Assembly (NCBI GenBank): GCA_049517415.1
Contig: JBEKSC010000014.1
Coordinates: forward strand, 1-64,000
Length of the DNA stretch: 64,000 bases
Origin: Candidatus Bathyarchaeia archaeon
GTDB lineage: Archaea > Thermoproteota > Bathyarchaeia > 40CM-2-53-6
Direction: 5' to 3'
A model generated the notes under the pieces. It did no database searches. It saw only the letters and a program-made list of their open reading frames with translations, and was not told where the DNA came from. Positions 1-64,000 of the stretch are shown here, in pieces. The translations under genes were made by a program, and so were the position numbers. The number at the start of each line of letters is the position of its first letter. Position 1 is the first letter of the stretch.

Positions 1-577
1 GCTTAGAGACAGAATGTTGGCTGAGATTAAGGAGCTTCATAGGCGACTGGGTTTCACAGCGCTCTACGTTACGCATGACCAAGAGCAGGCTATGCGGCTA
101 GCTGACCGAATCATGGTGATGAACCAGGGCTCCATAGAACAGATAGGGACGCCTGAAGAAGTATATCTCAACCCCTCAACACTCTTCGTAGCAAGATTCC
201 TGGGGGGATTGAATATGTTAGATGGAGAGGTGGCTTCGTTGAAAGATGACCTGCTCATGGTGAAAACGGGTGCGGGCGATCTTGCAGTGAACGACAGGCG
301 CAAAATTGGAGCCAAGGTGAAAAGGGTGATATACTGCATTAGGCCGGAGAAGGTATCAATCGGCGAGCAAGCCCGGAAGTTGGACAATACGGTTGAAGGT
401 AAGCTCGTAGACCAGACTTACAAAGGCTCTAGCATCGAGCATGTGGTCCATCTCAAGAACGGAGTAGCGTTCAGATCTGTTTCCGAAGGGCGGGATCTGG
501 TTGATTTGGGATCCTATATCGACCGTGATGTAGTCATAGGATGGAAATCAAACGATTCTCTAGTTTTCCCGGCCTAG
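1..577 (+). CDS. ABC transporter ATP-binding protein, PotA/MalK type (5' end outside the window)
   Basis: H-loop YVTHDQEQA, GTPEEVYxxP, FVARFLG and IRPE motifs plus a C-terminal TOBE-like region; Walker A/B lie upstream of the window. Confidence 0.9.
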
Positions 578-603
578 ACGAACTTTGCCAAGCTGGGTCC
601 AGC

Positions 604-2337
604 ATGATCAGGCAAGGGAGCTCGCCTGATGCCACCGGTGTAAAGAGGATAGGAGAAAAAGCAACGGTAAGGGAGATCTATGAGATCTCAGAAGTCACGT
701 GTAACCTTATCAGAGATTCCTTTGGACCCGCGGGGCTTTGGAATATCGTCGTGGACGAAACAGGGTACGTACACCGACTGAGAACTGGGTCGGCCATCCT
801 CAACAGAATAGCTCCCAAGAAGGACATACTTAAGGAGCCTAAGCAAAGCGAATCAGGGCAGCTTGCGGTGCATCCGGTCACCGAGATTATGAGTGAAATG
901 GCTGGAGCTGTCACAAGGAGTGTTGGCGACGGTTCTAAGGCTGCGATAATTCTGACCGCGGAGATCCTTGGGAAGAGTTTCAAATCGATCATTGACCCCG
1001 CTATATTCCTGGCTGGGTGCTTGCATGCACGGGATAAATCAATTGAACTAGTACGAAAATCGAGCATGCCTCTTTTGGTGACCCGATCTGGCATACGTAA
1101 GATTGTCAAGACTTTCTTTGATACCGAGTTCATGCCTGAAGAATCAGTCATATTGACTGACATCATTGTCGCGGCAGTTGCAGGGAAGCTCCAGAAAAGC
1201 GACAATGGAACATATTTGTTGGACAGCGATGCGATCTGCATCAAACGGGAAATCGGTGGCAGTATTCTAGACACGCGAGTTTTTGATGGTGTAGCGTTCT
1301 TTAGCGATATACCAAACCCTAGCATGCCTAAGATCGTTGAAAACGCAAAGGTTGCACTCCTGTCTGGAGCCTTAACCTCCGGATTTGACAGAACCGATGC
1401 GAAGTTGAGAACGAGACAATATGATCACGAGGTCATCATTGATGAGCCGGACGATATGAGGGCACTTTATCACGAGAAGACAGCCGCCTGCACCTATATC
1501 CTACGCACGTTACGAAATCTAGAGGTAGGCGCCGTTGTGGTCGGAAAAGGCCTAGAGCCGGAGATAGAGGGAATGCTCGCGAAAGAGGGAATTCTTGCCG
1601 TAAGAAACGTCTACGTCGAAGATCTTCAGAGAATCGCGAGGTTGACTGGGGGTAGGATCGTTTCAGATGCAGCGCTTTTGACGCCTGGAGATTTGGGGAC
1701 GGCACAATTCATCAAAGAAGAGAAGATGGGAGGGCACTCATGGATCTTCATTGGAGGTCAACAGGCTGGGAGAGTGTCAACGGTGCTAGTTCGAGGTTAT
1801 TCCGATGCGATCATCGACGATGCTGAGAGCAAGATACGTGATTCTTTAAGGGTTATTGGGAATTTTGTTTCGCACCCCAGAATCGTTCTCGGCGGAGGGG
1901 CTACCGAAGTTGAACTGGCAGCATATTTGAGAAGAGATGCTGACACGATTGGCGACCGTCAGCAGGTTGTGATTGGACATCTTGCTGAGGCTCTTGAGAG
2001 TATTCCGGCGATTCTAGCTGCCTCGTGTGGTTTGGACCCGATAGACTCGGTAGCCAACCTCAGGATGCTGCACGTGCGAGGAAAACCATCTATGGGCATT
2101 GACGTGTACGAGAGAGAACTGGCGGACATGCATGAAGCTGGCATCTACATACCTCTACCGGTATACGAACAAATCATAAACTCTAGTTTCGAGACGGCGG
2201 CGTGTCTCTTGAGAATCGACGACATTGTTGCCTCTAGAGTACGCCACGGAGGCGAGTATTGGAAGAAACGGATGCAGCAGTTCACGGAACCTCGGAGAGA
2301 GAAACAAATAATCAAAGACTATGGAATGGGACGATAG
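604..2337 (+). CDS. Divergent group II chaperonin (thermosome-like, Cpn60/TCP-1 family)
   Basis: SFGPAG, VGDGSKA (canonical GDGTTT), MPKIVENAKVALL, GGGATEVELA and LLRIDDIV align with the thermosome at 13579; ATG at 604 chosen because the upstream gene ends at 577. Confidence 0.85.
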   Translation: MIRQGSSPDATGVKRIGEKATVREIYEISEVTCNLIRDSFGPAGLWNIVVDETGYVHRLRTGSAILNRIAPKKDILKEPKQSESGQLAVHPVTEIMSEMAGAVTRSVGDGSKAAIILTAEILGKSFKSIIDPAIFLAGCLHARDKSIELVRKSSMPLLVTRSGIRKIVKTFFDTEFMPEESVILTDIIVAAVAGKLQKSDNGTYLLDSDAICIKREIGGSILDTRVFDGVAFFSDIPNPSMPKIVENAKVALLSGALTSGFDRTDAKLRTRQYDHEVIIDEPDDMRALYHEKTAACTYILRTLRNLEVGAVVVGKGLEPEIEGMLAKEGILAVRNVYVEDLQRIARLTGGRIVSDAALLTPGDLGTAQFIKEEKMGGHSWIFIGGQQAGRVSTVLVRGYSDAIIDDAESKIRDSLRVIGNFVSHPRIVLGGGATEVELAAYLRRDADTIGDRQQVVIGHLAEALESIPAILAASCGLDPIDSVANLRMLHVRGKPSMGIDVYERELADMHEAGIYIPLPVYEQIINSSFETAACLLRIDDIVASRVRHGGEYWKKRMQQFTEPRREKQIIKDYGMGR

Positions 2338-2441
2338 CTTTGCAGCATGCCCTACGCCTAAATCCGGACGGTATTACCTCGGGAATTGATCGAGCCCGTG
2401 AGTCACAGTAAGACCTGTGTGCCTTTTGGAAGGGAAGTAGT

Positions 2442-4109
2442 TTGTCACTGAAAAGGCGTAGCACAAAAGAGCTTCAGAAATTGAATATCGAGGCAGGCGC
2501 AGCCATGGGAGAACTAGTAAGAAACTCATTCGGGCCCTGTGGCATGAGTAAAATGATAAGCGATGACAAGGGGCAGACAACGCTCACGGGTGATGGCGCA
2601 GCAATAGTGAGAGCGTTACAAGTTCGCGGCGGGTGGTATCGTGGGCCAAGTCGGAACGGCGATCGCAAGCACGGGGAAATTGAACCAACCATCAATAACC
2701 CGATCTGCAAAATCATGGCGCAAGCGGCCGCAGCCTTGGATGTCGAGCTGGGCGATGGAATCAAATCTATGCTTATTCTCGCGGGAGCTCTCCTCGCGAA
2801 TGCAGAACATCTGCTAGATGACGGCCTGGCTTCTGATCTGATCGTCTCCGGATACAAGAAGGCATACGACAAGGCCGTACAAATCCTCACCGGGACATCG
2901 CTTGTCATAGCACATCAAGATGCGAGTGTTCTTAGAAATCTCGCAATGACTTCCATTCGTAGCAAAGATGTGGGGGCAGGTAGAGAACACCTCCTCGATA
3001 TCTCCATGGCCGCCTCAAACATGATCTTGGATGACTACCCATGGGGCTCTGATATCGACATGAACGAAGTGCTGGAGAATGTGAAGTTTGTCAAAAGAAG
3101 CGGAAAAAGCGTAGCCGATACGGAAATGATCAAGGGCCTCATTGTTGAGAAAGCTGTCGTCAATAGTGGTATGCCCGAAAGAGTTGACAACGCCAGATTA
3201 CTTGTTCTAGAGTCACCGCTCGAGTTAGACAGGAAAGCGTTTCACGTGAGGATCGAGGGTAGACAAGGGTCCCTGAAAGCGTTTCAGGATCAAGAAGATC
3301 GGTTGAGGGATTCGTGGGTCAGGAAAGTGGCAGAATGCGCAGCAAATGTTGTCGTGTGTCAGAGAGGGATAGACGTGAAGACGCAAAGCAGTCTCGCGAA
3401 GAACGGCGTGTTGGGAGTCCACTGGGTCAATAGACGGGATGTGGAAGGGATTGCCAAGGCGACTGGAGCCAAAGTCATGACAAGCATAAGTGATGTAGGT
3501 CCGGAAGATCTCGGCGCCGCAGAGATAGTGGAAGAGAGAACGGTCGGGACAGACAAAATGGTTCTCATAAATGGTTGTAAACAGCCGAAGTGTGTGAGTA
3601 TAATGATTAGAGCGGGGCTGGATAAAGAAGCGGATGAGGCTGAAAGGGCCCTCAGCGATGCAATATGCAGTTTAGCGTCTGTTCGCTCATGCGATAGGAT
3701 TGTAGGAGGTGCAGGCGCTGTCGAAATGGAGGTGGCGAAGAAACTGAGATCATACGCCGTGAAAGTCAGCAGCAAAGAACAACATGCGATAGGGGCATTC
3801 GTAGACTCTCTCGAAACGATTCCCGAGAACTTGGCAAGGAACGCTGGCCTCGATGTAACTGACGTGAAGCTGGCTCTAAGATTAGCTCATGAAAAGGAGG
3901 AGGGATCGTGGCTGGGCATAAACGTCCTATCGCGCAAGATAGAAAACACCCTGACTTGTGGCATAATCGAACCGTACAGCGTCAAGAAACAAGTTCTTCG
4001 AACTGCTGTAGAAGTTGCATCAACCATCATAAGGACAGCCAACATAATATCGTTTCATCCCAATGAAGAAACGGCACCTTCAGCACCTACAGGTGACAGG
4101 GGAGCGTAA
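2442..4109 (+). CDS. Divergent group II chaperonin (thermosome-like, Cpn60/TCP-1 family)
   Basis: SFGPCGMSKM, TGDGAAI, LGDGIKS, EAERALSDA, GGAGAVEME, LARNAGLD, IIEPYSVK. Confidence 0.88.
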   Translation: MSLKRRSTKELQKLNIEAGAAMGELVRNSFGPCGMSKMISDDKGQTTLTGDGAAIVRALQVRGGWYRGPSRNGDRKHGEIEPTINNPICKIMAQAAAALDVELGDGIKSMLILAGALLANAEHLLDDGLASDLIVSGYKKAYDKAVQILTGTSLVIAHQDASVLRNLAMTSIRSKDVGAGREHLLDISMAASNMILDDYPWGSDIDMNEVLENVKFVKRSGKSVADTEMIKGLIVEKAVVNSGMPERVDNARLLVLESPLELDRKAFHVRIEGRQGSLKAFQDQEDRLRDSWVRKVAECAANVVVCQRGIDVKTQSSLAKNGVLGVHWVNRRDVEGIAKATGAKVMTSISDVGPEDLGAAEIVEERTVGTDKMVLINGCKQPKCVSIMIRAGLDKEADEAERALSDAICSLASVRSCDRIVGGAGAVEMEVAKKLRSYAVKVSSKEQHAIGAFVDSLETIPENLARNAGLDVTDVKLALRLAHEKEEGSWLGINVLSRKIENTLTCGIIEPYSVKKQVLRTAVEVASTIIRTANIISFHPNEETAPSAPTGDRGA

Positions 4110-4318
4110 GAGTCGTTCGAGGGCTATTGGAACGTACATATTAAGGAAAGGGGCTTGCCAGCTAATTCGAGGGTACGATCATATCTCATAGCATTGATGG
4201 CACTCATCTATTGGAATGAATAGTCGTACAGGAAAATTCAGTCGACAAACTCGGATTTTTCCGGGAACGGGATACCTACGGCATGACAGACTTGCGGATG
4301 GGAATAGCGATTGGATTC

Positions 4319-5698
4319 TTACGCAAATACTCTTGATTCTATAGACAAATAGTTTGAAACCTCGACCAGTTCGTCGGCCCACTCTCCGTAGACTGCGTGC
4401 ATATGATTTGACCCCACGTTTTTCAACAAATCTTCGGGATCCGACTTTAGCCTCACGAATCCTTGGGGCCAACCTAGTACGGCATTCTTCATTTCCTCAT
4501 TAGGTTGTCTTACAAACTCTGCCGGGGCTATCTGCATGATGTACTTTCCTTGGATCCTTGACAGTCTGGCTAAGGTTATGTCGCCTGGGCTGCATTGGAA
4601 CTGTAGCGACGCCCCTCCCGCGTCGAAAATTTGGGGATAAAGATTTACGAGCTTCAAGTTTTCAGAGGCATCGTCGGACTTGCTTGCGAACCAAGTGGAT
4701 TGCGAGCCACAGTTCATGAAAGTAAGAAGCTTATCAGATTGCGAGAAGTGCCTCAGGTCGAAGAATGCTACGGGCTTACCAGTCAGCAAATAGAGGATCT
4801 CCATGGTCAGTGCGGCGTCTATATCTGCCTCGCACGCTGTTGGAATGATGTGCTTCTCGCCGTCCCAATCATATGGGTCGTTCATAAAGGCCTGGGTAAG
4901 GCATTGAGTGCAATATCCTCCACTAAGTTCTGGGTGACACTTGACGGCTAGAAAATCAAGCCCTTTTTCTCTAACAATTTCCTTCGTGGCTATATAGCTC
5001 GCTATTTGTTTCCTTAGCTTCTCGTCGGTTAGCTTGTTTTGGTCGAAATTTATTTTCGAAACGCTTTCTTGGAGCCATTCATAGGCTTTCTCGATTCCAT
5101 CTTTGGGCACCTTTTCGGCTCTGTTCACGATTTCTAGCTGGTCAATATGTTCGATGTCAACACCGAATATCGAGTGGATTTGGCTGGCGTCGCTCGTTGC
5201 AGTGTACAATCCCATCGGACGACCACCGAACAAGCCCAGAACTCTACCTTTCAATTTGTTTGCTGCGTAAACGGCCCTCGCATGATTCACTATTTTGCTT
5301 AGCGTAGATTTGTCGCCTATTGCCCCCCATATTCTTGCATTCTTGATGCCCAGCTGGTCTAACGCCGCGGCGCCAGCTAGCATTGCAATTAGACCAGCAT
5401 GGGCAGAATCGAGGGTGGAGAATAGAAGGATGGGTATCTTTGCCGTGCTAGCGACTTCAACAATTAGGTTTGGAAAGGTCCACTCCGGAATGAAAAACAG
5501 CAAGCAGTCAATGCCTTGGCAAACCAACTGCTTTGTTTCTTCTATGGCCATCTTAACCGTATGTATTGTGTTCTTGACACGAATCACCTGCAAGTCAGGA
5601 GTGTTGCTTATCCAGTCCGTGAACTCCTGGAATGAGTTTTCCACGTAGGGGTCAGGCAGAGCCCCTGGCGACGACGTCAGAAGGCCGATTCTGATCAA
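4319..5698 (-). CDS. L-fucose/L-arabinose isomerase family protein
   Basis: GGRPMGLYT, AVKCHPEL, ACEADIDAALTM, NCGSQS and SNHMHAVYG motifs of the FucI/AraA superfamily. Confidence 0.8.
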   Translation of the reverse strand: MIRIGLLTSSPGALPDPYVENSFQEFTDWISNTPDLQVIRVKNTIHTVKMAIEETKQLVCQGIDCLLFFIPEWTFPNLIVEVASTAKIPILLFSTLDSAHAGLIAMLAGAAALDQLGIKNARIWGAIGDKSTLSKIVNHARAVYAANKLKGRVLGLFGGRPMGLYTATSDASQIHSIFGVDIEHIDQLEIVNRAEKVPKDGIEKAYEWLQESVSKINFDQNKLTDEKLRKQIASYIATKEIVREKGLDFLAVKCHPELSGGYCTQCLTQAFMNDPYDWDGEKHIIPTACEADIDAALTMEILYLLTGKPVAFFDLRHFSQSDKLLTFMNCGSQSTWFASKSDDASENLKLVNLYPQIFDAGGASLQFQCSPGDITLARLSRIQGKYIMQIAPAEFVRQPNEEMKNAVLGWPQGFVRLKSDPEDLLKNVGSNHMHAVYGEWADELVEVSNYLSIESRVFA

Positions 5699-5726
5699 GT
5701 AAAGGAGTCGCCGTCACGCGTTTTCG

Positions 5727-6239
5727 TTAGCCTCTGTTTTCTTTCACCCAGCCTGCGTCATACGGTGTTTGATAGAAGTGTGTAACCTTGACTTCTTTGA
5801 TTTTCCATTCTCCCGCTTTCTTGACAAAATTCTCGTCATAAGTACCTACGATCCAGCCCGCCCGGTTCTCCGCAGCGAATGTCATAGGCTCTTCATAGTA
5901 CCACCGTCCTCTTGCCTGATTCCCGTTCACCTCGATGAGGTCATTATGGACCATGTGAACGAAGAATGTAGCTGCTTTGGGAACGTCGACCGTAAAGAAT
6001 TGTTTAACGCCCTGTTTTCCTTTGTATATGCCAGTTCCTCCTGCAAAAACGCCCCAATCGGTATATGCGTCGTCAGTAAAACAATTGAGGACCGTATCCC
6101 AATCTCTCTTGTCAAGAGCAAAGGTATATTTCGCTTTCAACTTCTTGATTGCTTCAATATCTTCCAGCTGTTGTACTTTCCTTTCCAAACTAAGAAGTTT
6201 CTTTTCGAGATCTTTTGAAGGCACGTTTGTTTCCCTCAT
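5727..6239 (-). CDS. SnoaL-like / NTF2-fold protein (SnoaL_4, LinA/BaiE-like)
   Basis: LEDIEAIKKLKAKYxxALD, CFTDDA, HMVHN, ARGRWY, GTYDENF..GEWKI. Confidence 0.8.
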   Translation of the reverse strand: MRETNVPSKDLEKKLLSLERKVQQLEDIEAIKKLKAKYTFALDKRDWDTVLNCFTDDAYTDWGVFAGGTGIYKGKQGVKQFFTVDVPKAATFFVHMVHNDLIEVNGNQARGRWYYEEPMTFAAENRAGWIVGTYDENFVKKAGEWKIKEVKVTHFYQTPYDAGWVKENRG

Positions 6240-6401
6240 TCTCCGTCGTCTGTTAGTATTGCAAGGGGTCGCCGCGGCGAAACTTAAAGCCTTTCATCGG
6301 GCAGACCGATCTCGAAGCATGAAATTATATGCAATGCACTCGATGTATTTACTCTATGTAAATTAGCTTTTTTTATATTGATGCCCCAAACATCGCGAAT
6401 C

Positions 6402-7439
6402 ATGAATACGATGAAAGCCGTTGTCCTCCGTGATGTCAAGAATTATAGTATTGAAACGGTGAATGCGCCTCAGATAGGTGCCAATGAAGTTCTTATCAGG
6501 AGTAAGAATTGCGGGATATGCGGTACCGATGTCTCGATGTATCTCGGAAAATACCTTCCAACAAAGCCCGTAATTCCCGGCCATGAGGTTTCCGGCGAAG
6601 TTGTTGAGGTTGGTCAACAAGTAAGGACGATCAGAGTAGGTGATCGGGTCACTATTGATGAAAACGTGTCGTGTGGAACATGCTACTTCTGTAAGCATCA
6701 GCAAAAACTATTGTGCCCCGATTTGTATCAGATAGGTATTCACTCCGACGGAGGTTTTGCAGAATATTTCAAAGCACCCGAGGGCAATATCTTCAAACTA
6801 CCGGACGATATGAGCTATGATTATGCTCCGTTTATCGAGCCGTTGGCATGCGTGACGAGAGCTGTCGATAGAGCAGGAATAGTCACTGGTGACCGAGTTG
6901 TTGTAATTGGAGACGGGCCCATCGGGCTTTCATGTATGCAAGTCGCCAAGATTGACGGAGCTTCGAAGGTAATCGGTGTGGGTCTAATAGACTACAGGCT
7001 GAAGAAGGCGTTAGAGATAGGGGCGGATTTGGTGATAGATAGCTCGAAAGGTGATCCAGTTAAGGCTGTTAGGGAGGCTACGAACAATATTGGTCCAGAT
7101 GTGGTAATTGAAGCCGTTGGTAGCTCAGCTACCTATCTACAAGCACTAGAAATGGTCAGGAGGGGGGGTAAAGTTGCGGTGATGGGTGTCCCGCCGGCAA
7201 CATCCAAGATGGAAATTGAACTGTTTAGCCAGATATTTAACAAAGAACTCACTTTACATGCTTCGTTTGCTGGAACGTACGATACTTGGATAAGGGCAAT
7301 GTCCCTCATTTCATCGGGGCGATTCAAGGTTGGACCATTAATCACCCACAGAATGTCATTGTACGAAGTGCCTGAAGGAGTAAGAATGATGATGGATTTC
7401 AAAAACGGCGCAATCAAGATTCTGGTTTCACCTAAATAG
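6402..7439 (+). CDS. Zinc-dependent medium-chain dehydrogenase (sorbitol/threonine dehydrogenase-like)
   Basis: CGICGTD, GHE, structural Zn CxxCxxC...C, GDGPIG Rossmann motif; TATA-like TTTTATAT at 6371 supports a start near 6402. Confidence 0.9.
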   Translation: MNTMKAVVLRDVKNYSIETVNAPQIGANEVLIRSKNCGICGTDVSMYLGKYLPTKPVIPGHEVSGEVVEVGQQVRTIRVGDRVTIDENVSCGTCYFCKHQQKLLCPDLYQIGIHSDGGFAEYFKAPEGNIFKLPDDMSYDYAPFIEPLACVTRAVDRAGIVTGDRVVVIGDGPIGLSCMQVAKIDGASKVIGVGLIDYRLKKALEIGADLVIDSSKGDPVKAVREATNNIGPDVVIEAVGSSATYLQALEMVRRGGKVAVMGVPPATSKMEIELFSQIFNKELTLHASFAGTYDTWIRAMSLISSGRFKVGPLITHRMSLYEVPEGVRMMMDFKNGAIKILVSPK

Positions 7440-7631
7440 TTGCGCATCCTGACGGAATAATTCACAGCAGTTTCACAGCCTATAATTCTAATTACGCCTA
7501 TCAACAAGATATTCTGTCTTAACCAGTCGAAGATTCGAAGAGTTTTTGGAATCCAAGAATGAATTTGCGTTTATTCAGCATTGAGGAAGTGGAAGCTTAG
7601 TTAAGGAACGCGGAGCTGGTAGGGTTCAAAG

Positions 7632-8324
7632 ATGAAACGTGAAAGTGGAACTATGTCGGAAAATGTGTTAGCCAGAATGGAGAGGGCAGGGGTAATTCCA
7701 GTCGTCGTAATCGATGATCCTGGCAAAGCAGTTCAATTGAGCCAAGCCATCCTAGAAGCCGGACTCGACCTGATTGAGATAACGATGCGCACTGAGATGG
7801 CGATGGAAGCTCTAAGAAAAGTGAGCAAGGAACTGCCTCACATGGTGGTTGGGGCCGGCACAGTATTCTCGGTATCCGTTGCGAAGGAAGCTCTATCTAA
7901 GGGAGCTCGCTTCATTGTCTCACCTCACGTGGATGAGAAGATTGTCACTTATTGCGCGCGAAAGAACATCGTTTGCATCCCAGGCGCGTTCACACCATCA
8001 GAGGTTCAACGCGCAATAGGCGCCGCGAAGAGAGGGATGCCGCGAAAAAGCAACAAGGGCCTTCCGTTGGCGATCAAAATCTTCCCCGCTTCAACCGGGG
8101 GTCCGGCTCACGTAACAGCAATGAGAGCAGTATTTCCAGACGTAAGATTTGTGCCGCTCGGAGGAGTCAACGCAAGCAACTTGGCGGAATACATCAAAGG
8201 CGGAGCATGGGCTGTGGGAGGTACATGGCTCTGCAAGAAGGACCTTATCGAATCGGGCAATTTTGCCAAGGTATCGGAGTTGGTCAAGGAAGCATTAGCC
8301 ATCATAGCGACGGCTAGGAAGTAA
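7632..8324 (+). CDS. eda: KDPG/KHG aldolase (bacterial Eda type)
   Basis: IEITMRT, VGAGTV, GARFIVSP, PGAFTPSEV, KIFPA (Schiff-base Lys), VPLGGV; start may be 7653. Confidence 0.85.
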   Translation: MKRESGTMSENVLARMERAGVIPVVVIDDPGKAVQLSQAILEAGLDLIEITMRTEMAMEALRKVSKELPHMVVGAGTVFSVSVAKEALSKGARFIVSPHVDEKIVTYCARKNIVCIPGAFTPSEVQRAIGAAKRGMPRKSNKGLPLAIKIFPASTGGPAHVTAMRAVFPDVRFVPLGGVNASNLAEYIKGGAWAVGGTWLCKKDLIESGNFAKVSELVKEALAIIATARK

Positions 8325-8530
8325 CATATGAACCGAGCGGCTGCATGACAGAAACGAATCTGTTCATGACATTGAACATGCTACTGTCACGACCAAGGGT
8401 CAGCGATGAGCACTACCATGTCCGATCGACTGCATTGCGGGCATCTGGGAACAATGTAGCTCATATTCACGATCACGTCAACATCGCCCCTAAGAATTTC
8501 GCCGAACGCTAAGGACTATTAAGACATATG

Positions 8531-8558
8531 TGATGGGGCCTGTGGGACATGAACCCAC
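8531..8558 (-). pseudogene. tRNA 3'-end remnant (T-arm plus 3' acceptor strand)
   Basis: Minus strand reads GTGGG-TTCATGT-CCCAC-AGGCCCC-A-TCA: 5-bp T stem, 7-nt T-loop variant, 7-nt acceptor strand, discriminator; no D or anticodon arm upstream. Confidence 0.5.
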
Positions 8559-8738
8559 TGCGCGGTGGGTTCAGGATGCGTCATGGATGTAGGTCAACTG
8601 CTAACGATGCCACTCCCTCGCAAGCAACGCCATCCACCCTACATGAATCTCTTTGACCATGTGGAACGGAGACGATATAGAAATATGACGGCCTTCGTGA
8701 TCCGCTGTTACGAGGAAAACGCCACGAAGGCTCCAGCC

Positions 8739-9092
8739 AGCATCATGTGGGAGGAAACCTTCGGCCTAGTAATACCGATCACCCATGTGAAGGGTGTCGA
8801 TGAGGCTAGAGAGCTGGCCAACAAGTCACGATACGGTCTCGATTCTTGCCTCTTCACTAATCACATCAATTTGGGTAGGAAAGTTGCGAAACGTCTCGAA
8901 GAAGCCGAGGTAACCATTAATGAGGCACCGCGACATGGAGTGGGCTACTATCCTTTCGGAGGCAACAAAGATTCAGGTATGGGTAGGGAAGGAATCGGAT
9001 ACAGCATCGAAGAAATGACTAGGTTCAAAACCATCGTATACAACCGGAAGCCAGCCAAGGTTTGGGCGGACCTGTTCAAAGAGCGAACTTAG
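8739..9092 (+). pseudogene. C-terminal fragment of an aldehyde dehydrogenase (GAPN-like)
   Basis: WEETFG, ANKSRYGL, INEAPRHG, YPFGGNKDSGMGREG; the N-terminal NAD(P)-binding and catalytic-Cys regions are missing. Confidence 0.8.
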
Positions 9093-9162
9093 TCTCGCAC
9101 ATGCTCGGTTGTTTCATCAGGGCACTTACTCTTGACAGAACCTTAGGCAGAGTGAGCATGGT

Positions 9163-9588
9163 ATGCTTGGTATGTTTCGTAAGCTATGGAAAATGTTTGG
9201 GCCACAGGCATTGAAGTTCTGTGTAGTTGGTGGGCTTGGTGTGATACTAGCTTCTGGGGTGTTGTACGGGCTAACTGAGTACTGTCATGTTTGGTATTTG
9301 TACTCGAACTGGATTGCGGTAGTGGTGGCCCAGATTTTCTCCTTTCTTGGTTACAAGTATTGGGCCTTTACGATTGCGAAGGGTCAAGCTGCTTATCCGA
9401 CCAGTAAGCAGTTTCTGATTCATTGGTTTGTCTGGGGAGTTGGTCTAGGGATTTCGACGCTTGTGATCTACTCCTTGACTACGTATGGGCATGTTTGGTA
9501 CATGCTGTCCAGTTGGGTTGCTACGGCTGTTTCTGGTGCGAGTAATTTTCTCTCTCATCGGTACTGGACGTATTCTCCGAAGGATTAA
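9163..9588 (+). CDS. GtrA family membrane protein
   Basis: 141 aa, four hydrophobic segments, LKFCVVG, SFLGYKYWAF and NFLSHRYWTY patterns. Confidence 0.8.
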   Translation: MLGMFRKLWKMFGPQALKFCVVGGLGVILASGVLYGLTEYCHVWYLYSNWIAVVVAQIFSFLGYKYWAFTIAKGQAAYPTSKQFLIHWFVWGVGLGISTLVIYSLTTYGHVWYMLSSWVATAVSGASNFLSHRYWTYSPKD

Positions 9589-9732
9589 CTAGGAATGCAA
9601 TGTCCGTTGAGAGCGAACTTGCGGGGATAAGTCAAAGGAACCGGCAAGTGCTTAACGCTAATCCAAAATGCTAACGCGAAGAAAGCAAACTCTTAATCAC
9701 CCTCTCCAGCGTCTCGTATTGCGGTTTGGCGT

Positions 9733-10086
9733 GTGAAGTCCGCAATTTTTGTTTCAATACTCGTCGGTGCCGCTCTCATACTTGTTGTACTTGCCTCACC
9801 TTGGTATCCGGTGGCAACAAGCCAAGTAGTACCTCAAATCCTGAGTTATACGACTCAATTCGAAGTGACAACTGGAAGTGTTGAAGTAAAAGAGACCCTG
9901 ACTGCGTACAGCACGAGAAGTGTAACGCTTTATTCGATAACTACGGTTCCTTTCCACAAAATCCTTGGAGTCGTAACTTCCGACGCGATTCTGGTTCTGC
10001 TAGCGTTAGTCCTTGTGCTCTCGACCCTCCTTGATCAAGGAATAATCACCGTGCCCGCAAGGGGTCGCAAGAGTGGGAAGCAGTAG
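9733..10086 (+). CDS. Hypothetical membrane protein (probable passenger of IS unit A)
   Basis: Two hydrophobic helices flanking a Thr/Ser-rich segment; ends 50 bp before an IS6-like right end. Confidence 0.5.
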   Translation: MKSAIFVSILVGAALILVVLASPWYPVATSQVVPQILSYTTQFEVTTGSVEVKETLTAYSTRSVTLYSITTVPFHKILGVVTSDAILVLLALVLVLSTLLDQGIITVPARGRKSGKQ

Positions 10087-10136
10087 CTTTCAAAGGTGTC
10101 AGTAAAGCCCTGGCGCGATTTGAAGCACGCTTTCCC

Positions 10137-10160
10137 GTGTCCCTAGGGTGTAACAGCACC
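10137..10160 (+). repeat. Orphan IS6-family right terminal inverted repeat (unit A)
   Basis: GTGTCCCTAGGGTGTAACAGCACC, 22/24 identical to the end at 11271-11294 and followed by the same CCTGCCTG. Confidence 0.8.
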
Positions 10161-10180
10161 CCTGCCTGGGTTGTGTTAGA

Positions 10181-10423
10181 GGTCAAGTTCACAATAACAA
10201 GATGGAACGCATGAACGGTGAGTTACGGGACAGGTAGAAGGTTGTTAGAGGCGTGAAGCGTGAAGATAACCCTTTGCTGACAGGACTTCAAATCTACCAC
10301 AACTACGTTCGACCACACATGGGCTTAGATGGCAAAACGCCTGCGGAAGTTGCAGGCATCAAAATTAACGGCGATGATAAGTGGCTAACCTTAATCCAAG
10401 CGGCAAGCAAGAAAAACGCCTAG
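10181..10423 (+). pseudogene. Transposase C-terminal fragment with an in-frame stop
   Basis: Translates GQVHNNKMERMNGELRDR*KVVRGVK...YHNYVRPHMGLDGKTPAEVAGI...KWLTLIQAAS, closely matching the C-terminus of 12349-13506; TAG at 10235-10237. Confidence 0.9.
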
Positions 10424-10425
10424 GC

Positions 10426-11217
10426 ATGGTAACCGTACTTCAACGCGCTAGGAAAGTTATTCGAGAGAACGGATATTCCGCCCTATCTTGGAAAATTCTC
10501 TGGAAGCTACCTATTCTACGCTCTCTAGTGCTTTGGCGATTCGCAGTCGCCACTAGAGACATAGGTGCCTTGGAAGATGCAATAGAGTTTGCTTTCTCAG
10601 GGCGATTCGGTGGGCTCATTCGACCTCTTCAAATCCGCAGTGAAATTCACAGCCTCTGCGAAATCGTTGCTGAACATGAACCGAACACAGTCCTTGAAAT
10701 TGGGACGGAGCGTTGCGGTACGCTTTTTCTGTTCAGCCGATTAGCAGCACCTAACGCATTGCTCATCAGTATTGATTTACCGAGAGAAGATTTGAAACCT
10801 TGGAGATCGCTCTGTGAACATCTTGGGAGGCGGGACCAAAAGATTTCTCTCATAGATGGTGATTCCCACGATAACGCTACAGTAGAAAAGCTCCATCAAG
10901 TTCTGGGAGACCGAAAGGTTGACTTTCTGTTCATTGACGGAGACCATTCCTATGACGGTGTGAAGGAGGATTTTGCGACCTATTTCCTATTCATGGAGAA
11001 ACACGGCATAGTGGCCTTCCATGACATTAACCCTGATTACTGGATGAGGTTTGGACAACGGACAGGTCCATGTGGAGGAGAGGTCTACCGGTTCTGGGAT
11101 GAGATAAAGAATCGATTCAAACATGTTGAGTTCATAGACGATTCTGCCCAAGACGGTTATGGCATTGGTATTCTATGGGGTTGTCACAGTGCGCCGAAAA
11201 ACGACGACCAAACGTAG
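10426..11217 (+). CDS. Class I SAM-dependent methyltransferase (Methyltransf_24 type)
   Basis: VLEIGT, LISIDL, IDGDSH, DFLFIDGDHSYDGVKEDF, GIVAFHDI; ATG two nucleotides after the stop of the transposase fragment. Confidence 0.85.
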   Translation: MVTVLQRARKVIRENGYSALSWKILWKLPILRSLVLWRFAVATRDIGALEDAIEFAFSGRFGGLIRPLQIRSEIHSLCEIVAEHEPNTVLEIGTERCGTLFLFSRLAAPNALLISIDLPREDLKPWRSLCEHLGRRDQKISLIDGDSHDNATVEKLHQVLGDRKVDFLFIDGDHSYDGVKEDFATYFLFMEKHGIVAFHDINPDYWMRFGQRTGPCGGEVYRFWDEIKNRFKHVEFIDDSAQDGYGIGILWGCHSAPKNDDQT

Positions 11218-11409
11218 ACATTACGTTACCATCTAAACGCTCATGTCCCGATTTGTAACACCGTTTTCACATGTCCCTAGGGTGTAACAGAACCCCTGCC
11301 TGAAGGCTTTGTTGCGTTCTTGGGACACAACCAAGGGCGTTGCAAAGCGGGACATGGCAGGCGTCATACTGGAGGCATGTTAAATGCCCAAAGAGAGTGA
11401 GGGTGAACT

Positions 11410-12129
11410 ATGCACATCCCCAAGTTAGTGCAAGCGATTGCTACGACAATCAGCTCTGTCATAGACCTTCTTGTGCTCTTGGACCTCTTGGGCTTTATTC
11501 AAACGCCTATCTTTCACGGGGCTGAAATTGTAACGACAAACTCTCAATACTTCATACTCTTGGCTCTAGTAATCTTCGGTTTGCTCACATTTTGGCTTGG
11601 CTATCAGTTTAGTACATGGCGAAATAGAGACTTCATTAACAAAGAAAAGGAGAACTTGACAAAGCCAAACGCCGGTCAATTACAAGTTGCAGAAGTACGG
11701 TTTCCTTATGGGTTGAAAACAGGGAGTACAAGCGCCACGATTTCAGTAACCGATAAACCGCCAATTGAGATAGATGATTTCAGAAACGGTGTTGCAACTG
11801 AGGTGCGTTCCATTTTGACGCTGTTCTCAGACCCCTTACAGCATTGGAACATCACGTATCCGATTTGGTCTAGCAAGGCCGACGCATCAAGGGCAGCACT
11901 ACTCGGCATACAGGATTATTTTGTATTGAGACTCTTATATGACGCAATAGAGGGTCGAAACAGGTACTTCGCTGGGAGGCTCGGTATGGATGTTGAAGAA
12001 CTAGAGCCTCTAAACCTGACCTGCGTTAAGGCGTTTTCGCGGGCGTACAGCGAAGTTTCTTGGCTCAAAACCGAATCCTACATTGATTCTCTGCTCGCGA
12101 AAGCTAGGAAAGCTGTAGGTTTGCGCTAG
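11410..12129 (+). CDS. Hypothetical protein with two N-terminal TM helices (passenger of unit C)
   Basis: 239-aa ORF inside the TIRs; two hydrophobic segments followed by a soluble domain; no recognised motif. Confidence 0.65.
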   Translation: MHIPKLVQAIATTISSVIDLLVLLDLLGFIQTPIFHGAEIVTTNSQYFILLALVIFGLLTFWLGYQFSTWRNRDFINKEKENLTKPNAGQLQVAEVRFPYGLKTGSTSATISVTDKPPIEIDDFRNGVATEVRSILTLFSDPLQHWNITYPIWSSKADASRAALLGIQDYFVLRLLYDAIEGRNRYFAGRLGMDVEELEPLNLTCVKAFSRAYSEVSWLKTESYIDSLLAKARKAVGLR

Positions 12130-12263
12130 GTGTCTTTCGTTTTGAAGTATTCTCCTAGTACGGCTCTTACTGCTTCGGGTATAGATTCCAGTTTTCGTGC
12201 CTTACGTTCTTGTTCTAGGGCTTTCACCATTTCGTCTGACATGGCTACCATTATTTTGTTCAT
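12126..12263 (-). CDS. Small ribbon-helix-helix (CopG-like) DNA-binding protein, absent from the ORF track
   Basis: Hand translation MNKIMVAMSDEMVKALEQERKARKLESIPEAVRAVLGEYFKTKDT (45 aa): alternating beta strand, helix, S-x-x-E-x-V-R helix; divergent from the transposase. Confidence 0.7.
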   Translation of the reverse strand: MNKIMVAMSDEMVKALEQERKARKLESIPEAVRAVLGEYFKTKDT

Positions 12264-12348
12264 TGCCAAGGTTGATTCGCTACCATTGTATAGCGATAGC
12301 AACCCTTATAGCTTTTGGCTGTGTATAGCGATGTGTAGCGATTGGTAT

Positions 12349-13506
12349 ATGGCAACTGTGATAGTAACCCGCGAGGAACGGGGAAGAATGATTGCCGAAC
12401 AAGCAAACCAAGTCCAAAGGCTAGATGAACGAAACTACAAGGTCAATTCTCAGAGCCGTGAAATTAGCTATGATGTTGTACGTAGCGATAAGTTCGCTAT
12501 GCGTTGGGTTTGCACTTGCCCCGACTGGCAGTTTCGCCAAGTCAAATGCAAGCACATTTGGGCGGTTGAGTTCTCCGAAGCGTTGAGGAACAAGGTTAAG
12601 CAGAATGTCGTGATTGAGCCATTAAGCCCAAGCGTATGCCCCTACTGCGCTTCAAATCAGCTAGTTCGACACGGGTTAAGACATAACAAGTATGGCGATC
12701 TTCAAAGATTCACATGCCGAAGTTGCCGAAAACGGTTCTCTCAGAACTTAGGCTTCGAGGGGATGAAAGCTAACCCTCAGTCTATCACTTCGGCTATGCA
12801 ACTTTACTTCACGGGCGAGAGCCTAAGAAACGTACAGAAGTTTCTACGGTTGCAAGGAGTCGAAGTTCATTACACGACTGTTTATCGTTGGATTCAGAAA
12901 TATGTCGAAATCATGGGACACTACTTAGAACAAATGCAACCACAGGTAGGAAACACTTGGCGAGCCGATGAACTATTCCTGAAAGTGCACGGCGATATGA
13001 AGTACCTGTATGCGCTCATGGACGATGAAACCCGCTTCTGGATTGCCAAAGAAGTCTCAGACACTAAGTACCATGCTGATGTTCAAGACCTATTCAAACA
13101 AGGCCGAAAAATTGCTGGCAAGGCACCATTCCACATAATCACTGATGGAGCAAGGAACTTTCATGCGGGAATTGAGAGCGAGTTTTGGAGAGAGAAGAAA
13201 CAACTTGCGCTAGTGCATGAGCGTGATATACGCTTTGGTGGGGAAATTCACAACAATAAGATGGAACGGATGAACGGAGAAATTAGGGACAGGGAAAAGG
13301 TTGTTAGAGGCGTAAAGAAACCCGATAGCCCTCTAATCGAAGGCTATCAAATCTATCACAACTACGTACGACCACACATGGCACTTGACGGTCAAACCCC
13401 AACCGATAGAGCGGGTATCGAAATTCAAGGTGGTGACAAGTGGCTGACCCTAATCCAAGCGGCAAGCCGTGTCCCGAAAAGCAACGAGAAAAGGCGTGTC
13501 CCATGA
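12349..13506 (+). CDS. IS6-type DDE transposase with N-terminal SWIM zinc finger and Zn ribbon
   Basis: CTCPD..CKHIWAV (SWIM), CPYC..CRSC, HTH SLRNVQKFL..TTVYRW, WRADE, ITDG, NNKMER; ATG at 12349. Confidence 0.9.
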   Translation: MATVIVTREERGRMIAEQANQVQRLDERNYKVNSQSREISYDVVRSDKFAMRWVCTCPDWQFRQVKCKHIWAVEFSEALRNKVKQNVVIEPLSPSVCPYCASNQLVRHGLRHNKYGDLQRFTCRSCRKRFSQNLGFEGMKANPQSITSAMQLYFTGESLRNVQKFLRLQGVEVHYTTVYRWIQKYVEIMGHYLEQMQPQVGNTWRADELFLKVHGDMKYLYALMDDETRFWIAKEVSDTKYHADVQDLFKQGRKIAGKAPFHIITDGARNFHAGIESEFWREKKQLALVHERDIRFGGEIHNNKMERMNGEIRDREKVVRGVKKPDSPLIEGYQIYHNYVRPHMALDGQTPTDRAGIEIQGGDKWLTLIQAASRVPKSNEKRRVP

Positions 13507-13522
13507 ACGCAACAGAACCTGC

Positions 13523-13537
13523 CTGAAATTTTATATA
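13523..13537 (+). promoter_or_regulatory. Predicted BRE/TATA box of the thermosome gene
   Basis: CTGAAAT followed by TTTATATA (13530-13537), about 40 nt upstream of the start codon. Confidence 0.6.
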
Positions 13538-13578
13538 GGGGGGATTTTTACCTGCAGTAACAAAATCGGTGTAGTGTG

Positions 13579-15243
13579 ATGTCGGAACAAAGTGTACCTG
13601 TCATAATATTGAAGGAAGGAACTCAACGAACTCAAGGTAGAGACGCGCAACGAAACAATATCCTTGCAGCCAAGGTCGTTGCTCAAACGGTCAGGACAAC
13701 CCTGGGGCCACGCGGAATGGACAAGATGCTCGTCAGCGGGATGGGAGACGTTGTCATCACAAATGACGGCGCCACGATCATGAAAGAACTCGATATCCAG
13801 CACCCCGCGGCGAAGATGCTTGTCGAAGTTGCAAAAACACAAGATAACGAGGTAGGTGATGGAACCACAACGGCAGTACTCCTAACTGGCGAATTACTCG
13901 ACAAGGCCGAGAAACTCTTAGACAGAGAAGTGCACCCCACTATGATTGTTGAAGGCTACAAGAAGGCGGCGGAACAGGCGAAGGATATTCTTGAGGCGAT
14001 CTGTGAGAAGATCAACACGGAGGATGCGGAAACTCTCACGAGGATTGCAATGACGGCGATGAGCACCAAGGGGGTAACGGGTGCGAAGGACCATCTAGCA
14101 AAGATAGCAGTCGAGGCAGCACTTCAAATCAAGGAAACGAGGGACGGCAAGACGAAGGTTGACGTTGACCTCGTCAAGGTATTGAAGAAACATGGTAAGA
14201 GCTTGGAAGAAACGGAGCTCGTTCGCGGCATAGTGATCGACAAGGAAGTTGCTCATCCCCAAATGCCCAAGCGCACCGAAAACGCCAAGATTGCCCTACT
14301 CAACGCGAAGCTCGAAATCGAGAAAACCGAGTTCGACGCGAAGATCAACATCGACAGTCCGAATCAAATGAAACTCTTCCTGGATGAAGAGGAACGTATG
14401 CTCAAGGAAATGGTTGATGATGTCGTAAAGAGCGGCGCTAACTTCGTATTCTGCGAAAAATCCATCGACGATATGGTGCTTCACTTTCTCTCAAAGAAGG
14501 GGATTGCAGCAGTGAAGAACGTGAGCAGCGGTGATATGGAGAAACTCTCCAAGGCGACGGGCGCCAAAATCGTAGCGAACCTCAAGGACCTAGGGAAGGA
14601 ATCCCTTGGTGAAGCCAAGGTGATCGAGGAGGCCAAGATCGGCGATGACAAACTAACCTACATAAGGGATGCTAAGAATCCGATGGCTGTGACGATTGTT
14701 ATTCGAGGAGGAACTGAGCATGTTGTGGACGAGGCTGAACGTTCCCTCCACGACGCTCTATGCGTAATTCGGGACGCGATCGAGGATGGGAAGATAGTGG
14801 CTGGCGGAGGCGCGGCTGAAGCCGAGACCGCCAAGCAACTACGCGGCTACGCAGTCAAGGTCGGTGGCCGTGAGCAATTGGCCATAGAGGCGTTCGCAGA
14901 TGCCGTCGAAAGCGTACCCCTAGCCCTCGCTGAGAACGCTGGCCTAGACCCAATCGACATTATGGTAGCTTTGCGCGCCAAGCATGAGAGCCCTGAGAAC
15001 CGCTGGTACGGCGTCGACGTCTTCTCCGGCGAAGTTAGAGACACACGCAGCTTAAACGTGATCGAGCCGCTGCGCGTGAAACTGCAAGTTATCAAGTCCG
15101 CTACTGAAGCAGCATCAATGATTCTGCGCATCGATGATGTCGTGGCCTCCAAGGGAGGCGGGGGAGGTGGACCACCCATGCCCCCAGGCGGCGGAATGCC
15201 CGGCGGCATGCCTGGTGGAATGCCTGGCGGAGACGAGTACTAA
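13579..15243 (+). CDS. ths: Thermosome subunit (canonical group II chaperonin)
   Basis: [33 protein letters not shown]-terminal GGMP repeats. Confidence 0.97.
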
Positions 15244-15314
15244 ACCCCTCCTCCCGTTTTTTCTCCATCTCCATCAACCTAAGTAGGAAGAACGCCATCC
15301 TCCACTTTCCCTAC

Positions 15315-16448
15315 TTGGGGAAAGTTCACTTGTCCCATCCTCCGGAACCAGTTATACTCGTAGCTTCAGCCGAATTCGCGTTGAAGAGTTCCCCCGTTAG
15401 GCGCACCTTAGAGGAACGCCTAGTAGATGATCTTAGATTTGCTCTCTCTCGCGCTGGTTTCACAGGGTTCCGGGTTGAGAAACATGCCGCTAGGCTGGTG
15501 GTACACGGCTTAAAGACGATGAGAGAGGCTGAGGATGGCGCCAAGTCATGCAGCGGGGTCTTCGGTGTAGCTTACGCTGCACCAGCGACCCTGCTGTCCG
15601 CTTCATTGGAGTCCGTACTCCAATCGGTCGTGGAACTCGCGAACGAGCAATTACGATCGGGGCAATCATTCGCGATTCGGGCTCACCGGTCAGAGTCAGG
15701 GTCCTTGTCTCGTCGTGAGGTTGAACTGAAGGGTGGGTCTGAAGTCCTCCTCGCTTTGAAGGGCAAAGGTGTCACAGTTGACTTGGAGGCTCCTGATGTT
15801 ACGATTCATGTTGACCTCGTAGGCGAAGATGCCTATCTCTATGGTGAGAGGTTGGAGGGACCTGGCGGGCTCCCTCTGTCTGCGCAATGGAAGATGCTGG
15901 CAGTTTTGGATTCGGGGCCTCTCACGCTTCTCGCAGCCTATGCAATGATGCGGAGAGGATGCCTGGCACACTTATTCATCCCACTTTCAAACGTCAACCC
16001 AGCCTTCGCGACTGAGAATCAACTAGCCCTCGCACGAAACCTGCGACGGCTCGTAACCCGCCCAAATTACAAGGCATACACTTCCAACTGTGACCAGCTC
16101 ATCGAAGATATCCCCAAAGGACAACCGAATCAATCAACGGCGAAATTCCTCGTAAGGTTGGCGGCCGCCAAGTTTGCCGAAGAAAAAAGATTCAAAGGAA
16201 TAATCTTCGCAGACATCGCAGGCGAAATCGCATTAGCTGAAACGCTAAAGGCCACAGCGCCAAACGTAACGGTTTTCACCCCACTAATAGGTTTGACAAA
16301 AGAAGACCTATCGGAGATGGCCAGTTTGGCAGGCATCTCAAGGATTGAGTCATTACTTGAGGAGGTTTCCGAACCTTGGATACAGCCCTCAGCGGCCGAG
16401 GCCTCGAAGCATATTGACCAAGTTCGGGTGGAACAGATATCTCTCTAG
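15315..16448 (+). CDS. ThiI-like THUMP-domain protein with a degenerate PP-loop
   Basis: EFALKS..VR, VFGV, SFAIRAHR, VDLEAPD, GPGGLP, MMRRGC, PLIGLTKEDL; the SGGxDS motif is replaced by DSGPLT. Confidence 0.75.
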   Translation: MGKVHLSHPPEPVILVASAEFALKSSPVRRTLEERLVDDLRFALSRAGFTGFRVEKHAARLVVHGLKTMREAEDGAKSCSGVFGVAYAAPATLLSASLESVLQSVVELANEQLRSGQSFAIRAHRSESGSLSRREVELKGGSEVLLALKGKGVTVDLEAPDVTIHVDLVGEDAYLYGERLEGPGGLPLSAQWKMLAVLDSGPLTLLAAYAMMRRGCLAHLFIPLSNVNPAFATENQLALARNLRRLVTRPNYKAYTSNCDQLIEDIPKGQPNQSTAKFLVRLAAAKFAEEKRFKGIIFADIAGEIALAETLKATAPNVTVFTPLIGLTKEDLSEMASLAGISRIESLLEEVSEPWIQPSAAEASKHIDQVRVEQISL

Positions 16449-16543
16449 GTCTGCCGCGCGTGTTCCAAACTTCCCCGCGAGCCGGGCGGTTGTTCCCGAA
16501 GTACGGCAACGGTCTCGTAGCATCTACGGATGTTTCTCGATGG

Positions 16544-17611
16544 TTATAGCGGGAGCTGAACGTTGAAGCTGAATAACAGAATGACACGCGCGAGGAAGAC
16601 TGAACCGGGGATTAGGTAAGAAAGGAGGAATTTTACAGTTGAGCTCATGCTAAGGGGCCATTCTTTGAGTCGATCGGCCTCCTCCAAGAGCTTCAGGAGG
16701 TATGTGTTCTTCGAAGCTTTTTCAGCAGTAACGGTTGTGACACTCCCAGCAAGTCCCATTCTGCCGATCATTTGGTCTAATTCTAAGAACAACGACTGTT
16801 TCACGGGGAGCAGAATGGCTCGATAACCGAGGATCGGAAGGGCGAAAATCGCGGTCATACTGCTGACAGCGATAAGGAAGTCGAGTGACAGATACAATAT
16901 AATGAGCTGTGGTAGCTGTCTCAAAACATACGGATCGAAAGTGCTCAGGGTGCCAAAGGTTGCGACACTTCCCCATGCGACGGCAGGAATAATTGAAAGT
17001 GTTCCAAAAGATTCGAGCCCGTTCATTCTAGTATGGGAGGTTATCGGAAGCCTGAATCGCACCCGTTTTGACGCTAAGTATGAGTACCATGCAATACTCA
17101 CGCAAAGCCACAGAAAGCTGGCAACTACGAACCACCAAACGAATCCGACGAGCACGATGTCAACAACGCTGTACCACCATATTCGTCCCCACTCGAAGTA
17201 TGACAGAGCGACATGGTGTATTACCCCACCTGTAGAAACGACAAGAGCGAATAGCAGGCACCGTCGTTGATCAAAGGCCCTGTTCAAGAGCGTCAAAAGT
17301 TTTTGCCGCTCTGGGGAGGAAAGGAGCAGTGTTAGGTTTCGATACGCCGTGACGCCTTTGTTTCTGACCCACAAAGAGAGAATAGGCGCTAGAGCGACGG
17401 AGACTAAAAGAGCACTGATTTCTGCAGAGCGCTGCAGAGTTGACACATTTGCAGCGGCGTCTGCCGCCACAAAAGTGACACCCATGATTACAGCAAGTCC
17501 AGCTCCTGAAACCCATGCAGGCATTTTCAGATACCGAAAGAGTCTTTCAAAGTAGAGTGGATAGCTTTCTGATGCGTTGGGGTACTTCCGTCGCTTGAGG
17601 TCCATAGTCAT
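16544..17611 (-). CDS. Hypothetical polytopic membrane protein
   Basis: About seven hydrophobic segments; directly downstream of the glycosyltransferase. Confidence 0.65.
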   Translation of the reverse strand: MTMDLKRRKYPNASESYPLYFERLFRYLKMPAWVSGAGLAVIMGVTFVAADAAANVSTLQRSAEISALLVSVALAPILSLWVRNKGVTAYRNLTLLLSSPERQKLLTLLNRAFDQRRCLLFALVVSTGGVIHHVALSYFEWGRIWWYSVVDIVLVGFVWWFVVASFLWLCVSIAWYSYLASKRVRFRLPITSHTRMNGLESFGTLSIIPAVAWGSVATFGTLSTFDPYVLRQLPQLIILYLSLDFLIAVSSMTAIFALPILGYRAILLPVKQSLFLELDQMIGRMGLAGSVTTVTAEKASKNTYLLKLLEEADRLKEWPLSMSSTVKFLLSYLIPGSVFLARVILLFSFNVQLPL

Positions 17612-17614
17612 TTC

Positions 17615-18850
17615 CTACGGTTGATGGGCGACCAGACGTTCGATGATTCCTCTGCATTGTGTGGTCGCATCAAATCCTCGTGCTACTCGTGCGACACGTG
17701 TAGCTTTTCGAGAGTAATATGGATCACGAAGTATAAGTGTGATGGCTCCCCGGAGTGATTTGATTGACAAACTATCCTGATCGAGTACAATGGCCCCCCC
17801 GATTGAGTGTGCGCTAGTCGCGTTAGCGAGTTGCTCAGTCTGGAATGGGGTAGGAATTAACAGTAGAGGTTTTCCGAGCATCATAACTTTCAGGATAGTG
17901 CCGTGACCAGCCCGAGAGATTACGGTATCGCAAGCGCGGAAGAAGTCATCTTGGTTGTCAGTCCACTGAAAGACAGTGGCGCTGCCCACACGTTTAGGGT
18001 TGGTTTTTCCTGCAGGGTTGCCGCAGGTGACGACAACATTGAATTCCGGGAGCTTGGTGAGCAAGGGAAGTAATTTTCTTACTAGAGGGGTTCTCTCGTG
18101 TTTTGGTCCGCTAACGGCCGCATATACAAGCTTCTTGCGTTTGTCGAGTCCATGCTTTTGACAGAGTGAGACTCTGTCGGTTTTCTTCCAAAAATTCGCG
18201 TCGACTATGGGGCCCACGAAGTGGACCTTGTGACGACGCATTCTTGGAATTGCAAGGTTGCTTCTCGATACAGTCAGTGGTGGTGGCAAGTCTGGGACAA
18301 CAATTGCGTTGCTCAGACACCAAAGCTCGCCTATTAGTACTCCAAAGAAAGTCCATCCAAGTCTTGCTATGAGTAAGAAGAGTTTGTCTTGCAATCCCTT
18401 GGTTGGGTACTGATTGTTGTGGATAAGGAGCACTCTGTATTGATTCAGGATTGTCATCACCGGTTTTCTTAGTAGACGCGCCGCTAAGACAGTTGAGAGG
18501 CGAGAATCCGAAACGATTATGTCGGGCGCGTACCGTCGAATGTTCTGAATTTCTCGAACAACCTGATGAAGGAATGTGTTTACACCAAGAGAAAAACCAC
18601 TGCTTGCAGATGTGGTCTTAAGATCCACACTTCCGTCCGAACGCACATGATAGGAGATTGGAATTGATTCAACTACTGGAAGTTTCTGTCTTCTGGCGAA
18701 GTCCAAACCATCGAGGTAAGTTGCGAACTGTATGCTGAAACCAGCTCGTGCAAGTTCCTTCGCGATCTCTTGGCATCGGATTATGTGGCCCAACCCGAGA
18801 CCATTGACAGCGATGTAAACCTTCAATGTAAATCGTCGTACCTCCCGCAT
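17615..18850 (-). CDS. GT-B glycosyltransferase (GT28 / MurG-like)
   Basis: NGLGLGH, PDIIVSD, FVGPI, ISRAGHGT, IPTPFQTEQLANA; start uncertain. Confidence 0.85.
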   Translation of the reverse strand: MREVRRFTLKVYIAVNGLGLGHIIRCQEIAKELARAGFSIQFATYLDGLDFARRQKLPVVESIPISYHVRSDGSVDLKTTSASSGFSLGVNTFLHQVVREIQNIRRYAPDIIVSDSRLSTVLAARLLRKPVMTILNQYRVLLIHNNQYPTKGLQDKLFLLIARLGWTFFGVLIGELWCLSNAIVVPDLPPPLTVSRSNLAIPRMRRHKVHFVGPIVDANFWKKTDRVSLCQKHGLDKRKKLVYAAVSGPKHERTPLVRKLLPLLTKLPEFNVVVTCGNPAGKTNPKRVGSATVFQWTDNQDDFFRACDTVISRAGHGTILKVMMLGKPLLLIPTPFQTEQLANATSAHSIGGAIVLDQDSLSIKSLRGAITLILRDPYYSRKATRVARVARGFDATTQCRGIIERLVAHQP

Positions 18851-19045
18851 ATCAACGTTCCAAGCCAAATGTGCTGAGTGGACAACTGTCTGAAGCTTCA
18901 TCAAGCTCGCGATTGCGCAAATCGAGAAACGGCAGAGCAGATCAATCCCGTTGCACAAATGGCCGGCGATCTGCGATTGGGCGCACTCGTGTTATGTGCC
19001 CTAAACGTATGCCGCAGGGCACCAAGTAGGCACGCAATCTCATTT

Positions 19046-19633
19046 TCAACCGACGCCTTTTCTCCTAACCTCGCCTGCTGGTTCTACCTCCTCAAAGATC
19101 TCGCCTTCGAAGGTTTTGATTTCAACTCCCTCAAGTAGCCACGAGTCGGGCGGAAGCCCCGCTTTTAGACAACAATTCATGAGAAACTCGGATGCGTCCC
19201 ACTTCCACTCAGTCGCCACCTGCGGCAAGAGCAGGCCTGAATCTCTACCACGAGCGACGATGAGGCCATGCCGGCCTACTTGAATGAGTTTGGGAATGGA
19301 TTTCCGATCACTTGTTTTCAGGGTCTGAGGTTCGGTGAGGGCGGTGATTTCCACAACAATGGAGTTCTTCAGCTCCGTTAAGGAGACTGGCGGAAATCTC
19401 GGGTCCTCCGTGGCCGCATAGATCGCGGCCTTGATCGTGGCGCTCACTAGGGGCTCTTCGGCGTAGGGGAAGCCGATGCATCCTCGCAATTCGTGGGTGG
19501 GCTTCGTAGCGTTAAGCGTTACAAAAACACCGGACTTCCTGAGCAGTTTTTCAGGGGCATCCGCGGGCGGCTTAATTATCGTTTTACTCTCAATGTACCT
19601 TGTGGCAGCCGAGCGTGCGAGCTGGACCAGCAT
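19046..19633 (-). CDS. AMMECR1 domain protein
   Basis: GVFVTL, LRGCIG, EDPRF, GRHGLIV, GLLLPQV, KAGL; true start may lie a few codons upstream. Confidence 0.9.
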   Translation of the reverse strand: MLVQLARSAATRYIESKTIIKPPADAPEKLLRKSGVFVTLNATKPTHELRGCIGFPYAEEPLVSATIKAAIYAATEDPRFPPVSLTELKNSIVVEITALTEPQTLKTSDRKSIPKLIQVGRHGLIVARGRDSGLLLPQVATEWKWDASEFLMNCCLKAGLPPDSWLLEGVEIKTFEGEIFEEVEPAGEVRRKGVG

Positions 19634-19634
19634 T

Positions 19635-20162
19635 CTACCTTCTTCGAGGTTCAGGTTGCCCTGTGCTAGCTGTGCCGTTTCCCTTCGCCTCAAGAATTTT
19701 CCTCGCGCTCTCAAGTGTTTGTTCTATTTTTTTCCAGTGGCTTCCGTGCCAGTAAACTTTTGCGCACTTTACATTAGTGCAAACCCAAAAAGTTTGGTAC
19801 AGTTTAAACGTTGTTGGAAGGACCAACTTCTCCACATTCTCCTTCGAAACCTCTCTGATGGAGCAACCACACATCGGACATTTCGAGATGGTCGTATCGA
19901 TCTCTAGCCTGAGGTTGTAGCGTTCTGCAAGTTCGGCTAGTCGCTCGGGTTCAGTGTGTCCCTGCACTAGTGAGGTCTCGATGTTCCTCATCGCCGCTGT
20001 TCTATAGAGTTCTTCATCCGAAGTTAACAGAGTCAAGGATTCACGCTTGGCTAAGGATAGGAGTTCCTGGTCGGAGCTGTCCTTTACGTAAAGCGTTTCG
20101 TATCCGAGCATACGTAGCCACCTCGCCAACTTCCCTAGCATTCCATCTAGGAGGAACTGCAT
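19635..20162 (-). CDS. Mut7-C RNase (PIN-like) domain protein with zinc ribbon
   Basis: FLLDGMLGKLARWLRMLGY, LLTSDEEL, CPMC...C..C.KVYW.GSHW. Confidence 0.9.
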   Translation of the reverse strand: MQFLLDGMLGKLARWLRMLGYETLYVKDSSDQELLSLAKRESLTLLTSDEELYRTAAMRNIETSLVQGHTEPERLAELAERYNLRLEIDTTISKCPMCGCSIREVSKENVEKLVLPTTFKLYQTFWVCTNVKCAKVYWHGSHWKKIEQTLESARKILEAKGNGTASTGQPEPRRR

Positions 20163-21487
20163 GCCGTATCGCTCTTGGTGACTCTTCCAACAGCGGGTCC
20201 AACGATTCTTCCTCTCTCAGCGACCAATGCCCCATTAACAATCGTGTACTCCGCCGTGCCAATGCATCGGTATCCCTTGAAGGGAGAATACTTTGCCTTA
20301 CTCTCAAATGCCTCTGGATCTACTCGTGTCTTGGCTTTCGGGTCAACGAGGACGATATCTGCATCGTAACCTTTCTTGAGTTGGCCCTTTCTTGGCAAGT
20401 GAAATAGCTTAGCCGGAAGCGCGGCGGTAACTTCGACGAGTCTCCGCAAAGACAGTTTTCCTAATGAAACCTGTGTAAACATTACTGGGAGGGATGTCTC
20501 GAGCCCTGGAACTCCTGAAGCCGCTTCCCAGGCGTTTTCCTTCGTCTTCTCTTCTAGCGTGTGCGGCGCGTGGTCACTAGCGAGTATGTCCACTTGCCCT
20601 TTCACGAACAGTTTCCACAGGCCGTTCCTGTTTACCTCGCCTCTGATTGGGGGCACGCAGATCGCTAGGGTCTTCTGTCCTCGAAAAACGGTTTGATTCA
20701 GAAGTAGGTGGTGGGCGGAGGCTTCGCATGTTGCGTTCGGCGTCATTCGAACGAGCTTAACCGCTTCGGGAACGGTGATATGGCAGATGTGAAGCCGTAC
20801 CCCCAGCTTGCTCCCCAGCCGCAGAATCTTCCGTACGGCGTACACCTCGAATTGAGGCGAGTGCGCCTTAAGAAAATCATGGATAGACACTCTTCCCTTA
20901 GCGACGCTCTCTTGCTGAGACTTTCTGATGCTATCGCCGTCTTCCGCATGAACGGTGACTATCGCATCAGCCTCTTTTGCGGCTTGAAGCGCATTCATCA
21001 AGCTGGTCTGGCTGCTCGAGTCAAATGTTACGAGCGCCTTGTTTAGGTATAGTTTGAATGCGATCGCGCCCATCTCAACCATTCTTCTCAGTTCGTTCGA
21101 GTCCTCAACTAGTGCGCCTTGGAACGCCACATTTGAGTAGAGTTTTCCCTCCGCCTTAGCCATCTTATCCGCCAAGTTAGAGGTGCTTACTGTCGGGGGG
21201 CGGGAATTTGGCATATCGAACACTGTAGTGTATCCACCAGCGGCCGCGGCGCGGGTCCCGGTTTCGAATGTCTCCTTGTATGAGTATTCAAGATCTCGTA
21301 GGTGAACGTGAGCATCAATCATTCCGGGGAGGGCGATGAGGCCGCTTGCGTCTATCTTTGAGTCAGCGGTCTCATTTGGTCGAAGTTTAGAGATGCTCCT
21401 GATCATGCCATTTTCTAAGAATATGTGAGCAGTGGTTAACTCGTCGCCTGCCAGAACCTGGGCGGATTCTATGAGTAAAGATGTCAT
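20147..21487 (-). CDS. pyrC: Dihydroorotase family amidohydrolase
   Basis: PGMIDAHVHLRD, AAAGGYTTVFDMPN, VHAED, HICH, PPIR, SDHAPH, SKAKYSPF. Confidence 0.8.
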   Translation of the reverse strand: MTSLLIESAQVLAGDELTTAHIFLENGMIRSISKLRPNETADSKIDASGLIALPGMIDAHVHLRDLEYSYKETFETGTRAAAAGGYTTVFDMPNSRPPTVSTSNLADKMAKAEGKLYSNVAFQGALVEDSNELRRMVEMGAIAFKLYLNKALVTFDSSSQTSLMNALQAAKEADAIVTVHAEDGDSIRKSQQESVAKGRVSIHDFLKAHSPQFEVYAVRKILRLGSKLGVRLHICHITVPEAVKLVRMTPNATCEASAHHLLLNQTVFRGQKTLAICVPPIRGEVNRNGLWKLFVKGQVDILASDHAPHTLEEKTKENAWEAASGVPGLETSLPVMFTQVSLGKLSLRRLVEVTAALPAKLFHLPRKGQLKKGYDADIVLVDPKAKTRVDPEAFESKAKYSPFKGYRCIGTAEYTIVNGALVAERGRIVGPAVGRVTKSDTACSSS

Positions 21488-21543
21488 GGACCCATGCATC
21501 GCCTGCTGAATATTCACGTCCTTCAGCAGGTTGAGGTCGTTAA

Positions 21544-22122
21544 TTATTCTTCTTCGGTTTCTCCCATATCGGACGCGCAGTCGTCGCAGAGGAACTGTCC
21601 ATCACGCGACTTCAACTCGTCAGCCCATGAGCCGCACCTATCACAATAGCCTGAAAGCTGGGTGCTTTCCTTGATCTTCTGCACAGGCGCTATCTGGGAT
21701 TTCTCAGCCACTACGTCAATCAAGGCCGGCATCATGTCTACAATGTCGTTGCTGGTTATGATGCCCTTGACTTTGCCTCCTTGAACAACGACCAGGCGCC
21801 TGACCTTCATCTCTCGCATTTTCCTAACAGCATCTGTGACGTTTGAGGAAGATTCAATTGTTCCGAGCGGCTTGGTCATGGAGTTCGCAGCTTTGACTTT
21901 ACTCGGCAAAAGATCCAACGCTGCAACTCTTCTTACAACATCGCGCTCCGTCATAAGCCCTAATGGTTTGCCTGACTTGTCTACGACCACGACGCAGCCG
22001 ATTTCACTTTTCTTCATCAGTTTGCTTGCCGTGAGCACGCTATCCGTGTCTTTGACGGTGACCACGGGGCTGGACATGACATCCTCAATTTTGACATCAG
22101 GAGTGGCTGACCTTGCTGCCAA
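21544..22122 (-). CDS. Tandem CBS domain protein with C-terminal zinc finger
   Basis: Two CBS repeats, then GYCDRC...LCDDC. Confidence 0.9.
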   Translation of the reverse strand: MAARSATPDVKIEDVMSSPVVTVKDTDSVLTASKLMKKSEIGCVVVVDKSGKPLGLMTERDVVRRVAALDLLPSKVKAANSMTKPLGTIESSSNVTDAVRKMREMKVRRLVVVQGGKVKGIITSNDIVDMMPALIDVVAEKSQIAPVQKIKESTQLSGYCDRCGSWADELKSRDGQFLCDDCASDMGETEEE

Positions 22123-22268
22123 TCGTCATCCCAACTTCAGTGCTTTTCCAACGCCTTAAGGGCTTTGCGGGGGCATTTCCGGGAGAGGTCTAGAAGGGCA
22201 GGGAAGGGTTATCTAGCGAGTGTAGGTATGCTCCGCGGAATCAAGAGCCAACGAGGTTTGGAAGATAG

Positions 22269-22634
22269 TTGAGCAGCACTCAGTCTCAGGTTCAAACTCC
22301 ATCCCCCAGGAGAATCAAACCGACATCAATTGTGTACTGGATGCGGGTCCTCCTGGCAGTTGTCGCCGGCTCCGCGAACCAATTCCTACAAATAAACCAA
22401 GCAAACTTCGGCGATTTCGCGGTCATCATGGGCATCGGCCTAGGAATCCTCGTCTACGCGTTTTCGATTTTCATTGTCCGGCGCGTCTTGCATTTCGGAG
22501 AAGTCGAGCTGAAAGGGAAGAATAGACACATAACCCTAGGCGGCGGGACATTCATAATTCTGTGGATCGTCGTGGAGATCTTTCTGTACACGCAGTATTG
22601 TTTCCAAGCACACACATGCTTGCCACAGACCTAG
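22269..22634 (+). CDS. Small three-TM membrane protein, EMC6/Rab5ip-like
   Basis: IVYWMR..LAVVAG and G.GTFIILWIV..IFLY patterns with three TM helices. Confidence 0.5.
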   Translation: MSSTQSQVQTPSPRRIKPTSIVYWMRVLLAVVAGSANQFLQINQANFGDFAVIMGIGLGILVYAFSIFIVRRVLHFGEVELKGKNRHITLGGGTFIILWIVVEIFLYTQYCFQAHTCLPQT

Positions 22635-22662
22635 CTGCGCTGATGCCTGAATTGCCGCGTTC

Positions 22663-23091
22663 CTACTTTGCCTTTTGGGAATTTGCGGGCTCTCGAGGTG
22701 GCCCGTCCCGTTCCAATTTCCTTAAGTAACTCTCAACCGCTTGGAAGTAGCCGCGGTCGTAGTCTGAATGTAGCCCGTTTGTCTCGTGCTGTGCGAACTC
22801 TTTTCTCAATGCCTTGATCTTAGTGGTTGTCATTTCGATTTTCGAAAGGTAGAGGTATTTGTCGTCGGTGGTCTTGGCGGCTAGGAGTAGGCCTTCGAGT
22901 GCTTTGAGGTAGCCATTCGCTGATTCGGTTGCGGGTATATTGGTTCGTATAGCGTCCAGTTCTTTTTCTGCGTCGGAAATTCTTCTGTCGTTGACGGCTT
23001 GAAAGAATTTCTCGGTGCTTATGTTTAGGGTGGGCTGTGGTTTTTCAGCGTCGGCGTTTGACTTCGTCTTCTTCGGTGATATCTTTGACAC
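22663..23091 (-). CDS. Hypothetical protein downstream of radA
   Basis: 142-aa helical ORF with repeated GY.KALE/GYFQAVE motifs, overlapping the radA 3' end. Confidence 0.6.
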   Translation of the reverse strand: MSKISPKKTKSNADAEKPQPTLNISTEKFFQAVNDRRISDAEKELDAIRTNIPATESANGYLKALEGLLLAAKTTDDKYLYLSKIEMTTTKIKALRKEFAQHETNGLHSDYDRGYFQAVESYLRKLERDGPPREPANSQKAK

Positions 23092-24109
23092 CTTCCTCAG
23101 TTATCTTGAATATGCGTTCTCCCTCTGGTAGGTAGGGGCTTGATACGAGCCTGCAAATTCTGACTGGGCCACTGGATGTTTTCCTCAGGAATATCCTCGT
23201 ATGTGTGGTGTGGGATACTATATGTCCTCCGACTGCCTCCACGGCATTAGCGAAGAACTGGTCCGGCCTCGACATAACCTGATTCGTCACGACGGCGCAT
23301 GCATTGAAGGCACGGGAAAGCCTAACCAACCTGTGCAAGTGGCTGTTAAGCTTCTGTTGCCGCTCGGCGAGCATCTCACGGCCGAGATATTCACTTCGAA
23401 AATGAGCGGTTAGGGAATCTACAATTATCAGCTTCACGTTGTTCTCTTGAATAACCTTGTCAGCCTTGTCTAAAACGAGTACCTGGTGGTCCGAGTTAAA
23501 AGCTTCCGAGTAGATAATTTTCTTAGCCGTCTCGGTTGGGTCGAGTCCCATGGCATTTGCCATGCGAACTATCCATTCGGGGCGGAACGTATTCTCCGTA
23601 TCAATGTAGAGAGCGGCGCCGTTGAGGCCTCCCTTGTCCTCAGGAAGTTGAACGTTGACCGCGAGTTGATGGCAGAGGATACTTTTACCGACGCCATATT
23701 CCCCGTAGAATTCAGTTATTGTTTGGGTCTCGAGCCCGCCGCCCAACAGTTCATCAATTTGTTTGCTGTTGGTTGTGAGTCGCCTCACGTTCTGCCTCAT
23801 CTTAATGAGTTCATCAGCTCGAATGAAACTGAGCGCTAAGCTATCCCGGGCTTCAGCGATCACTTTGGCGGCCTGCTTTTCCCCAACCCCCGCTTCGGTC
23901 AATTCCTTGATTGTGGCCGTGGCCAAGGATTCAACTGTTTGATAACCCATCTCCGTGAGTTTTTCGGCCGTTGCTGGGCCGACGCCTGGAATATCTTCTA
24001 TTAACTCGTATTTCTTTCGCGGCTTCTCAACCGCTACTTCTTCTTTCTTATCCTCCGAGTCTTCCTCGGTTTCTTCAGCTTTCTCTTCCAAGGCCTGGGC
24101 CGATGCCAA
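23045..24109 (-). CDS. radA: DNA repair and recombination protein RadA
   Basis: HhH IPGVGP, Walker A GEYGVGKS, YIDTENTFRPE, IVDSL..HFRSEY.GR, ERQQKLN, VTNQV; TTG at 24109 follows AGGTGG. Confidence 0.95.
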   Translation of the reverse strand: MASAQALEEKAEETEEDSEDKKEEVAVEKPRKKYELIEDIPGVGPATAEKLTEMGYQTVESLATATIKELTEAGVGEKQAAKVIAEARDSLALSFIRADELIKMRQNVRRLTTNSKQIDELLGGGLETQTITEFYGEYGVGKSILCHQLAVNVQLPEDKGGLNGAALYIDTENTFRPEWIVRMANAMGLDPTETAKKIIYSEAFNSDHQVLVLDKADKVIQENNVKLIIVDSLTAHFRSEYLGREMLAERQQKLNSHLHRLVRLSRAFNACAVVTNQVMSRPDQFFANAVEAVGGHIVSHTTHTRIFLRKTSSGPVRICRLVSSPYLPEGERIFKITEEGVKDITEEDEVKRRR

Positions 24110-24347
24110 CAACAACCACCTGCTTATTTCAACATTGGCTAGTTCTTCTACTAGCCCCGGTTCGATATAACGGAGAGAGATGAGTGAATGAATTAATGTA
24201 ATACTGCGGACGGGCTTCCTGAACATGGACCTAATCCACAGCGAATAGGTCCATCTTTCCGAACCAATGGTGCGAGCAAGAGTGGTTGAGCCGATGAAAG
24301 GAGGAGCGAAACGACCCTGCTTGCTTCGACGAAGCATGGCGGTTATT

Positions 24348-25226
24348 TCAAGAGATTGTGGGCGGGCCTTTCCGGATGCTTTTCTTCATTTCCTTCAGTG
24401 AATTTCGTTGCAGGAACAGGCTTTCTAGCCACCATGTCATCCCCGCCTCAGCAAAGGTTTGAATCTTTCTCGTATTCTCCGTGTGGCTTTTTCTGGTTCC
24501 CCACCCTATTACTGCAGCGTCAAATGGGCCTGTGGCTTTTCTGCGCTTCTTGATGTAGGCGAGGATGTTGCGGAGGTCCCTCGGCTCTGGCTCGATTGGG
24601 CTCGCTAGTCTGAGTGGTATTACCCCATCGTACTTGGCCGCTCTACGGAAGGGAGCCTTGTTCGGCCAGAACCCTCCCACCCAGATCGGGATTCGGGGCT
24701 TTTGCTTCGTCGCCGGTAGAAACCTAGCCTTCTCAATCGCGTAGTGCTTACCCGTGTAACTGAACTGTTTCCCCGTCCAGAGTCCTGTCAAAATCTCTAG
24801 CCCCTCGTCTAGTTTCTCGGCACGGTTCTTCTCGTCGCCTGATTCGCCGAACATTTGGAAATCAGCATAGGCGGGATTACCTAACCCTACTCCCAATGTC
24901 AGACGCCCGTTCGAAAGGTGATCCAGAGTTACCGTTTGACGGGCTACTATCCAAGGGCGTCGTCGGGCGAGCGGAGTTACCGTCGTTCCTAAGCGAATTC
25001 GTTTAGTCTTTACAGCTATCGCGGCGAGCGTCGTGAGGGAGTCAACCATCGGAGAATGCTGAGGTTCGCTGTACATGACGTGGTCCCAAAGGAAGACCCC
25101 ATCCCAACCCGCATCCTCTGATTCAAGCGCAAGCTCAGCTAAGGTGCGAGCATAAGCTACCTTACCGTAGTTCGGAAGGTATAAGCCAAATCGCAATTTC
25201 TCAGATTTCTGGAAATTCATTTCCAC
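24348..25226 (-). CDS. LLM-class (luciferase-like) flavin/F420-dependent oxidoreductase
   Basis: GWDGVFLWDH, IRLGTTVTPLARRRP, TLDHLSNGRL, IPIWVGG. Confidence 0.9.
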   Translation of the reverse strand: MEMNFQKSEKLRFGLYLPNYGKVAYARTLAELALESEDAGWDGVFLWDHVMYSEPQHSPMVDSLTTLAAIAVKTKRIRLGTTVTPLARRRPWIVARQTVTLDHLSNGRLTLGVGLGNPAYADFQMFGESGDEKNRAEKLDEGLEILTGLWTGKQFSYTGKHYAIEKARFLPATKQKPRIPIWVGGFWPNKAPFRRAAKYDGVIPLRLASPIEPEPRDLRNILAYIKKRRKATGPFDAAVIGWGTRKSHTENTRKIQTFAEAGMTWWLESLFLQRNSLKEMKKSIRKGPPTIS

Positions 25227-25344
25227 TCCAGTGAGGTCAAGCTCGCCGAAGATTTCTCAGGGGTGTTGTATACAGCTTTCGAAGGCCATTGGCTAGGCCT
25301 TTTACTATTGGTTCGAAACAAATGGTTGGAACTGGCGTGAGAGG

Positions 25345-26121
25345 GTGCAAATGGGTCTTTCCGTGAAGGTCAATCCTTCGATTTCTGAAGCGGTAGAGAT
25401 TCTTGAGAAGGCATTTAGGGCGAGAAGCTTCGTGCTCGTGATCGGTAATTGCAGAGTTGACTATGAGGGGCGGGCTTCGTCGACGTTGGAATGGGGCGAG
25501 AGAGTTACCATAGTAAAACAGGACGGGTCTGTCTTGGTGCACAGGCCAACGGGTTACGAACCTGTAAACTGGCAACCGCCAAAATGCGTCGTCAACGTTA
25601 AAGTGACCGACTCTGGGTTGGTCGTAAGTGCATCCCGATCCCAACCGAGAGAGAACGTCTCCATAGAATTTCAGCAAATCAGCCTAACCGCAACGGGGGG
25701 GCTCGCCGATTCTGGCGAATTCGCACTCCACGTGACCGAGGAACAAATGAAGCAAGCTATCCTGACCGCTCCAGATCTTGTGGAAATCGGCTTGAAACCT
25801 TTGCAAGAAGAGAAGAGCCTGGGCGATGCCGGCTTCACTGACATTTTCGCAGAGGACAAGGCTGGGAGGCTTGTTGTTGTGGAAATTAAGAGGAATGCGG
25901 CATCGAAGGACGCGGTGTTGCAGCTCGAAAGGTATCTGGATACTCTGAGAAGAAAGGTGAACAGGCCCCTCAGGGGCATCGTAGTCGCACCTGAACTTCG
26001 CAAGAGCGCACAAGCCACGTTAGATAGTCTGAAGCTTGAGTACGTGAGGTTAGCCCCGGAGAAATGCTTCAGCGTGCTGAAAAGCAGTAAGGACATGAAA
26101 CTTAGCCATTTCATGGCATGA
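25345..26121 (+). CDS. nucS: Endonuclease NucS/EndoMS
   Basis: CRVDYEGRASS, KQDGSVLVH, PVNWQP, D(I)...VEIKR, QLERY. Confidence 0.95.
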   Translation: MQMGLSVKVNPSISEAVEILEKAFRARSFVLVIGNCRVDYEGRASSTLEWGERVTIVKQDGSVLVHRPTGYEPVNWQPPKCVVNVKVTDSGLVVSASRSQPRENVSIEFQQISLTATGGLADSGEFALHVTEEQMKQAILTAPDLVEIGLKPLQEEKSLGDAGFTDIFAEDKAGRLVVVEIKRNAASKDAVLQLERYLDTLRRKVNRPLRGIVVAPELRKSAQATLDSLKLEYVRLAPEKCFSVLKSSKDMKLSHFMA

Positions 26122-26206
26122 TATGGCGGGCTGGTAGTTGTTTGCCAATTATTTGGGCTTGGGGCAACCTTATTTAGAGTAAAGGAGAAAGTGGCGCAGC
26201 AATTCA

Positions 26207-26461
26207 GTGATGCACGTGGAGCCTTCAAGAAAACCTCTCAACTTGCTTGTAAAGAAGCTGAACGCGGAAGTCATTCTTAGGCTAAAGAATGATGTGGAAT
26301 ACCATGGTAAGATGATTGATGCCGACAGTCACATGAACATAATTCTGGAAGGGGCGACCGAGTACCGTGGCAATTCTCCTACGGCGAATTATGGTAACAT
26401 AATACTTCGCGGAAGTAACATCCTCTACATTTGTGTGGAAGCTGGCAAGAAACAAGCTTAA
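26207..26461 (+). CDS. Sm-like (LSm/SmAP) RNA-binding protein
   Basis: LKND.EY.G.M...D.HMNIIL and ILRGSNILYI Sm1/Sm2 motifs. Confidence 0.9.
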   Translation: MMHVEPSRKPLNLLVKKLNAEVILRLKNDVEYHGKMIDADSHMNIILEGATEYRGNSPTANYGNIILRGSNILYICVEAGKKQA

Positions 26462-26523
26462 GGCCACAGAAAACCTTCTGCCTTGAACGAGCCAATCCAA
26501 GGTTTTCGTGGGGGGTGGCAAAG

Positions 26524-28122
26524 ATGGGTGCGCCGTTCGATTCACCGCTTGAAGCCTCGCTCCTATCTGAGCTGGCTTCGCGTGTAATTGAAGTCGGGGC
26601 AACGGACCCCGCTAGCCTCAATAAAGTAAAGTTGGAATTCTGCAAGGAACATGAACTGAGCTGGATGCCTCGCAATTCCGATATTCTTAGCGCCTTGTCT
26701 CCTCAAATGAGGGAAAAGTTTGGTCCCAATCTGCGTTTGAAGAAGGTCCGCAGCATTTCTGGGATAAACGTCATTGGAGTAATGAGTTCACCACGCGGCT
26801 GCCCACACGGCCGCTGCGTATTTTGCCCCATGGAAAAAGGATTCCCGATGAGTTACACTTCAGGCGAACCCGCCGCGATGAGAGGTTTTCAGTCTGGGTA
26901 CGATCCGTACCTCCAGATCAGCAGCCGACTGGGGCAGCTCAAAGCCATCGGGCATGTGCCTTCGAAAGTCGAACTAGTGATTCAAGGCGGCACGTTTCTG
27001 GCTGGGCCCTCCGATTACCAGGAGCATTTTGTAATACGTTGCCTTGACGCAGTTAATGGTGTGAACTCCTCTACGCTGGAGGAAGCAAAATCCCGAGCTG
27101 AGGTCAGCGAAATTAGGAATGTAGGCTTAACGATCGAAACAAAGCCAGATTGGTGTAAGCAGACTCACGTTGACCAAATGCTCAGGTTTGGGGCAACGCG
27201 TGTGGAAATTGGCGTGCAAGTCATCAATGATTACGTGTACGAACTCACCAATCGGGGCCACACGGTGGAAGACGTCGTCGAGGCTTTTCGGGTTGCGAAG
27301 GACGCGGGATACAAGATAGTTGCACACATGATGCCTGGGCTGCCGGGCTCGGACTTTCAGAAGGACCTAGACTCATTCAGGGTCCTGTTCGAAGACCCTC
27401 GTTTTCGGCCGGACATGATTAAGATCTATCCTTGCCTTGTTATGGAAGGCACGGAACTGTACGAGTGGTGGAAGCGCGGCGTATACCAAGCCTTTGATAC
27501 AGAGCAAGCCGTTGAACTCATCGCAAGGGTGAAGGAGTTTGTGCCACCCTGGGTTAGGATAATGCGTGTGCAAAGGGAGTTCCCGGTCAAACTGATACTG
27601 GCGGGGCCGAAGAAAGGAAACCTGCGGGAACTTGCCCTAAAGCGGCTCAGTGAGAGAGAGAAGAAGTGTAGGTGCATCAGATGCCGCGAGGTAGGGCACA
27701 AAGCATTGAAGGACAAAGTCACCGTTCAACCCAGCCAAATTCGCCTGACCACACAGGAATTCGCGGCGTCGGAGGGGAAGGAAATCTTCATCGCTTTAGA
27801 GGAACCGGAAGCAGATGTTCTTGTAGGCTATTTGCGCATGAGAATTCCATCCGAGAAAGCACATAGGCCTGAGGTTGACTCAGCATGCGCAATCATCCGA
27901 GAATTACATGTTTACGGCCAGGAGGTGCCTGTCGGCCTAAGGTACGGGGGCGCCTGGCAACATACAGGCTTAGGTCACAAACTCCTATCCGCAGCCGAGG
28001 CGCTGGCAGGGGAGCGCGGGGCGGCCAGGATTCTTGTCCTAAGCGCGGTCGGCACAAGAGGCTACTACAGGCGTGCGGGCTACGACTACGTGGGCCCCTA
28101 CATGGGAAAGATGCTGAACTGA
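26524..28122 (+). CDS. elp3: Elp3 radical SAM / acetyltransferase (tRNA U34 modification)
   Basis: CPHGRCVFCP, SYTSGEP, GGTF, ETKPD, RVQRE, C.CIRCRE, IRELHVYG, WQH.G.G. Confidence 0.95.
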   Translation: MGAPFDSPLEASLLSELASRVIEVGATDPASLNKVKLEFCKEHELSWMPRNSDILSALSPQMREKFGPNLRLKKVRSISGINVIGVMSSPRGCPHGRCVFCPMEKGFPMSYTSGEPAAMRGFQSGYDPYLQISSRLGQLKAIGHVPSKVELVIQGGTFLAGPSDYQEHFVIRCLDAVNGVNSSTLEEAKSRAEVSEIRNVGLTIETKPDWCKQTHVDQMLRFGATRVEIGVQVINDYVYELTNRGHTVEDVVEAFRVAKDAGYKIVAHMMPGLPGSDFQKDLDSFRVLFEDPRFRPDMIKIYPCLVMEGTELYEWWKRGVYQAFDTEQAVELIARVKEFVPPWVRIMRVQREFPVKLILAGPKKGNLRELALKRLSEREKKCRCIRCREVGHKALKDKVTVQPSQIRLTTQEFAASEGKEIFIALEEPEADVLVGYLRMRIPSEKAHRPEVDSACAIIRELHVYGQEVPVGLRYGGAWQHTGLGHKLLSAAEALAGERGAARILVLSAVGTRGYYRRAGYDYVGPYMGKMLN

Positions 28123-28187
28123 CCAAACGAGCCGGATAGCTAACGTCTTAAGGGTCTCAGCTTTCTTTTTCCAAAGATTGGGCTGAG

Positions 28188-29549
28188 ATGGTTTTGTCCC
28201 AAGAAGAATTATCCGGATACTCCGGTATCTCACGCGATATACTTGCCAAAGCGGGAGCACAGGTTGGGGATAAACTTAGGGTCGAGCTGAAACGAATTGG
28301 AGGCCAGGAGGTAGTCGAGGGGCTTCTGATTCCGCGGTACCACTCCGGCCATGAAGCGGATTACATTGTCGTAAAATTGAAGACTGGATACAATGTAGGC
28401 GTTCGAGTAGACGCGGCCACAAAGGTAAGTGTTCTTGGTAAAGGCGAAACGCCCCATTTTACGCGCCCCGCACTGCCACACCAGAAAGCAGGTCTACCGA
28501 AAGTCTCCATCCTCAGCACGGGGGGCACGATTGCCAGTAAAGTAGATTATAGAACTGGAGCCGTTAAACCCGCCCTCGATTCAGAAGACTTGTACAGCGT
28601 AGTCCCTGAGTTAGCAGACGTCGCCAAGATTGACGCGAAAGTCCTCCTAAGCGTCTTCAGCGAGAACATAGGGCCGCAACAATGGACCAAGATTGCAGAG
28701 TCGGCGGCAGAGCAAGTTCGGGCGGGGGCAGATGGTGTGGTGATAGCGCACGGAACTGACACTCTGGGCTATACGGCAGCCGCGCTCAGCTTCGCTTTGC
28801 AAGGCATCCCGGCGCCAATCGTGTTGGTAGGGTCGCAACGTTCGTCTGATAGGCCCAGCTCGGACGCAGCGACCAACCTTATTGCGGCGACCGCAGTTGC
28901 GGGCCAGGCTCCTTTCGCGGAAGTTGTGGTCGCTATGCATGATTGGGTTTCAGATGAAAGGGTCGCCGTCCACAGGGGGACGAAGGTGCGAAAGTGCCAC
29001 ACCAGCAGAAGAGACGCCTTCAGGAGTGTTAGCGCTCGGCCCATCGCATACTACGACCTTGTAAATCGCGCCCTCCAACTGAACGGCGAGAAATACGTGG
29101 AAAGGAACCGGCGTTCAGACTGGGAGGTCCGCTCCAAGTTCGACCCGAACGTTGCTCTCATAAAATTCCACCCGGGACTTTCAGTGGGTATGCTTGACTG
29201 GGCGACGGCAACGGGTTACAAGGGCATTGTTCTTGAAGGGACGGGGTTAGGCCATGTTGGCGATGTGCTGTTTCCGGCGCTTGAGAGGGCGGTAAAGAAT
29301 GGAATCGTTGTAGGTATGTGTTCTCAGTGCATCTGGGGACGGGTGCACATGAACGTCTATTCCACAGGACGGGACCTGCTAAAGATTGGAGTATTGCCTC
29401 TAGGTGACATGCTGGCTGAAACTGCGCTCGTGAAGATGATGTGGGCTTTCGGCCAAGAGAAGGATCCCGAGAAGGTTAGCAAGTTGATGCTCACGAACAT
29501 TGCGAATGAACTCTCCGATAGGCGATCGCTTGAGGCCACAGTAGAATGA
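28188..29549 (+). CDS. gatD: Glu-tRNA(Gln) amidotransferase subunit D
   Basis: KLKTGYNVG, STGGTIASKVDYRTG, HGTDT, GSQRSSDRPSSD. Confidence 0.97.
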   Translation: MVLSQEELSGYSGISRDILAKAGAQVGDKLRVELKRIGGQEVVEGLLIPRYHSGHEADYIVVKLKTGYNVGVRVDAATKVSVLGKGETPHFTRPALPHQKAGLPKVSILSTGGTIASKVDYRTGAVKPALDSEDLYSVVPELADVAKIDAKVLLSVFSENIGPQQWTKIAESAAEQVRAGADGVVIAHGTDTLGYTAAALSFALQGIPAPIVLVGSQRSSDRPSSDAATNLIAATAVAGQAPFAEVVVAMHDWVSDERVAVHRGTKVRKCHTSRRDAFRSVSARPIAYYDLVNRALQLNGEKYVERNRRSDWEVRSKFDPNVALIKFHPGLSVGMLDWATATGYKGIVLEGTGLGHVGDVLFPALERAVKNGIVVGMCSQCIWGRVHMNVYSTGRDLLKIGVLPLGDMLAETALVKMMWAFGQEKDPEKVSKLMLTNIANELSDRRSLEATVE

Positions 29550-31453
29550 GCGCTGAATCAAAGGTCCAACCTAGAATTAAGGTCGGGCTGGAAATCCATA
29601 GGCAGCTCGACACAGAACACAAATTGTTCTGTGGCTGCCCAACAGATCTTGCTGAGTCGGAACCTGAGGAGAAGTTCATGCGTAGGCTTAGGCCGACGCA
29701 AAGCGAGTTGGGTCAAGTCGACCAGGCGGCATTGTTCGAATTCCACCGCGGCAGAAGCGTAATCTACGAAGAAGACGATAAAACCTCATGCCTCGTCGAG
29801 ATGGATGAGGAGCCACCCGGGAAACTCAACGGCGAAGCTATTGAGGTATGCCTTACCGCAGCTTTGTTGATGAACGCCAAACCAGTCGATGAAATTCACG
29901 TGATGCGCAAAGTCGTCATTGATGGTTCGAATACGACGGGATTTCAGCGCACTTGCGTCGTCGCGCTGAACGGGGCACTCAAGGTTGACGGGAAAGAAAT
30001 TCCAATCCAGCAGATTTCGCTAGAAGAGGATGCGGCACGTAAGACCGGTCAATCGAGCGAAACAGTCGGGTACAGGATAGACCGGCTCGGTGTGCCTTTG
30101 ATAGAGGTAACGACCGCACCCGTAATGGATTCTGCGGCTGAAGTCGAGAAGGTCGCATACGCCATAGGCACCATTCTGAGGGCGACGAGAAAGGTGAAGA
30201 GGGGTTTGGGAAGTGTTCGGCAAGACTTGAACATCTCAACTCCTGGCGGCGCCCTTATGGAGGTCAAAGGCGTCCAGGAACTTGACATCCTCAGTAAAGC
30301 GGTTGAAACGGAAGTTAACCGGCAACTGGCGCTACTTGAGATAAGGGGTGAACTTTCAAAGAGAAGTGCGAACCCCGAGTCGATTGTAAGGAAGTATTAC
30401 GATGTAACCAATACTTTTGCGGCCTCAAAAGCTCGGATAATTAAGGAAGCAATCTCAAAAGGCGGCGTGGTCTTTGCGCTTAAGCTTCCCAAATTCAGGG
30501 GGCTCTTGGGAAAGGAGCTTGCGCCTGGGCTGCGGTTAGGAACTGAGCTGTCCAATCGTGCTTCATTCTGGGCCAGTGTTGGCGGGATATTTCACTCGGA
30601 CGAACTTCCGGGTTACGGTGTCACGGAAGAGGAGGTGCGCAAAGTGAATGACCTGTTGAAAGTCGAAGGCGACGATGCCTTCGTCCTAGTCGCTGACGAG
30701 GAGAGTAAAGCAAATGATGCTTTGGGCGCCGTCGTTGATCGGGCCGTTGAAGCTATTTCTGGTGTGCCCGAAGAAACGCGAACAGCGATGCCCGACGGAA
30801 CCACAAGGTACATGCGGCCAAGGCCAGGCGCCGCCCGAATGTATCCCGAAACCGATGTGCCGCAAACACCCATCACGCAAGAATTCGTCACAAAGTTGAA
30901 GGCAAACCTGCCCGAAACCACTGAGCAATTAACCAAACGACTTGTCGACCAGTACTCGCTGAACCAAAAACTGTCAAAACAACTGGTTGACTCAGACTAT
31001 CTTGCACTGTTTGAGCAGATTGCTGCTACCAGTAAGGTGCCGCCCACATTCATCGCGACCATACTCACTGAGACATGCAAGAGCCTAGAACGTGAAGGCG
31101 TACCAATCCACTCCATCCCAGACAGCAAGATCCAACGTATCTTCGGATTAGTGGACGAAGAAGCGGTCGCAAAAGAAGCTGTGGTGGACCTGTTGAAATG
31201 GCAGGCAGCCAACCTAACCGCAGACCCCGACGACGGAGTCAAGAAGCTCGGCCTGAAAATGCTCAGTGAACGTGAACTTGAACAGATTATCGACCGTCAC
31301 TTGGAGAAGAACAAGAAACTCATCGACGAGAGAGGTGAGGGCGCGTTCTCATCGCTAATGGGGTCGGTCATGTCAGAGGTAAGAGGCTCCATCGAGCCCA
31401 AACAGGTTACTGAGACGCTAAAGAGAAGATTGGCCAAAGCGGTTGGAAAATAG
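29546..31453 (+). CDS. gatE: Glu-tRNA(Gln) amidotransferase subunit E
   Basis: VGLEIHRQL, MRKVVIDGSNTTGFQRT, LEEDAAR, RPRPGAARMYPETD. Confidence 0.97.
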   Translation: MSAESKVQPRIKVGLEIHRQLDTEHKLFCGCPTDLAESEPEEKFMRRLRPTQSELGQVDQAALFEFHRGRSVIYEEDDKTSCLVEMDEEPPGKLNGEAIEVCLTAALLMNAKPVDEIHVMRKVVIDGSNTTGFQRTCVVALNGALKVDGKEIPIQQISLEEDAARKTGQSSETVGYRIDRLGVPLIEVTTAPVMDSAAEVEKVAYAIGTILRATRKVKRGLGSVRQDLNISTPGGALMEVKGVQELDILSKAVETEVNRQLALLEIRGELSKRSANPESIVRKYYDVTNTFAASKARIIKEAISKGGVVFALKLPKFRGLLGKELAPGLRLGTELSNRASFWASVGGIFHSDELPGYGVTEEEVRKVNDLLKVEGDDAFVLVADEESKANDALGAVVDRAVEAISGVPEETRTAMPDGTTRYMRPRPGAARMYPETDVPQTPITQEFVTKLKANLPETTEQLTKRLVDQYSLNQKLSKQLVDSDYLALFEQIAATSKVPPTFIATILTETCKSLEREGVPIHSIPDSKIQRIFGLVDEEAVAKEAVVDLLKWQAANLTADPDDGVKKLGLKMLSERELEQIIDRHLEKNKKLIDERGEGAFSSLMGSVMSEVRGSIEPKQVTETLKRRLAKAVGK

Positions 31454-31461
31454 GTCGTTAA

Positions 31462-32406
31462 TCATTCTAGGAATTCCACATCGTCAATCAGCCCATCACT
31501 GTTAACATCCAAACCGCTGACAACCCGAGCGACAACGTTCTGGTTCATTGAGTTGCCCTTGGCGATTTCGTCTGTGTATTTGATGAACGCGAGTACTGCC
31601 GCTCTCGTGCCCTGGTAGGTGTTCCCAGCGACTACTATGACGCGCTTTTCTCGATTCATGGGGTTCACGATTGATTGAACTGCTCCCTCATCTTCTCCTG
31701 CGTAACTTCTTCCGGAAATTCGCGAAATCATAATGTTATGGCCAGTGAGTTCGTACGTTATTGGAAGGGATTCATTCACTGCCATTGTGACCGTGTTCAC
31801 CTTTGGGCCACCGACCGTTATGAGGTTCCGGAGCAGTTCTTCTTGTGAAATCTCAGTATCCAAGCGTACTATGTTCTCCCTAGTAAGCGGCAGCAATGAC
31901 CCTAGAAACAAGGCGAGGTCTGTGGCTCTGTCACCACATCTGGCGCGGCCTCGGAAAACTCCATGTGTATCTGGGCTACCAAGGACAATGTGCCCATCCA
32001 AGTAGCCTGAGGAAATGAAGGGTTCAAGAAGTTTGGAGGATGCTTCTGTGAGGGTTAGTTCAGGCAGGCCCCGGTTGCGATTCGGGGTGGCGGCTAGTTT
32101 GGGAATGATGGTGATTGCCTTTTGCTCGGCTTTGTAGTACTTCGCCATTGCGCCTCTTTTCTTCATTGTTCTCTCTAAGCGAATGAATCCGGTTCGCTCA
32201 AGCTCTCTTAGGTGGTAACAGATTACTTGTTCACTTGTGCCGAATGCCTGTGCGAGTTCTTTCGCGCATTTCTCGTTTCCTGTAAGCTCGGTTAGAATTC
32301 TCCAGCGTGTGGGTTGGAGAACTGACTGTGCTAACTTCGGGTCTGAGAAGACACGTGTGGGTACGAGTTGATCGGAATGTCGTTCTTTCAGGATTAAGTA
32401 TGACAT
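31462..32406 (-). CDS. ArsR-type HTH regulator fused to an S-layer-C-like (GGPxxN) domain
   Basis: N-terminal wHTH (RWRIL..L, ELAQAF, YHLRELE) and C-terminal NLITVGGPKVN...VIVVAG....GTRAA. Confidence 0.7.
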   Translation of the reverse strand: MSYLILKERHSDQLVPTRVFSDPKLAQSVLQPTRWRILTELTGNEKCAKELAQAFGTSEQVICYHLRELERTGFIRLERTMKKRGAMAKYYKAEQKAITIIPKLAATPNRNRGLPELTLTEASSKLLEPFISSGYLDGHIVLGSPDTHGVFRGRARCGDRATDLALFLGSLLPLTRENIVRLDTEISQEELLRNLITVGGPKVNTVTMAVNESLPITYELTGHNIMISRISGRSYAGEDEGAVQSIVNPMNREKRVIVVAGNTYQGTRAAVLAFIKYTDEIAKGNSMNQNVVARVVSGLDVNSDGLIDDVEFLE

Positions 32407-32597
32407 GGCTCTGAGGTTCCGTTTCTTTCACGATTAATAAAGGCGCGTTTTGACTATTAAGGCGATATTTGCCCAATCAGTGCACGTTCCCAGCGTGCGA
32501 TGATTTCAAGATCCTCAATTCATCAAATCCAAGCCACAGGAATGCTTATCACGCAAATCTGGACAGCTCGCCGAATTCTCTCGAAAAGGTGGCGAGC

Positions 32598-34421
32598 ATG
32601 TGTGGAATAGCAGCGTGTGTTTTGAAAAACGGCGAGGTCGGGGCAGTTCTATATGATTCGTTAAAGCGGTTGGAGTACCGCGGCTATGATTCTGTCGGTG
32701 AGGCCGTAATTAACGATGGCAAAATCGTTGTTAAGAAAGACAAAGGAAAGATTGACGAGGTTGAGAGCGAACTCCACATCAGTGATCTAACCGGAGTTAT
32801 CGGGATTGGACACACTCGTTGGGCAACACACGGAAGGCCGGCCCAGGAAAATGCCCACCCCCACACTGACTGCAAAGATCAGGTGGCAGTTGTACACAAC
32901 GGCATAATCGAGAACTACATGCCCCTAAGGCAGGAGCTGGAAGCAGCTGGCCACCAATTCAAATCTAGAACCGATACAGAGGTTGTTGCTCATCTCGTCG
33001 AAGAAATTTTGAAATCGGGAGTTGGTTTTGTCGAAGCCGTTCGTCTTACTGCCAACCGCCTGACAGGCGCGTACGCTTTTGCATTCATTTGCTCCCTCGA
33101 ACCTGACAAAGTCATCGGAGTAAGAAGGGAAAGCCCGCTGGTCGTTGGTGTCGGAACAGATGGAAACTACTGTGCTTCTGATATCCCTGCGTTTCTCTCA
33201 AGAACTAAGCAGGCGATCCTTTTAGAGGAAGACGAGATGGCTGTCTTAACGGCCGATCGCGTAAGGTTGTACAGGGTGGACTCGGGCGAGGAAATAATCA
33301 GAGAATCTTTCAAGGTCGATTGGAGTGTGGAAACAGCCATAAAGACTGGCTACCCACATTTCATGCTCAAGGAAATTCATGAACAGCCGCTCAGTGTCCG
33401 CAACGCTCTCAGAACACATCCAATATACCTTGAATTGATGGCTTCGGCAATCAACCACGCGAAAAGAGTTTTCCTACTAGCATGCGGGACCTCATACCAT
33501 GCCTGCCTTGCCGCGGCTTACGCTTTTTCGAATCTGGCCAAAATCGCTGTGACACCTGTGATTGCTTCTGAATTCATAGAGGGGTACGGAGCATTGATTG
33601 ACTCGGAGACGGTTGTTCTTGCGGTTAGCCAGTCTGGTGAAACTGCGGACACACTTAGTGCTGTGAGGAGCGCAAAGGATAGAGGCGCAACAATCCTAGG
33701 AATTAGCAACGTAATGGGTTCCACGCTTACTAGACTATCAGATGTTTACATCGGTCAGAATTCAGGACCTGAAATGGGCGTGGCAGCGACAAAGACCTTC
33801 ACAGCTCAGGTTTCACTCCTTCTAAAACTGGCCGTGGCCTTGGCCAAGAAACGAGAAGTGATTCGTAAGACCGAGCTGGAGGCGATGGAGCGTGGTTTTG
33901 ACCAATTGCCCGAGTGGATCTCCACTTTCCTATCCACTCAGCAGGAACATGTCAAGTACATCGTAGAGAAGTATTCGGACAGAAGGAGTTTCTGTTTTCT
34001 CGGTCGGGGGATGAGCGTGGCAACCGCCCTCGAGGGACGGTTGAAACTACTTGAGTTGTCCTATCTTCCGGCGATCGCTTATCCTGCAGGAGAATCGAAA
34101 CACGGTTTCATCTCAGTCGTCGAGGAAGGCTACCCAGTCATCTTCGTTGCCCCAAAGGATGAAGTCTATTCGAAGATTATCGGAAACGTTATGGAAATGA
34201 AAGCGCGAGGCGCGAACATTATCGCAGTAGTTGACGAACAGGACGGGGATATAACGAGCCTCTCTGAGGAGAAGATTACTCTTCCGCCGGGCATCCCCTC
34301 ACTTCTCACACCAATTGTATACATCATACCACTCCAACTATTCGCGTATTACATGTCTGTTCGCAAAGGCTACGACCCAGACTTCCCTAGAAATCTGGCA
34401 AAATCGGTAACCGTGCACTGA
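32598..34421 (+). CDS. glmS: Glutamine--fructose-6-phosphate transaminase
   Basis: MCGI N-terminus, LEYRGYDS, GHTRWATHG, SQSGETADT, PRNLAKSVTV. Confidence 0.98.
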   Translation: MCGIAACVLKNGEVGAVLYDSLKRLEYRGYDSVGEAVINDGKIVVKKDKGKIDEVESELHISDLTGVIGIGHTRWATHGRPAQENAHPHTDCKDQVAVVHNGIIENYMPLRQELEAAGHQFKSRTDTEVVAHLVEEILKSGVGFVEAVRLTANRLTGAYAFAFICSLEPDKVIGVRRESPLVVGVGTDGNYCASDIPAFLSRTKQAILLEEDEMAVLTADRVRLYRVDSGEEIIRESFKVDWSVETAIKTGYPHFMLKEIHEQPLSVRNALRTHPIYLELMASAINHAKRVFLLACGTSYHACLAAAYAFSNLAKIAVTPVIASEFIEGYGALIDSETVVLAVSQSGETADTLSAVRSAKDRGATILGISNVMGSTLTRLSDVYIGQNSGPEMGVAATKTFTAQVSLLLKLAVALAKKREVIRKTELEAMERGFDQLPEWISTFLSTQQEHVKYIVEKYSDRRSFCFLGRGMSVATALEGRLKLLELSYLPAIAYPAGESKHGFISVVEEGYPVIFVAPKDEVYSKIIGNVMEMKARGANIIAVVDEQDGDITSLSEEKITLPPGIPSLLTPIVYIIPLQLFAYYMSVRKGYDPDFPRNLAKSVTVH

Positions 34422-34542
34422 GTTCACAAAACGAACGAAATATCCTACTCCCACCCCTACCTACAGAGGTGACCTCAAGTTTTTCCTGAACGCGTCCAGT
34501 ATAATTGCATCGGTGGACTACACTTTTCCTTCTAAATTTAGC

Positions 34543-34578
34543 CTACTCGTAAACTAGTAGAAACTCTATTATAAGTAG
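34543..34578 (+). promoter_or_regulatory. Tandem palindromic operator candidate upstream of the ECF S-component gene
   Basis: CTACT-CGTAAACT-AGTAG (34543-34560) directly followed by AAACT-CTATTATA-AGTAG (34561-34578). Confidence 0.55.
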
Positions 34579-34587
34579 GTTCGGAGG

Positions 34588-35283
34588 GTGACCCGAACAA
34601 ACTTGGCGGAGCGCACGACGGCACAGAAAGTGACCGTTACTCTCGCAGGGGCAGCAGTCTTCGCAGCACTCGCAGCGATCTTAGCTCTCGCGAAGGCTGC
34701 GGTACCATTCCCGTTAATCCCGTACCTCCAAATAGACTTCTCCGAAATTCCAATCTATATTGCCTTCTTTCTATTCGGCCCCTTTGCGGCCATAATCAGC
34801 TCGGTCGTTCAATGGATATTCCTAAACGTGACCGGTAGCGACGCGCCCCTAGGCCCTGCGATAAAGTTCGCCGCCGTCGTCTCAACTCTCGGAGGTTTGT
34901 GGCTGGGCAGTGCCGTCTACGGGCGAATAAAGGGAAACAAGGCTCACCCATCTCTTGCGATCTTAATGATGTTTGGAAGCGGTATTGTATGGCGTGTAGC
35001 CGCTATGACCGTCGTAAACTATATAGTCCTCATATACATTGGGCCAATTTTCTTTGGCGTAGATTACATAGGCTTCGCAAAAGCTACTATAGAGAGGTCG
35101 ACAGGGTGGAAGTTTGGAAGCGAGGGTATGGTTTTGGCTTACACGTTGCTCTTCACAGCCGTGTATAACATCGTGAACCTTCTCGTGGCAGCAATACCAG
35201 CAGGGCTAATCGCTTCGCCTATCGCAAGTTCGTTTAAGCACATCACTTCCTTCGAGGCTTGGCTAGCTCGCAACATGCGCTAA
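34588..35283 (+). CDS. ECF transporter S component (RibU/PanT-like)
   Basis: PFPLIPYLQIDFSEIP..IAFFLFGP signature and about six TM helices. Confidence 0.8.
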   Translation: MTRTNLAERTTAQKVTVTLAGAAVFAALAAILALAKAAVPFPLIPYLQIDFSEIPIYIAFFLFGPFAAIISSVVQWIFLNVTGSDAPLGPAIKFAAVVSTLGGLWLGSAVYGRIKGNKAHPSLAILMMFGSGIVWRVAAMTVVNYIVLIYIGPIFFGVDYIGFAKATIERSTGWKFGSEGMVLAYTLLFTAVYNIVNLLVAAIPAGLIASPIASSFKHITSFEAWLARNMR

Positions 35284-35322
35284 TCACTACCCTGTAGCGT
35301 CTAGATCCTTACTTCGTCCAGC

Positions 35323-36579
35323 CTAGAGTTTTATGATGTTCTCGCGTTCAGGACCAACGGACACATACTGGATTGGCACCTTCGCCACTTCCTCGATACG
35401 CTTCAGGTAATCCTGCGCTTCCCTTGGAAGGTCATCCCACTTTCTGGCGCTCGTTGTTGGCTTTTTCCAGCCTGCCCATTCTTCGTAGATAGGTTGCACT
35501 CTTCCAAGGTTCACGGTGTCCGGCATTTCCGTGATTTCCGTTCCATCGAGACGATAAGCGATGCAAATCTTCACCTTCTCGAATGAGTCTAGAACGTCAA
35601 GTTTCGTGACTGCAAGACTAGTGATGTCATTTAGTGACACAGCATACCGGAGAATAACAGCATCTAACCAGCCGCACCGTCGAGGCCGCTGAGTGGTTGC
35701 CCCGTATTCGTCACCGATTTCGCGAAAACGCTCTCCATCTTTGTCAAGCAGTTCTGTGGGAAACGGACCGCCCCCAACTGCCGTTGTGTACGTTTTCGCT
35801 ACACCAACAATACTCTCAATTGAACGGGGCGACACCCCGGCTCCGGCACAGGCACCGCCAGCGGTAGGCGATGAAGCGGTGCTGTATGGGTAAATTCCCC
35901 AGTCAAGGTCTCGCATTGCACCCAACTGTCCCTCCAACAGGACCTTACGCCCTTCTGCGACTGCTCTGTGCAAGATTGGAAGCGAATCTACAATTCTCGC
36001 TCCCAATTTATTGCTCCACTCCTTGGCTTGTCGCATGAGATCCTCAAGTTGAAGCGGCTTTATGCCATAGTACGCCAATTCGTAGTTCTTGAGCGGAAGA
36101 ATCCCATTCAATCTTGTTTTCAGGAAGTCGGGATGTAGAAGGTCTCCAACTCGAATGCCTCGGTAAGCCGCCTTGTCGCCGTATACGGGTCCGATGCCTC
36201 GGCGAGTTGTCCCAAGGCCGCCCTTCTGCTCGCCTGCCCCGTCAAGGAGTCGGTGGTAAGCCCAAACGAGATGAGCCCTTCTGTCAACCCAGAAGTTGTT
36301 GGTCTTGATTCCGGCTTTTTCTACTGTGTCGATTTCTTCGAGCAGGGAGGATGGGTCGATTACCGTTCCTGCCCCGTCGATGCAAACAACTCGAGGATAG
36401 AAGATTCCGGATGGGACTAGGTGAAGCCTGAATGTGCCAAAATTATTCACAACCGTGTGCCCCGCATTGTTTCCCCCTTGAAACCTGACAACAAAATCGG
36501 CTTGGGCAGCGAGGTAATCTATAATTCGGCCTTTTCCTTCGTCGCCGAACTGCGCTCCGACGACTACAGTGCACGCCAC
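35323..36579 (-). CDS. purA: Adenylosuccinate synthetase
   Basis: GAQFGDEGKG, QGGNNAGHT, GTTRRGIGP, EYGATT.RPRRCGWLD, TKLDVL. Confidence 0.97.
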   Translation of the reverse strand: MACTVVVGAQFGDEGKGRIIDYLAAQADFVVRFQGGNNAGHTVVNNFGTFRLHLVPSGIFYPRVVCIDGAGTVIDPSSLLEEIDTVEKAGIKTNNFWVDRRAHLVWAYHRLLDGAGEQKGGLGTTRRGIGPVYGDKAAYRGIRVGDLLHPDFLKTRLNGILPLKNYELAYYGIKPLQLEDLMRQAKEWSNKLGARIVDSLPILHRAVAEGRKVLLEGQLGAMRDLDWGIYPYSTASSPTAGGACAGAGVSPRSIESIVGVAKTYTTAVGGGPFPTELLDKDGERFREIGDEYGATTQRPRRCGWLDAVILRYAVSLNDITSLAVTKLDVLDSFEKVKICIAYRLDGTEITEMPDTVNLGRVQPIYEEWAGWKKPTTSARKWDDLPREAQDYLKRIEEVAKVPIQYVSVGPERENIIKL

Positions 36580-36934
36580 ACCGTTTCCCCCTCACGAGGC
36601 TCTAAGTGCAAATTTAAGCTTTGACGGTAATTCACGGGAGCGATAGTTCATGCGACCGGGACCCTCTGATGCTAGTGTCCGACGGGAGAGAATTGGATTC
36701 AGTCTGCCCGTCGAATGCCATCACTGCGCCGGCTGAGAGCGCTCTGAACTTAAAGGATTCATCATTTTCCTACGCATGAATTCAACTCAAACAGCCCCTT
36801 CAGCTGTTTGAATTATCCTATTCTGAATCCGGAATCTAAAATTCCTGCAGCTTCTACTTTGAGTTATCGGTAATTCAGTTGAGTAACCGTTTCCGGCTAA
36901 ACTAGCGTTTAGTACACATTTTCTCTCCAACCGA

Positions 36935-37291
36935 CTATAACTTGGCAAGTTTCTTTCTTATTTCTTCAACATATTCGGGAAGCCCGTTCGTAGGGCTATC
37001 AACGAATTCAAGCGACAGGTTAGCACACAACCTTCTTGCAATAACACTGCTCAAAATTCGACTGACCTTGAGGCCGAAGGCATCTTCCAATATTGAGAAA
37101 AAGGTGTCTACTCGGTCAGGCAGGTCCTCGAGGGTAAGGTCGTAGTTCTCGTAAATCTGATTGAGCAACGCATCGGCGATAACACTGCCAAGCGCCTCAG
37201 TTAAGCCCTCTTTCACGCAGTGGGAAAAAATTTCGTTGAAGCTCAAACCCTTTCGGTCCGAAGTCACCGGCAAATCTAACCCCCCTTCCAC
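36935..37291 (-). CDS. Small helical protein of the type found beside archaeal two-component systems (DUF3227/NitrOD-like)
   Basis: LxEALG...LL..I.....L..EDLP.....F..ILE..FG pattern; follows the response regulator. Confidence 0.55.
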   Translation of the reverse strand: MEGGLDLPVTSDRKGLSFNEIFSHCVKEGLTEALGSVIADALLNQIYENYDLTLEDLPDRVDTFFSILEDAFGLKVSRILSSVIARRLCANLSLEFVDSPTNGLPEYVEEIRKKLAKL

Positions 37292-37367
37292 TCAACGTTC
37301 TTGGAAGCGTTTTGCTTCGACTACTTGGATTGCCCCTAAACTTTCATTCTAACACCAAAGACGCTGC

Positions 37368-37847
37368 TTAGCTGTCGTTTCTCTTCGACGGCGAAGCCTT
37401 CTCCCCTGACCTTGACTCTTTGAGACGGGTCTCGATGAAATCTTTGATCTTTTCTTCATCGTATCGCCTTGCCTTCTCTTGCTTCTCTAACTGTTGCTTT
37501 ATCTTCGTCAGCAGGTCGGCCATGTTTGCGGGTTTGATTACGTAGCCGTCGGCACCCTTGTTCACTGCCTCCACCGCATTTTGCAGAGTAGGGTATCCAG
37601 TGATGATGATCTTGACCATCTTTGGCGTTGTTTCTACCAGGGTTGTTAGCAGTTGGGTGCCTTCCATGTCTGGGAGGCGGATGTCTATGAGGGCGAGATT
37701 GTAGAAGTTTGTCTTAGCTTTTTCAATCGCTTCTCTCCCATTCTCCGTTGTGTCGACCGTATAGCCAGCGTCTCGGAGGGCCGTGGAAAATGTCTTCAGT
37801 ATGTTCTCGTCATCGTCAACAATTAAGATCCGAGCCGGATCGCTCAA
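37368..37847 (-). CDS. Response regulator receiver protein
   Basis: [16 protein letters not shown] (phospho-Asp), IITG, YVIKP; the TTG start overlaps the kinase TGA. Confidence 0.92.
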
Positions 37848-40800
37848 GCCGTCTGGGCTCCTTCTTGGCTGTGTGATATGGGGAGTGTTAGAGTAAAGGT
37901 TGTCCCCTCTCCAATCTTGCTCTCCACAGTTATTGAGCCTCCGTGTGCCTCTGCGATTCGTTTGCAAATAGCCAATCCTAAGCCAATTCCCTTGGACTTG
38001 GTTGTGATGAGGGGCTTCCAGAGATCACGCAAGACGGTCTCTGGAATCCCTGGTCCAGTGTCAGCAAACTTGACGATTAGAAAGTCATCTGACCTGTTGC
38101 TTGAAATTGTAAGTTTGCCACCGTCCGGCATAGCGTCGACCGCATCTTCGATCAGGTTAACGAATACTCGCCTTATCTTGGCTGTATCAACTCGTATCTT
38201 GGGTTCGTCCAACGTTAGATCCGAGATCGTTATGTTCTTTGGAACTTCTACCCGTCGAACTGCGTCGCTTGCTATCACCTTGGGTGTCGCTTCTGAGAGT
38301 TCTAACTCAAGCTCTTGGGAATACTCCAATAGGTCACGGACAATTCTGTCCGAGTAGGCGACGCTGTCTTCGATCACTTCAAACATTTCTCGGGCTTTTG
38401 CGTCTGCTGATGGGGTCAACTCCTTCTTGAGAACATATGTTGCTGTGGAAATTGCTTGCAGCGGATTCCGCAAGTCGTGGCCAACCATCGCTGCTGTCTC
38501 TCCAATGGCAGCGAGCCGGTGCGACTTGACGAGTTCTGCTTCCAATTTCTTCTGGGGAGTCAAGTCGACTATGCAGACCAGAACCCTGGCGAGTGTTTGC
38601 TCGTAACCGGGAACCACAGCGAATATAACGTTGCAATGCTTCGTTTCGCCGCGCAGGGTTCGGTTATCCATTTCTACTTCGTAGTATTTCTTGCCTTGAA
38701 CCAACGCAACGAGTTCACCTACAAATGCGCGATTCGATTGTTCTGTTAAGACACCGCTTAAACCTCCGATAATCTCATCCACCGACTTCGCGCCGTAGAG
38801 GTTTAAGGTGGCCTTGTTCATGTTGAGGACTTTCACGAGTGCAACGCATTTGGCTATGTCCCTGGGGTGGTCGGCGAGGTATACGCCAAAATCTGAAACC
38901 CCTTTTTGTTGCAATTCGTCTAGGAATTGTTTCACTGCGGAGAAGTCTTCCTCCCAGAGTGATACTGGGCAGGCCTCAAACAACTCACGATACTTCTCCT
39001 CGCTTTCTCGTAGTTGCTGTATCATCAGTCTGCGTTCTGTCACGTCTTGAAAGATTCCAAACAGGCCAGTTATGTTTCCTTCGGCGTCTCGGATAGGAGC
39101 CTTGGTCGTATTAACCCAAAACTCCTGCCCACCCACAACGTATTTCTCTTCTATTTCCATAGTCTGGCCCAACTCCATTACTCTCTTGTCGTCTGCGCGA
39201 TAATGGTCGGCTAGATCTTTCGGTTGGAAATCGTAGTCAGTCATTCCAACGATCTCTTCAGGCTTGATTTTCAAATCTCTTGCGAAACTGTCGTTGCACG
39301 AGACAAATACGGAATTTCTGTCTTTTGCGAATATCCTCTGTGGAATGCTCTCAACGAGTGACTTATAGCGCGCTTCGCTCTCCTTCAGATTTCTAGTTCG
39401 CTTGTTCACCAACTCCTCCAAGTGCAACGAATGCTCCCTCAGTTCCTCCTCCAACCGTTTACGTTCGGTGACGTCGCGGAAACTCCATACTCTCCCAACG
39501 ATCGTGGTTCCTAGTCGTTGAGGTTGTGAGTAACGTTCAAACTCTCTGCCGTCCTTAAACCTCAAGACATCAAACGATTGTTCTTCAGGCTTGGAATAAA
39601 GTTCCTGCACTTTATCAAGAAATTCCCGGGGATCCTCAAGTTGGTCCACGACAAACCGGAGCAGCTTAGTATCATCTCTGGTTTCTAGAAGATTGGGCGG
39701 TATACGCCACAATTCAGCGAAGCTTTGGTTGAAACTGGACACTTTACCGTTCATGTCGACAACAAGGATTCCTTCGGCAGTTGACTCCAAAGTCGCACGG
39801 AGCAGTGATACAGATTCTAGGAGCGCTTCATCACGCTTCAGTCTGTTCATCGCTGAGGCAACGTAACTGGCCAGTGTCTGGAGGAGCTGTTCGTCTTCGT
39901 GCTTGAAGGCGTCTAGTCGCTCACTTTCTACGTTCAAAACTGCTACTGCCTCCTCGCCCATAATTACTGGCACGGCTAGCTCAGAGAGCATCGTCGGCCT
40001 CCCTTCCCAATCGAACCCCATGCGATCAACGTATGTGTCCTCCTTACTAGTGTCCGAGACTCTGACTGCCGATTTCTTATTCGCTGCCAGAACGCACAAG
40101 CCCCGTCCGCTAAGTGGTAATTGGGATACTTTGGACTCTTTTCCTCTGCTTCTCTTAATTCGGAGAGATCCGTCTTCGACAATGAGAACGTCTCCGAAAT
40201 CGAATCCGAAGGCCAATTGCAACGCATCTAGAGTGTACTCGATTATATCCTCCATACTTGTCGCAGAATTCAATTGCAGCGCGTGTCTGTTGAGCGCGAG
40301 CAGGCTCTTCTCAAACTGTTTGCGTTCGGTTATGTCGCGGAGTATTCCTTCGTGGTAAATGATGTTTCCCTGTTCGTCGTGAACGTAACCACCGTGGTCT
40401 TCCACCCAGATTTCGGATCCATCCTTTCGACGCATCCGGTATACTTGCACTTGCTCCTGGCCCGTGTCCAGAATGTAGCTTGCACGTTCTTCGGGTGAGA
40501 AATACAGTTCCTTCTTGATGTCGGTAATGTTCAACATTTCCTGCTTGCTCGAGTACCCGAATATCTTCACAAAGGCCGGATTGACGTCGACAAATCGACC
40601 CTCGTGTGTGCTGCGGTATACTCCATCCAGCATCCGGTCAAAGAGAGAACGGTATCGTTCTTCCGATTCACGAAGTTTCTCCTCCGTCATCTTGCGTTCA
40701 GTAATGTCGTGCCCGATTGCAATGGTCCCGATCGCTTTGCCATCCTGGTCAGTCAGGGCACGTTCGTTCCAGGACATGATTCTAGTCTGGCCGTCTTTTC

Positions 40801-41569
40801 GCTTGATCCTTGTCTCACTATCCACATCGGTCCTCCCACTTTGTAATACGCCCGTGACGATTTCGATGGTGTGCTTTCGATATTCCTGGTCGGGGTAGAG
40901 CCACTCCCATATCTTCCCGTGTCCCAGGACCTCTTCTCGGGAATAGCCGCTCGTGACTTCCGCAGCTTTGTTCCAGACTAGCACGTTCTGTTCGTTATCG
41001 AGCACGTCAAGCCAAACGTACGCATTCTCTATGACGCTTCCCAAGAATTGACTAGACCTTGAAAGCTCCTCCTCCATACGCTTGCGTTCAGCAATGTCAC
41101 TGAATGCGAACTCAACCGCAGGCCTTCCTTGGTAGACGATGTTCGTTGCGCGAAGCATGACGGGGATTTCCGAACCATCCCTCGCTGTCAGGCTTACCTC
41201 ATAAGAAGGGACGCCTTCCCCACGCAGCCTCTTGCTTACGTTTTCCTTGAGCAAACCTCTGAATCTCTCTGCCACCACCTTCTCAATGGGATCAAAGGAA
41301 GGCGAGACGAGTTCATCATAGGTCCAGCCAAGCCGTTCAACCGCAGTCCAGTTAAGGTACTTCAAAGTTCCATCTTGAAGGATCCCGATGAAGTCCGGCG
41401 AATTCTCCACTAACCCTCGATACTTCTCCTCACTCTCCTGGAGCGCTTTCTCCACGTGCTTTCTTCGAGTTGGAGAATCGGTTGGTTTGCCCTTTGGTCG
41501 TTCACCTACAAGGCTGGTTGCTTTTTTATCAGGGCCCTTTGTTCGATGAAATCTAGCCTTGCTCTTCAT
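37844..41569 (-). CDS. Cytoplasmic multi-PAS/GAF sensor histidine kinase
   Basis: Repeated PAS/PAC ends (DIAERK, DITERK, DVTERK), a GAF region (SELAVP), H-box [19 protein letters not shown]; no TM segment. Confidence 0.95.
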
Positions 41570-41848
41570 CTGGAATCCTTCTAGGTGAAAGGTAACTGCA
41601 AGCTCGCAGTAAATGTTTTCGTGCGGAGCGTTCCCGACAATATAGCTGATGTAATTCGATCGGTCTCCAAGCGAACTAGTCAGAGAAGGTCGAGGCTGAG
41701 TGAACGATTGGCTTTGAAGTAGGAGTGGCCAATGTTTGGCAAACTTATGGCATAGAGCTTGATAAGCGAACGAGTTGGCTTTTCTCCAGATCAGAACGGT
41801 GACAACCAGGCTGATGTTGCGGCGTATCAGTGAAATGCCAAAGTCTTA

Positions 41849-42325
41849 CTATTGTTCTGACTTTTTGAGGAAGTTCGGGTTTGTTGAATCGTATTTGTCA
41901 GCATCGTTGGGGTTTCTAGTAATTGTGGTTAGCCATTTGTCGGCGCGGTCTCTCTTCCAGTCGCCGATCTTTTTATGTGTGTTCAAATAATTCCGTGGCA
42001 TTGGGTGAGTCCCAACGTTAACTGGAAGCCCGACCACTTTTTCAATGTAACTCTTATGGTCCTCAAGGTATGGGCATATCGGGTATCCGGCCAAGTAGCA
42101 GGTCGCTAGGTGGATCGCTTCGGCTCCGAATTTTTTCATGTCTGCTGGAGCAGATTCAAGTCGCTCGCCTGGGCATCCGCCGCACGTGATCCAGCCAACA
42201 ATCTCGATCGGTTCGTTCTTATCGTATTCTGCGAATTGTCCGTCTCGCTGGTTGATTGACATGAAGCACTTGTTGCCTGTACAGGTTCTGTTCCTATCGC
42301 ATATGATTATCCCTATCTTTACCAT
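41849..42325 (-). CDS. CGGC domain (putative metal/Fe-S binding) protein
   Basis: IIICD...CTGNKCF, TCGGCPG, IHLATC, CPY, VGTH. Confidence 0.85.
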   Translation of the reverse strand: MVKIGIIICDRNRTCTGNKCFMSINQRDGQFAEYDKNEPIEIVGWITCGGCPGERLESAPADMKKFGAEAIHLATCYLAGYPICPYLEDHKSYIEKVVGLPVNVGTHPMPRNYLNTHKKIGDWKRDRADKWLTTITRNPNDADKYDSTNPNFLKKSEQ

Positions 42326-42515
42326 GGGGCTCGACTTGAGAAGCGAACCGCTGTGAGTCTTTGGTCCTTCGAATATACAATATAGTTTATACGACGCGCC
42401 ATTGCCGCACTTGAGATACGCCATGAAAATTCTTCGTTGCCGAATTATCTTCGTAATCGTTGATTAAACCAAATCTCCATATAGCAATCGGTCAGATAGC
42501 TCCTCTCGATAGACT

Positions 42516-43220
42516 TTGAGAATCTGCGTAATCTCCCCTAACACCTCCAAAGAATTCTTGCGCGAACAGGAAGAGGGACTAAAGGAACTGAAGTACGTGA
42601 GTGTCCGAGGCATTACAAAGGGCCCAGAGTCAGTGGAATGCTTCTATGACGATTCACTTGCCGCTCCGCCTATCATTGACGTAGCTCAAGGTGCTGAGCG
42701 CGATGGATTCGATGGAATCGTCATTAGCTGTTTCTTCGATCCGGGTCTCAACTCTGTACGTGAAGTTGTCTCAATTCCCGTAGCCTCCGCGGGTGAGGCT
42801 AGTCTACACCTAGCTTGTTCGCTTGGTCACAAGATTGGTGTGGTGACAACTGTTGAAAACTCAATTCCGGTTATCGAACATCTAGTGCGGGCGCTAGGGC
42901 TCGATTCACGGGTGGTAACCGTAAGGGCAGCGTCTCTTGGCGTACTTGAACTTGACAGTGGAGAGCTGACTGTCGGCGCTTTACTCAGGGAGAGCTTAAG
43001 CGCGATCAAGGAATCAAAGGCTGATGTCATTGTTTTGGGATGCACTGGGATGACAAAAGTTGCCTTACTCCTCCAGGACAGAATTCGGGAAGCAGGCTTT
43101 GATGTTCCTGTAGTTGACCCATTGAGAGCAGCTTTGCATTGGGCCGAGACTCTTGTGGACATGAAGTTGCGACACAGTCGCTTGGGGTATCGGAAGCCTC
43201 CTCCAAAGACACGTACGTGA
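42516..43220 (+). CDS. Asp/Glu/hydantoin racemase family protein
   Basis: ISPNT, GPESVE, ISCFFDPG and LGCTGM catalytic cysteines. Confidence 0.9.
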   Translation: MRICVISPNTSKEFLREQEEGLKELKYVSVRGITKGPESVECFYDDSLAAPPIIDVAQGAERDGFDGIVISCFFDPGLNSVREVVSIPVASAGEASLHLACSLGHKIGVVTTVENSIPVIEHLVRALGLDSRVVTVRAASLGVLELDSGELTVGALLRESLSAIKESKADVIVLGCTGMTKVALLLQDRIREAGFDVPVVDPLRAALHWAETLVDMKLRHSRLGYRKPPPKTRT

Positions 43221-43457
43221 ATTCCAAGTCGAGTGGAGAACTGGAACCTCGTTACGTACCTAATATCTGAGTTCAAAACTTCGCGGGTGGTTCGAATTTT
43301 GAGCAGTGAAGGTGATCGCAACTCGCGCACCTTGCGATCAGTTGTGTACAATTCGCGCAGGATGTGAACGCAGCTCCTGGGCGCTTCTACCCAGCATCGA
43401 GAACTTGCCCAAAATCATATAACGTAACTGGCAAGTCCCTATGGCGAGGCCGTACAC

Positions 43458-44519
43458 ATGCCCAGTCTTCTGGATATGGAATTAGGTAAGGCTGCCCACG
43501 TAGTGGTTAACAAGCTTTGCAAGGTAAAACCGCGTGAAAGCGTTCTAATTACAATCGATGGAGCTGAAGAGTTTCGGGTTGCTGAGGAAATTGCAAAAGC
43601 CGCTGAGGCCGCGGACGCGAAGGTCATGGTGGCCTGGCATTCAACGCCTAGAGGTTATGGGAAGGTTGGTGATCCGTATCTGCCTGAGCCCTTATGGGCT
43701 GCAATTCCCAGCACAGATGTTTGGATTGAGTTGAACAATCAATGGCTGCTATATTCTACACCTTGGGATAACGCCATGAAGCCTGCGGTCGAGGGCAAGG
43801 GCAAAGTCAGATACCTATTCCTTGGTGGTTTGAACGTAGATCAGGTTGTTCGATGTGTCGGTAGGGTTGACATAGATACTCAGGCAGAATTTCAGACTAC
43901 CATAGTCGACATGACTCAGAAAGGAAGGAAGATGAGAATAACCACTCCAGGCGGAACAGACATTTCCTTCGAGAATAGTCCAAAGCGACCAGTAACCAAC
44001 GAGCTTTTCGCTGACGTGCCTGGGCCACACTTCCTTCTTGGACAAATTGGGTGGGCACCAATTGAGGAGAGCATTAACGGGACGATCGTTTACGATGGCT
44101 CATATTCAGGTGGCGGTGAAGCTGATCTCGGTATCTTGCGAAACCCCATCAGGGTCACAGTGAAGGAGGGCAAGGCTATAGATTTCACAGGTGGACCTGA
44201 AGCTGAGACGATCAAGAAATGGCTGCAGAAGCTCAACGATCCGAACATGTACCTTGCGGCGCATGTTTGCTATGGATTCAATCCCGGCGCTAGACTCTCA
44301 GGCCTATGCACTGAAGATGAAAGGGTCTGGGGAAGCACTGAATGGGGCTTCGGGAATCAAGGCCCGATGTTCAAGGCCAAGGGGATCACAGCGCTGTCTC
44401 ACGCGGACGGCATATGCATGAACTCCTCCGTCTGGATCGATGGCCAACAGATCCTTGACAAAGGCCGAGTCATCCATCCACAGCTTGCCAAACTTGCAAA
44501 GAAACAAGGGAAGGAGTAA
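43458..44519 (+). CDS. Peptidase M29 / NicX-like metalloenzyme
   Basis: ITTPGGTDISF, P.E.SINGTIVYDG, HVCYGFNPGA, EDER, SHADG. Confidence 0.7.
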   Translation: MPSLLDMELGKAAHVVVNKLCKVKPRESVLITIDGAEEFRVAEEIAKAAEAADAKVMVAWHSTPRGYGKVGDPYLPEPLWAAIPSTDVWIELNNQWLLYSTPWDNAMKPAVEGKGKVRYLFLGGLNVDQVVRCVGRVDIDTQAEFQTTIVDMTQKGRKMRITTPGGTDISFENSPKRPVTNELFADVPGPHFLLGQIGWAPIEESINGTIVYDGSYSGGGEADLGILRNPIRVTVKEGKAIDFTGGPEAETIKKWLQKLNDPNMYLAAHVCYGFNPGARLSGLCTEDERVWGSTEWGFGNQGPMFKAKGITALSHADGICMNSSVWIDGQQILDKGRVIHPQLAKLAKKQGKE

Positions 44520-44615
44520 ACGAAGCTCCTTCCAAACTTCCCCATCTTGCGCTAAGGACAAACGGTTGCTAGTCGCGCACGTAAGAACGCCAGCTCAGGT
44601 TCTTCAGCGCCACGT

Positions 44616-45518
44616 TCAGGCTGCTTGCGACTTACCGTATCTTCTCTTCATCTCTTCCGCAAACTGGCCAATCATGTCATCCATGAATTTCACGAATTCT
44701 TCTGTTGAAGCCATTACGAGGTATTTCTTCTCATCTATCCTCTTCTTTGCATCAATGAGGAATTGATCGGATTTCAACAAATCCGTTTTCGTATAGAGAT
44801 CAGTCAACCTGCTGACTCCGTCCACTAGTCTAAGTGGACCATACATGTGCGGTTCGGTGACGCAGCCGCGCGCCGCTGTAAGCAGGAAGAGGGCGAGCTC
44901 GAAGATGTACTGCTCAGGAGTCACCTTTTTGTTGCTAGTCTGAGACCAAGATTTGTCGTTGCCTTCCATTGCTAGCCACTGTTGGCCGTAACTATCGCGG
45001 TAGGTGATATTTCCGCCCTTCCTCTGCCTTAATGGGCGTGGTTCGTTCTTTAATGGATACCCAAGCGACACGACAAGTTCAGTCCGATATCCATCGGGCA
45101 AACCAAGTATTCTCTTCAAGGCAGTTTCAGAGTAGGATTTGATGAACGAGGCACCGAGTCCAAGCGAGGAGGCAGCTAAGACAACGTTTTCAGCGGCGGC
45201 TCCAGCATCGTACAGAGAGCATTGATCCACACCAAGTGATCCGAGACCTTCTGCTGCAATTCTCAAGTCTGTGCAGACAACAATTGCGGCGGAGCTGTCC
45301 CCAAAATACCCCGGTGCGATGAGCTTCAGCATCTTTAGCTTGGCAGGGTCCTTGACAACGATAACAAACCTGTAAGGCGTATTTCCTCCGGTAGGAGCTC
45401 TATGCGCAGCGTAAATTAGTTTCTCTAGGACTTCGTCGGGAACCGGCTTAGGTTCGAAATGCCTGCAAGCTCTTCGCTTCCTAAAGGCCTCGAACAAAAC
45501 ATCGTCTGCCGCTTTCAA
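44616..45518 (-). CDS. Nitroreductase fused to a DUF6092-like domain
   Basis: RRACRHF, APTGGN, DAGAAAENV.LAA..LGLG; C-terminal ELALFLLTAARG...EP..YGPLRLVD. Confidence 0.8.
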   Translation of the reverse strand: MKAADDVLFEAFRKRRACRHFEPKPVPDEVLEKLIYAAHRAPTGGNTPYRFVIVVKDPAKLKMLKLIAPGYFGDSSAAIVVCTDLRIAAEGLGSLGVDQCSLYDAGAAAENVVLAASSLGLGASFIKSYSETALKRILGLPDGYRTELVVSLGYPLKNEPRPLRQRKGGNITYRDSYGQQWLAMEGNDKSWSQTSNKKVTPEQYIFELALFLLTAARGCVTEPHMYGPLRLVDGVSRLTDLYTKTDLLKSDQFLIDAKKRIDEKKYLVMASTEEFVKFMDDMIGQFAEEMKRRYGKSQAA

Positions 45519-45733
45519 TTAACCTAAACCCGCATCGGTAACGTTCGCAGAACTTTGACGTCGGCAGACGCATAATAGGTTTTGGATTATGAAAAGAATA
45601 TGTCAAAGCAATTGACGTAGCATGAAACTGATGTCTGGAAGTCAATCCGCATGACGAGAAAACGGTTGGAGATGATGACTGTTCAGAGCTGAGACTTTGA
45701 TAATTTATTTACACTCTGAGTGGGCATCTTGCG
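45479..45733 (+). repeat. Dispersed ~250-bp repeat, copy 1
   Basis: Shares long blocks with 62440-62674, e.g. AACGTTCGCAGAACTTTGAC, TCGGCAGACGCATAA, GCATGAAACTGATGTCTGGAAGT, TTCAGAGCTGAGACTT. Confidence 0.9.
45672..45719 (+). ncRNA. Candidate box C/D guide sRNA
   Basis: ATGATGA, 10 nt, CTGA, 4 nt, TTGATAA, 12 nt, CTGA; no target identified. Confidence 0.3.
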
Positions 45734-45984
45734 CAATCGGCACACCGTACACGCACCTGCGGGAGGTCGGTTTAGTTCCTTCGGCCCCACTTGGCCTAGC
45801 TTTCGATTGACATCCCGTCGCCCATCACTATATAGATGATGGCCCATAGCTTTTTCAGCCCTACCACGTTAGCTCTCCACAAAGATGAGACAATTGCCGA
45901 ACTCTCAGCTCGAGCACATGTTAAACGGAGATTTGGGCTTCAAGCGCCGATGGGGCATTGAATGTAGAGAAGGCTGCATGACTC

Positions 45985-46323
45985 ATGCAGAGTGATGGGC
46001 AGCTCAGGATGATTCAACAGAAGGATTGGGATAGCTACGTCAGTAATCCAATCCTACCCGTCTTTGTCGAATTCTGGGCCCCTTGGTGCGGACCATGTCG
46101 TTCGATGGCGCCTTTGATCGAAGCTATCGCGAGCGAATACGCTGGTAAGGTCAATTTCGTCAAAGTAAACGTGGACGAATCCCCTGATATCGTGGCCAGA
46201 TTTCAAATATTTAGTGTACCAATATTCATTATATTCGTCAAGGGTGAACCCAAGAAAAGGTTCGTGGGCATGGCGACAAAGAGCTACATCGCAAGCATGT
46301 TGAAGTCGTGTCTGGAGACCTGA
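45985..46323 (+). CDS. trxA: Thioredoxin
   Basis: FWAPWCGPC, KVNVDE, SVP cis-Pro. Confidence 0.93.
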   Translation: MQSDGQLRMIQQKDWDSYVSNPILPVFVEFWAPWCGPCRSMAPLIEAIASEYAGKVNFVKVNVDESPDIVARFQIFSVPIFIIFVKGEPKKRFVGMATKSYIASMLKSCLET

Positions 46324-46338
46324 AGGCGTTAGCGCAAG

Positions 46339-46731
46339 ATGTCATTCCAATACTCTATGGTCGTACCCTACGGAGATAACTTAGAGGCCTTAGCTATTGC
46401 ATTGAAGGAATTTCCCGCTAAGAAGGTTATAGCCCTAGTTCCATCCAATGCAGACGCCAAGGTCGTAGAGAAGGTGAAAAAATTCCTTCAGAAAGAAGGA
46501 GCAGAACTCGAATTGCATACCGTTGAAGAAGCGGTGGACGGGTTCTTTCTCGCACTCGCGAAAGTAAAGGAGAACGAGGCGAACCCAATAGTCAACGTAT
46601 CCGTCGGAACCTCATTGTATTCACACGTCCTGTTGTGCGCTGCGATGGCAACAGGGGTAACGGCCTTCGGTATCTTTGACGGAGAACTTGTCTTTCTTCC
46701 GATAAGTTGCTCGATCTCGCACGGCAAGTAG
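46339..46731 (+). CDS. Stand-alone CARF/DUF6293-like Rossmann domain protein
   Basis: VVPYG, KKVIAL, IVNVSVGT, VFLP pattern; no C-terminal HTH. Confidence 0.5.
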   Translation: MSFQYSMVVPYGDNLEALAIALKEFPAKKVIALVPSNADAKVVEKVKKFLQKEGAELELHTVEEAVDGFFLALAKVKENEANPIVNVSVGTSLYSHVLLCAAMATGVTAFGIFDGELVFLPISCSISHGK

Positions 46732-47035
46732 AATGACGGCCTCACACTCAATGCCTGGGGGGTGTGGTGTGTTGACCAATTGCTAGAAATCACAATTCTG
46801 ACTCACTACTAACGGGAAAGAACTGGCTAAATTAATGACCAAGCACTGCTTGCTCATGTCTCTGAGTCTCACTATTGTACGTCAGAAGGACGCACTTGGC
46901 GTAGTCCAGTTCTAAAGACGCCAACTGCGCAGCTATGATGAAATAGTTGAGATATGATGGAACGTTGAGTACGCGGGCAATTTCGTACGTTGGCGAAATC
47001 CATAAGGATGGCTTTTGATATTTCGATACTTCGAT

Positions 47036-48109
47036 ATGGATGAGATTATGAAGATCGGAGAATTGCCGCGAGCCAAATTGTCTTCTTGGCCAACTCCATT
47101 TGAGCGATTGACTAATCTTTCCAAACACCTGGGTGGCCCAAATATCTTCATAAAAAGAGATGACCTGATCAGCTTAGCCTTCGGCGGCACAAAGACGAGA
47201 GGTCTAGAATGTGTATTTGCCGACGCACTGGCGAAAAGAGCTGATACCATCATAACGGTCTGCAGCCTTCACGGAAATCTGTCGACACAGGTGGCTGCTG
47301 CAGCAAGAAAACTGGGAATGCAAGCAATCATCATAGCGAGGGATCCCACAGGATACTATCCTCCTCATGTGCTGGATGGGAATCTTCTTTTGAAGCGAAT
47401 CTTGGGGGCCGTAATCGAACCTGTAACAGGTGAGAAGAACACTGAGAGCGGACGAGCAGCGGCCACAGAGAGGGCGCAGAAAATCGGTGAGGAATTGAAG
47501 GAGGAAGGTCGCAAACCGTACCTCGTCGTCGAAAACAACCCGCTGTGGGCAGCAGGCATAGCAAACGCAATCCCAGAGTTGGTCTCTCAATCAGAGGAGG
47601 AGGACATTGATATTGGCTATCTGGTTCATACTTCAGCCTACGGAGCAACACAGGCAGGATTAGTCCTAGGAGCGACTGCTCTGGAAACAGGGATCAAAGT
47701 GATTGGTATAGCAAACGGATATGAACCAAAACGCGTTGTTAGTTCGAGAATTGCAGAAATCGCAAATGCATCTGCGCAATTGTTGGGGTTGAACTTCTCA
47801 ACTTCTGCAGAAGCCATCACGCTTTTAGATGACTACGTCGGCGAAGGCTACGGCACCATAGACCAATTCACTCTTGACACCGTAAAACTTGTCGCTGAAA
47901 CGGAGGGCATCTTTCTGGACCCGGTGTATACAGCACGAGGAATGCTGGGTCTCGTTAATTTGATTCGCACGAGATACTTCAAACGAGAGGACAATGTTGT
48001 GTTCATTCATACTGGGGGTCTGCCAAGTCTCTTTGGGTATAGAGAACCCTTAACTGCCATGCTCGCGTCGAGAGAACCCCTCTGGACAAAACCTGCATGG
48101 ATACGGTGA
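47036..48109 (+). CDS. D-cysteine desulfhydrase / cysteate sulfo-lyase family PLP enzyme (divergent)
   Basis: PTP, IKRDD, GGTKTR, EGIFLDPVYT, FIHTGG. Confidence 0.85.
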   Translation: MDEIMKIGELPRAKLSSWPTPFERLTNLSKHLGGPNIFIKRDDLISLAFGGTKTRGLECVFADALAKRADTIITVCSLHGNLSTQVAAAARKLGMQAIIIARDPTGYYPPHVLDGNLLLKRILGAVIEPVTGEKNTESGRAAATERAQKIGEELKEEGRKPYLVVENNPLWAAGIANAIPELVSQSEEEDIDIGYLVHTSAYGATQAGLVLGATALETGIKVIGIANGYEPKRVVSSRIAEIANASAQLLGLNFSTSAEAITLLDDYVGEGYGTIDQFTLDTVKLVAETEGIFLDPVYTARGMLGLVNLIRTRYFKREDNVVFIHTGGLPSLFGYREPLTAMLASREPLWTKPAWIR

Positions 48110-48196
48110 AAAGATAGAAGAACAAGAACGCCACGAATCGTTTTTTACAATGTGTTTAATCTTACTGCTTTTGAGCCCCAAACAAGTGCGGTCGCT

Positions 48197-49210
48197 ATGC
48201 CGAAGACACTAAAGGTTGAGAATGTGCAGGCAGAGAGTGGAGAGAAGAACTTCGGTTTTGTGAAGGTTGCTGAAACGCCAAGCGATTCAGTAAGCCTACC
48301 TGTTTGGATCATCAACGGGAACAAGGATGGACCCACATTATGCCTCACAGCAGGTCTTCATCCATGTGAATATGTAGCAGTTGAGGCTGTCATAAGAACC
48401 TGCAGGAAGCTTGAACCAAGCAATCTTCATGGAACGATCATTGCAGTACCCGTGATCAATATACCTGCCTTTCGAGCGAGAAGCCCCTATGTCAACCCTA
48501 TTGACAACGTAAATCTGATGTTCCTGTATCCCGCAATGCCTAATGGCTCCATTAGTCATCGAATAGTCCACGTTGTGCTTAACGAGATCATCGCGAAAGC
48601 AGATTATCACATTGATTGCCATGGAGGAGAACCTAACGAGGCTATGGATCCGTATGTAGTCTTTCCAAAAGTGAATAACGAGGAAGTTGACACCAAATCG
48701 GAAGCCATGGCTAGGATATTCGGGTTGGCAGACTTGGACCGCCGGACTCCGGAACGAGCGAAGGGGCTATTCCTAGAAGCAGCAAAGATGGGTGTACCCT
48801 CGATCATGTCAGAGGCAGGAGGTATCGGCGTCATAACGGAAGAGGATGTTGCAATCCACATGAACGGAATACGCAATATATTGCAATACGTCGGAATTCT
48901 AGATGGATCTCCACAAATTAATGTAAGACACAAGATCGAAGAGAAGAAATTTGACGTCGTTGCCGATCGGGGAGGTATCGCCTACAGAACAGTTGGTACA
49001 GGCACCATTGTTTCGGCAGGGCAGAAGGTAGCTGAAATCAAAGATTTGCAGGGCGAAACAGTTAGCGTCCTAGAGGCCCCTGATAATGGAAAGATCAAAT
49101 TGATCTTCACTTACACCGTGGTCAACACGGGAGATCCAATTATGACTGGTTGGGCGATGAAAGATGCAGGTCTGTTCCCGCAGACAGACAAATTCTATGT
49201 CGGCAAATGA
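48197..49210 (+). CDS. Succinylglutamate desuccinylase / aspartoacylase (AstE/AspA, M14-like) deacylase
   Basis: AGLHPCE, VPVINIP, IDCHGG, SEAGG, C-terminal barrel-sandwich region. Confidence 0.85.
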   Translation: MPKTLKVENVQAESGEKNFGFVKVAETPSDSVSLPVWIINGNKDGPTLCLTAGLHPCEYVAVEAVIRTCRKLEPSNLHGTIIAVPVINIPAFRARSPYVNPIDNVNLMFLYPAMPNGSISHRIVHVVLNEIIAKADYHIDCHGGEPNEAMDPYVVFPKVNNEEVDTKSEAMARIFGLADLDRRTPERAKGLFLEAAKMGVPSIMSEAGGIGVITEEDVAIHMNGIRNILQYVGILDGSPQINVRHKIEEKKFDVVADRGGIAYRTVGTGTIVSAGQKVAEIKDLQGETVSVLEAPDNGKIKLIFTYTVVNTGDPIMTGWAMKDAGLFPQTDKFYVGK

Positions 49211-49380
49211 TACGCAGCATTACTTCGACTCCACGGATGCCAGCCATGTAGTCCCACTCTATCGTAAGTCGATGCAGACCTCTTCGGGACTCTCCTGGGC
49301 AATGATGACTATGTCCGCACGTTCAAATGTTGATTATCCTTGTTCCATAAATGAGTCTGATTTTCAACTACATGCAACCT

Positions 49381-50751
49381 CTACTGTCCTCGCAGCATCC
49401 TTTCTGGAATCATGTCCCGGGAGGTAATGTCGGACAGGCTCTCTGGTCTTCGTATCACTTCATCCCTTCCTCCATCGGCAATTAGAATGATGGCGGGAAG
49501 AGGGTGCGATCCCCCCCCATGAAATTCGTACGCGAAAGTGTATGCGCCAACGTCGAGTGCTGCAAGAATATCGCCCTCCGTCAATCTGGGAAGACTTCTA
49601 TCTCTTGCTATAACATCTCCGCTGTAGCAGAGTGGGCCTGCAATGTTGACGGTTTCGACATCATCTTCAAGCATGCTGTTTGCTCGGACAAGTTGATATT
49701 TGTACCAGCCTTGAGAAGCTCTTAGGATAATGTTCGCTCCACCATCAACCATGACCCATTTCACCATTCTTGGTACTTTCTTCGTCATACCTACCTTTAG
49801 CAATAAAATCGCGGTATCCCCAACGACCGCTCCGCCAGGTTCGACAATTAGCCTCGGTTCCTTCAATCCAAACTTACGGATCTTTTCTTGTAGGACGGTC
49901 GCAATCGCGTCAACATACTCCTCAACCGAAGGAAGCCCTTCTTTATACTGAAAAGGAATAGCAAAGCCTCCTCCGAGATTCACAGAATCCAACTCGATCC
50001 CAAGTTCTCTCTTCAGTCTGCCGGCAAATTCCATAACCCTCTCTGTTGCTGTTCGGTAGGGACGTGCGTCCTCTACGGGAGAGCCAATGTGAGTGTGGAT
50101 CCCCACCACTTTCATATTCTGCATCTTCGCTGCAGCCCGATAAGCCTCGTACGCAAGGCCGGATTCGATATCTATGCCGAACTTACTTTCTCTCAGTCCC
50201 GTCCACAATTCCAAATGGACCGAGGGGTCATCTGGGCGCACGTCAGGATTGATTCTGAACGCGATCTTCGCCACGGCCCTCAAAGCTACAGCCTCTTCCT
50301 GAATCGCGTTCAGTTCTGCAATCGAATCAACGTTAATTACAGCCCCGATCTCGATTGCCTTTGCCAGATCCTTGCGCGACTTGTTGCTTCCGTTTATGAT
50401 TATCTTGTCTGATGAAGCTCCGAGAAACTGAGCTATTTGTAGTTCTCCCGGCCCACCAACTTCAAAGCTAGCACCTTCTTGTTGCAAAATCTTGCAGACA
50501 GCCAAGAGCGGATTGGCTTTGAGAGCGTAGAAGATCTCCGTTGAACGATACCTTGACTCGAAAGCATTGAACCATTTTCGATAATTTGCTCTAACGCGCT
50601 TCTCGCTGAGCACGTAGATTGGAGTACCATATTTCGCAACGAGTCCAACCGTGTCTATATCATCAATCGAAAGATGGTTCTGAGTATTGATTGTCAGGAA
50701 TCCCTCCACCGGATGGAAGGGTTTCATCTTTGACTCGCTGCAGTCGTGCAT
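49381..50751 (-). CDS. Diaminopimelate-decarboxylase-like fold III PLP decarboxylase (substrate site divergent)
   Basis: YGTP.YV, YALKAN, SKFG, HTHIGS, NLGGG, EPG, GPLCYSGD, GAY. Confidence 0.8.
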   Translation of the reverse strand: MHDCSESKMKPFHPVEGFLTINTQNHLSIDDIDTVGLVAKYGTPIYVLSEKRVRANYRKWFNAFESRYRSTEIFYALKANPLLAVCKILQQEGASFEVGGPGELQIAQFLGASSDKIIINGSNKSRKDLAKAIEIGAVINVDSIAELNAIQEEAVALRAVAKIAFRINPDVRPDDPSVHLELWTGLRESKFGIDIESGLAYEAYRAAAKMQNMKVVGIHTHIGSPVEDARPYRTATERVMEFAGRLKRELGIELDSVNLGGGFAIPFQYKEGLPSVEEYVDAIATVLQEKIRKFGLKEPRLIVEPGGAVVGDTAILLLKVGMTKKVPRMVKWVMVDGGANIILRASQGWYKYQLVRANSMLEDDVETVNIAGPLCYSGDVIARDRSLPRLTEGDILAALDVGAYTFAYEFHGGGSHPLPAIILIADGGRDEVIRRPESLSDITSRDMIPERMLRGQ

Positions 50752-51150
50752 GATCTTCGCCAGATCGAGTAAAATCAGAAGACTTTCCCTCGAACAAAGA
50801 GAACGGCTATTTCAAACTTCGCTATTTACACTGATGGAACAGTTTACAGAGTGACGACGACAAAATAAATTCCTTGTGCGAGGAGACTGAGAGAAGGCCG
50901 ACGAAACGTAATGATAGGCTTGGATACTTTTTCGAGGAGATCTGGGTTGCGGTGTAGACGTCGCTGACTGACACCGTCCCTTCTTCGTATGCACGACCGT
51001 AGCGGCTTCACAACATCTCTGGACCTCTTAACCCAGGCAGGTTCTGCATTCTCAACTCATCCGTGTGCCAAAGGTGGGTGATGACAAAGATTGTTCATTA
51101 TAACAAACATTGAAATACAAGGTCTGGCGTCGCTTGCGTCAAGATATTAG

Positions 51151-52617
51151 GTGAGACTGTTGACTGAAAAGAAGAAAGTATCTAGACGGAAATTTATCGC
51201 TGGAGCTGGTGGAGTCGTTGTTGTGGCTGCTGCGGCAGCTGCTGGATATTACGCTACGTTACCTAAGCCAACTACTATGGCAGGAAACCTAACTTCTACG
51301 CAAGGAACTACAATGCAGACTTCGGGACCAACTGCCAAACCTGCCCTTAGGGTTTACAGCAATTCGTTATACGATTCGAATGCGCTCTTCGCAGAATGGA
51401 AGCAGTTGTACAATCAAGATATCGATTTCACGAATATTGACTTCTCTGTTCTGACGGACAAAGTGCTGGCAACGGGAGGCGACGGATGGGATGCAGCAAG
51501 TGTCCTGAACGCCAAACCTCTTGTGGCGGCGAATGTCTATGCTCCGATTCCTGTTCAGAAACTAACCCGATGGGATCCTGCCCACATCTATCCAGCTATC
51601 ACGAATCCCGAGGCATACTTTGCAGCCGCTACAGCTCAAAGATTCTCGGCCTCAACGTGGATACAGGAAGGAGTGACCCTTGCGTGGGTTCCGTTCCTCT
51701 ATGGCATGGATACTGTCGCCTATCTGCCAGAATTTGTTCCCTATGAGGAGCATGGATCGAAAGCAACAACATTATCCATATCGGAGCTTTGGAATCCCGA
51801 ATGGAAGGGGAAGACGGCTCTCTTTCCTTGGTATAACGAAGATTTCGGCTTTGTCGCAAACTACCTGCAACTAAATGGCCAGATGACACTATCGAGTTAT
51901 CCTGGCAACTTGAGCAAAGCTGAACTAGACCAAGTCTACAACTACTTGCTTCCCATAGTAAAGTCAGGGCAGTTCAAGGTATTTTGGTCGGATTACGGTA
52001 GCGCCGTGACATTGCTATCCACCAAGGAGATCTACCTTACTACATGCATAGAGCCCATTGTCTTTGACGTGAGAGCAGCTGGCACACCCACCTACTACGC
52101 CAACCTAAAGGAGGGGCCGATGCTCTGGATGAACGGGCAAGTCATTTCGCCTCATGCCAATCCAGATGTGTTAGAGGACGCATACAGCTATGTAGATTTC
52201 AAGCTCACAGCATGGTATGCACTTGAACTGGCGCGGACAGGATACATGAGCACTACTTATGGCTACGACGACGTGAAGCAAGGCATGGGAGAAGAATACT
52301 ATGGCTGGTTCTATGGAGGCGCCGCTACCTTCGAGCCACTTGGTCAAGTGATGAAAGACATTTGGCCTGACCGCCAAGATTTCTGGACGTTACCCGCAAG
52401 AATTCAGAATGCATTGTTCCTGCCTTCGGTATACTTCAAACCAGGGGCACCTTCGAGGACTGGTAGCCCAGATCCAAACGGCAACGTAAGAGATATCGGT
52501 TCAACGGAGGACAAAGCGAAAGCTGCAAAATGGTTCGCAGCACCTGACTGGCCCGACAACATGGACTACTATGTCAGCAGGTTCGAGGACCTAAAGGCTA
52601 ACTTACCAGCAACGTAG
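51151..52617 (+). CDS. PotD/PotF-like ABC substrate-binding protein with twin-arginine signal
   Basis: SRRKFI plus hydrophobic segment, Thr-rich linker, VPF.YG, LWNPEWKGK, KEG. Confidence 0.8.
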   Translation: MRLLTEKKKVSRRKFIAGAGGVVVVAAAAAAGYYATLPKPTTMAGNLTSTQGTTMQTSGPTAKPALRVYSNSLYDSNALFAEWKQLYNQDIDFTNIDFSVLTDKVLATGGDGWDAASVLNAKPLVAANVYAPIPVQKLTRWDPAHIYPAITNPEAYFAAATAQRFSASTWIQEGVTLAWVPFLYGMDTVAYLPEFVPYEEHGSKATTLSISELWNPEWKGKTALFPWYNEDFGFVANYLQLNGQMTLSSYPGNLSKAELDQVYNYLLPIVKSGQFKVFWSDYGSAVTLLSTKEIYLTTCIEPIVFDVRAAGTPTYYANLKEGPMLWMNGQVISPHANPDVLEDAYSYVDFKLTAWYALELARTGYMSTTYGYDDVKQGMGEEYYGWFYGGAATFEPLGQVMKDIWPDRQDFWTLPARIQNALFLPSVYFKPGAPSRTGSPDPNGNVRDIGSTEDKAKAAKWFAAPDWPDNMDYYVSRFEDLKANLPAT

Positions 52618-52629
52618 ATAACCCGTCCA

Positions 52630-52658
52630 TTTCCCATTTTTGAACTTTCATTTTTTTC
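52630..52658 (+). terminator. U-rich archaeal terminator candidate
   Basis: Two oligo-T tracts shortly after the stop codon of the binding-protein gene. Confidence 0.4.
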
Positions 52659-52702
52659 TGAAAGCACGATTCAAATGAGCCTATCTACAATGTGATTCGC
52701 GT

Positions 52703-53893
52703 TTGCCGAATTCACAACGTGCAAAGGCACTCCTTGCAAAGGAAGGAATTGATTTCGTAATTGTATCGTCTCCACAAAACCTGCGTTATTTCACACTTCT
52801 GAAAGCCGGTATTCTGGACGTCGTAGGCTGGTGGAATACTCCGAAGATGCTGATCTATCCAGTCTCAAGAGAGATGACTCCGTCCCTAATCGTTAACATC
52901 ATGGACGAATGGAACGTTGTGACCGCGAAAAGCAGTCTCTTCGAACCGGTGTTCTATGGCAGTTTCATTCTTCAATTCGGCGGAAAGAAGAACGATGAGA
53001 CGAGCCTCCTCGAGCGAACATACAAGCGATGTATTGATGACCGTAAGGATGCGTTCGGGCGACTCGACGACTTTATGAATTCATGGGGAGGTTCATCTGT
53101 GAATGTCGGGTATGAAGGGCACCACCTACCTTCTGAAGCACTAAACCTTCTAAAGAAAAGGCATCCATCAGCCAATTTCAAGGAAGTTGATGATACACTC
53201 AGCGCAATCAGAATGATCAAGACAGAGGAAGAAGTGGAGGCGATGAAGCGTTCAGCAGCCATCAACCTCAAAGGCTTCAAAGCAATTCTTGACGAAATTA
53301 AACCTGGAGCAAAAGAGGTCTCCTTGGGGCAGGCATACTTGGCAGAGATTGCAGGGTATGATGCTCGGCCTTGCTATGTCATGGTTAACGCTGGCCCTGA
53401 AAGCGCGGCACTTCTTCCCTCATACGAGCGAACCTACAAAGTCAAGAAGGGAGACACGGTAAGGATTGATCTTGGCTGCGAGCACAGGGGCTACTGTTCG
53501 GACATATCCAGAACCATTGCAGTAGGCAAGATCTCTGAGGAAAAAAGTCGATTGATACGTGCGACAACGCGCGGATATGTTGAAGCAGAAAAGATAGTCA
53601 AGCCTGGACTCCCCATAAAGGAGTTGTTCGACTACGCGGTGTCTACTGTGAAGTCTGCTGGCATTCCCGACTACCGAAGAACAAACGTTGGGCACGGACT
53701 GGGTGTTGAGATCCATGAACTGCCTGACCTAGTCCCGGAATCTGACGCTGTGCTCGAGAGGAATATGGTGATCAACGTGGAAACGCCATACTACTATTTC
53801 GGGATAGGTGGATTCTCCTGCGAAGACACACTGAGACTTACTGAGAACTCGTACGATCTGCTCTTCAAATTGCCAAAAATTATCGAGCTATAG
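52703..53893 (+). CDS. M24 family (Xaa-Pro dipeptidase-like) metallohydrolase
   Basis: RMIKTEEE, D.G....GYCSDISRT, GHGLG..IHE, NVETP, CEDT (all five metal ligands). Confidence 0.9.
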   Translation: MPNSQRAKALLAKEGIDFVIVSSPQNLRYFTLLKAGILDVVGWWNTPKMLIYPVSREMTPSLIVNIMDEWNVVTAKSSLFEPVFYGSFILQFGGKKNDETSLLERTYKRCIDDRKDAFGRLDDFMNSWGGSSVNVGYEGHHLPSEALNLLKKRHPSANFKEVDDTLSAIRMIKTEEEVEAMKRSAAINLKGFKAILDEIKPGAKEVSLGQAYLAEIAGYDARPCYVMVNAGPESAALLPSYERTYKVKKGDTVRIDLGCEHRGYCSDISRTIAVGKISEEKSRLIRATTRGYVEAEKIVKPGLPIKELFDYAVSTVKSAGIPDYRRTNVGHGLGVEIHELPDLVPESDAVLERNMVINVETPYYYFGIGGFSCEDTLRLTENSYDLLFKLPKIIEL

Positions 53894-53921
53894 GCCTGCG
53901 CTGCTCCACCTCTACGGCGGG

Positions 53922-55088
53922 CTAGTGGTGAAGGTAGCGGTTAGTGGTGACGCTCTTGAGCGTGCGTAGGAAGGATGACAGTTCAGACACGGTATTGTAG
54001 AAATGCGGTGATACGCGGATGCCCCCTGTTCCCTCCTGACTTCGAGCAGACACCCATATCCTATTCTTGAGCAGCTTCAAAGTTACTTCACTGGCATTGG
54101 CTACGCTGAAGTTTACGATCCCACCCCGCTTCTCCCTATCCTTCGGAGAGACTACCTCGAACCCAAGCTCCTGCAAATGTTCAACGAGGTGATCTGTTAA
54201 ATCCAATACTCGCTCTTCTATCCTATCGATCCCGACATCAAGTAGCATCTTCAATGACCTACCAGCTCCCAGAAATGGAATCGGACTGATCGAGCCAGGA
54301 AGGTACCTCTTCGCATAGTCTTGGGGCACTATCTTCTTGGGATTGAAGAGATACGTTGGAGGGCCCGTGTTCTTGACCGCATTCCACCCAATAAACAAGG
54401 GGTGAAGACTGTCAATCAGATCTTCACGAACGTATAGGAACCCGGCTCCCGAAGGCCCAAGCAGCCACTTGTAGAACGCACACGCGAGTATGTCTATTCC
54501 CATTTTTCTTACATCTATTTGGATCGCCCCAGCGGATTGGGTCGCGTCAACGAAGAGTATTCCTCCTTTCTCGTGAATAATCTCAGAGATCGCCTTCAAA
54601 TCAGCGCGGAATCCGTTCACCCAGTTCACATGGGAAACTGAAACGGCAACGGACTGGCCGTCAACAGAACTTTTCAATTCTGAAAGATCGATTTCTTGTC
54701 CATGCAACCAGCGTATCTTCGCACCTCTAAGCCGCTGGTTCAACCAAGGGTATATGTTACCAGGGAACTCTAGATCCCATAACACCGTGTTCTTCCCCGA
54801 TGCAAACGGCAGGCTATTCGCAGCTACATTGATGCCATATGAGGTGTTGGGCACATAGCATATTTCGTTCTCTCTGGCACCGATGAGTTTACCGATAAGT
54901 CTTTTCGGACAAGATTTCTCGATCGCCGCTGTCGTGTTTAGAGCTTGAAACCTGTTTCGCAAATAGCTACCCATGGCTGAGGCAACTGGTGTCATCATCG
55001 GTGCCGTCTCAGCGTGATTGAGGAAAATGGCTGAACGCGTTATCGGTATGTTCCGACGAAATTTGTTGACTTGTGCTTCGAGTTTCAC
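53922..55088 (-). CDS. Class V PLP aminotransferase / C-S lyase-like protein
   Basis: FLNHA, NTSYG, EFP.N, VDATQSAG, YKWLLGP.GAG, IRVSPHFYN. Confidence 0.88.
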   Translation of the reverse strand: MKLEAQVNKFRRNIPITRSAIFLNHAETAPMMTPVASAMGSYLRNRFQALNTTAAIEKSCPKRLIGKLIGARENEICYVPNTSYGINVAANSLPFASGKNTVLWDLEFPGNIYPWLNQRLRGAKIRWLHGQEIDLSELKSSVDGQSVAVSVSHVNWVNGFRADLKAISEIIHEKGGILFVDATQSAGAIQIDVRKMGIDILACAFYKWLLGPSGAGFLYVREDLIDSLHPLFIGWNAVKNTGPPTYLFNPKKIVPQDYAKRYLPGSISPIPFLGAGRSLKMLLDVGIDRIEERVLDLTDHLVEHLQELGFEVVSPKDREKRGGIVNFSVANASEVTLKLLKNRIWVSARSQEGTGGIRVSPHFYNTVSELSSFLRTLKSVTTNRYLHH

Positions 55089-55183
55089 GTGTGATGAACC
55101 CTGCCTTAAGCAGTTGCTGTCCCTTAAGACGGTTCTGACACAACCTCGCTGTTAGAGTTAAGTAACGGCAGCTGCGCCTAATA

Positions 55184-56194
55184 GTGAGAATTGAAAGTAG
55201 AACAGTGGTTCAATCAGTTTTGTCAAATTCGTTTCCACACCTAACCCTCGGGTCGCTTCCAACGCCCTTACATGAATTGCCCCGCCTATCGAAAGAACTG
55301 GGCCTCGATATTTGGGTCAAGCGAGACGATCTGACTGGTTTCGCAATGGGCGGGAATAAAGTCCGTGAGACCGAATTTATCTTCGCGGAGGCGCTTGAGA
55401 AAGGCTCGGATGTAATTTTAACTGCTGGAACTTACCAATCCAATCACGCACGCGTAGTTTCGGCGGCCGCAAGCCTATTCGGATTGGAGTGCCATCTCTT
55501 CCTCTCAGGAGAGACCTCTTCTCCGCCTACCGGGAATCTGTTACTCGATCATCTCGCTGGTGCGAAAATTCATGATGTGAGCACGTTGGCTGAGCGCACC
55601 CCGGCTATGCAAGCTCTTGCGAGAGAACTACGTGAGAGTGGGCGGAAGCCATGCGTGATTCCGATTGGTGGGGCTGATGAAGTTGGAGCTCATGGTTACT
55701 TGACCGGCTTTGCGGAGTTGCACGTTCAAATTGCAGCACTTCCAAGCAAACCTACTCGAATTGTGCTTGCCTCCTCAAGCGGCGCAACCTACGCAGGTAC
55801 AATGGTGGGGATATCACAAGCGAAGTCGACTGTAGAATTGCTAGGTATTCGAACAGATTTGGACCCCGATGACTCCGAAGAGAAGATCAGTTCAATCGCA
55901 AACCAGCTATCGAAACGCGTGCGGTATCCGCATACCTTTGAGCCGGAGGATGTTCACCTCAATCCAGACTATGTGGGAGAGGGATTTGGTGTTCCAACAA
56001 CAGATGGCGTCAAAGCCATTAGAAAACTTTGGAAACAGGAAGGTATCCTGCTTGAGCCAGTCTATACCGCAAAAGCAATGGCTGGGATAATTGACATCGC
56101 CGAAAGGGGCTTCTGGAAAAATGAGCGTATCATATTCATACACACAGGGGGCATCCCCACAACCTTCAGTTTCGCGCCGCTTCTTTCGACCTAG
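55184..56194 (+). CDS. D-cysteine desulfhydrase / cysteate sulfo-lyase family PLP enzyme
   Basis: PTPL, VKRDDLTG, GGNKVR, QSNH, SSSGAT, EPVYTAK, HTGG. Confidence 0.88.
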   Translation: MRIESRTVVQSVLSNSFPHLTLGSLPTPLHELPRLSKELGLDIWVKRDDLTGFAMGGNKVRETEFIFAEALEKGSDVILTAGTYQSNHARVVSAAASLFGLECHLFLSGETSSPPTGNLLLDHLAGAKIHDVSTLAERTPAMQALARELRESGRKPCVIPIGGADEVGAHGYLTGFAELHVQIAALPSKPTRIVLASSSGATYAGTMVGISQAKSTVELLGIRTDLDPDDSEEKISSIANQLSKRVRYPHTFEPEDVHLNPDYVGEGFGVPTTDGVKAIRKLWKQEGILLEPVYTAKAMAGIIDIAERGFWKNERIIFIHTGGIPTTFSFAPLLST

Positions 56195-56353
56195 TGCGAA
56201 CAAGACTGAGGACAAAACAGACGATCGAGGCGGGAAGCCGGTGAGTTTTCCCGCAGGACAGACTCAGAGACTGGAAAGCTAAGATCGAATCTGTCTGCTG
56301 CTCCACCTCATGCCATTTGCCCTCATTGCTAGGTTTTCTCTTTCGCTTTTGCA

Positions 56354-57472
56354 TCATCTGATAGTCTGAAATTGTGATATGTCCCTGTATTCCGACACGT
56401 TCTTTGCCCCGTCTCTTTCAATCACAAACGCGTCTTCTGTGTGAACCCGTATCTGACCTATTGTGATACTTGGTTCTATTTCGAAAAACATTCCAGGCTT
56501 GAGAATCCAGTCGCCGTGCGATGGACCCAAGAATGGATATTCATGGCAGCCAATTCCTATTGAATGCCCAATGAACGCACTCTTTAACGAATGCCCCATG
56601 GATTCGTAGAATCGCCTCGAAGCCTCGTAAACATCTAAGATCTTGACGCCTTCGCGCATAGTATTGGCGGCAGTCAATTCGGCTCGGACGGCGAAATCGT
56701 ACGCTTTCACCTGTGATTCGCTAGGTTTGCCAACGACAGCAGTGCGAGAGATGTCTGATTGGTAACCTCTGAAGTATCCTCCTGAATCCGTGTGCACCAG
56801 ATCGCCTTCCTTAATCCTGTAGTGCCCCGGTACGTGATGCAACTCAAGTATGTTCGGGCCTGCTGCCAAGGCTACGAAGGCGACACGATCAGCCCCATAT
56901 TCGACCAGGAGGTTCATCAGGTTCTGCGCTAGTTGTCTCTCGCTGTCTCCGGGTCTTGCCATCTCGAATGCCAAGACGATGGCTCTTGCCGTAGCCATGT
57001 TCGCGTCGGTCAGTAGCTTCAACTCTTCATTTGACTTGACTGATTTCATGCTGTCAAATATGCGTTGAGCATCAACAAATTCAACCGATGGCAATAGTTG
57101 GTGAAGATAATTGAAGCAGAGAGCAGGTATGTCGAACAGTTCCACCCCTATCCTCGCTTTCGCCAGTCCTTTCTCCTTCATGATGTTGGCAACGTATTCA
57201 ACGGGTCCTAGAGGCTCCCATTCGCCGCCTTCATAGACTCTCAGATCCTTAATCCAAGTGTTCTCCTGTGCCGTGATCTGCTCATTTCTATGAACCGCAA
57301 ATACTGGGGTCGAATCCAACGGAAGCAAGACTGCTGCAAGCCGCTTGAGTGAACTTATGGTCTCTATTTGACTGCCTGAACTATAGTAGACATTGTCATG
57401 TGATGTTGCTATGAGACAATCGATCTGCATCTCTCTCATCAATTCTCTCGCTTTGGCAAGATCAAAAACCAA
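56354..57472 (-). CDS. M24 family (Xaa-Pro dipeptidase-like) metallohydrolase
   Basis: VKSNEEL, D.GG...GYQSDISRT, GHSIGIGCHE, EIEP, TEDA. Confidence 0.9.
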   Translation of the reverse strand: MVFDLAKARELMREMQIDCLIATSHDNVYYSSGSQIETISSLKRLAAVLLPLDSTPVFAVHRNEQITAQENTWIKDLRVYEGGEWEPLGPVEYVANIMKEKGLAKARIGVELFDIPALCFNYLHQLLPSVEFVDAQRIFDSMKSVKSNEELKLLTDANMATARAIVLAFEMARPGDSERQLAQNLMNLLVEYGADRVAFVALAAGPNILELHHVPGHYRIKEGDLVHTDSGGYFRGYQSDISRTAVVGKPSESQVKAYDFAVRAELTAANTMREGVKILDVYEASRRFYESMGHSLKSAFIGHSIGIGCHEYPFLGPSHGDWILKPGMFFEIEPSITIGQIRVHTEDAFVIERDGAKNVSEYRDISQFQTIR

Positions 57473-57909
57473 CTACGATGTCACTTCGCCAGACCGTGCA
57501 TTCTTTCATCTTTGCTTTTAAGACATGCCTCCGGCCCCAAGCAATGTCGCAAGCGTCGTCGTACCAATATGATGGTTGGAGAATCTGCGAATCGCTTAGT
57601 TCGTGGCATCAAGGCACACGTAACCGCTGACACTTCCGAATGTGGGGTGTCAGAATGGAACCAAACCGAATATCTCAGTCCAGTGAGGATGTAACTGAGG
57701 CTCGGAACCAAGAGCAAGACTCGCGAATTCAGAACTTCAGCATTCCCTGACAATGATATACTTTCTACGATTTCCTTCCCCGATACCAAAACGATGAAAG
57801 GCAATCTTCAGCTTTGATCCATCCATCCTCGGTACGGGTCCATACTTCTGAGCTATTGAATTTCATGGGCGAATCGGGTGAGGTAACCCCTGAGTACGTA
57901 GCCTCTCCA

Positions 57910-58701
57910 TCATTTCTTGAACGTAGTTCCTCTTGAAAGTGCCCAACCAAATAGTAGCAGCGCAACAATGGAGATCATCGATATGATTGTACCTGCAGCG
58001 TACCATTTCGGACTCAAGGCACGGACTCCCACCTCTGAGAGAATGTAGGTTGAAAGCACGCCCGTGCCATGTATAACAAACTGGGTTCGGATTACTTCAC
58101 CCCATGCCAGGACGAAGCCGAACAGCCCAGCTGAGACGACTTCCCAGACAATCAAGGGTAATGTTACATGCCTAATGACATTCCATGGGCTTGCTTTCAG
58201 AGTGCTTGCGGCCCTCTCGTACTCCATCAGTCTAGGCTCGAATCTAGCCATCATGAGCACCAAGCCGAAGGGAACAGCATAAATCACGTCCACGATTACG
58301 GGCGTCCAGAACGTAAACCCCCAGCCAACAAACCGGAAGAGAAAGACCATTCCCAGCCCCAGTGCGACCCCCGGTACGACGAAGCCCAATAGAATCACGT
58401 AGAAGACAAGGTCTCTTCCCTTGACTCTATGGCGGAGAGCCAAAGCCGTCGTCGTGGCTATGAAACAAGTGAGCAAGGCGGCAGCAATGGACACGTAAGC
58501 TGAACTTCGGAATGCGCGCCAAAAATCTGTATCATGAAAGACCGAAATCCATTCGGACCCATATCGGTACGAGCTGGGTTGACCAATATACCAATCTAAT
58601 GTGAATCCTCGTATCGGAAAGCTCATGTCGCTCCCCGACTTGAACGAGAGCAACACCATGAAGAGTAGGGGTAGATAGATGAATAAAACCACTAACGCCA
58701 T
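57910..58701 (-). CDS. ABC transporter permease, PotC type
   Basis: FIYLPL...LLSF, GFTLDWY, EAA-like ERAASTLKASPW, VTLPL; start may lie up to ~40 nt upstream. Confidence 0.9.
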   Translation of the reverse strand: MALVVLFIYLPLLFMVLLSFKSGSDMSFPIRGFTLDWYIGQPSSYRYGSEWISVFHDTDFWRAFRSSAYVSIAAALLTCFIATTTALALRHRVKGRDLVFYVILLGFVVPGVALGLGMVFLFRFVGWGFTFWTPVIVDVIYAVPFGLVLMMARFEPRLMEYERAASTLKASPWNVIRHVTLPLIVWEVVSAGLFGFVLAWGEVIRTQFVIHGTGVLSTYILSEVGVRALSPKWYAAGTIISMISIVALLLFGWALSRGTTFKK

Positions 58702-58739
58702 GAAGACTTTCGATAGGGTAGCCTTAAGTTTCGTAGGTA

Positions 58740-59612
58740 TTACCTCTCGTAGATGAGTTCTTTTATGTTAACTACTTTCAGGAGGATATACAGGACCGCT
58801 ATTGCCACACCAGTCAGCATTGTGGAGAGCGCTGCTGCGTAAGGCCAAGCAAAAGAGTTTGCATAGTCAGATACGGATAGACCAAGAGTCTGAATTCCTC
58901 CTCCAATGAATAGAGGAGTTATGTAGTCTCCTAGCGTGCTAACGAAAACGAAGATGCACCCACATATAACGCCAGGCAATGACAATTTGAACACTATGTA
59001 GTAGAACACATTCTGAGGTGAGGCCCTAAGTACCTTGGCCGCGGCGATCAAGTCCGGATCGATTCTATTCAAGGCCAGATAGATTGGAAAAATCATAAAC
59101 AACACATACCCTTGAAGCCACAGAATCTGAAGAGCGCCCACATTGTACAGCAACGACAGCGGGTTCTGCACAACGTGTAACGATAGGAGAAGCTGGTTTA
59201 TCGCGCCTTGGTTGCCCAGGATAGGTATCCAAGCGATCATCCTGATACTAGTATCGATGAGGAACGGAACGATAAGTAGGCTCACCATGTATGATTTTAC
59301 CTTCTCATTTTTTACCGAGTAACTTAAGAGGTAAGCGAATGGATATCCGATCAATAGACATGCCAAACAGGCTAGTAGGGAATTACCAAATGTATTTGCC
59401 AAGATTATGTAACTGGTTCCTTTCGAGAAGAAGCCTATGTAGTTCTCGAAGGAGAAACCTGATAGGACCATGGTGGCCGGGGAGATGTTTTGGTAGAGGC
59501 TTATGGTCACCATTAACCCAAAGGGCACTATGAGGAAGAGAACGCACAGCACGAGCCCCGGTAACAGCATCAAGTAACTTGAGTATTTGCTGATAGGAGG
59601 TCGTCTAGACAA
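58740..59612 (-). CDS. ABC transporter permease, PotB type
   Basis: LLPG, FSFENY, IGYPFAY, IDPDLIAAA..L.AS, SLPG, GDY.TP..IGG. Confidence 0.9.
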   Translation of the reverse strand: MSRRPPISKYSSYLMLLPGLVLCVLFLIVPFGLMVTISLYQNISPATMVLSGFSFENYIGFFSKGTSYIILANTFGNSLLACLACLLIGYPFAYLLSYSVKNEKVKSYMVSLLIVPFLIDTSIRMIAWIPILGNQGAINQLLLSLHVVQNPLSLLYNVGALQILWLQGYVLFMIFPIYLALNRIDPDLIAAAKVLRASPQNVFYYIVFKLSLPGVICGCIFVFVSTLGDYITPLFIGGGIQTLGLSVSDYANSFAWPYAAALSTMLTGVAIAVLYILLKVVNIKELIYER

Positions 59613-59651
59613 GGCCGGAAAACAGCTCGCCTAAAAGGACCCTTGTCTCCC

Positions 59652-60383
59652 CTACGCAGTTACCAGCCGTTTGTAGACGCCTCTTATCTCTTTGACGGGG
59701 GGCTTCTGATAGGTGCGTTTGCTCTGGGACAGACGCAAGTCAACTAGCACTTCGGCCAGTTTTATAGCGGCTTCCAGGCCATCGATAACGGGCAAACCGA
59801 TTTGTTCCTTTAACCATTGCGCCATGCCGGTCATGCCGGTGCACCCAAGAACGATCACGTGGGCTCCGTCGTCCTCGATAGCTTTCTTAGCTTCAGTCAG
59901 AAGTGCTTGCCTCATTTTCTCGATATCGTCCCAAAGTTCAAGCACTGGTATATTTACGGATCTTATAGACGCTAGGTTGGACTCAACACCTATACTCCTT
60001 AGATTTTTGTGAAACATAGGTATGAGAGAATCACTGATAGTCACGATTGAGAACTTCATCCCGAGAGCCGACGCCAACAGTACTGACGACTCCAATGCGC
60101 TGGTCACAGGAATATTCACTAATTCTCGGCCAGCGTGTAGGCCAGCATCGCACATGCAAGTTATCGCGACCGCGTCAAAGCCACGTTCTTCAGCTTCCTT
60201 TATTTTCTCGGCAGCAAATGGCTCTGCTAAGGCCGATTCATAGATCGATTCGATTGATGCAGGGCCACTTTCGATGCCGACCACTTCCAAATCAACGTCT
60301 TGCCGACAGACTTTTCTCGCTTGGCCCTCCGACACCTTCTTGAACTCTGGAGAGACTGTAGGACATAAGAGCATCAGCTTCAA
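59652..60383 (-). CDS. Asp/Glu/hydantoin racemase family protein
   Basis: GPASIES, ITCMCDAG, VLGCTGM, PVIDG. Confidence 0.9.
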   Translation of the reverse strand: MKLMLLCPTVSPEFKKVSEGQARKVCRQDVDLEVVGIESGPASIESIYESALAEPFAAEKIKEAEERGFDAVAITCMCDAGLHAGRELVNIPVTSALESSVLLASALGMKFSIVTISDSLIPMFHKNLRSIGVESNLASIRSVNIPVLELWDDIEKMRQALLTEAKKAIEDDGAHVIVLGCTGMTGMAQWLKEQIGLPVIDGLEAAIKLAEVLVDLRLSQSKRTYQKPPVKEIRGVYKRLVTA

Positions 60384-60386
60384 ACA

Positions 60387-61211
60387 CTAGCACCCCCCCC
60401 GAGACATTTTCGATTTCATGTATACTATCTTGCCTTCTTTTAGCGCTTTCAAGAATTCTGCTAATGATTTGCTCCACGCCTCGATGACCTTCTGTCCCCT
60501 TTCCTTGCTGCCGAACTTCGGGTTACCAAAATGTCCGTAGTCAACGCATTCGGTCGCGTCCAGCATGATTGCTATTGGTGCCGTATCATACGGCCCATAC
60601 TGAGGAGACCACACGCAACCGTATTTTGTCAATTGAACCTTTGGTGGAGAATCCACGTATTTTGTGACATCAACATCTTCAGGACGAAGATAAAGCATCA
60701 ATGAGGTCTCTTGAGAGCCCGCATGTCCGTCATACTCAGGCGTTCCAGGTGGAGGCGAAGGCGCTCCGGGGAGGTCCCAGCATTTTACGGTGCAGATAAA
60801 CACGCCAGTCTCGTATTTTATGTCCTCAGCGGCTACGTTGAGTGGGCTGAGATTTCCTCCGTGACCATTCACAATGACGATCTTGTCAAACCCATGATGG
60901 ATAAGGCTTCTGCAAATGTCTTTCACTAGTTCCATGAGTGTCGAGGGTTTGAGCGCGATCGTTCCTGTGAAATACAGGTTCTGCGTAGAGCATCCTACTG
61001 AAATAGTTGGTGCCACCACAACGCGCGTCTCTCTCGCCGCTCTTAGGACCGGTTCTACAGTGCTTGCCGTGTCGGTATCAAGGGGCAAGTGTGGTCCATG
61101 CTGCTCCGTGGCACCAATGGGGATTACTACAACTCCATTGGATTCCTTCACAGCTTCTTTTGCTTCGAGTATGGTCATTCGCTCAAGAGTTACTTTCTTC
61201 TCTAATACCAT
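60387..61211 (-). CDS. Creatininase family cyclic amidohydrolase
   Basis: PIGATEQHGPHLPLDTD, NGHGGN, HAG..ETS. Confidence 0.92.
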   Translation of the reverse strand: MVLEKKVTLERMTILEAKEAVKESNGVVVIPIGATEQHGPHLPLDTDTASTVEPVLRAARETRVVVAPTISVGCSTQNLYFTGTIALKPSTLMELVKDICRSLIHHGFDKIVIVNGHGGNLSPLNVAAEDIKYETGVFICTVKCWDLPGAPSPPPGTPEYDGHAGSQETSLMLYLRPEDVDVTKYVDSPPKVQLTKYGCVWSPQYGPYDTAPIAIMLDATECVDYGHFGNPKFGSKERGQKVIEAWSKSLAEFLKALKEGKIVYMKSKMSRGGC

Positions 61212-61427
61212 AGAAACCGCTCTTTGATGCGTATTTTCTCCGACGGACCATTAATAAGAATTCCTAGCGATGCCCACGGTTAGTTTTGGATGATTTGCAA
61301 TAGCGTTGTTTCGAATGATCGTGTCGCCGAACTTCTTGCGGCATGGCGAATTCGAATTATTTCCACCTTGAACTAATGGACGAAAGAGAGAAATCCCAAC
61401 TCCACAAGTAATCACAATGAAGTTGAA

Positions 61428-62414
61428 TTGCAGCAATCGTCCCCGACGTTCTCTTCAGTTGTGAACTTCATCGGTAACACTCCCATCATGAGATTACCCG
61501 TGGAACTGAATGGGCTAGTCTATCCAATGTACGCAAAGCTGGAGTTTATGAACCCTAGCGGAAGCGTGAAAGACAGAATCGCGAAATTCATGATCGAATC
61601 CGCTGAAAAGCGTGGCATATTGAAACCTGATTCAATAATTGTGGAAGCAACGAGCGGTAACACAGGTATAGCGCTTGCCATGGTGGCTGCAGCGAAAGGC
61701 TACAAGATGGTGGTCTTCATGCCTGAACATATGAGCAAGGAGAGGATTCGATTGATGGAGAATCTCGGCGCAGAGGTTTGCCTAACACCCAAGGGTGAAG
61801 GGTTCGAGGGCGCTGTGAAGAAGACAGAGGAGATTGCGAAGAACTCGCCAAACGTCTATCTTACGAAGCAGTTCAGCAACGAAGAAAATGTGACCGCACA
61901 TTTCCAAACGACCGGTCAGGAGATTATCGATCAGGTGAAGGAGCGAATAGATGCGTTTGTCGCGGGAGTTGGAACCGGTGGCACACTCTTCGGAGTCGGA
62001 AGAGCTCTTCGCAAAGTAAATCCAAACGTGAAACTTGTCGCAGTCGAACCAGCTGAAGCCGCGATCTTGTCGGGGGAGACAAATGTCCAAGACCACAAGA
62101 TAGCCGGCATTGGAGATGGTTTCATACCTGAACTCGTAAAGATGGATGAACTGGATTTCGTCGCCAAAGTCAAAAGCGATGATGCAGTCGAAATGTCGAG
62201 GAAGTTGTCAAGACAGTATGGATTGATGGTTGGGATATCATCGGGTGCCAACGTTCTGGGAGTGATTCAGACGCTCGAAAAGATGGGCAAGGACAAGGTT
62301 GTAGTCACCGTTCTCCCCGACAGGACTGAGCGATACTTCAGCACGGATCTCTACGTCTTCCATGAACACCTAGTCAGAAGATGCACGCCTACGTGCCACT
62401 GTATATTCGCCTAG
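61428..62414 (+). CDS. cysK: Cysteine synthase family (O-acetylserine sulfhydrylase-like)
   Basis: IGNTP, KLEFMNPSGSVKDR, EATSGNTG, GVGTGGT, HKIAGIG, GISSGA. Confidence 0.85.
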   Translation: MQQSSPTFSSVVNFIGNTPIMRLPVELNGLVYPMYAKLEFMNPSGSVKDRIAKFMIESAEKRGILKPDSIIVEATSGNTGIALAMVAAAKGYKMVVFMPEHMSKERIRLMENLGAEVCLTPKGEGFEGAVKKTEEIAKNSPNVYLTKQFSNEENVTAHFQTTGQEIIDQVKERIDAFVAGVGTGGTLFGVGRALRKVNPNVKLVAVEPAEAAILSGETNVQDHKIAGIGDGFIPELVKMDELDFVAKVKSDDAVEMSRKLSRQYGLMVGISSGANVLGVIQTLEKMGKDKVVVTVLPDRTERYFSTDLYVFHEHLVRRCTPTCHCIFA

Positions 62415-62439
62415 GCGAAACCACCTAGGCAGTGATGCT

Positions 62440-62674
62440 CCTAAAAGTCCTTAACAAAACATCGTTTGCCGCTTTCCATTACCCTAAACCTACATTGGCA
62501 ACGTTCGCAGAACTTTGACATCGGCAGACGCATAACAGGTTTTGAATAGCTGACGTTGCATGAAACTGATGTCTGGAAGTTAATCCGCGTGACGAAAAAC
62601 GGTTGCAGATGATGCCTATTCAGAGCTGAGACTTGATGCGATGATTTATTAACACTTTGAGTAGGCATCTTGCG
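62440..62674 (+). repeat. Dispersed ~250-bp repeat, copy 2
   Basis: Diverged direct copy of 45479-45733 with one ~20-bp deletion. Confidence 0.9.
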
Positions 62675-62692
62675 GTATTGGAGTATGCTCTT

Positions 62693-63805
62693 TTGAAAGT
62701 TCTCGAGACGAAGGATCTTACCAAGTGGTATGGGAAAGAAGTATTAGCGCTTGACAAAGTCTCCTTCCAAGTTGACGAAGGCGACTTCTTCGTGCTCATT
62801 GGCCCGAGTGGATGCGGGAAGAGCACGTTGATGAAAGTTATAGCTGGTCTGCTTGAATATGAGGGTGGTGGGCTCTACATCAAAGGACAAGATATGAAGA
62901 ATGTGCCCGCTCACAAACGCGACATAGCGATGATGCTTGAGAACTACGCGCTATTCCCACACATGTCAGTCTACAACAACATCGCGTTCGGGCTGAAAAT
63001 GCTTGGAAAGGATCATTCAACGTTCGACAAAGAGGTTGGGGATTCTCTCAAACTGGTGGGGATGGAAGGGTATGAACATCGTTCCCCGCTTGAGCTAAGT
63101 GGTGGACAGCGCCAACGTGTAGCAATTGCTAGAGCTCTCGTCGTGAACCCAGCCGTCTTGCTGCTCGACGAGCCGCTGAGCCACGTGGATTACAGACTCC
63201 AACGGAAATTGATGGAGGAATTCAAGCTTCTACATCAGCGGTTAGGAACGACTTTCATTTTGACGACTCACGTGCAAGAGCATGGGTTAAGTTTGGCGAA
63301 TACTTTGATGGTTATGAACACCGGGGTCATAGAGCAGATCGGAAAACCTGCTGAGATCTATGCGAAACCTCAAACCGTGTTTGCTGCACGATTCGTCGGT
63401 GACATCAACCTGTTCAGCGGCGAAGTTTCTGGAAAGCAAGGTGGAGTATACGCCGTCAAGACTGATCTGGGTGAAATGAAGGTTTCCTCAACCAAAGATT
63501 ATTCCGGACACAAGTTAGCGTACGGTGTGCGCCCTGAGGCAATCGTTGTAGGTGAGGCGGCGGTCAAGTGTGACAATCACTTTCAAGCTAAGGGCATCAA
63601 CTCCTATTATTTCGGAAACAATGTTGAATGCGTCTTCGAGATGAAGGACGGGGTAACAATGAGGGCAACCGTCACCCCAGAGGTCGCTCCTACTGTAATG
63701 CGTGATGGCGCCGTGTTAGGCTGGAGTGCACATGACGCGATGTTAATCGAGAAACCAAGCGTTATTGAGGGTTTGAATATCGAAGAAGTAATCTACGGCA
63801 AGTGA
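62693..63805 (+). CDS. ABC transporter ATP-binding protein, PotA type
   Basis: GPSGCGKST, LSGGQRQR, LLLDEP, TTH; TTG at 62693 follows GGAG. Confidence 0.92.
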   Translation: MKVLETKDLTKWYGKEVLALDKVSFQVDEGDFFVLIGPSGCGKSTLMKVIAGLLEYEGGGLYIKGQDMKNVPAHKRDIAMMLENYALFPHMSVYNNIAFGLKMLGKDHSTFDKEVGDSLKLVGMEGYEHRSPLELSGGQRQRVAIARALVVNPAVLLLDEPLSHVDYRLQRKLMEEFKLLHQRLGTTFILTTHVQEHGLSLANTLMVMNTGVIEQIGKPAEIYAKPQTVFAARFVGDINLFSGEVSGKQGGVYAVKTDLGEMKVSSTKDYSGHKLAYGVRPEAIVVGEAAVKCDNHFQAKGINSYYFGNNVECVFEMKDGVTMRATVTPEVAPTVMRDGAVLGWSAHDAMLIEKPSVIEGLNIEEVIYGK

Positions 63806-63814
63806 GCCAGCCCA

Positions 63815-64000
63815 ATGTCACAAGCATCTGTCACCACTCCTAGCCAGAAGACGTCGGGATTCCGTATCGGAGGAGTTTCAAGCTATGCGCTCCTTGTGCC
63901 AGGACTGGTCGTCTCAATAATCTTCATGCTTCTACCGCTTGCGATAATGACCGTAGTCAGCTTCTACACGACGGCACCCTCGTCAACTGGTTTTCTGCCA
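63815..64000 (+). CDS. ABC transporter permease, PotB type (3' end outside the window)
   Basis: Hand translation MSQASV...SYALLVPGLVVSIIFMLLPLAIMTVVSFY, paralogous to the N-terminus of 58740-59612. Confidence 0.75.
   Translation, partial: MSQASVTTPSQKTSGFRIGGVSSYALLVPGLVVSIIFMLLPLAIMTVVSFYTTAPSSTGFLP

Follow-up and report, generated by a model that had tools for sequence, protein, structure and literature searches.

Why should an archaeon with a canonical thermosome carry, directly behind an ABC transporter gene, two further and strongly divergent chaperonin-like genes? Both lie in tandem on the plus strand at the start of the window (the whole stretch of 64,000 nucleotides analysed here), chapA followed by chapB. 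We propose, with a probability of roughly 0.4 and on sequence comparisons, that their products would form a specialised chaperonin-like assembly serving a PotABCD-like importer, with which they are likely co-transcribed, and that its most likely role would be to fold the importer's binding protein, which bears a twin-arginine signal, or hold it in the cytoplasm before Tat export.

The window opens on the 3' part of an importer ATPase gene (2..577, plus strand), recognised by its TOBE domain (Pfam TOBE_2). Upstream of the window, contig C13 and metagenome locus L023 (in which the window begins at base 5560) carry the beginning of this ATPase gene together with two permease genes and the gene for the binding protein. 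The full ATPase gene (L023:5030-6136) encodes ABC_tran and TOBE_2 domains and has PotA as its best NCBIfam match, at 351.9 bits under the cut-off of 482. An earlier sequence-only reading of this DNA had placed an ABC transporter gene upstream; the transporter gene is there, and it belongs to a PotA/PotD-like rather than a sugar-type system. The chapA gene (541..2337, plus strand) encodes a CT-family group II chaperonin-like protein of 598 residues from an ATG start, a call resting on the ORF, Pfam, AF2, Foldseek and tree placement. A start at 541 overlaps the ATPase gene by 37 nt; the alternative ATG at 604, the start chosen in the earlier reading, is Met22 of the same frame and lies 26 nt past the end of the ATPase gene. 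Residues 1-33 of ChapA have pLDDT below 50 in the model. The chapB gene (2442..4109, plus strand) begins with TTG 104 nt downstream of chapA and encodes a lineage-specific divergent thermosome-like protein of 555 residues; ChapA and ChapB together comprise 1153 residues. The canonical thermosome subunit gene (13576..15243, plus strand), our reference outside the proposed system, starts 9.47 kb beyond the end of chapB, agreeing with the earlier estimate of about 9.5 kb. From base 13511 onward its region shares 92% DNA identity with the relative G014, and the chapA/chapB island is accessory and adjoins IS elements. The stretch is present in 20 DNA sequencing runs from peat, wetland or soil, with no RNA run among them.

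Both proteins are full-length thermosome homologues, as first supposed. PF00118 (cut-off 34.3 bits) is matched over nearly the whole profile by each, with 331.9 bits for ChapA (profile 3-488 of 490) and 408.2 for ChapB; the canonical neighbour scores 618. The NCBIfam thermosome models NF041083 (beta), NF041082 (alpha) and TIGR02339 have cut-offs of 400, 450 and 671.1. ChapA falls under all three (327.7, 326.6 and 317.9), ChapB exceeds NF041083 only (454.9; 448.4 and 443.3 fall short of the other two) and the canonical neighbour passes all three (789.5, 780.4 and 768.3). ChapA and ChapB are 25% identical to each other and 30% and 38% identical, respectively, to the canonical subunit.

The residue roles used here are taken from work on the group III chaperonin Ch-CPN (PMC5635000), and the residue states from our alignments. 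In the accessible text of that source, the Asp and Thr of the P-loop GDGTTT bind Mg and the beta and gamma phosphates, the stem-loop Asp56 equivalent is catalytic, the sensing-loop Lys contacts the gamma phosphate, and the intermediate-domain catalytic Asp is Asp373 in Ch-CPN and Asp386 in Mm-cpn. The P-loop is replaced by GDGSKA in ChapA and GDGIKS in ChapB, each kept in the respective orthologues, and a GDGxK P-loop occurs in 34 of the best 150 library representatives. The stem loop reads LRTGSA in ChapA (Asn to Arg, Asp to Thr) and TGDGAA in ChapB (Gly-Asp, with the Asp kept). The nucleotide-sensing-loop Lys is Glu in ChapA and Ala, Ile or Arg in its orthologues, and is kept in ChapB; the intermediate-domain Asp is kept in both (IRDSL in ChapA, LSDAI in ChapB). 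Since ChapA is missing the stem-loop Asp and the sensing-loop Lys, it is predicted to be unable to hydrolyse ATP efficiently. The earlier suggestion of an impaired ATPase can thus be carried forward for ChapA but not for ChapB, which has both catalytic Asp residues and the sensing-loop Lys.

Neither protein has the GGM tail. ChapA bears a charged C-terminal extension (approximately residues 566-598, about 33 residues; 2236..2337, plus strand), with an aromatic-basic motif, a Pro and a K-D-Y-G end. By alignment, ChapA has a 17-residue insert (K93-A109; 817..867, plus strand), between the stem-loop helix and the helix leading to the P-loop, and ChapB a 23-residue insert (R62-I84; 2625..2693, plus strand). 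Their sequences are unrelated, yet they occupy the same site before the HP/NP motif. The ChapA insert is present in the orthologues at 86-88% identity, is shorter in P0006 and longer in P0243; that of ChapB is kept in P0125 and P0126, and canonical sequences are without it. ChapA also has a 3-residue deletion after the P-loop helix. The altered P-loops, the loss of the TNDG aspartate from ChapA, the same-site inserts and the altered C-termini had all been read from the letters, and the alignments bear them out. Chance is no explanation for the shared features, which recur in orthologues at 84-88% and 53-77% identity.

The AF2 models (ChapA pLDDT 83.7, pTM 0.79; ChapB pLDDT 81.9, pTM 0.79) have their secondary-structure elements in the same order. 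The best Foldseek match of ChapA is 1q2v_A (E 1.8e-44, TM 0.79 by query and 0.91 by target, rmsd 2.8 A), and its model retains the three-domain fold, including the apical domain and lid region. Modelled pLDDT falls below 50 in both inserts (residues 95-99 and 101-108 of ChapA, 60-84 of ChapB) and in a clade-specific insertion in the ChapA lid region (residues 286-295); in the ChapB lid region, helices 264-271 and 278-298 are modelled. The ChapA tail has predicted helices at 571-581 and 584-593, with pLDDT of about 70. A search of the ESM Atlas returned only generic TCP-1/CCT clusters and no ChapA structure model.

Relatives sharing the ChapA tail were found by a chapA profile search. We propose the name CT family for the deep clade that holds ChapA. 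Its mark is an extended C-terminus in which an aromatic-basic motif and a Pro occur and, as a rule, [KR][DE]YG[ILV] close to the end; ChapA carries this tail, and ChapB does not and is hence outside the family. Twelve CT rows form a clade against 17 others in a 29-row tree (SH-aLRT 100, with or without the tail columns), and a 71-row tree is consistent with this clade. An origin of ChapA and ChapB as tandem duplicates is rejected (AU p = 0.00013; 29 rows, LG+G4): their lineages differ, and neither arose as a copy of the other. Both fall among archaeal group II sequences. The earlier reading had allowed that the pair might belong to a described subunit clade; ChapA instead occupies the separate CT clade, and ChapB lies among the canonical thermosome subunits, as a lineage-specific long branch (1.25-1.32) whose placement in the 71-row tree differs from that in another tree. 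The best BLAST partner of ChapB in its own genome is the C11a paralogue (43%).

The catalytic residues lost vary from one CT subclade to another. In the C21div clade, Gly stands in place of the intermediate-domain Asp, and G158:C1 and G142:C24 have the P-loop GGGGAT and are missing the intermediate-domain Asp; the near-basal members P0256 and P0246 are nearly canonical in their motifs. Because the wider family of ChapA has repeatedly lost catalytic residues, the analogy first drawn with the divergence of BBS proteins and CCT subunits fits. The genome holds nine PF00118 genes, the genus five canonical paralogue clades, and the lineage five to six canonical paralogues with three divergent ones. 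The fused double chaperonins P0244 and P0247, which have high chapA-profile scores, were considered as Rosetta-stone evidence and rejected, because their halves group together, away from both ChapA and ChapB. A contig search with alignment A2, which was too generic in that it included a canonical row and P0144, gave matches of which the best 80 loci are all at or below 37% identity. Viral contigs yielded no relative of P0150 that would point to a virus-borne chaperonin, and PADLOC gave no match to a defence system for ChapA, ChapB, P0150 or the binding protein. The CT family is apparently undescribed so far; a literature search, in which subscription journals were thinly covered, found no report of a CT tail family or of a chaperonin-importer link.

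The chapA and chapB genes are intact, conserved and under purifying selection. Against the orthologues in L024 and L025, dN/dS is 0.346-0.350 for ChapA and 0.295-0.333 for ChapB. Gene order and the pair itself are kept in three related metagenome contigs (L024, L025, L026), and four contigs carry both reading frames uninterrupted. The conservation of motifs, inserts and tail extends to an intact relative at 53% identity for ChapA, and to 77% identity for ChapB, whose features were found in only two other clusters (85% and 77% identity). A search of 22 further species in the genus turned up neither gene. That the pair are decaying duplicates under relaxed selection, the outcome which the sequence-only reading had held would overturn specialisation, is extremely improbable. 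The two genes show roughly double the dN/dS of most neighbours (binding protein, permeases, FucI-like, SnoaL and ADH 0.12-0.21; ATPase 0.26-0.28) and their ATP motifs are eroded, but ratios of 0.30-0.35 are far under 1, and the intact frames, the recovery in 20 DNA runs, the long conservation of motifs, inserts and tail and the confident fold models for both proteins all speak for specialised genes.

A link to the importer emerges from the distribution of the CT family across the class. With family matches counted from 665 bits upward (401 class genomes, three candidates per genome scored), it occurs in 8/401 genomes at 11 loci; the next 21 readable matches, all at or below 649 bits, have GDGTT[ST] P-loops and no tail motif. 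The PotD-like binding-protein family (matches of E <= 1e-25 in the 401 genomes, again three candidates per genome) also occurs in 8/401 genomes, and these are the same eight, from six genera. Some of these eight carriers are related to one another. At seven of the nine CT loci with usable context, importer genes are no more than 3.5 kb away, and the linked subclades are only 27-40% identical. At the other two (G000:C21 and G037:C41), the stretch seen contains no importer genes and has racemase, S-Me-THD and M29-like genes instead. As the CT family was seen only in importer-carrying genomes, the pair would be likely to serve the importer and not general folding. The CT genes adjoin the transporter cluster taken together rather than the binding-protein gene in particular. 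Co-direction with the importer is confined to the chapA locus, five others being convergent, so co-transcription with the importer is not general. Mirror-tree comparison of binding and CT proteins at the seven linked loci showed no clear match of pairwise identities: the Spearman coefficient was 0.27 (p = 0.24), and the Pearson coefficient of 0.84 is due to a single close pair, with 52/5040 permutations reaching the observed value in the exact Mantel test. The sequence-only reading had the pair serving a neighbouring catabolic island. The tie to neighbours stands, through co-occurrence and adjacency, but the conserved partner is the upstream importer family with its Tat-signal binding protein and not the downstream FucI-like, SnoaL, ADH and aldolase genes, whose conservation is limited to four close contigs.

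The binding protein, an unusual PotD-like protein of about 50 kDa, is a candidate Tat substrate. All nine homologues with a complete N-terminus have an RR motif of the pattern S/T-R-R-x-[FY]-[ILV], accompanied by a hydrophobic stretch and a Thr/Pro linker. The Tat signal model TIGR01409 (cut-off 16.7 bits) is passed by two of the seven binding proteins scanned (18.3 and 17.0); the operon's own scores 16.5, just under the cut-off, and that of G033 13.6. TatC is present in G000 and in 5/5 other carriers tested.

These data suggest how the assembly might work. Group II chaperonins form double rings of 16 or 18 subunits that ATP drives to close. ChapB, with its retained catalytic set, could supply hydrolysis in a mixed ring. 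The same-site inserts and the ChapA deletion would be placed at that end of the equatorial domain where the two rings meet, as judged from helix-hairpin geometry and the contact residues reported for a group III chaperonin, and from this position may alter ring stacking. A bolder and rather doubtful extension would make the CT family a new class of client-dedicated archaeal chaperonins, each copy a cytoplasmic cage in which the binding protein of its own importer is folded and proofread before Tat export. ChapA and ChapB would then be the most derived case, a two-gene ring of ATPase-dead and live subunits, and an archaeal parallel to the BBS-type chaperonin-like proteins and to the division of labour in CCT.

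The client could instead be cytoplasmic. The pair, like the CT family at large, might be a dedicated chaperonin for catabolic enzymes of nitrogen heterocycles or peptides (S-Me-THD-like, Asp/Glu/hydantoin racemase and M29-like peptidase; here FucI-like, ADH and aldolase), with the importer merely in the same module. C21div CT genes do sit directly among racemase, S-Me-THD and M29-like genes (G000:C21, G180 and G037), S-Me-THD is also within 3 kb at G158:C1 and G142:C24, and further racemase and M29-like copies occur in the window at 42-60 kb. Nevertheless, this account is unlikely. PF06032 (S-Me-THD) occurs in 10/41 relatives, seven of them without the CT family, and is absent from the CT carrier G033; at the chapA, G033 and G080 loci no racemase, S-Me-THD or M29-like gene accompanies the chaperonin-like gene, and the sugar-type genes downstream of chapA are shared only by its close contigs.

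Folding may also have been abandoned altogether, leaving a ring or scaffold, independent of ATP hydrolysis, whose part would be to regulate, anchor or gate the importer or its ATPase and for which nucleotide binding is only a switch. The loss of different catalytic residues in different CT subclades suggests that hydrolysis is dispensable for the family, and a conserved charged tail has taken the place of the GGM tail. We consider this rather improbable, given the whole three-domain fold with apical domain and lid region, the nearly canonical motifs of P0256 and P0246, the catalytic set kept in ChapB, and a literature search that found no precedent. It is quite improbable that the pair are extra, fast-evolving subunits of the general thermosome used under some condition, their position beside the importer having no functional meaning. 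The nine PF00118 genes of the genome, the five canonical clades of the genus, the ChapB score above the thermosome-beta cut-off (454.9 against 400) and the accessory island beside IS elements would fit such subunits. ChapA, however, fails all three thermosome models, the 22 other species of the genus yielded neither gene, and the CT and binding-protein families overlap in 8/8 carriers among the 401 genomes searched, with adjacency at 7/9 loci. A dedicated assembly for the importer is the reading we prefer.

Archaeal thermosomes are regarded as machines for general folding, built from one to five subunits that can stand in for one another. Our finding points to a distinct, conserved chaperonin branch in which catalytic residues were repeatedly given up and which, among the genomes searched, is inherited strictly with one unusual ABC importer. 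With thermosome alpha and beta subunits (NF041082, NF041083, TIGR02339; 1Q2V, 1A6D, 3KFB) ChapA and ChapB have in common the Pfam family, the three-domain fold, the GDG core, the GGGA.E motif (GAGAVE in ChapB) and the intermediate-domain Asp. They differ in their altered P-loops, same-site inserts, missing GGM tail and importer-linked accessory island, and ChapA further in lacking the stem-loop Asn-Asp and sensing-loop Lys and in its conserved charged tail. The group III Ch-CPN of Carboxydothermus is likewise thermosome-like with a changed nucleotide-sensing region, but, in the part of its description available (PMC5635000), it is bacterial, and neither its GDGTTT nor its two catalytic Asp residues are changed. 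The archaeon Methanosarcina acetivorans also has extra, divergent group II subunits.

The original account of its subunits 4 and 5 is said to be a 2005 paper. In the accessible sections of a review (PMC6420498), M. acetivorans has these extra thermosome subunits and the known maximum is five per genome; the genome studied here has nine PF00118 genes, and neither the transporter link nor the tail family appears in those sections. Five to six canonical with three divergent paralogues in the lineage exceed the published maximum. The Tat-specific chaperones of the TorD, DmsD and NarJ type offer a working analogy only. These small, all-helical cytoplasmic proteins are encoded beside their Tat substrate and hold it export-incompetent until folded; their fold differs from a 60 kDa chaperonin and we claim no homology.

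BBS6/MKKS, BBS10 and BBS12 act with CCT in BBSome assembly. The CT family resembles these eukaryotic chaperonin-like proteins (PMC2846930, as far as its accessible text goes) in consisting of group II paralogues that have diverged, with their ATP motifs eroded and insertions of their own, and for which a single assembly task is proposed in place of general folding. The BBS proteins are offshoots of eukaryotic CCT, whereas ChapA and ChapB are archaeal and their proposed client is a transporter component. If our reading is true, client-dedicated chaperonin-like proteins arose in archaea independently of eukaryotes, chaperonins would be linked to Tat-dependent export or transporter biogenesis, and the pair would offer a simple prokaryotic model of a chaperonin subunit turning into an assembly factor.

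The window opens within the gene of an ABC transporter ATPase, of which the part with the TOBE domain remains (2-577, + strand). On the same strand lie chapA (541-2337, with a second ATG at 604; 598 aa) and chapB (2442-4109, TTG start; 555 aa), whose products match PF00118 from one end to the other, scoring 331.9 and 408.2 bits; for the canonical thermosome gene at 13576-15243 the score is 618 bits. ChapA and ChapB are 25% identical to each other, and 30% and 38% identical to this canonical neighbour. The sequence features first claimed for the pair are all borne out by alignments. The P-loop reads GDGSKA in ChapA and GDGIKS in ChapB, the canonical TNDGAT has become LRTGSA and TGDGAA respectively, inserts of 17 and 23 aa, unrelated in sequence, occupy the same site, and the GGM tail is absent from both, ChapA ending instead in a charged extension. 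AF2 models have pLDDT values of 83.7 (ChapA) and 81.9 (ChapB), with a pTM of 0.79 each; only the N-terminus, the inserts, the lid tip of ChapA, and the stem loop (residues 32-46) and tail of ChapB have low confidence. Superposed on the Thermococcus KS-1 chaperonin, the ChapA model reaches a TM score of 0.91 on the target.

A search of 1.84 billion representatives with a ChapA-clade profile gave 4368 matches at E <= 0.001, and 18 of the best 150 carry a ChapA-like tail: an aromatic-basic stretch, a proline and usually [KR][DE]YG[ILV] near the end. In trees, the tailed sequences, ChapA and the large family of a paralogue on contig C21 of the same genome (about 75 clusters at 36-92% identity) form one clade (SH-aLRT 100, 12 rows against 17), unchanged when the tail columns are removed, for which we propose the name CT family. 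No description of such a tail family turned up in the literature searched. Of the two proteins that the sequence-only reading had paired, only ChapA belongs to this separate clade; ChapB lies outside it and groups with canonical subunits as a long branch. The results with three NCBIfam thermosome models agree with this split: ChapA falls below all of them, ChapB exceeds thermosome-beta only and the canonical neighbour exceeds all three. Descent of the two genes by duplication from each other is rejected: a tree with the two constrained to group is worse by 96.9 log-likelihood units (p-AU 0.00013; 29 rows, LG+G4; p-AU 1.2e-8 without the tail columns).

The C21 paralogue (P0150, 580 aa; G000:C21:45214-46953; L127, L152) has GDGCVS and a Gly for the second catalytic Asp. 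Its clade adjoins Asp/Glu/hydantoin racemase, S-Me-THD-like and M29-like genes in three genomes (G000:C21; G180:C180, L148; G037:C41, L151). Natural fusions also occur (P0244, 1057 aa; P0247, 1047 aa), with two group II chaperonin modules per polypeptide and a GDGxK P-loop in each; their N halves group together, as do their C halves, both apart from ChapA and ChapB.

The pair lies on an accessory island. Similarity to the nearest relative (92% DNA identity) starts at base 13511; before it, in bases 1-13,500, only a few short stretches match (77% at 8735-9073; pieces in a transposon stack at about 10.2-13.5 kb), and IS6-type transposase genes bound this region. No ChapA orthologue was found among 40 relatives, 22 of the same genus (best identity 36%), and none of 400 further class genomes gave a ChapA match at E <= 1e-88; the best ChapB identity among relatives searched is 45%. 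Downstream of chapB (4319-8324) lie genes for a FucI-like isomerase, whose match to sulfoquinovose isomerase is weak (88 bits, cut-off 700), a SnoaL-like protein, a Zn-ADH and a KDPG/KHG aldolase; they suggest a deoxy-sugar-type pathway. The ORF at 8565-9092 matches an aldehyde dehydrogenase profile only at its last 100 positions (361-461 of 461) and probably represents a truncated gene next to the transposon stack (9.7-13.5 kb).

The stretch was found in 20 DNA runs. A metagenome scan recovered the same DNA on a contig of 141,867 bases (L023), along with three related contigs (L024-L026) whose ChapB is 84-85% identical. All four share the gene order binding protein, two permeases, ATPase, chapA, chapB, with FucI-like and SnoaL-like genes on the opposite strand and then the ADH. 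Against L024 and L025, dN/dS is 0.35 for ChapA and 0.30-0.33 for ChapB, compared with 0.26-0.28 for the ATPase and 0.12-0.21 for most neighbours. Both genes are therefore under purifying selection, roughly twofold weaker than that on their neighbours. The features of ChapA are kept in P0006 (53% identity) and P0243 (49%), those of ChapB in P0126 (77%). Decaying duplicates, against which the sequence-only reading had set its proposal, are ruled out by dN/dS values of 0.30-0.35, the kept gene order, features conserved in distant relatives and confident AF2 models.

The operon begins with a 518-aa binding protein, weakly PotD-like and with no Pfam match; its ATPase is PotA-like. In 401 genomes sampled from the class, three candidates per genome scored, matches to the CT profile of at least 665 bits were found at 11 loci in eight genomes (G000, G033, G037, G080, G142, G158, G161, G180). 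The next 22 matches all score at most 649 bits, and the 21 that are readable are canonical. The binding-protein family occurs in the same eight of 401 genomes, from six genera, some of these carriers being kin. Importer genes lie within 3.5 kb of the CT gene at seven of the nine loci (of 11) with usable context. In the window, chapA comes immediately after the ATPase and shares its strand; at G158:C31, G158:C1 and G142:C24 the binding-protein gene converges with the CT gene, 20-480 nt apart; in G080 and G033 the CT gene follows the second permease in convergent orientation at a distance of 16-37 nt; in G180 the distance is 3.3 kb. At G000:C21 and G037:C41 the CT gene stands among racemase, S-Me-THD and M29-like genes, the importer being elsewhere in both genomes. 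S-Me-THD as the family's specific partner is ruled out: of 41 relatives, 10 have it, seven of them without the CT family, and CT-carrying G033 lacks it. No report of a chaperonin-importer link emerged from the literature searched. The original observation stands, and its interpretation, a specialised, possibly ATPase-impaired pair serving a catabolic island, stands in part and is sharpened: a chaperonin-like family, here joined by a lineage-specific partner, is linked to an ABC importer, which it would serve.

At G033:C5 (L153) and G080:C92 (L186) the order is binding protein, permease, permease, then the converging CT gene; no ABC ATPase gene was seen in the 17 kb covered at the former, and the latter contig ends at this cluster. 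Further module copies occupy 42516-63745 and run on to G000:C14:64623-68696 (L143): racemase (42516-43226), M29-like (43923-44465), binding-protein paralogue (51169-52605), permeases (57931-59351, - strand), racemase (59679-60362, - strand) and ABC ATPase (62702-63745), followed beyond the window by a permease, a binding-protein paralogue and S-Me-THD. No chaperonin-like gene adjoins any of them.

The binding protein is a candidate client. Nine binding-protein homologues are complete at the N-terminus, and each has S/T-R-R-x-[FY]-[ILV] followed by a run of hydrophobic residues and a linker rich in Thr and Pro; the operon's own reads T-R-R-Q-A-L. The Tat-signal model TIGR01409 (cut-off 16.7) is exceeded by two of seven scanned, the operon's own scoring 16.5, and TatC is present in the source genome and in all five other carriers tested. 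Tat substrates fold before export, and a dedicated cytoplasmic chaperonin for this protein of about 50 kDa would explain the linkage to the importer. A mirror-tree comparison of binding proteins with CT proteins at seven linked loci gave a Spearman value of 0.27 (p = 0.24) and a Pearson value of 0.84 that one close pair drives.

A group III chaperonin study (PMC5635000) assigns hydrolysis to the stem-loop Asn-Asp and an intermediate-domain Asp, binding of Mg and phosphates to P-loop Asp and Thr residues, and contact with the gamma phosphate to a sensing-loop Lys; the group III enzyme has Arg for this Lys, and its change to Glu or Leu cripples activity. In ChapA, Asn-Asp is Arg-Thr, Lys is Glu and T-T-T is S-K-A, with the second Asp kept. 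ChapB retains both Asp residues and Lys, with T-T-T changed to I-K-S. The catalytic residues lost differ between parts of the CT family: the second Asp is Gly in the C21 clade, absent in G158:C1 and G142:C24 (GGGGAT) and Cys in G033, and P0256 and P0246 have a nearly canonical site. From these residues, hydrolysis by the CT subunit would appear dispensable, and ChapB may be the active partner at this locus. GDGxK loops occur in 34 of the 150 best representatives of the ChapA-clade search, so this trait alone is not unusual.

Both inserts precede the helix running up to the P-loop, and the alignment gives ChapA a clade-specific three-residue deletion after the helix that trails it. Since the end of this second helix makes ring-ring contacts in the group III structure, as described in the same study (PMC5635000), inserts and deletion would lie at that end of the equatorial domain which faces the other ring.

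Five clades of canonical thermosome paralogues are retained in each of four complete or near-complete genomes from the genus. The source genome has PF00118 genes of canonical type on C20, C8, C48, C11 (two) and in the window (13576-15243); the sixth copy (C48) may have arisen by recent duplication or be a contaminant (bin contamination 6.86%). With chapA, chapB and P0150, three divergent genes join these six canonical ones. A 2019 review (PMC6420498) puts archaeal genomes at between one and five subunit genes and names M. acetivorans as the only case with five; the nine PF00118 genes found here compare with that known maximum of five for any archaeon.

Follow-up and report, generated by a model that had tools for sequence, protein, structure and literature searches.

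The question raised by this locus is why the ends of three related mobile elements lie one behind another, all pointing the same way, just upstream of a thermosome promoter. In the window (the whole 64,000-nucleotide stretch of Bathyarchaeia DNA that was analysed), IS6-type right ends in a single orientation are found at 10136–10160 (unit A), 11270–11294 (unit B) and 13495–13519 (unit C); compared with the right inverted repeat of A, that of B is 92% identical and that of C 72%, on the same strand throughout. Reused 8-bp duplications separate the right ends, immediately 5′ of the thermosome TATA box: B is bounded by two copies of CCTGCCTG and C by two copies of TGCCTGAA, the pairs being offset by 2 bp (Table 1). 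An earlier note on this DNA had described three right ends of like orientation sharing a target sequence with this offset, and all of its coordinates hold. Insertion 5′ of the thermosome gene took place in the order A, then B, then C.

Table 1. Features of the thermosome upstream stack, with positions in the window.
Feature	Position	Strand	Basis or remark
Candidate older right-end relic (weak)	9121–9142	+	16/22 match to the family repeat library; 8 bp ahead of the next unit
GtrA-like membrane protein gene	9163–9588	+	Pfam GtrA_DPMS_TM, 58.6 bits
Unit A transposase relic, last ~20 codons	about 9631–9693	+	Repeat family D4; translation closes as the B and C transposases do at their C-termini
Unit A accessory ORF, 117 aa, membrane segment	9733–10086	+	ORF list
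Unit A right inverted repeat	10136–10160	+	Repeat family D2; fuzzy search
8-bp spacer CCTGCCTG, left copy of unit B duplication	10161–10168	.	Repeat family D3 runs through
Unit B, 1126 bp, internally deleted	10169–11294	+	Right repeat 11270–11294, repeat family D2
Unit B transposase fragment	10181–10423	+	In-frame TAG at 10235–10237
Unit B methyltransferase gene	10426–11217	+	Pfam Methyltransf_24, 50.6 bits
CCTGCCTGAA, overlap of B right (11295–11302) and C left (11297–11304) duplication copies	11295–11304	.	
Unit C, 2215 bp, intact	11305–13519	+	Perfect 8-bp duplication
Unit C 239-aa ORF	11410–12129	+	
Unit C divergent ribbon-helix-helix gene	12126–12302	minus	Pfam RHH_1
Unit C transposase, intact, 385 aa	12349–13506	+	Pfam DDE_Tnp_IS240, 47.9 bits; SWIM, 30 bits
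Unit C right duplication copy TGCCTGAA	13520–13527	.	
Thermosome core promoter, AT then TATA box TTTATATA	13528–13537	+	Sequence
Palindrome TTACCTGCAGTAAC between TATA box and ATG	13548–13561	.	Sequence
Thermosome subunit gene, host gene whose promoter would be the target	13579–15243	+	Pfam Cpn60_TCP1, 618 bits

The inverted repeats of unit C (repeat pair I1; left 11305–11329) are 25 nt long and 88% complementary. In unit B the left end amounts to some 11 nt of repeat-like sequence (10169–10179) fused to the transposase fragment, in which codons about 297–374 are left; over transposase residues 297–373 the fragment is 75% identical to that of unit C (tblastn). The decay that the earlier note had graded from an intact C, through a deleted B with a stop codon, to an orphan end A stands for C and B, but A is not an orphan end, as it retains about 20 transposase codons and an accessory ORF. 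This ORF has no match in Pfam or NCBIfam, and its N-terminus is homologous to the ORFs that follow the transposase in two elements of contig C23, C23a and C23b. Extra genes are present as that note had claimed, but the count of one per unit does not survive, since unit C carries two. The GtrA-like gene further upstream, which has no counterpart 5′ of the thermosome gene in the relatives compared, may belong either to unit A, as an upstream accessory gene, or to the host.

We assign the stacked units to a large branch of IS6 found in archaea; its elements are 2–6.5 kb in length and equipped with accessory genes. The DDE_Tnp_IS240 score of the unit C transposase lies above the cut-off of 27, as expected of an IS6/IS240 transposase, and the best NCBIfam family is transpos_IS6 (106.5 bits over model positions 1–200 of 202, below the equivalog cut-off of 125). 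As in IS6, unit C has short terminal inverted repeats beginning GG, and 8-bp duplications flank units B and C and are perfect in 50 of 76 related loci; the unit termini also resemble the terminal repeats of a classical 667-bp archaeal IS6 (GGCTCTGTTCA...). The compactness of IS6, about 0.8 kb filled by the transposase, is not seen in unit C, with its length of 2215 bp and two further genes. The transposase family comprises 4889 protein clusters. Elements have a median length of 3260 bp (range 2031–6554) and an architecture conserved at all sites: small membrane ORFs, a small divergent regulator, the transposase (SWIM zinc finger, zinc ribbon, helix-turn-helix and IS240-type DDE core) and a downstream ORF. 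The parts of an IS6 review used here give lengths of 789–880 bp and name one passenger-gene member (PMC7986276). With the IS6/IS26 elements described there, including the zinc-finger 'clade h' and ISDsp3, the present elements share the IS240-type DDE core, 8-bp duplications, GG termini and a tendency towards arrays, whereas they are longer, carry accessory genes and possess an additional N-terminal SWIM domain plus zinc ribbon (PMC7986276).

Repeated ends of this kind might be a collapsed or mis-joined repeat, a concern that the earlier note had itself raised and that is sharpened by the nature of the genome, which is metagenome-assembled, in 59 contigs, with 6.86% contamination, and by contigs that terminate in related copies (C12; G015). 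However, the A/B, B/C and C/promoter junctions are all bridged by contigs of 4 of 4 public runs (among which the source sample may be included), which show 0 differences and no competing joints, and comparable stacks occur in near-complete relative assemblies of 3 to 10 contigs. At least 97% of sampled words are present in 20 runs from 18 studies. An assembly artefact is therefore scarcely credible.

Whether the position beside a TATA box is particular to this locus can be judged from the flanks of the 76 related loci, of which 50 have a repeat pair together with a perfect 8-bp duplication; 26, for which no repeat/duplication solution could be obtained, were left out. These 50 elements, from other archaea, should not be counted as 50 independent events, given that many of the loci come from related genomes or share one promoter. 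They provide 100 flanks, 72 of which are free, that is, not abutted by another family end. Beyond the duplication, 24 of the 72 free flanks have the hexamer TT[TA]A[TA][AT] beginning at offset 5 and 29 have it beginning at offsets 3–8, while none has it at offsets 0–2 or 8–14; against a background per position of 0.002 overall and 0.004 in intergenic DNA, offset 5 alone gives p = 2e-39. The hexamer is one-sided, being found on both sides of none of the 50 elements, and orientation is random, 14 elements having the TATA flank at their left end and 15 at their right. Uniform orientation, as described in the earlier note for the three ends here, is thus no general feature, and at the thermosome locus of G016 the promoter-proximal element is inverted. 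Past the duplication the flanks have the consensus [C/A]AA[T/A]A and then TTTATAT, a pattern that we read as a BRE and a TATA box. A looser A/T criterion is passed by 43 of the 72 flanks (32 promoter clusters, 39 promoter-by-duplication combinations), and in 33 of these 43 an outward ORF starts 20–199 nt beyond the flank. Pfam matches were obtained for 24 of 28 scanned outward ORFs, whose products are thermosome (4), Hsp20 (4), RadA (3), TFB (3), ribosomal proteins (3), M48 peptidase (2) and others (5). The flanks that pass the A/T criterion are real promoters. Measuring the distance from duplication to TATA box in related copies, a check proposed in the earlier note, therefore returns a fixed value of about 5 nt, and supports its claim of targeting to the upstream BRE/TATA edge with the promoter left intact.

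A distribution of this sort could in principle arise from random insertion, if an insertion persists only where it leaves genes and promoters unharmed, so that elements accumulate just upstream of promoters. Archaeal intergenic regions are short, insertions in genes or downstream of TATA would be lost, and all of the evidence consists of fixed insertions, so that selection has filtered the set we observe. Yet filtering does not explain a peak one nucleotide wide that falls to nothing at offsets 8–14, nor the reuse of identical 8 bp up to five times. Nor does it explain why, in archaeon G404, an IS5-like element (8 copies; with 15 flanks, a small control) shows no hexamer peak, whereas the classical 667-bp IS6 of the same genome has the hexamer 10–13 nt past the duplication in 21 of 68 flanks (3.5% expected, p = 9e-15). 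We consider selection acting on random insertions a very unlikely explanation, and infer that it is the transposase that sets the insertion position.

The loci closest to home behave similarly. In the window the TATA box (13530–13537) begins 2 nt past the unit C duplication, and the distance from duplication to TATA is 2 nt for C and 4 nt for B, as against the modal 5; the thermosome core promoter is kept in 12 of the 12 orthologous upstream regions displayed. Among 14 thermosome loci of the genus, 8 have a family end about 59 bp before the ATG (G000, G014, G018, G016, G013, G004 twice and G017), with elements and 8-mers that vary from genome to genome; that of G017 is a four-element stack in which every joint is 8 bp. 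Four further loci are element-free, one is broken at a contig end and one is ambiguous. The upstream neighbours of the element-free relatives differ, mapping to contig C13 of this genome, and these relatives therefore represent the empty state of the promoter rather than an empty allele of the same locus. Thus the comparison across relatives that the earlier note had suggested delivers differently loaded loci, but not same-locus empty alleles. Of the 5 full-element loci in this genome, 4 follow the TATA rule (thermosome, Hsp20, TBP and the cytochrome oxidase operon), element C3a has no TATA flank, and further relic ends adjoin TATA boxes at C5:16919, C6:8128, C8:35050 and C4:109415.

Another family end abuts at offset 0 in 28 of the 100 flanks, and stacks are therefore common. 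Their spacers are identical 8-mers across up to five junctions, and their ends reach a TATA box. Copies adjacent to the promoter are intact and more distant ones decayed: where an element with an intact transposase stands at the end of a stack, it is promoter-facing in 14 of 18 cases by the strict criterion and in 17 if the loose one is also admitted, and five elements with an intact transposase lie inside stacks. The chronological stack envisaged in the earlier note, built by reuse of the same 8 bp with the youngest unit nearest the promoter, is borne out by these positions.

The frequency of abutting ends, together with stack junctions of exactly 8 bp in every case, would also be expected if the inverted repeat of a resident relative attracted newcomers, the promoter position being an accident of the first element. 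There are precedents, in that targeting of inverted repeats is reported for IS30 and IS911, and insertion beside IS26 for IS26 itself (PMC7986276, in the parts used), and one of our loci, L034, has an identical copy at an inner junction. However, single elements that have no neighbour keep the TATA rule, in 15 of 27 cases by the strict and 23 of 27 by the loose criterion, which shows that the elements aim at the promoter and come to abut one another as a by-product. Stacks also extend at the promoter side only, although the far end presents an equal repeat plus 8-mer. The reaction that forms IS26 arrays is described as conservative, without duplication and dependent on identical ends (PMC7986276); we rejected IS26-type targeted conservative integration, as duplications flank B and C and the transposases of these units are 75% identical. 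Attraction by resident ends is, in our judgement, unlikely. The present elements resemble IS30 and IS911 in abutting the ends of relatives, but there the resident end is the target and here the promoter, and no specificity like their fixed TATA distance is described for IS6/IS26 in the parts of the review used (PMC7986276).

An A/T-rich flank is absent on either side of 4 of the 27 single elements (L037, L045, L048 and L055), and the element at L045 also has a copy that is promoter-bound (L044/L045). In one stack, two 100% identical copies lie in opposite orientations (L033/L034), one of them four positions off the promoter; either insertion at an inner spacer also happens, or an inversion moved the copy. 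The identical inverted pair is the one hint of the replicative mode of IS6, which proceeds by way of cointegrates: an intramolecular event of replicative transposition would leave such an arrangement.

Our preferred reading, which we hold to be probable, is that the transposase of this IS6 branch picks its insertion site by reference to the core promoter, and that reuse of the 8 bp builds a stack with the youngest unit proximal. We observe a fixed distance, one-sidedness, site reuse, age polarity and recurrence at many promoters, in several archaeal phyla, and this points to a transposon family with a homing preference for the core promoter's upstream edge. An 8-bp staggered cut would be made so as to leave about 5 nt (range 2–7) between the duplication, on the 5′ side, and TATA, at the upstream BRE border, with the element going in either way round. 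Insertion would spare BRE, TATA and gene, and would recreate the 8-bp target beside an intact promoter, so that the promoter remains a target; later family members would land on the same 8 bp and displace older units outward, leaving a series of units parted by 8-bp spacers, the newest at the promoter and decaying ones behind it. As to how the promoter is read, our preferred guess is contact with the bent promoter bound by TBP/TFB, with direct reading of BRE/TATA DNA nearly as likely.

Transposons that find safe sites by reading host landmarks include Tn7 in bacteria and Ty1 and Ty3 in eukaryotes. In the yeast retrotransposons Ty1 and Ty3, as in other promoter-tethered eukaryotic elements, an integrase acts a short, constant distance away from a landmark of transcription initiation to which TBP-containing factors belong; their targets are Pol III genes, and their tether is proven. 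The archaeal elements share with them a safe-haven strategy 5′ of highly expressed genes and the repeated striking of the same sites, but Ty1 and Ty3 are eukaryotic retroelements, and the tether proven for them is hypothesised here. By analogy with Ty3 and TFIIIB, archaeal IS6 elements at large may read the TBP/TFB-bound promoter and insert at a set distance from it, an ability that would be ancestral to the short branch, with TATA 10–13 nt from the duplication, and to the SWIM branch, with TATA at 5 nt, an N-terminal module setting the spacing; we put the chances of this generalisation somewhat below even. If it is true, strong housekeeping and heat-shock promoters would be permanent landing pads, and the stacks would record the history of invasion.

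The earlier note had gone further, and regarded the stack as an integron-like cargo array built by gene accretion; in its strongest form this would be a host-useful platform that gathers and retains cargo genes beside a strong promoter. Every unit does contain non-transposase genes, and the units are in chronological order. However, the thermosome promoter is directed away from the stack, older units have suffered gene loss and truncation, and the accessory genes are part of the element architecture common to all sites, hence the element's own. Integrons have an integrase of the tyrosine-recombinase type, attI/attC sites and cassettes that share one promoter; here there is no integrase or attachment-site system, no integron integrase domain was found among the 10 ORFs scanned, and it is inverted repeats and duplications that mark the unit borders. 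We judge such a platform highly improbable and have abandoned this part of the proposal. Tn7-like transposons use a separate target-selector protein (TnsD/TniQ) plus TnsABC, which are absent here, the element ORFs matching only SWIM, zinc-ribbon, DDE, ribbon-helix-helix and methyltransferase domains.

Tandem arrays at one reused integration site are known in archaea from casposons and tyrosine-recombinase elements, and arise, as here, because each insertion regenerates the integration site (PMC6563490, in the parts used). Those arrays depend on Cas1 or tyrosine recombinases at specific sites, tRNA and ef-2 genes among them (PMC6563490), whereas here a DDE transposase is at work and any 8-mer correctly placed relative to BRE/TATA serves as target. 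In the portions used, the same source, a 2019 survey of thaumarchaeal mobile elements, states that passenger-carrying transposons were undetected in archaea (PMC6563490), a statement that would be corrected if the promoter rule holds. In the accessible text of the papers searched, neither an archaeal transposon that finds its sites by a host landmark nor any transposon that uses the BRE/TATA core promoter is described. If the rule holds, it would explain why IS6-type elements pile up before chaperone, ribosomal, RadA and TFB genes, would supply a means, independent of sequence, of marking out real promoters in uncultured archaeal lineages and a natural tool for insertion next to promoters, and would make the use of TBP/TFB as a tether by a prokaryotic transposase testable.

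Lastly, the palindrome TTACCTGCAGTAAC downstream of the thermosome TATA box is a putative operator, judging by its sequence, and palindromes of this type are also found at thermosome orthologues and in the promoters of Hsp20 and M48 peptidase genes.

Sequence reading and a repeat finder both confirmed what an earlier note had described upstream of the thermosome gene: three IS6-type elements (units A, B and C) with right ends on the same strand and reused duplications at the thermosome TATA box. Unit C, the promoter-proximal element, has TGCCTGAA on either side as its 8-bp duplication, and the duplications of units B and C overlap at 11295-11304, offset by 2 bp. Reading 3' from unit C's duplication, the order is AT, the TATA box, a palindrome and the thermosome ATG. 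The intact unit C transposase (385 aa) combines a SWIM finger and a zinc ribbon with an IS240-type DDE core, and among NCBIfam models it matches IS6 best, scoring 106.5 bits across the whole model, which is under the cut-off of 125. Of its transposase gene, unit B retains no more than the final ~77 codons, which contain an in-frame TAG; it also has a methyltransferase gene. Two details of the earlier description had to be revised: unit A is not a bare end, given that ~20 transposase codons and a 117-aa ORF are left, and unit C carries not one extra gene but two, a divergent ribbon-helix-helix gene and a 239-aa ORF.

Features of the element stack and of the adjoining thermosome promoter in the window
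Feature	Position	Strand	Details	Source
Right inverted repeat, unit A	10136-10160	+		Sequence reading of 8800-14600 and repeat finder
Right inverted repeat, unit B	11270-11294	+		Sequence reading and repeat finder
Right inverted repeat, unit C	13495-13519	+		Sequence reading and repeat finder
Unit B	10169-11294		Between copies of CCTGCCTG	
Unit C	11305-13519		2215 bp; 25-nt terminal repeats, 88% complementary	
Thermosome TATA box	13530-13537		TTTATATA	
Palindrome between TATA box and ATG	13548-13561			
Thermosome ATG	13579			

The three-unit arrangement is not an assembly artefact. The stretch is present in 20 runs of 18 studies, none of the listed runs being of RNA. Contigs from four runs, which may include the source sample, cross each of the junctions A/B, B/C and C/promoter without any difference, and none of these shows an alternative join; like stacks are also found in relatives' assemblies of 3-10 contigs. 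Elsewhere in the window, an aldehyde dehydrogenase fragment (8565-9092) encoding no more than the C-terminal ~100 residues (361-461 of the 461 Pfam positions) directly precedes a weak right-end relic (9121-9142). A comparable fragment adjoins C3a, another element of this genome, and the fragment may be the remnant of an element-mediated deletion. Two divergent Cpn60/TCP1-like ORFs also lie upstream (868-2253 and 2688-4094), with 31% and 38% identity to the thermosome subunit.

A tblastn search over the genome detected five transposase genes of full length besides several fragments, and searching for repeat pairs with duplications gave six complete elements of 2.2-4.9 kb, with 8-bp duplications that are perfect or match at 7 of 8 positions. 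All six share one architecture, running from the left end through small membrane ORFs, a small divergent DNA-binding gene, the transposase and a further ORF to the right end, and the unit A ORF is homologous to the correspondingly placed ORFs of two contig C23 elements. From this shared architecture and homology we conclude that the 'cargo' is largely the family's own accessory set, and the integron-like function suggested in the earlier note is therefore not supported. Clustering of the accessory genes (E <= 1e-6) grouped only small regulators, spanning at least three fold types, and antisense artefacts; the diversity of the membrane ORFs was too great for clustering. A small gene divergent from the transposase gene is present in nearly all elements, and the DNA-binding fold of its product is variously ribbon-helix-helix, AbrB-like or that of a third family, these being unrelated to each other; the gene probably regulates transposition and has probably been exchanged many times. 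The genome holds a second stack on contig C23, where TTACGTAA joins elements directly upstream of the Hsp20 TATA box, and a third on contig C6, where one element abuts an orphan left end and has its other side upstream of the TBP gene; a partner for the orphan end, which follows element C6a, was looked for and not found. Mini elements consisting of little beyond two family ends with 8-bp duplications, 353 bp in this genome (C4:109415-109767) and 84 bp in a related locus (L046:8948-9031), are located at promoters or in stacks and probably represent non-autonomous derivatives.

Querying public genomes with an alignment of five transposases gave 549 relatives, and we used the best 76 loci, which come from Bathyarchaeia, Nitrososphaeria, Methanoperedens and one Asgard genome. 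A repeat pair and a perfect 8-bp duplication are present in 50 of these 76 loci; the other 26, mostly on short contigs, were left out of the flank counts. Measuring offsets from the end of the duplication, another family end abuts at offset 0 in 28 of the 100 flanks. Among the other 72, 24 have the start of the hexamer TT[TA]A[TA][AT] at offset 5, while offsets 3, 4, 6 and 7 account for 3, 1, 2 and 1 and offsets 0-2 and 8-14 for none, against a background rate per position of 0.002 in the loci and 0.004 in intergenic sequence (p = 2e-39 for the single offset). The targeting to a promoter that had been proposed for the thermosome stack is thus supported, and generalises to the family. The hexamer never occurs on both flanks of one element, and neither side is preferred (14 left, 15 right). 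The consensus past the duplication, [C/A]AA[T/A]A and then TTTATAT, reads as a BRE plus TATA box, and there is no sequence common to the 8-bp duplications themselves. A looser A/T measure selects 43 of the 72 flanks, representing 32 promoter clusters and 39 promoter-by-duplication combinations, and an outward ORF follows in 33 of these. Leaving out five ORFs under 75 aa, we scanned 28, with Pfam matches in 24: thermosome (4), Hsp20 (4), RadA (3), TFB (3), ribosomal proteins (3), M48 peptidase (2) and others (5). Some family members lie on contigs labelled bacterial (L063, L068 and L093); at L063 an archaeal TFB gene adjoins the element, suggesting that this contig, at least, is probably mis-binned.

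The abutting of family ends is common, as might be expected were an incoming element to insert against the end of an older relative. Three results point instead to the promoter, rather than the neighbour's end, as the target: single elements free of neighbours obey the TATA rule (15 of 27 by the strict hexamer, 23 of 27 by the loose criterion); stacks, when walked along, end at a TATA box; and of 18 intact elements at stack ends, 14 to 17 face the promoter, though the far end offers the same repeat and 8-mer. Exceptions exist both to the TATA rule (four single elements and element C3a, none of which has any TATA flank) and to polarity (five intact elements inside stacks). With the promoter as target, insertion would restore the 8-mer beside an untouched BRE/TATA, so that the next element would land on the same bonds and a stack would follow. 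In the L033/L034 stack, on one Bathyarchaeota contig, the identical spacer TTACGTAA recurs across five junctions; the stack lies upstream of an Hsp20 gene and contains two inverted 2644-bp copies that are 100% identical, one adjacent to the promoter and one the fourth unit. A replicative transposition within the molecule, accompanied by inversion, would leave such a pair, though a copy may also have inserted at an inner spacer.

We compared the thermosome promoter within the genus, at fourteen orthologous loci in 13 genomes. A family end lies ~59 bp before the thermosome ATG in eight of them (G000, which is this genome, G014, G018, G016, G013, G004 twice, and G017), followed in each by 8 bp, then 2-5 nt, then TTTATA, while the elements and 8-mers vary by genome (e.g. 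GGCCCAGC, CGCGCCCG, GTGAAGGA). G017 has four consecutive elements with every junction exactly 8 bp, and its transposase genes are intact in the two promoter-side elements and fragments in the two behind. The same polarity of decay is seen in G014 and in G016, where the promoter-proximal element is inverted. Four of the other loci have no element, one meets a contig break 60 bp upstream and one is ambiguous. The element-free genomes have other upstream neighbours, which map to contig C13 of this genome, and six proteins encoded upstream of the window's stack have no match in the thermosome-upstream regions of 12 relatives; a true empty allele of the window locus was therefore not found, and what the element-free relatives show is an unoccupied promoter rather than an unoccupied allele of the locus.

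As an intended negative control for the N-terminal domains, we took a classical IS6 element of 667 bp, with a ~207-aa transposase and no SWIM domain, from another archaeon of the same phylum (G404). Of its 41 copies 40 were taken, and in 34 the two sides of the duplication agree at 7 or 8 of 8 positions. Where 3.5% would be expected, 21 of 68 flanks have a hexamer starting 10-13 nt past the duplication (p = 9e-15), and in none of the 68 does it start at offsets 3-8. The promoter rule thus also covers one classical archaeal IS6, with other spacing, and is not confined to the SWIM-bearing branch. Given a TATA peak in an element without SWIM, that module cannot be the sole cause of the rule, and we dropped the SWIM domain alone as the targeting agent. 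An IS5-like element of G404, a small control of only 8 copies, has scattered hexamers and no peak in 15 flanks.

What the flanks show is a fixed distance between staggered cut and core promoter, on the upstream side only, with reuse of the site, and from this we infer that the transposase sets the position of insertion. We slightly favour recognition of the promoter through contact with its TBP/TFB-bound form, because the cut falls at the BRE border, the targets are strong promoters and two clades keep different fixed spacings; direct reading from the DNA is nearly as likely. A predicted complex of TFB core, TBP and transposase residues 1-195 scored 0.00, which has no bearing either way. The transposase model, built on a 39-sequence alignment, has a mean pLDDT of 64.4 (~80 in the SWIM part, poor in the catalytic part); with Foldseek no PDB entry matched it at E <= 0.001, the weak hits beyond that being to retroviral integrase cores, and a sequence search of solved structures returned one chance-level match (E = 0.29).

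In the excerpts available of an IS6 review (PMC7986276), members measure 789-880 bp, one is named with a passenger gene, a zinc-finger clade is placed in Clostridia, the conservative IS26 reaction leaves no duplication, and SWIM is not mentioned. The accessible portions of a 2019 thaumarchaeal mobile-element survey (PMC6563490) report passenger-carrying transposons as undetected in archaea, those of a Pyrococcus furiosus re-annotation (PMC6640164) discuss IS6 copies without target rules, and those of a 2026 archaeal IS survey lack the words promoter, TATA and target site. TATA-directed insertion in archaea is not described in the full-text literature searched, subscription journals lying outside its scope; on this basis, we regard the system as a target-selecting transposon, a known kind, whose landmark and host domain are new.

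Thermosome, Hsp20 and M48 peptidase genes have a palindrome of the form (G)TTAC-N4/5-GTAA(C) between TATA box and start codon, its sites including that in the window, one upstream of Hsp20 at L004 (contig C23) and one in the flank at C6:8128 of this genome. It is a candidate heat-shock operator. Thermosome promoters that lack an element have a second copy directly against the upstream side of the TATA box, and in elements whose ends start GGTAACG, the end and the duplication TTACGTAA together restore the palindrome.
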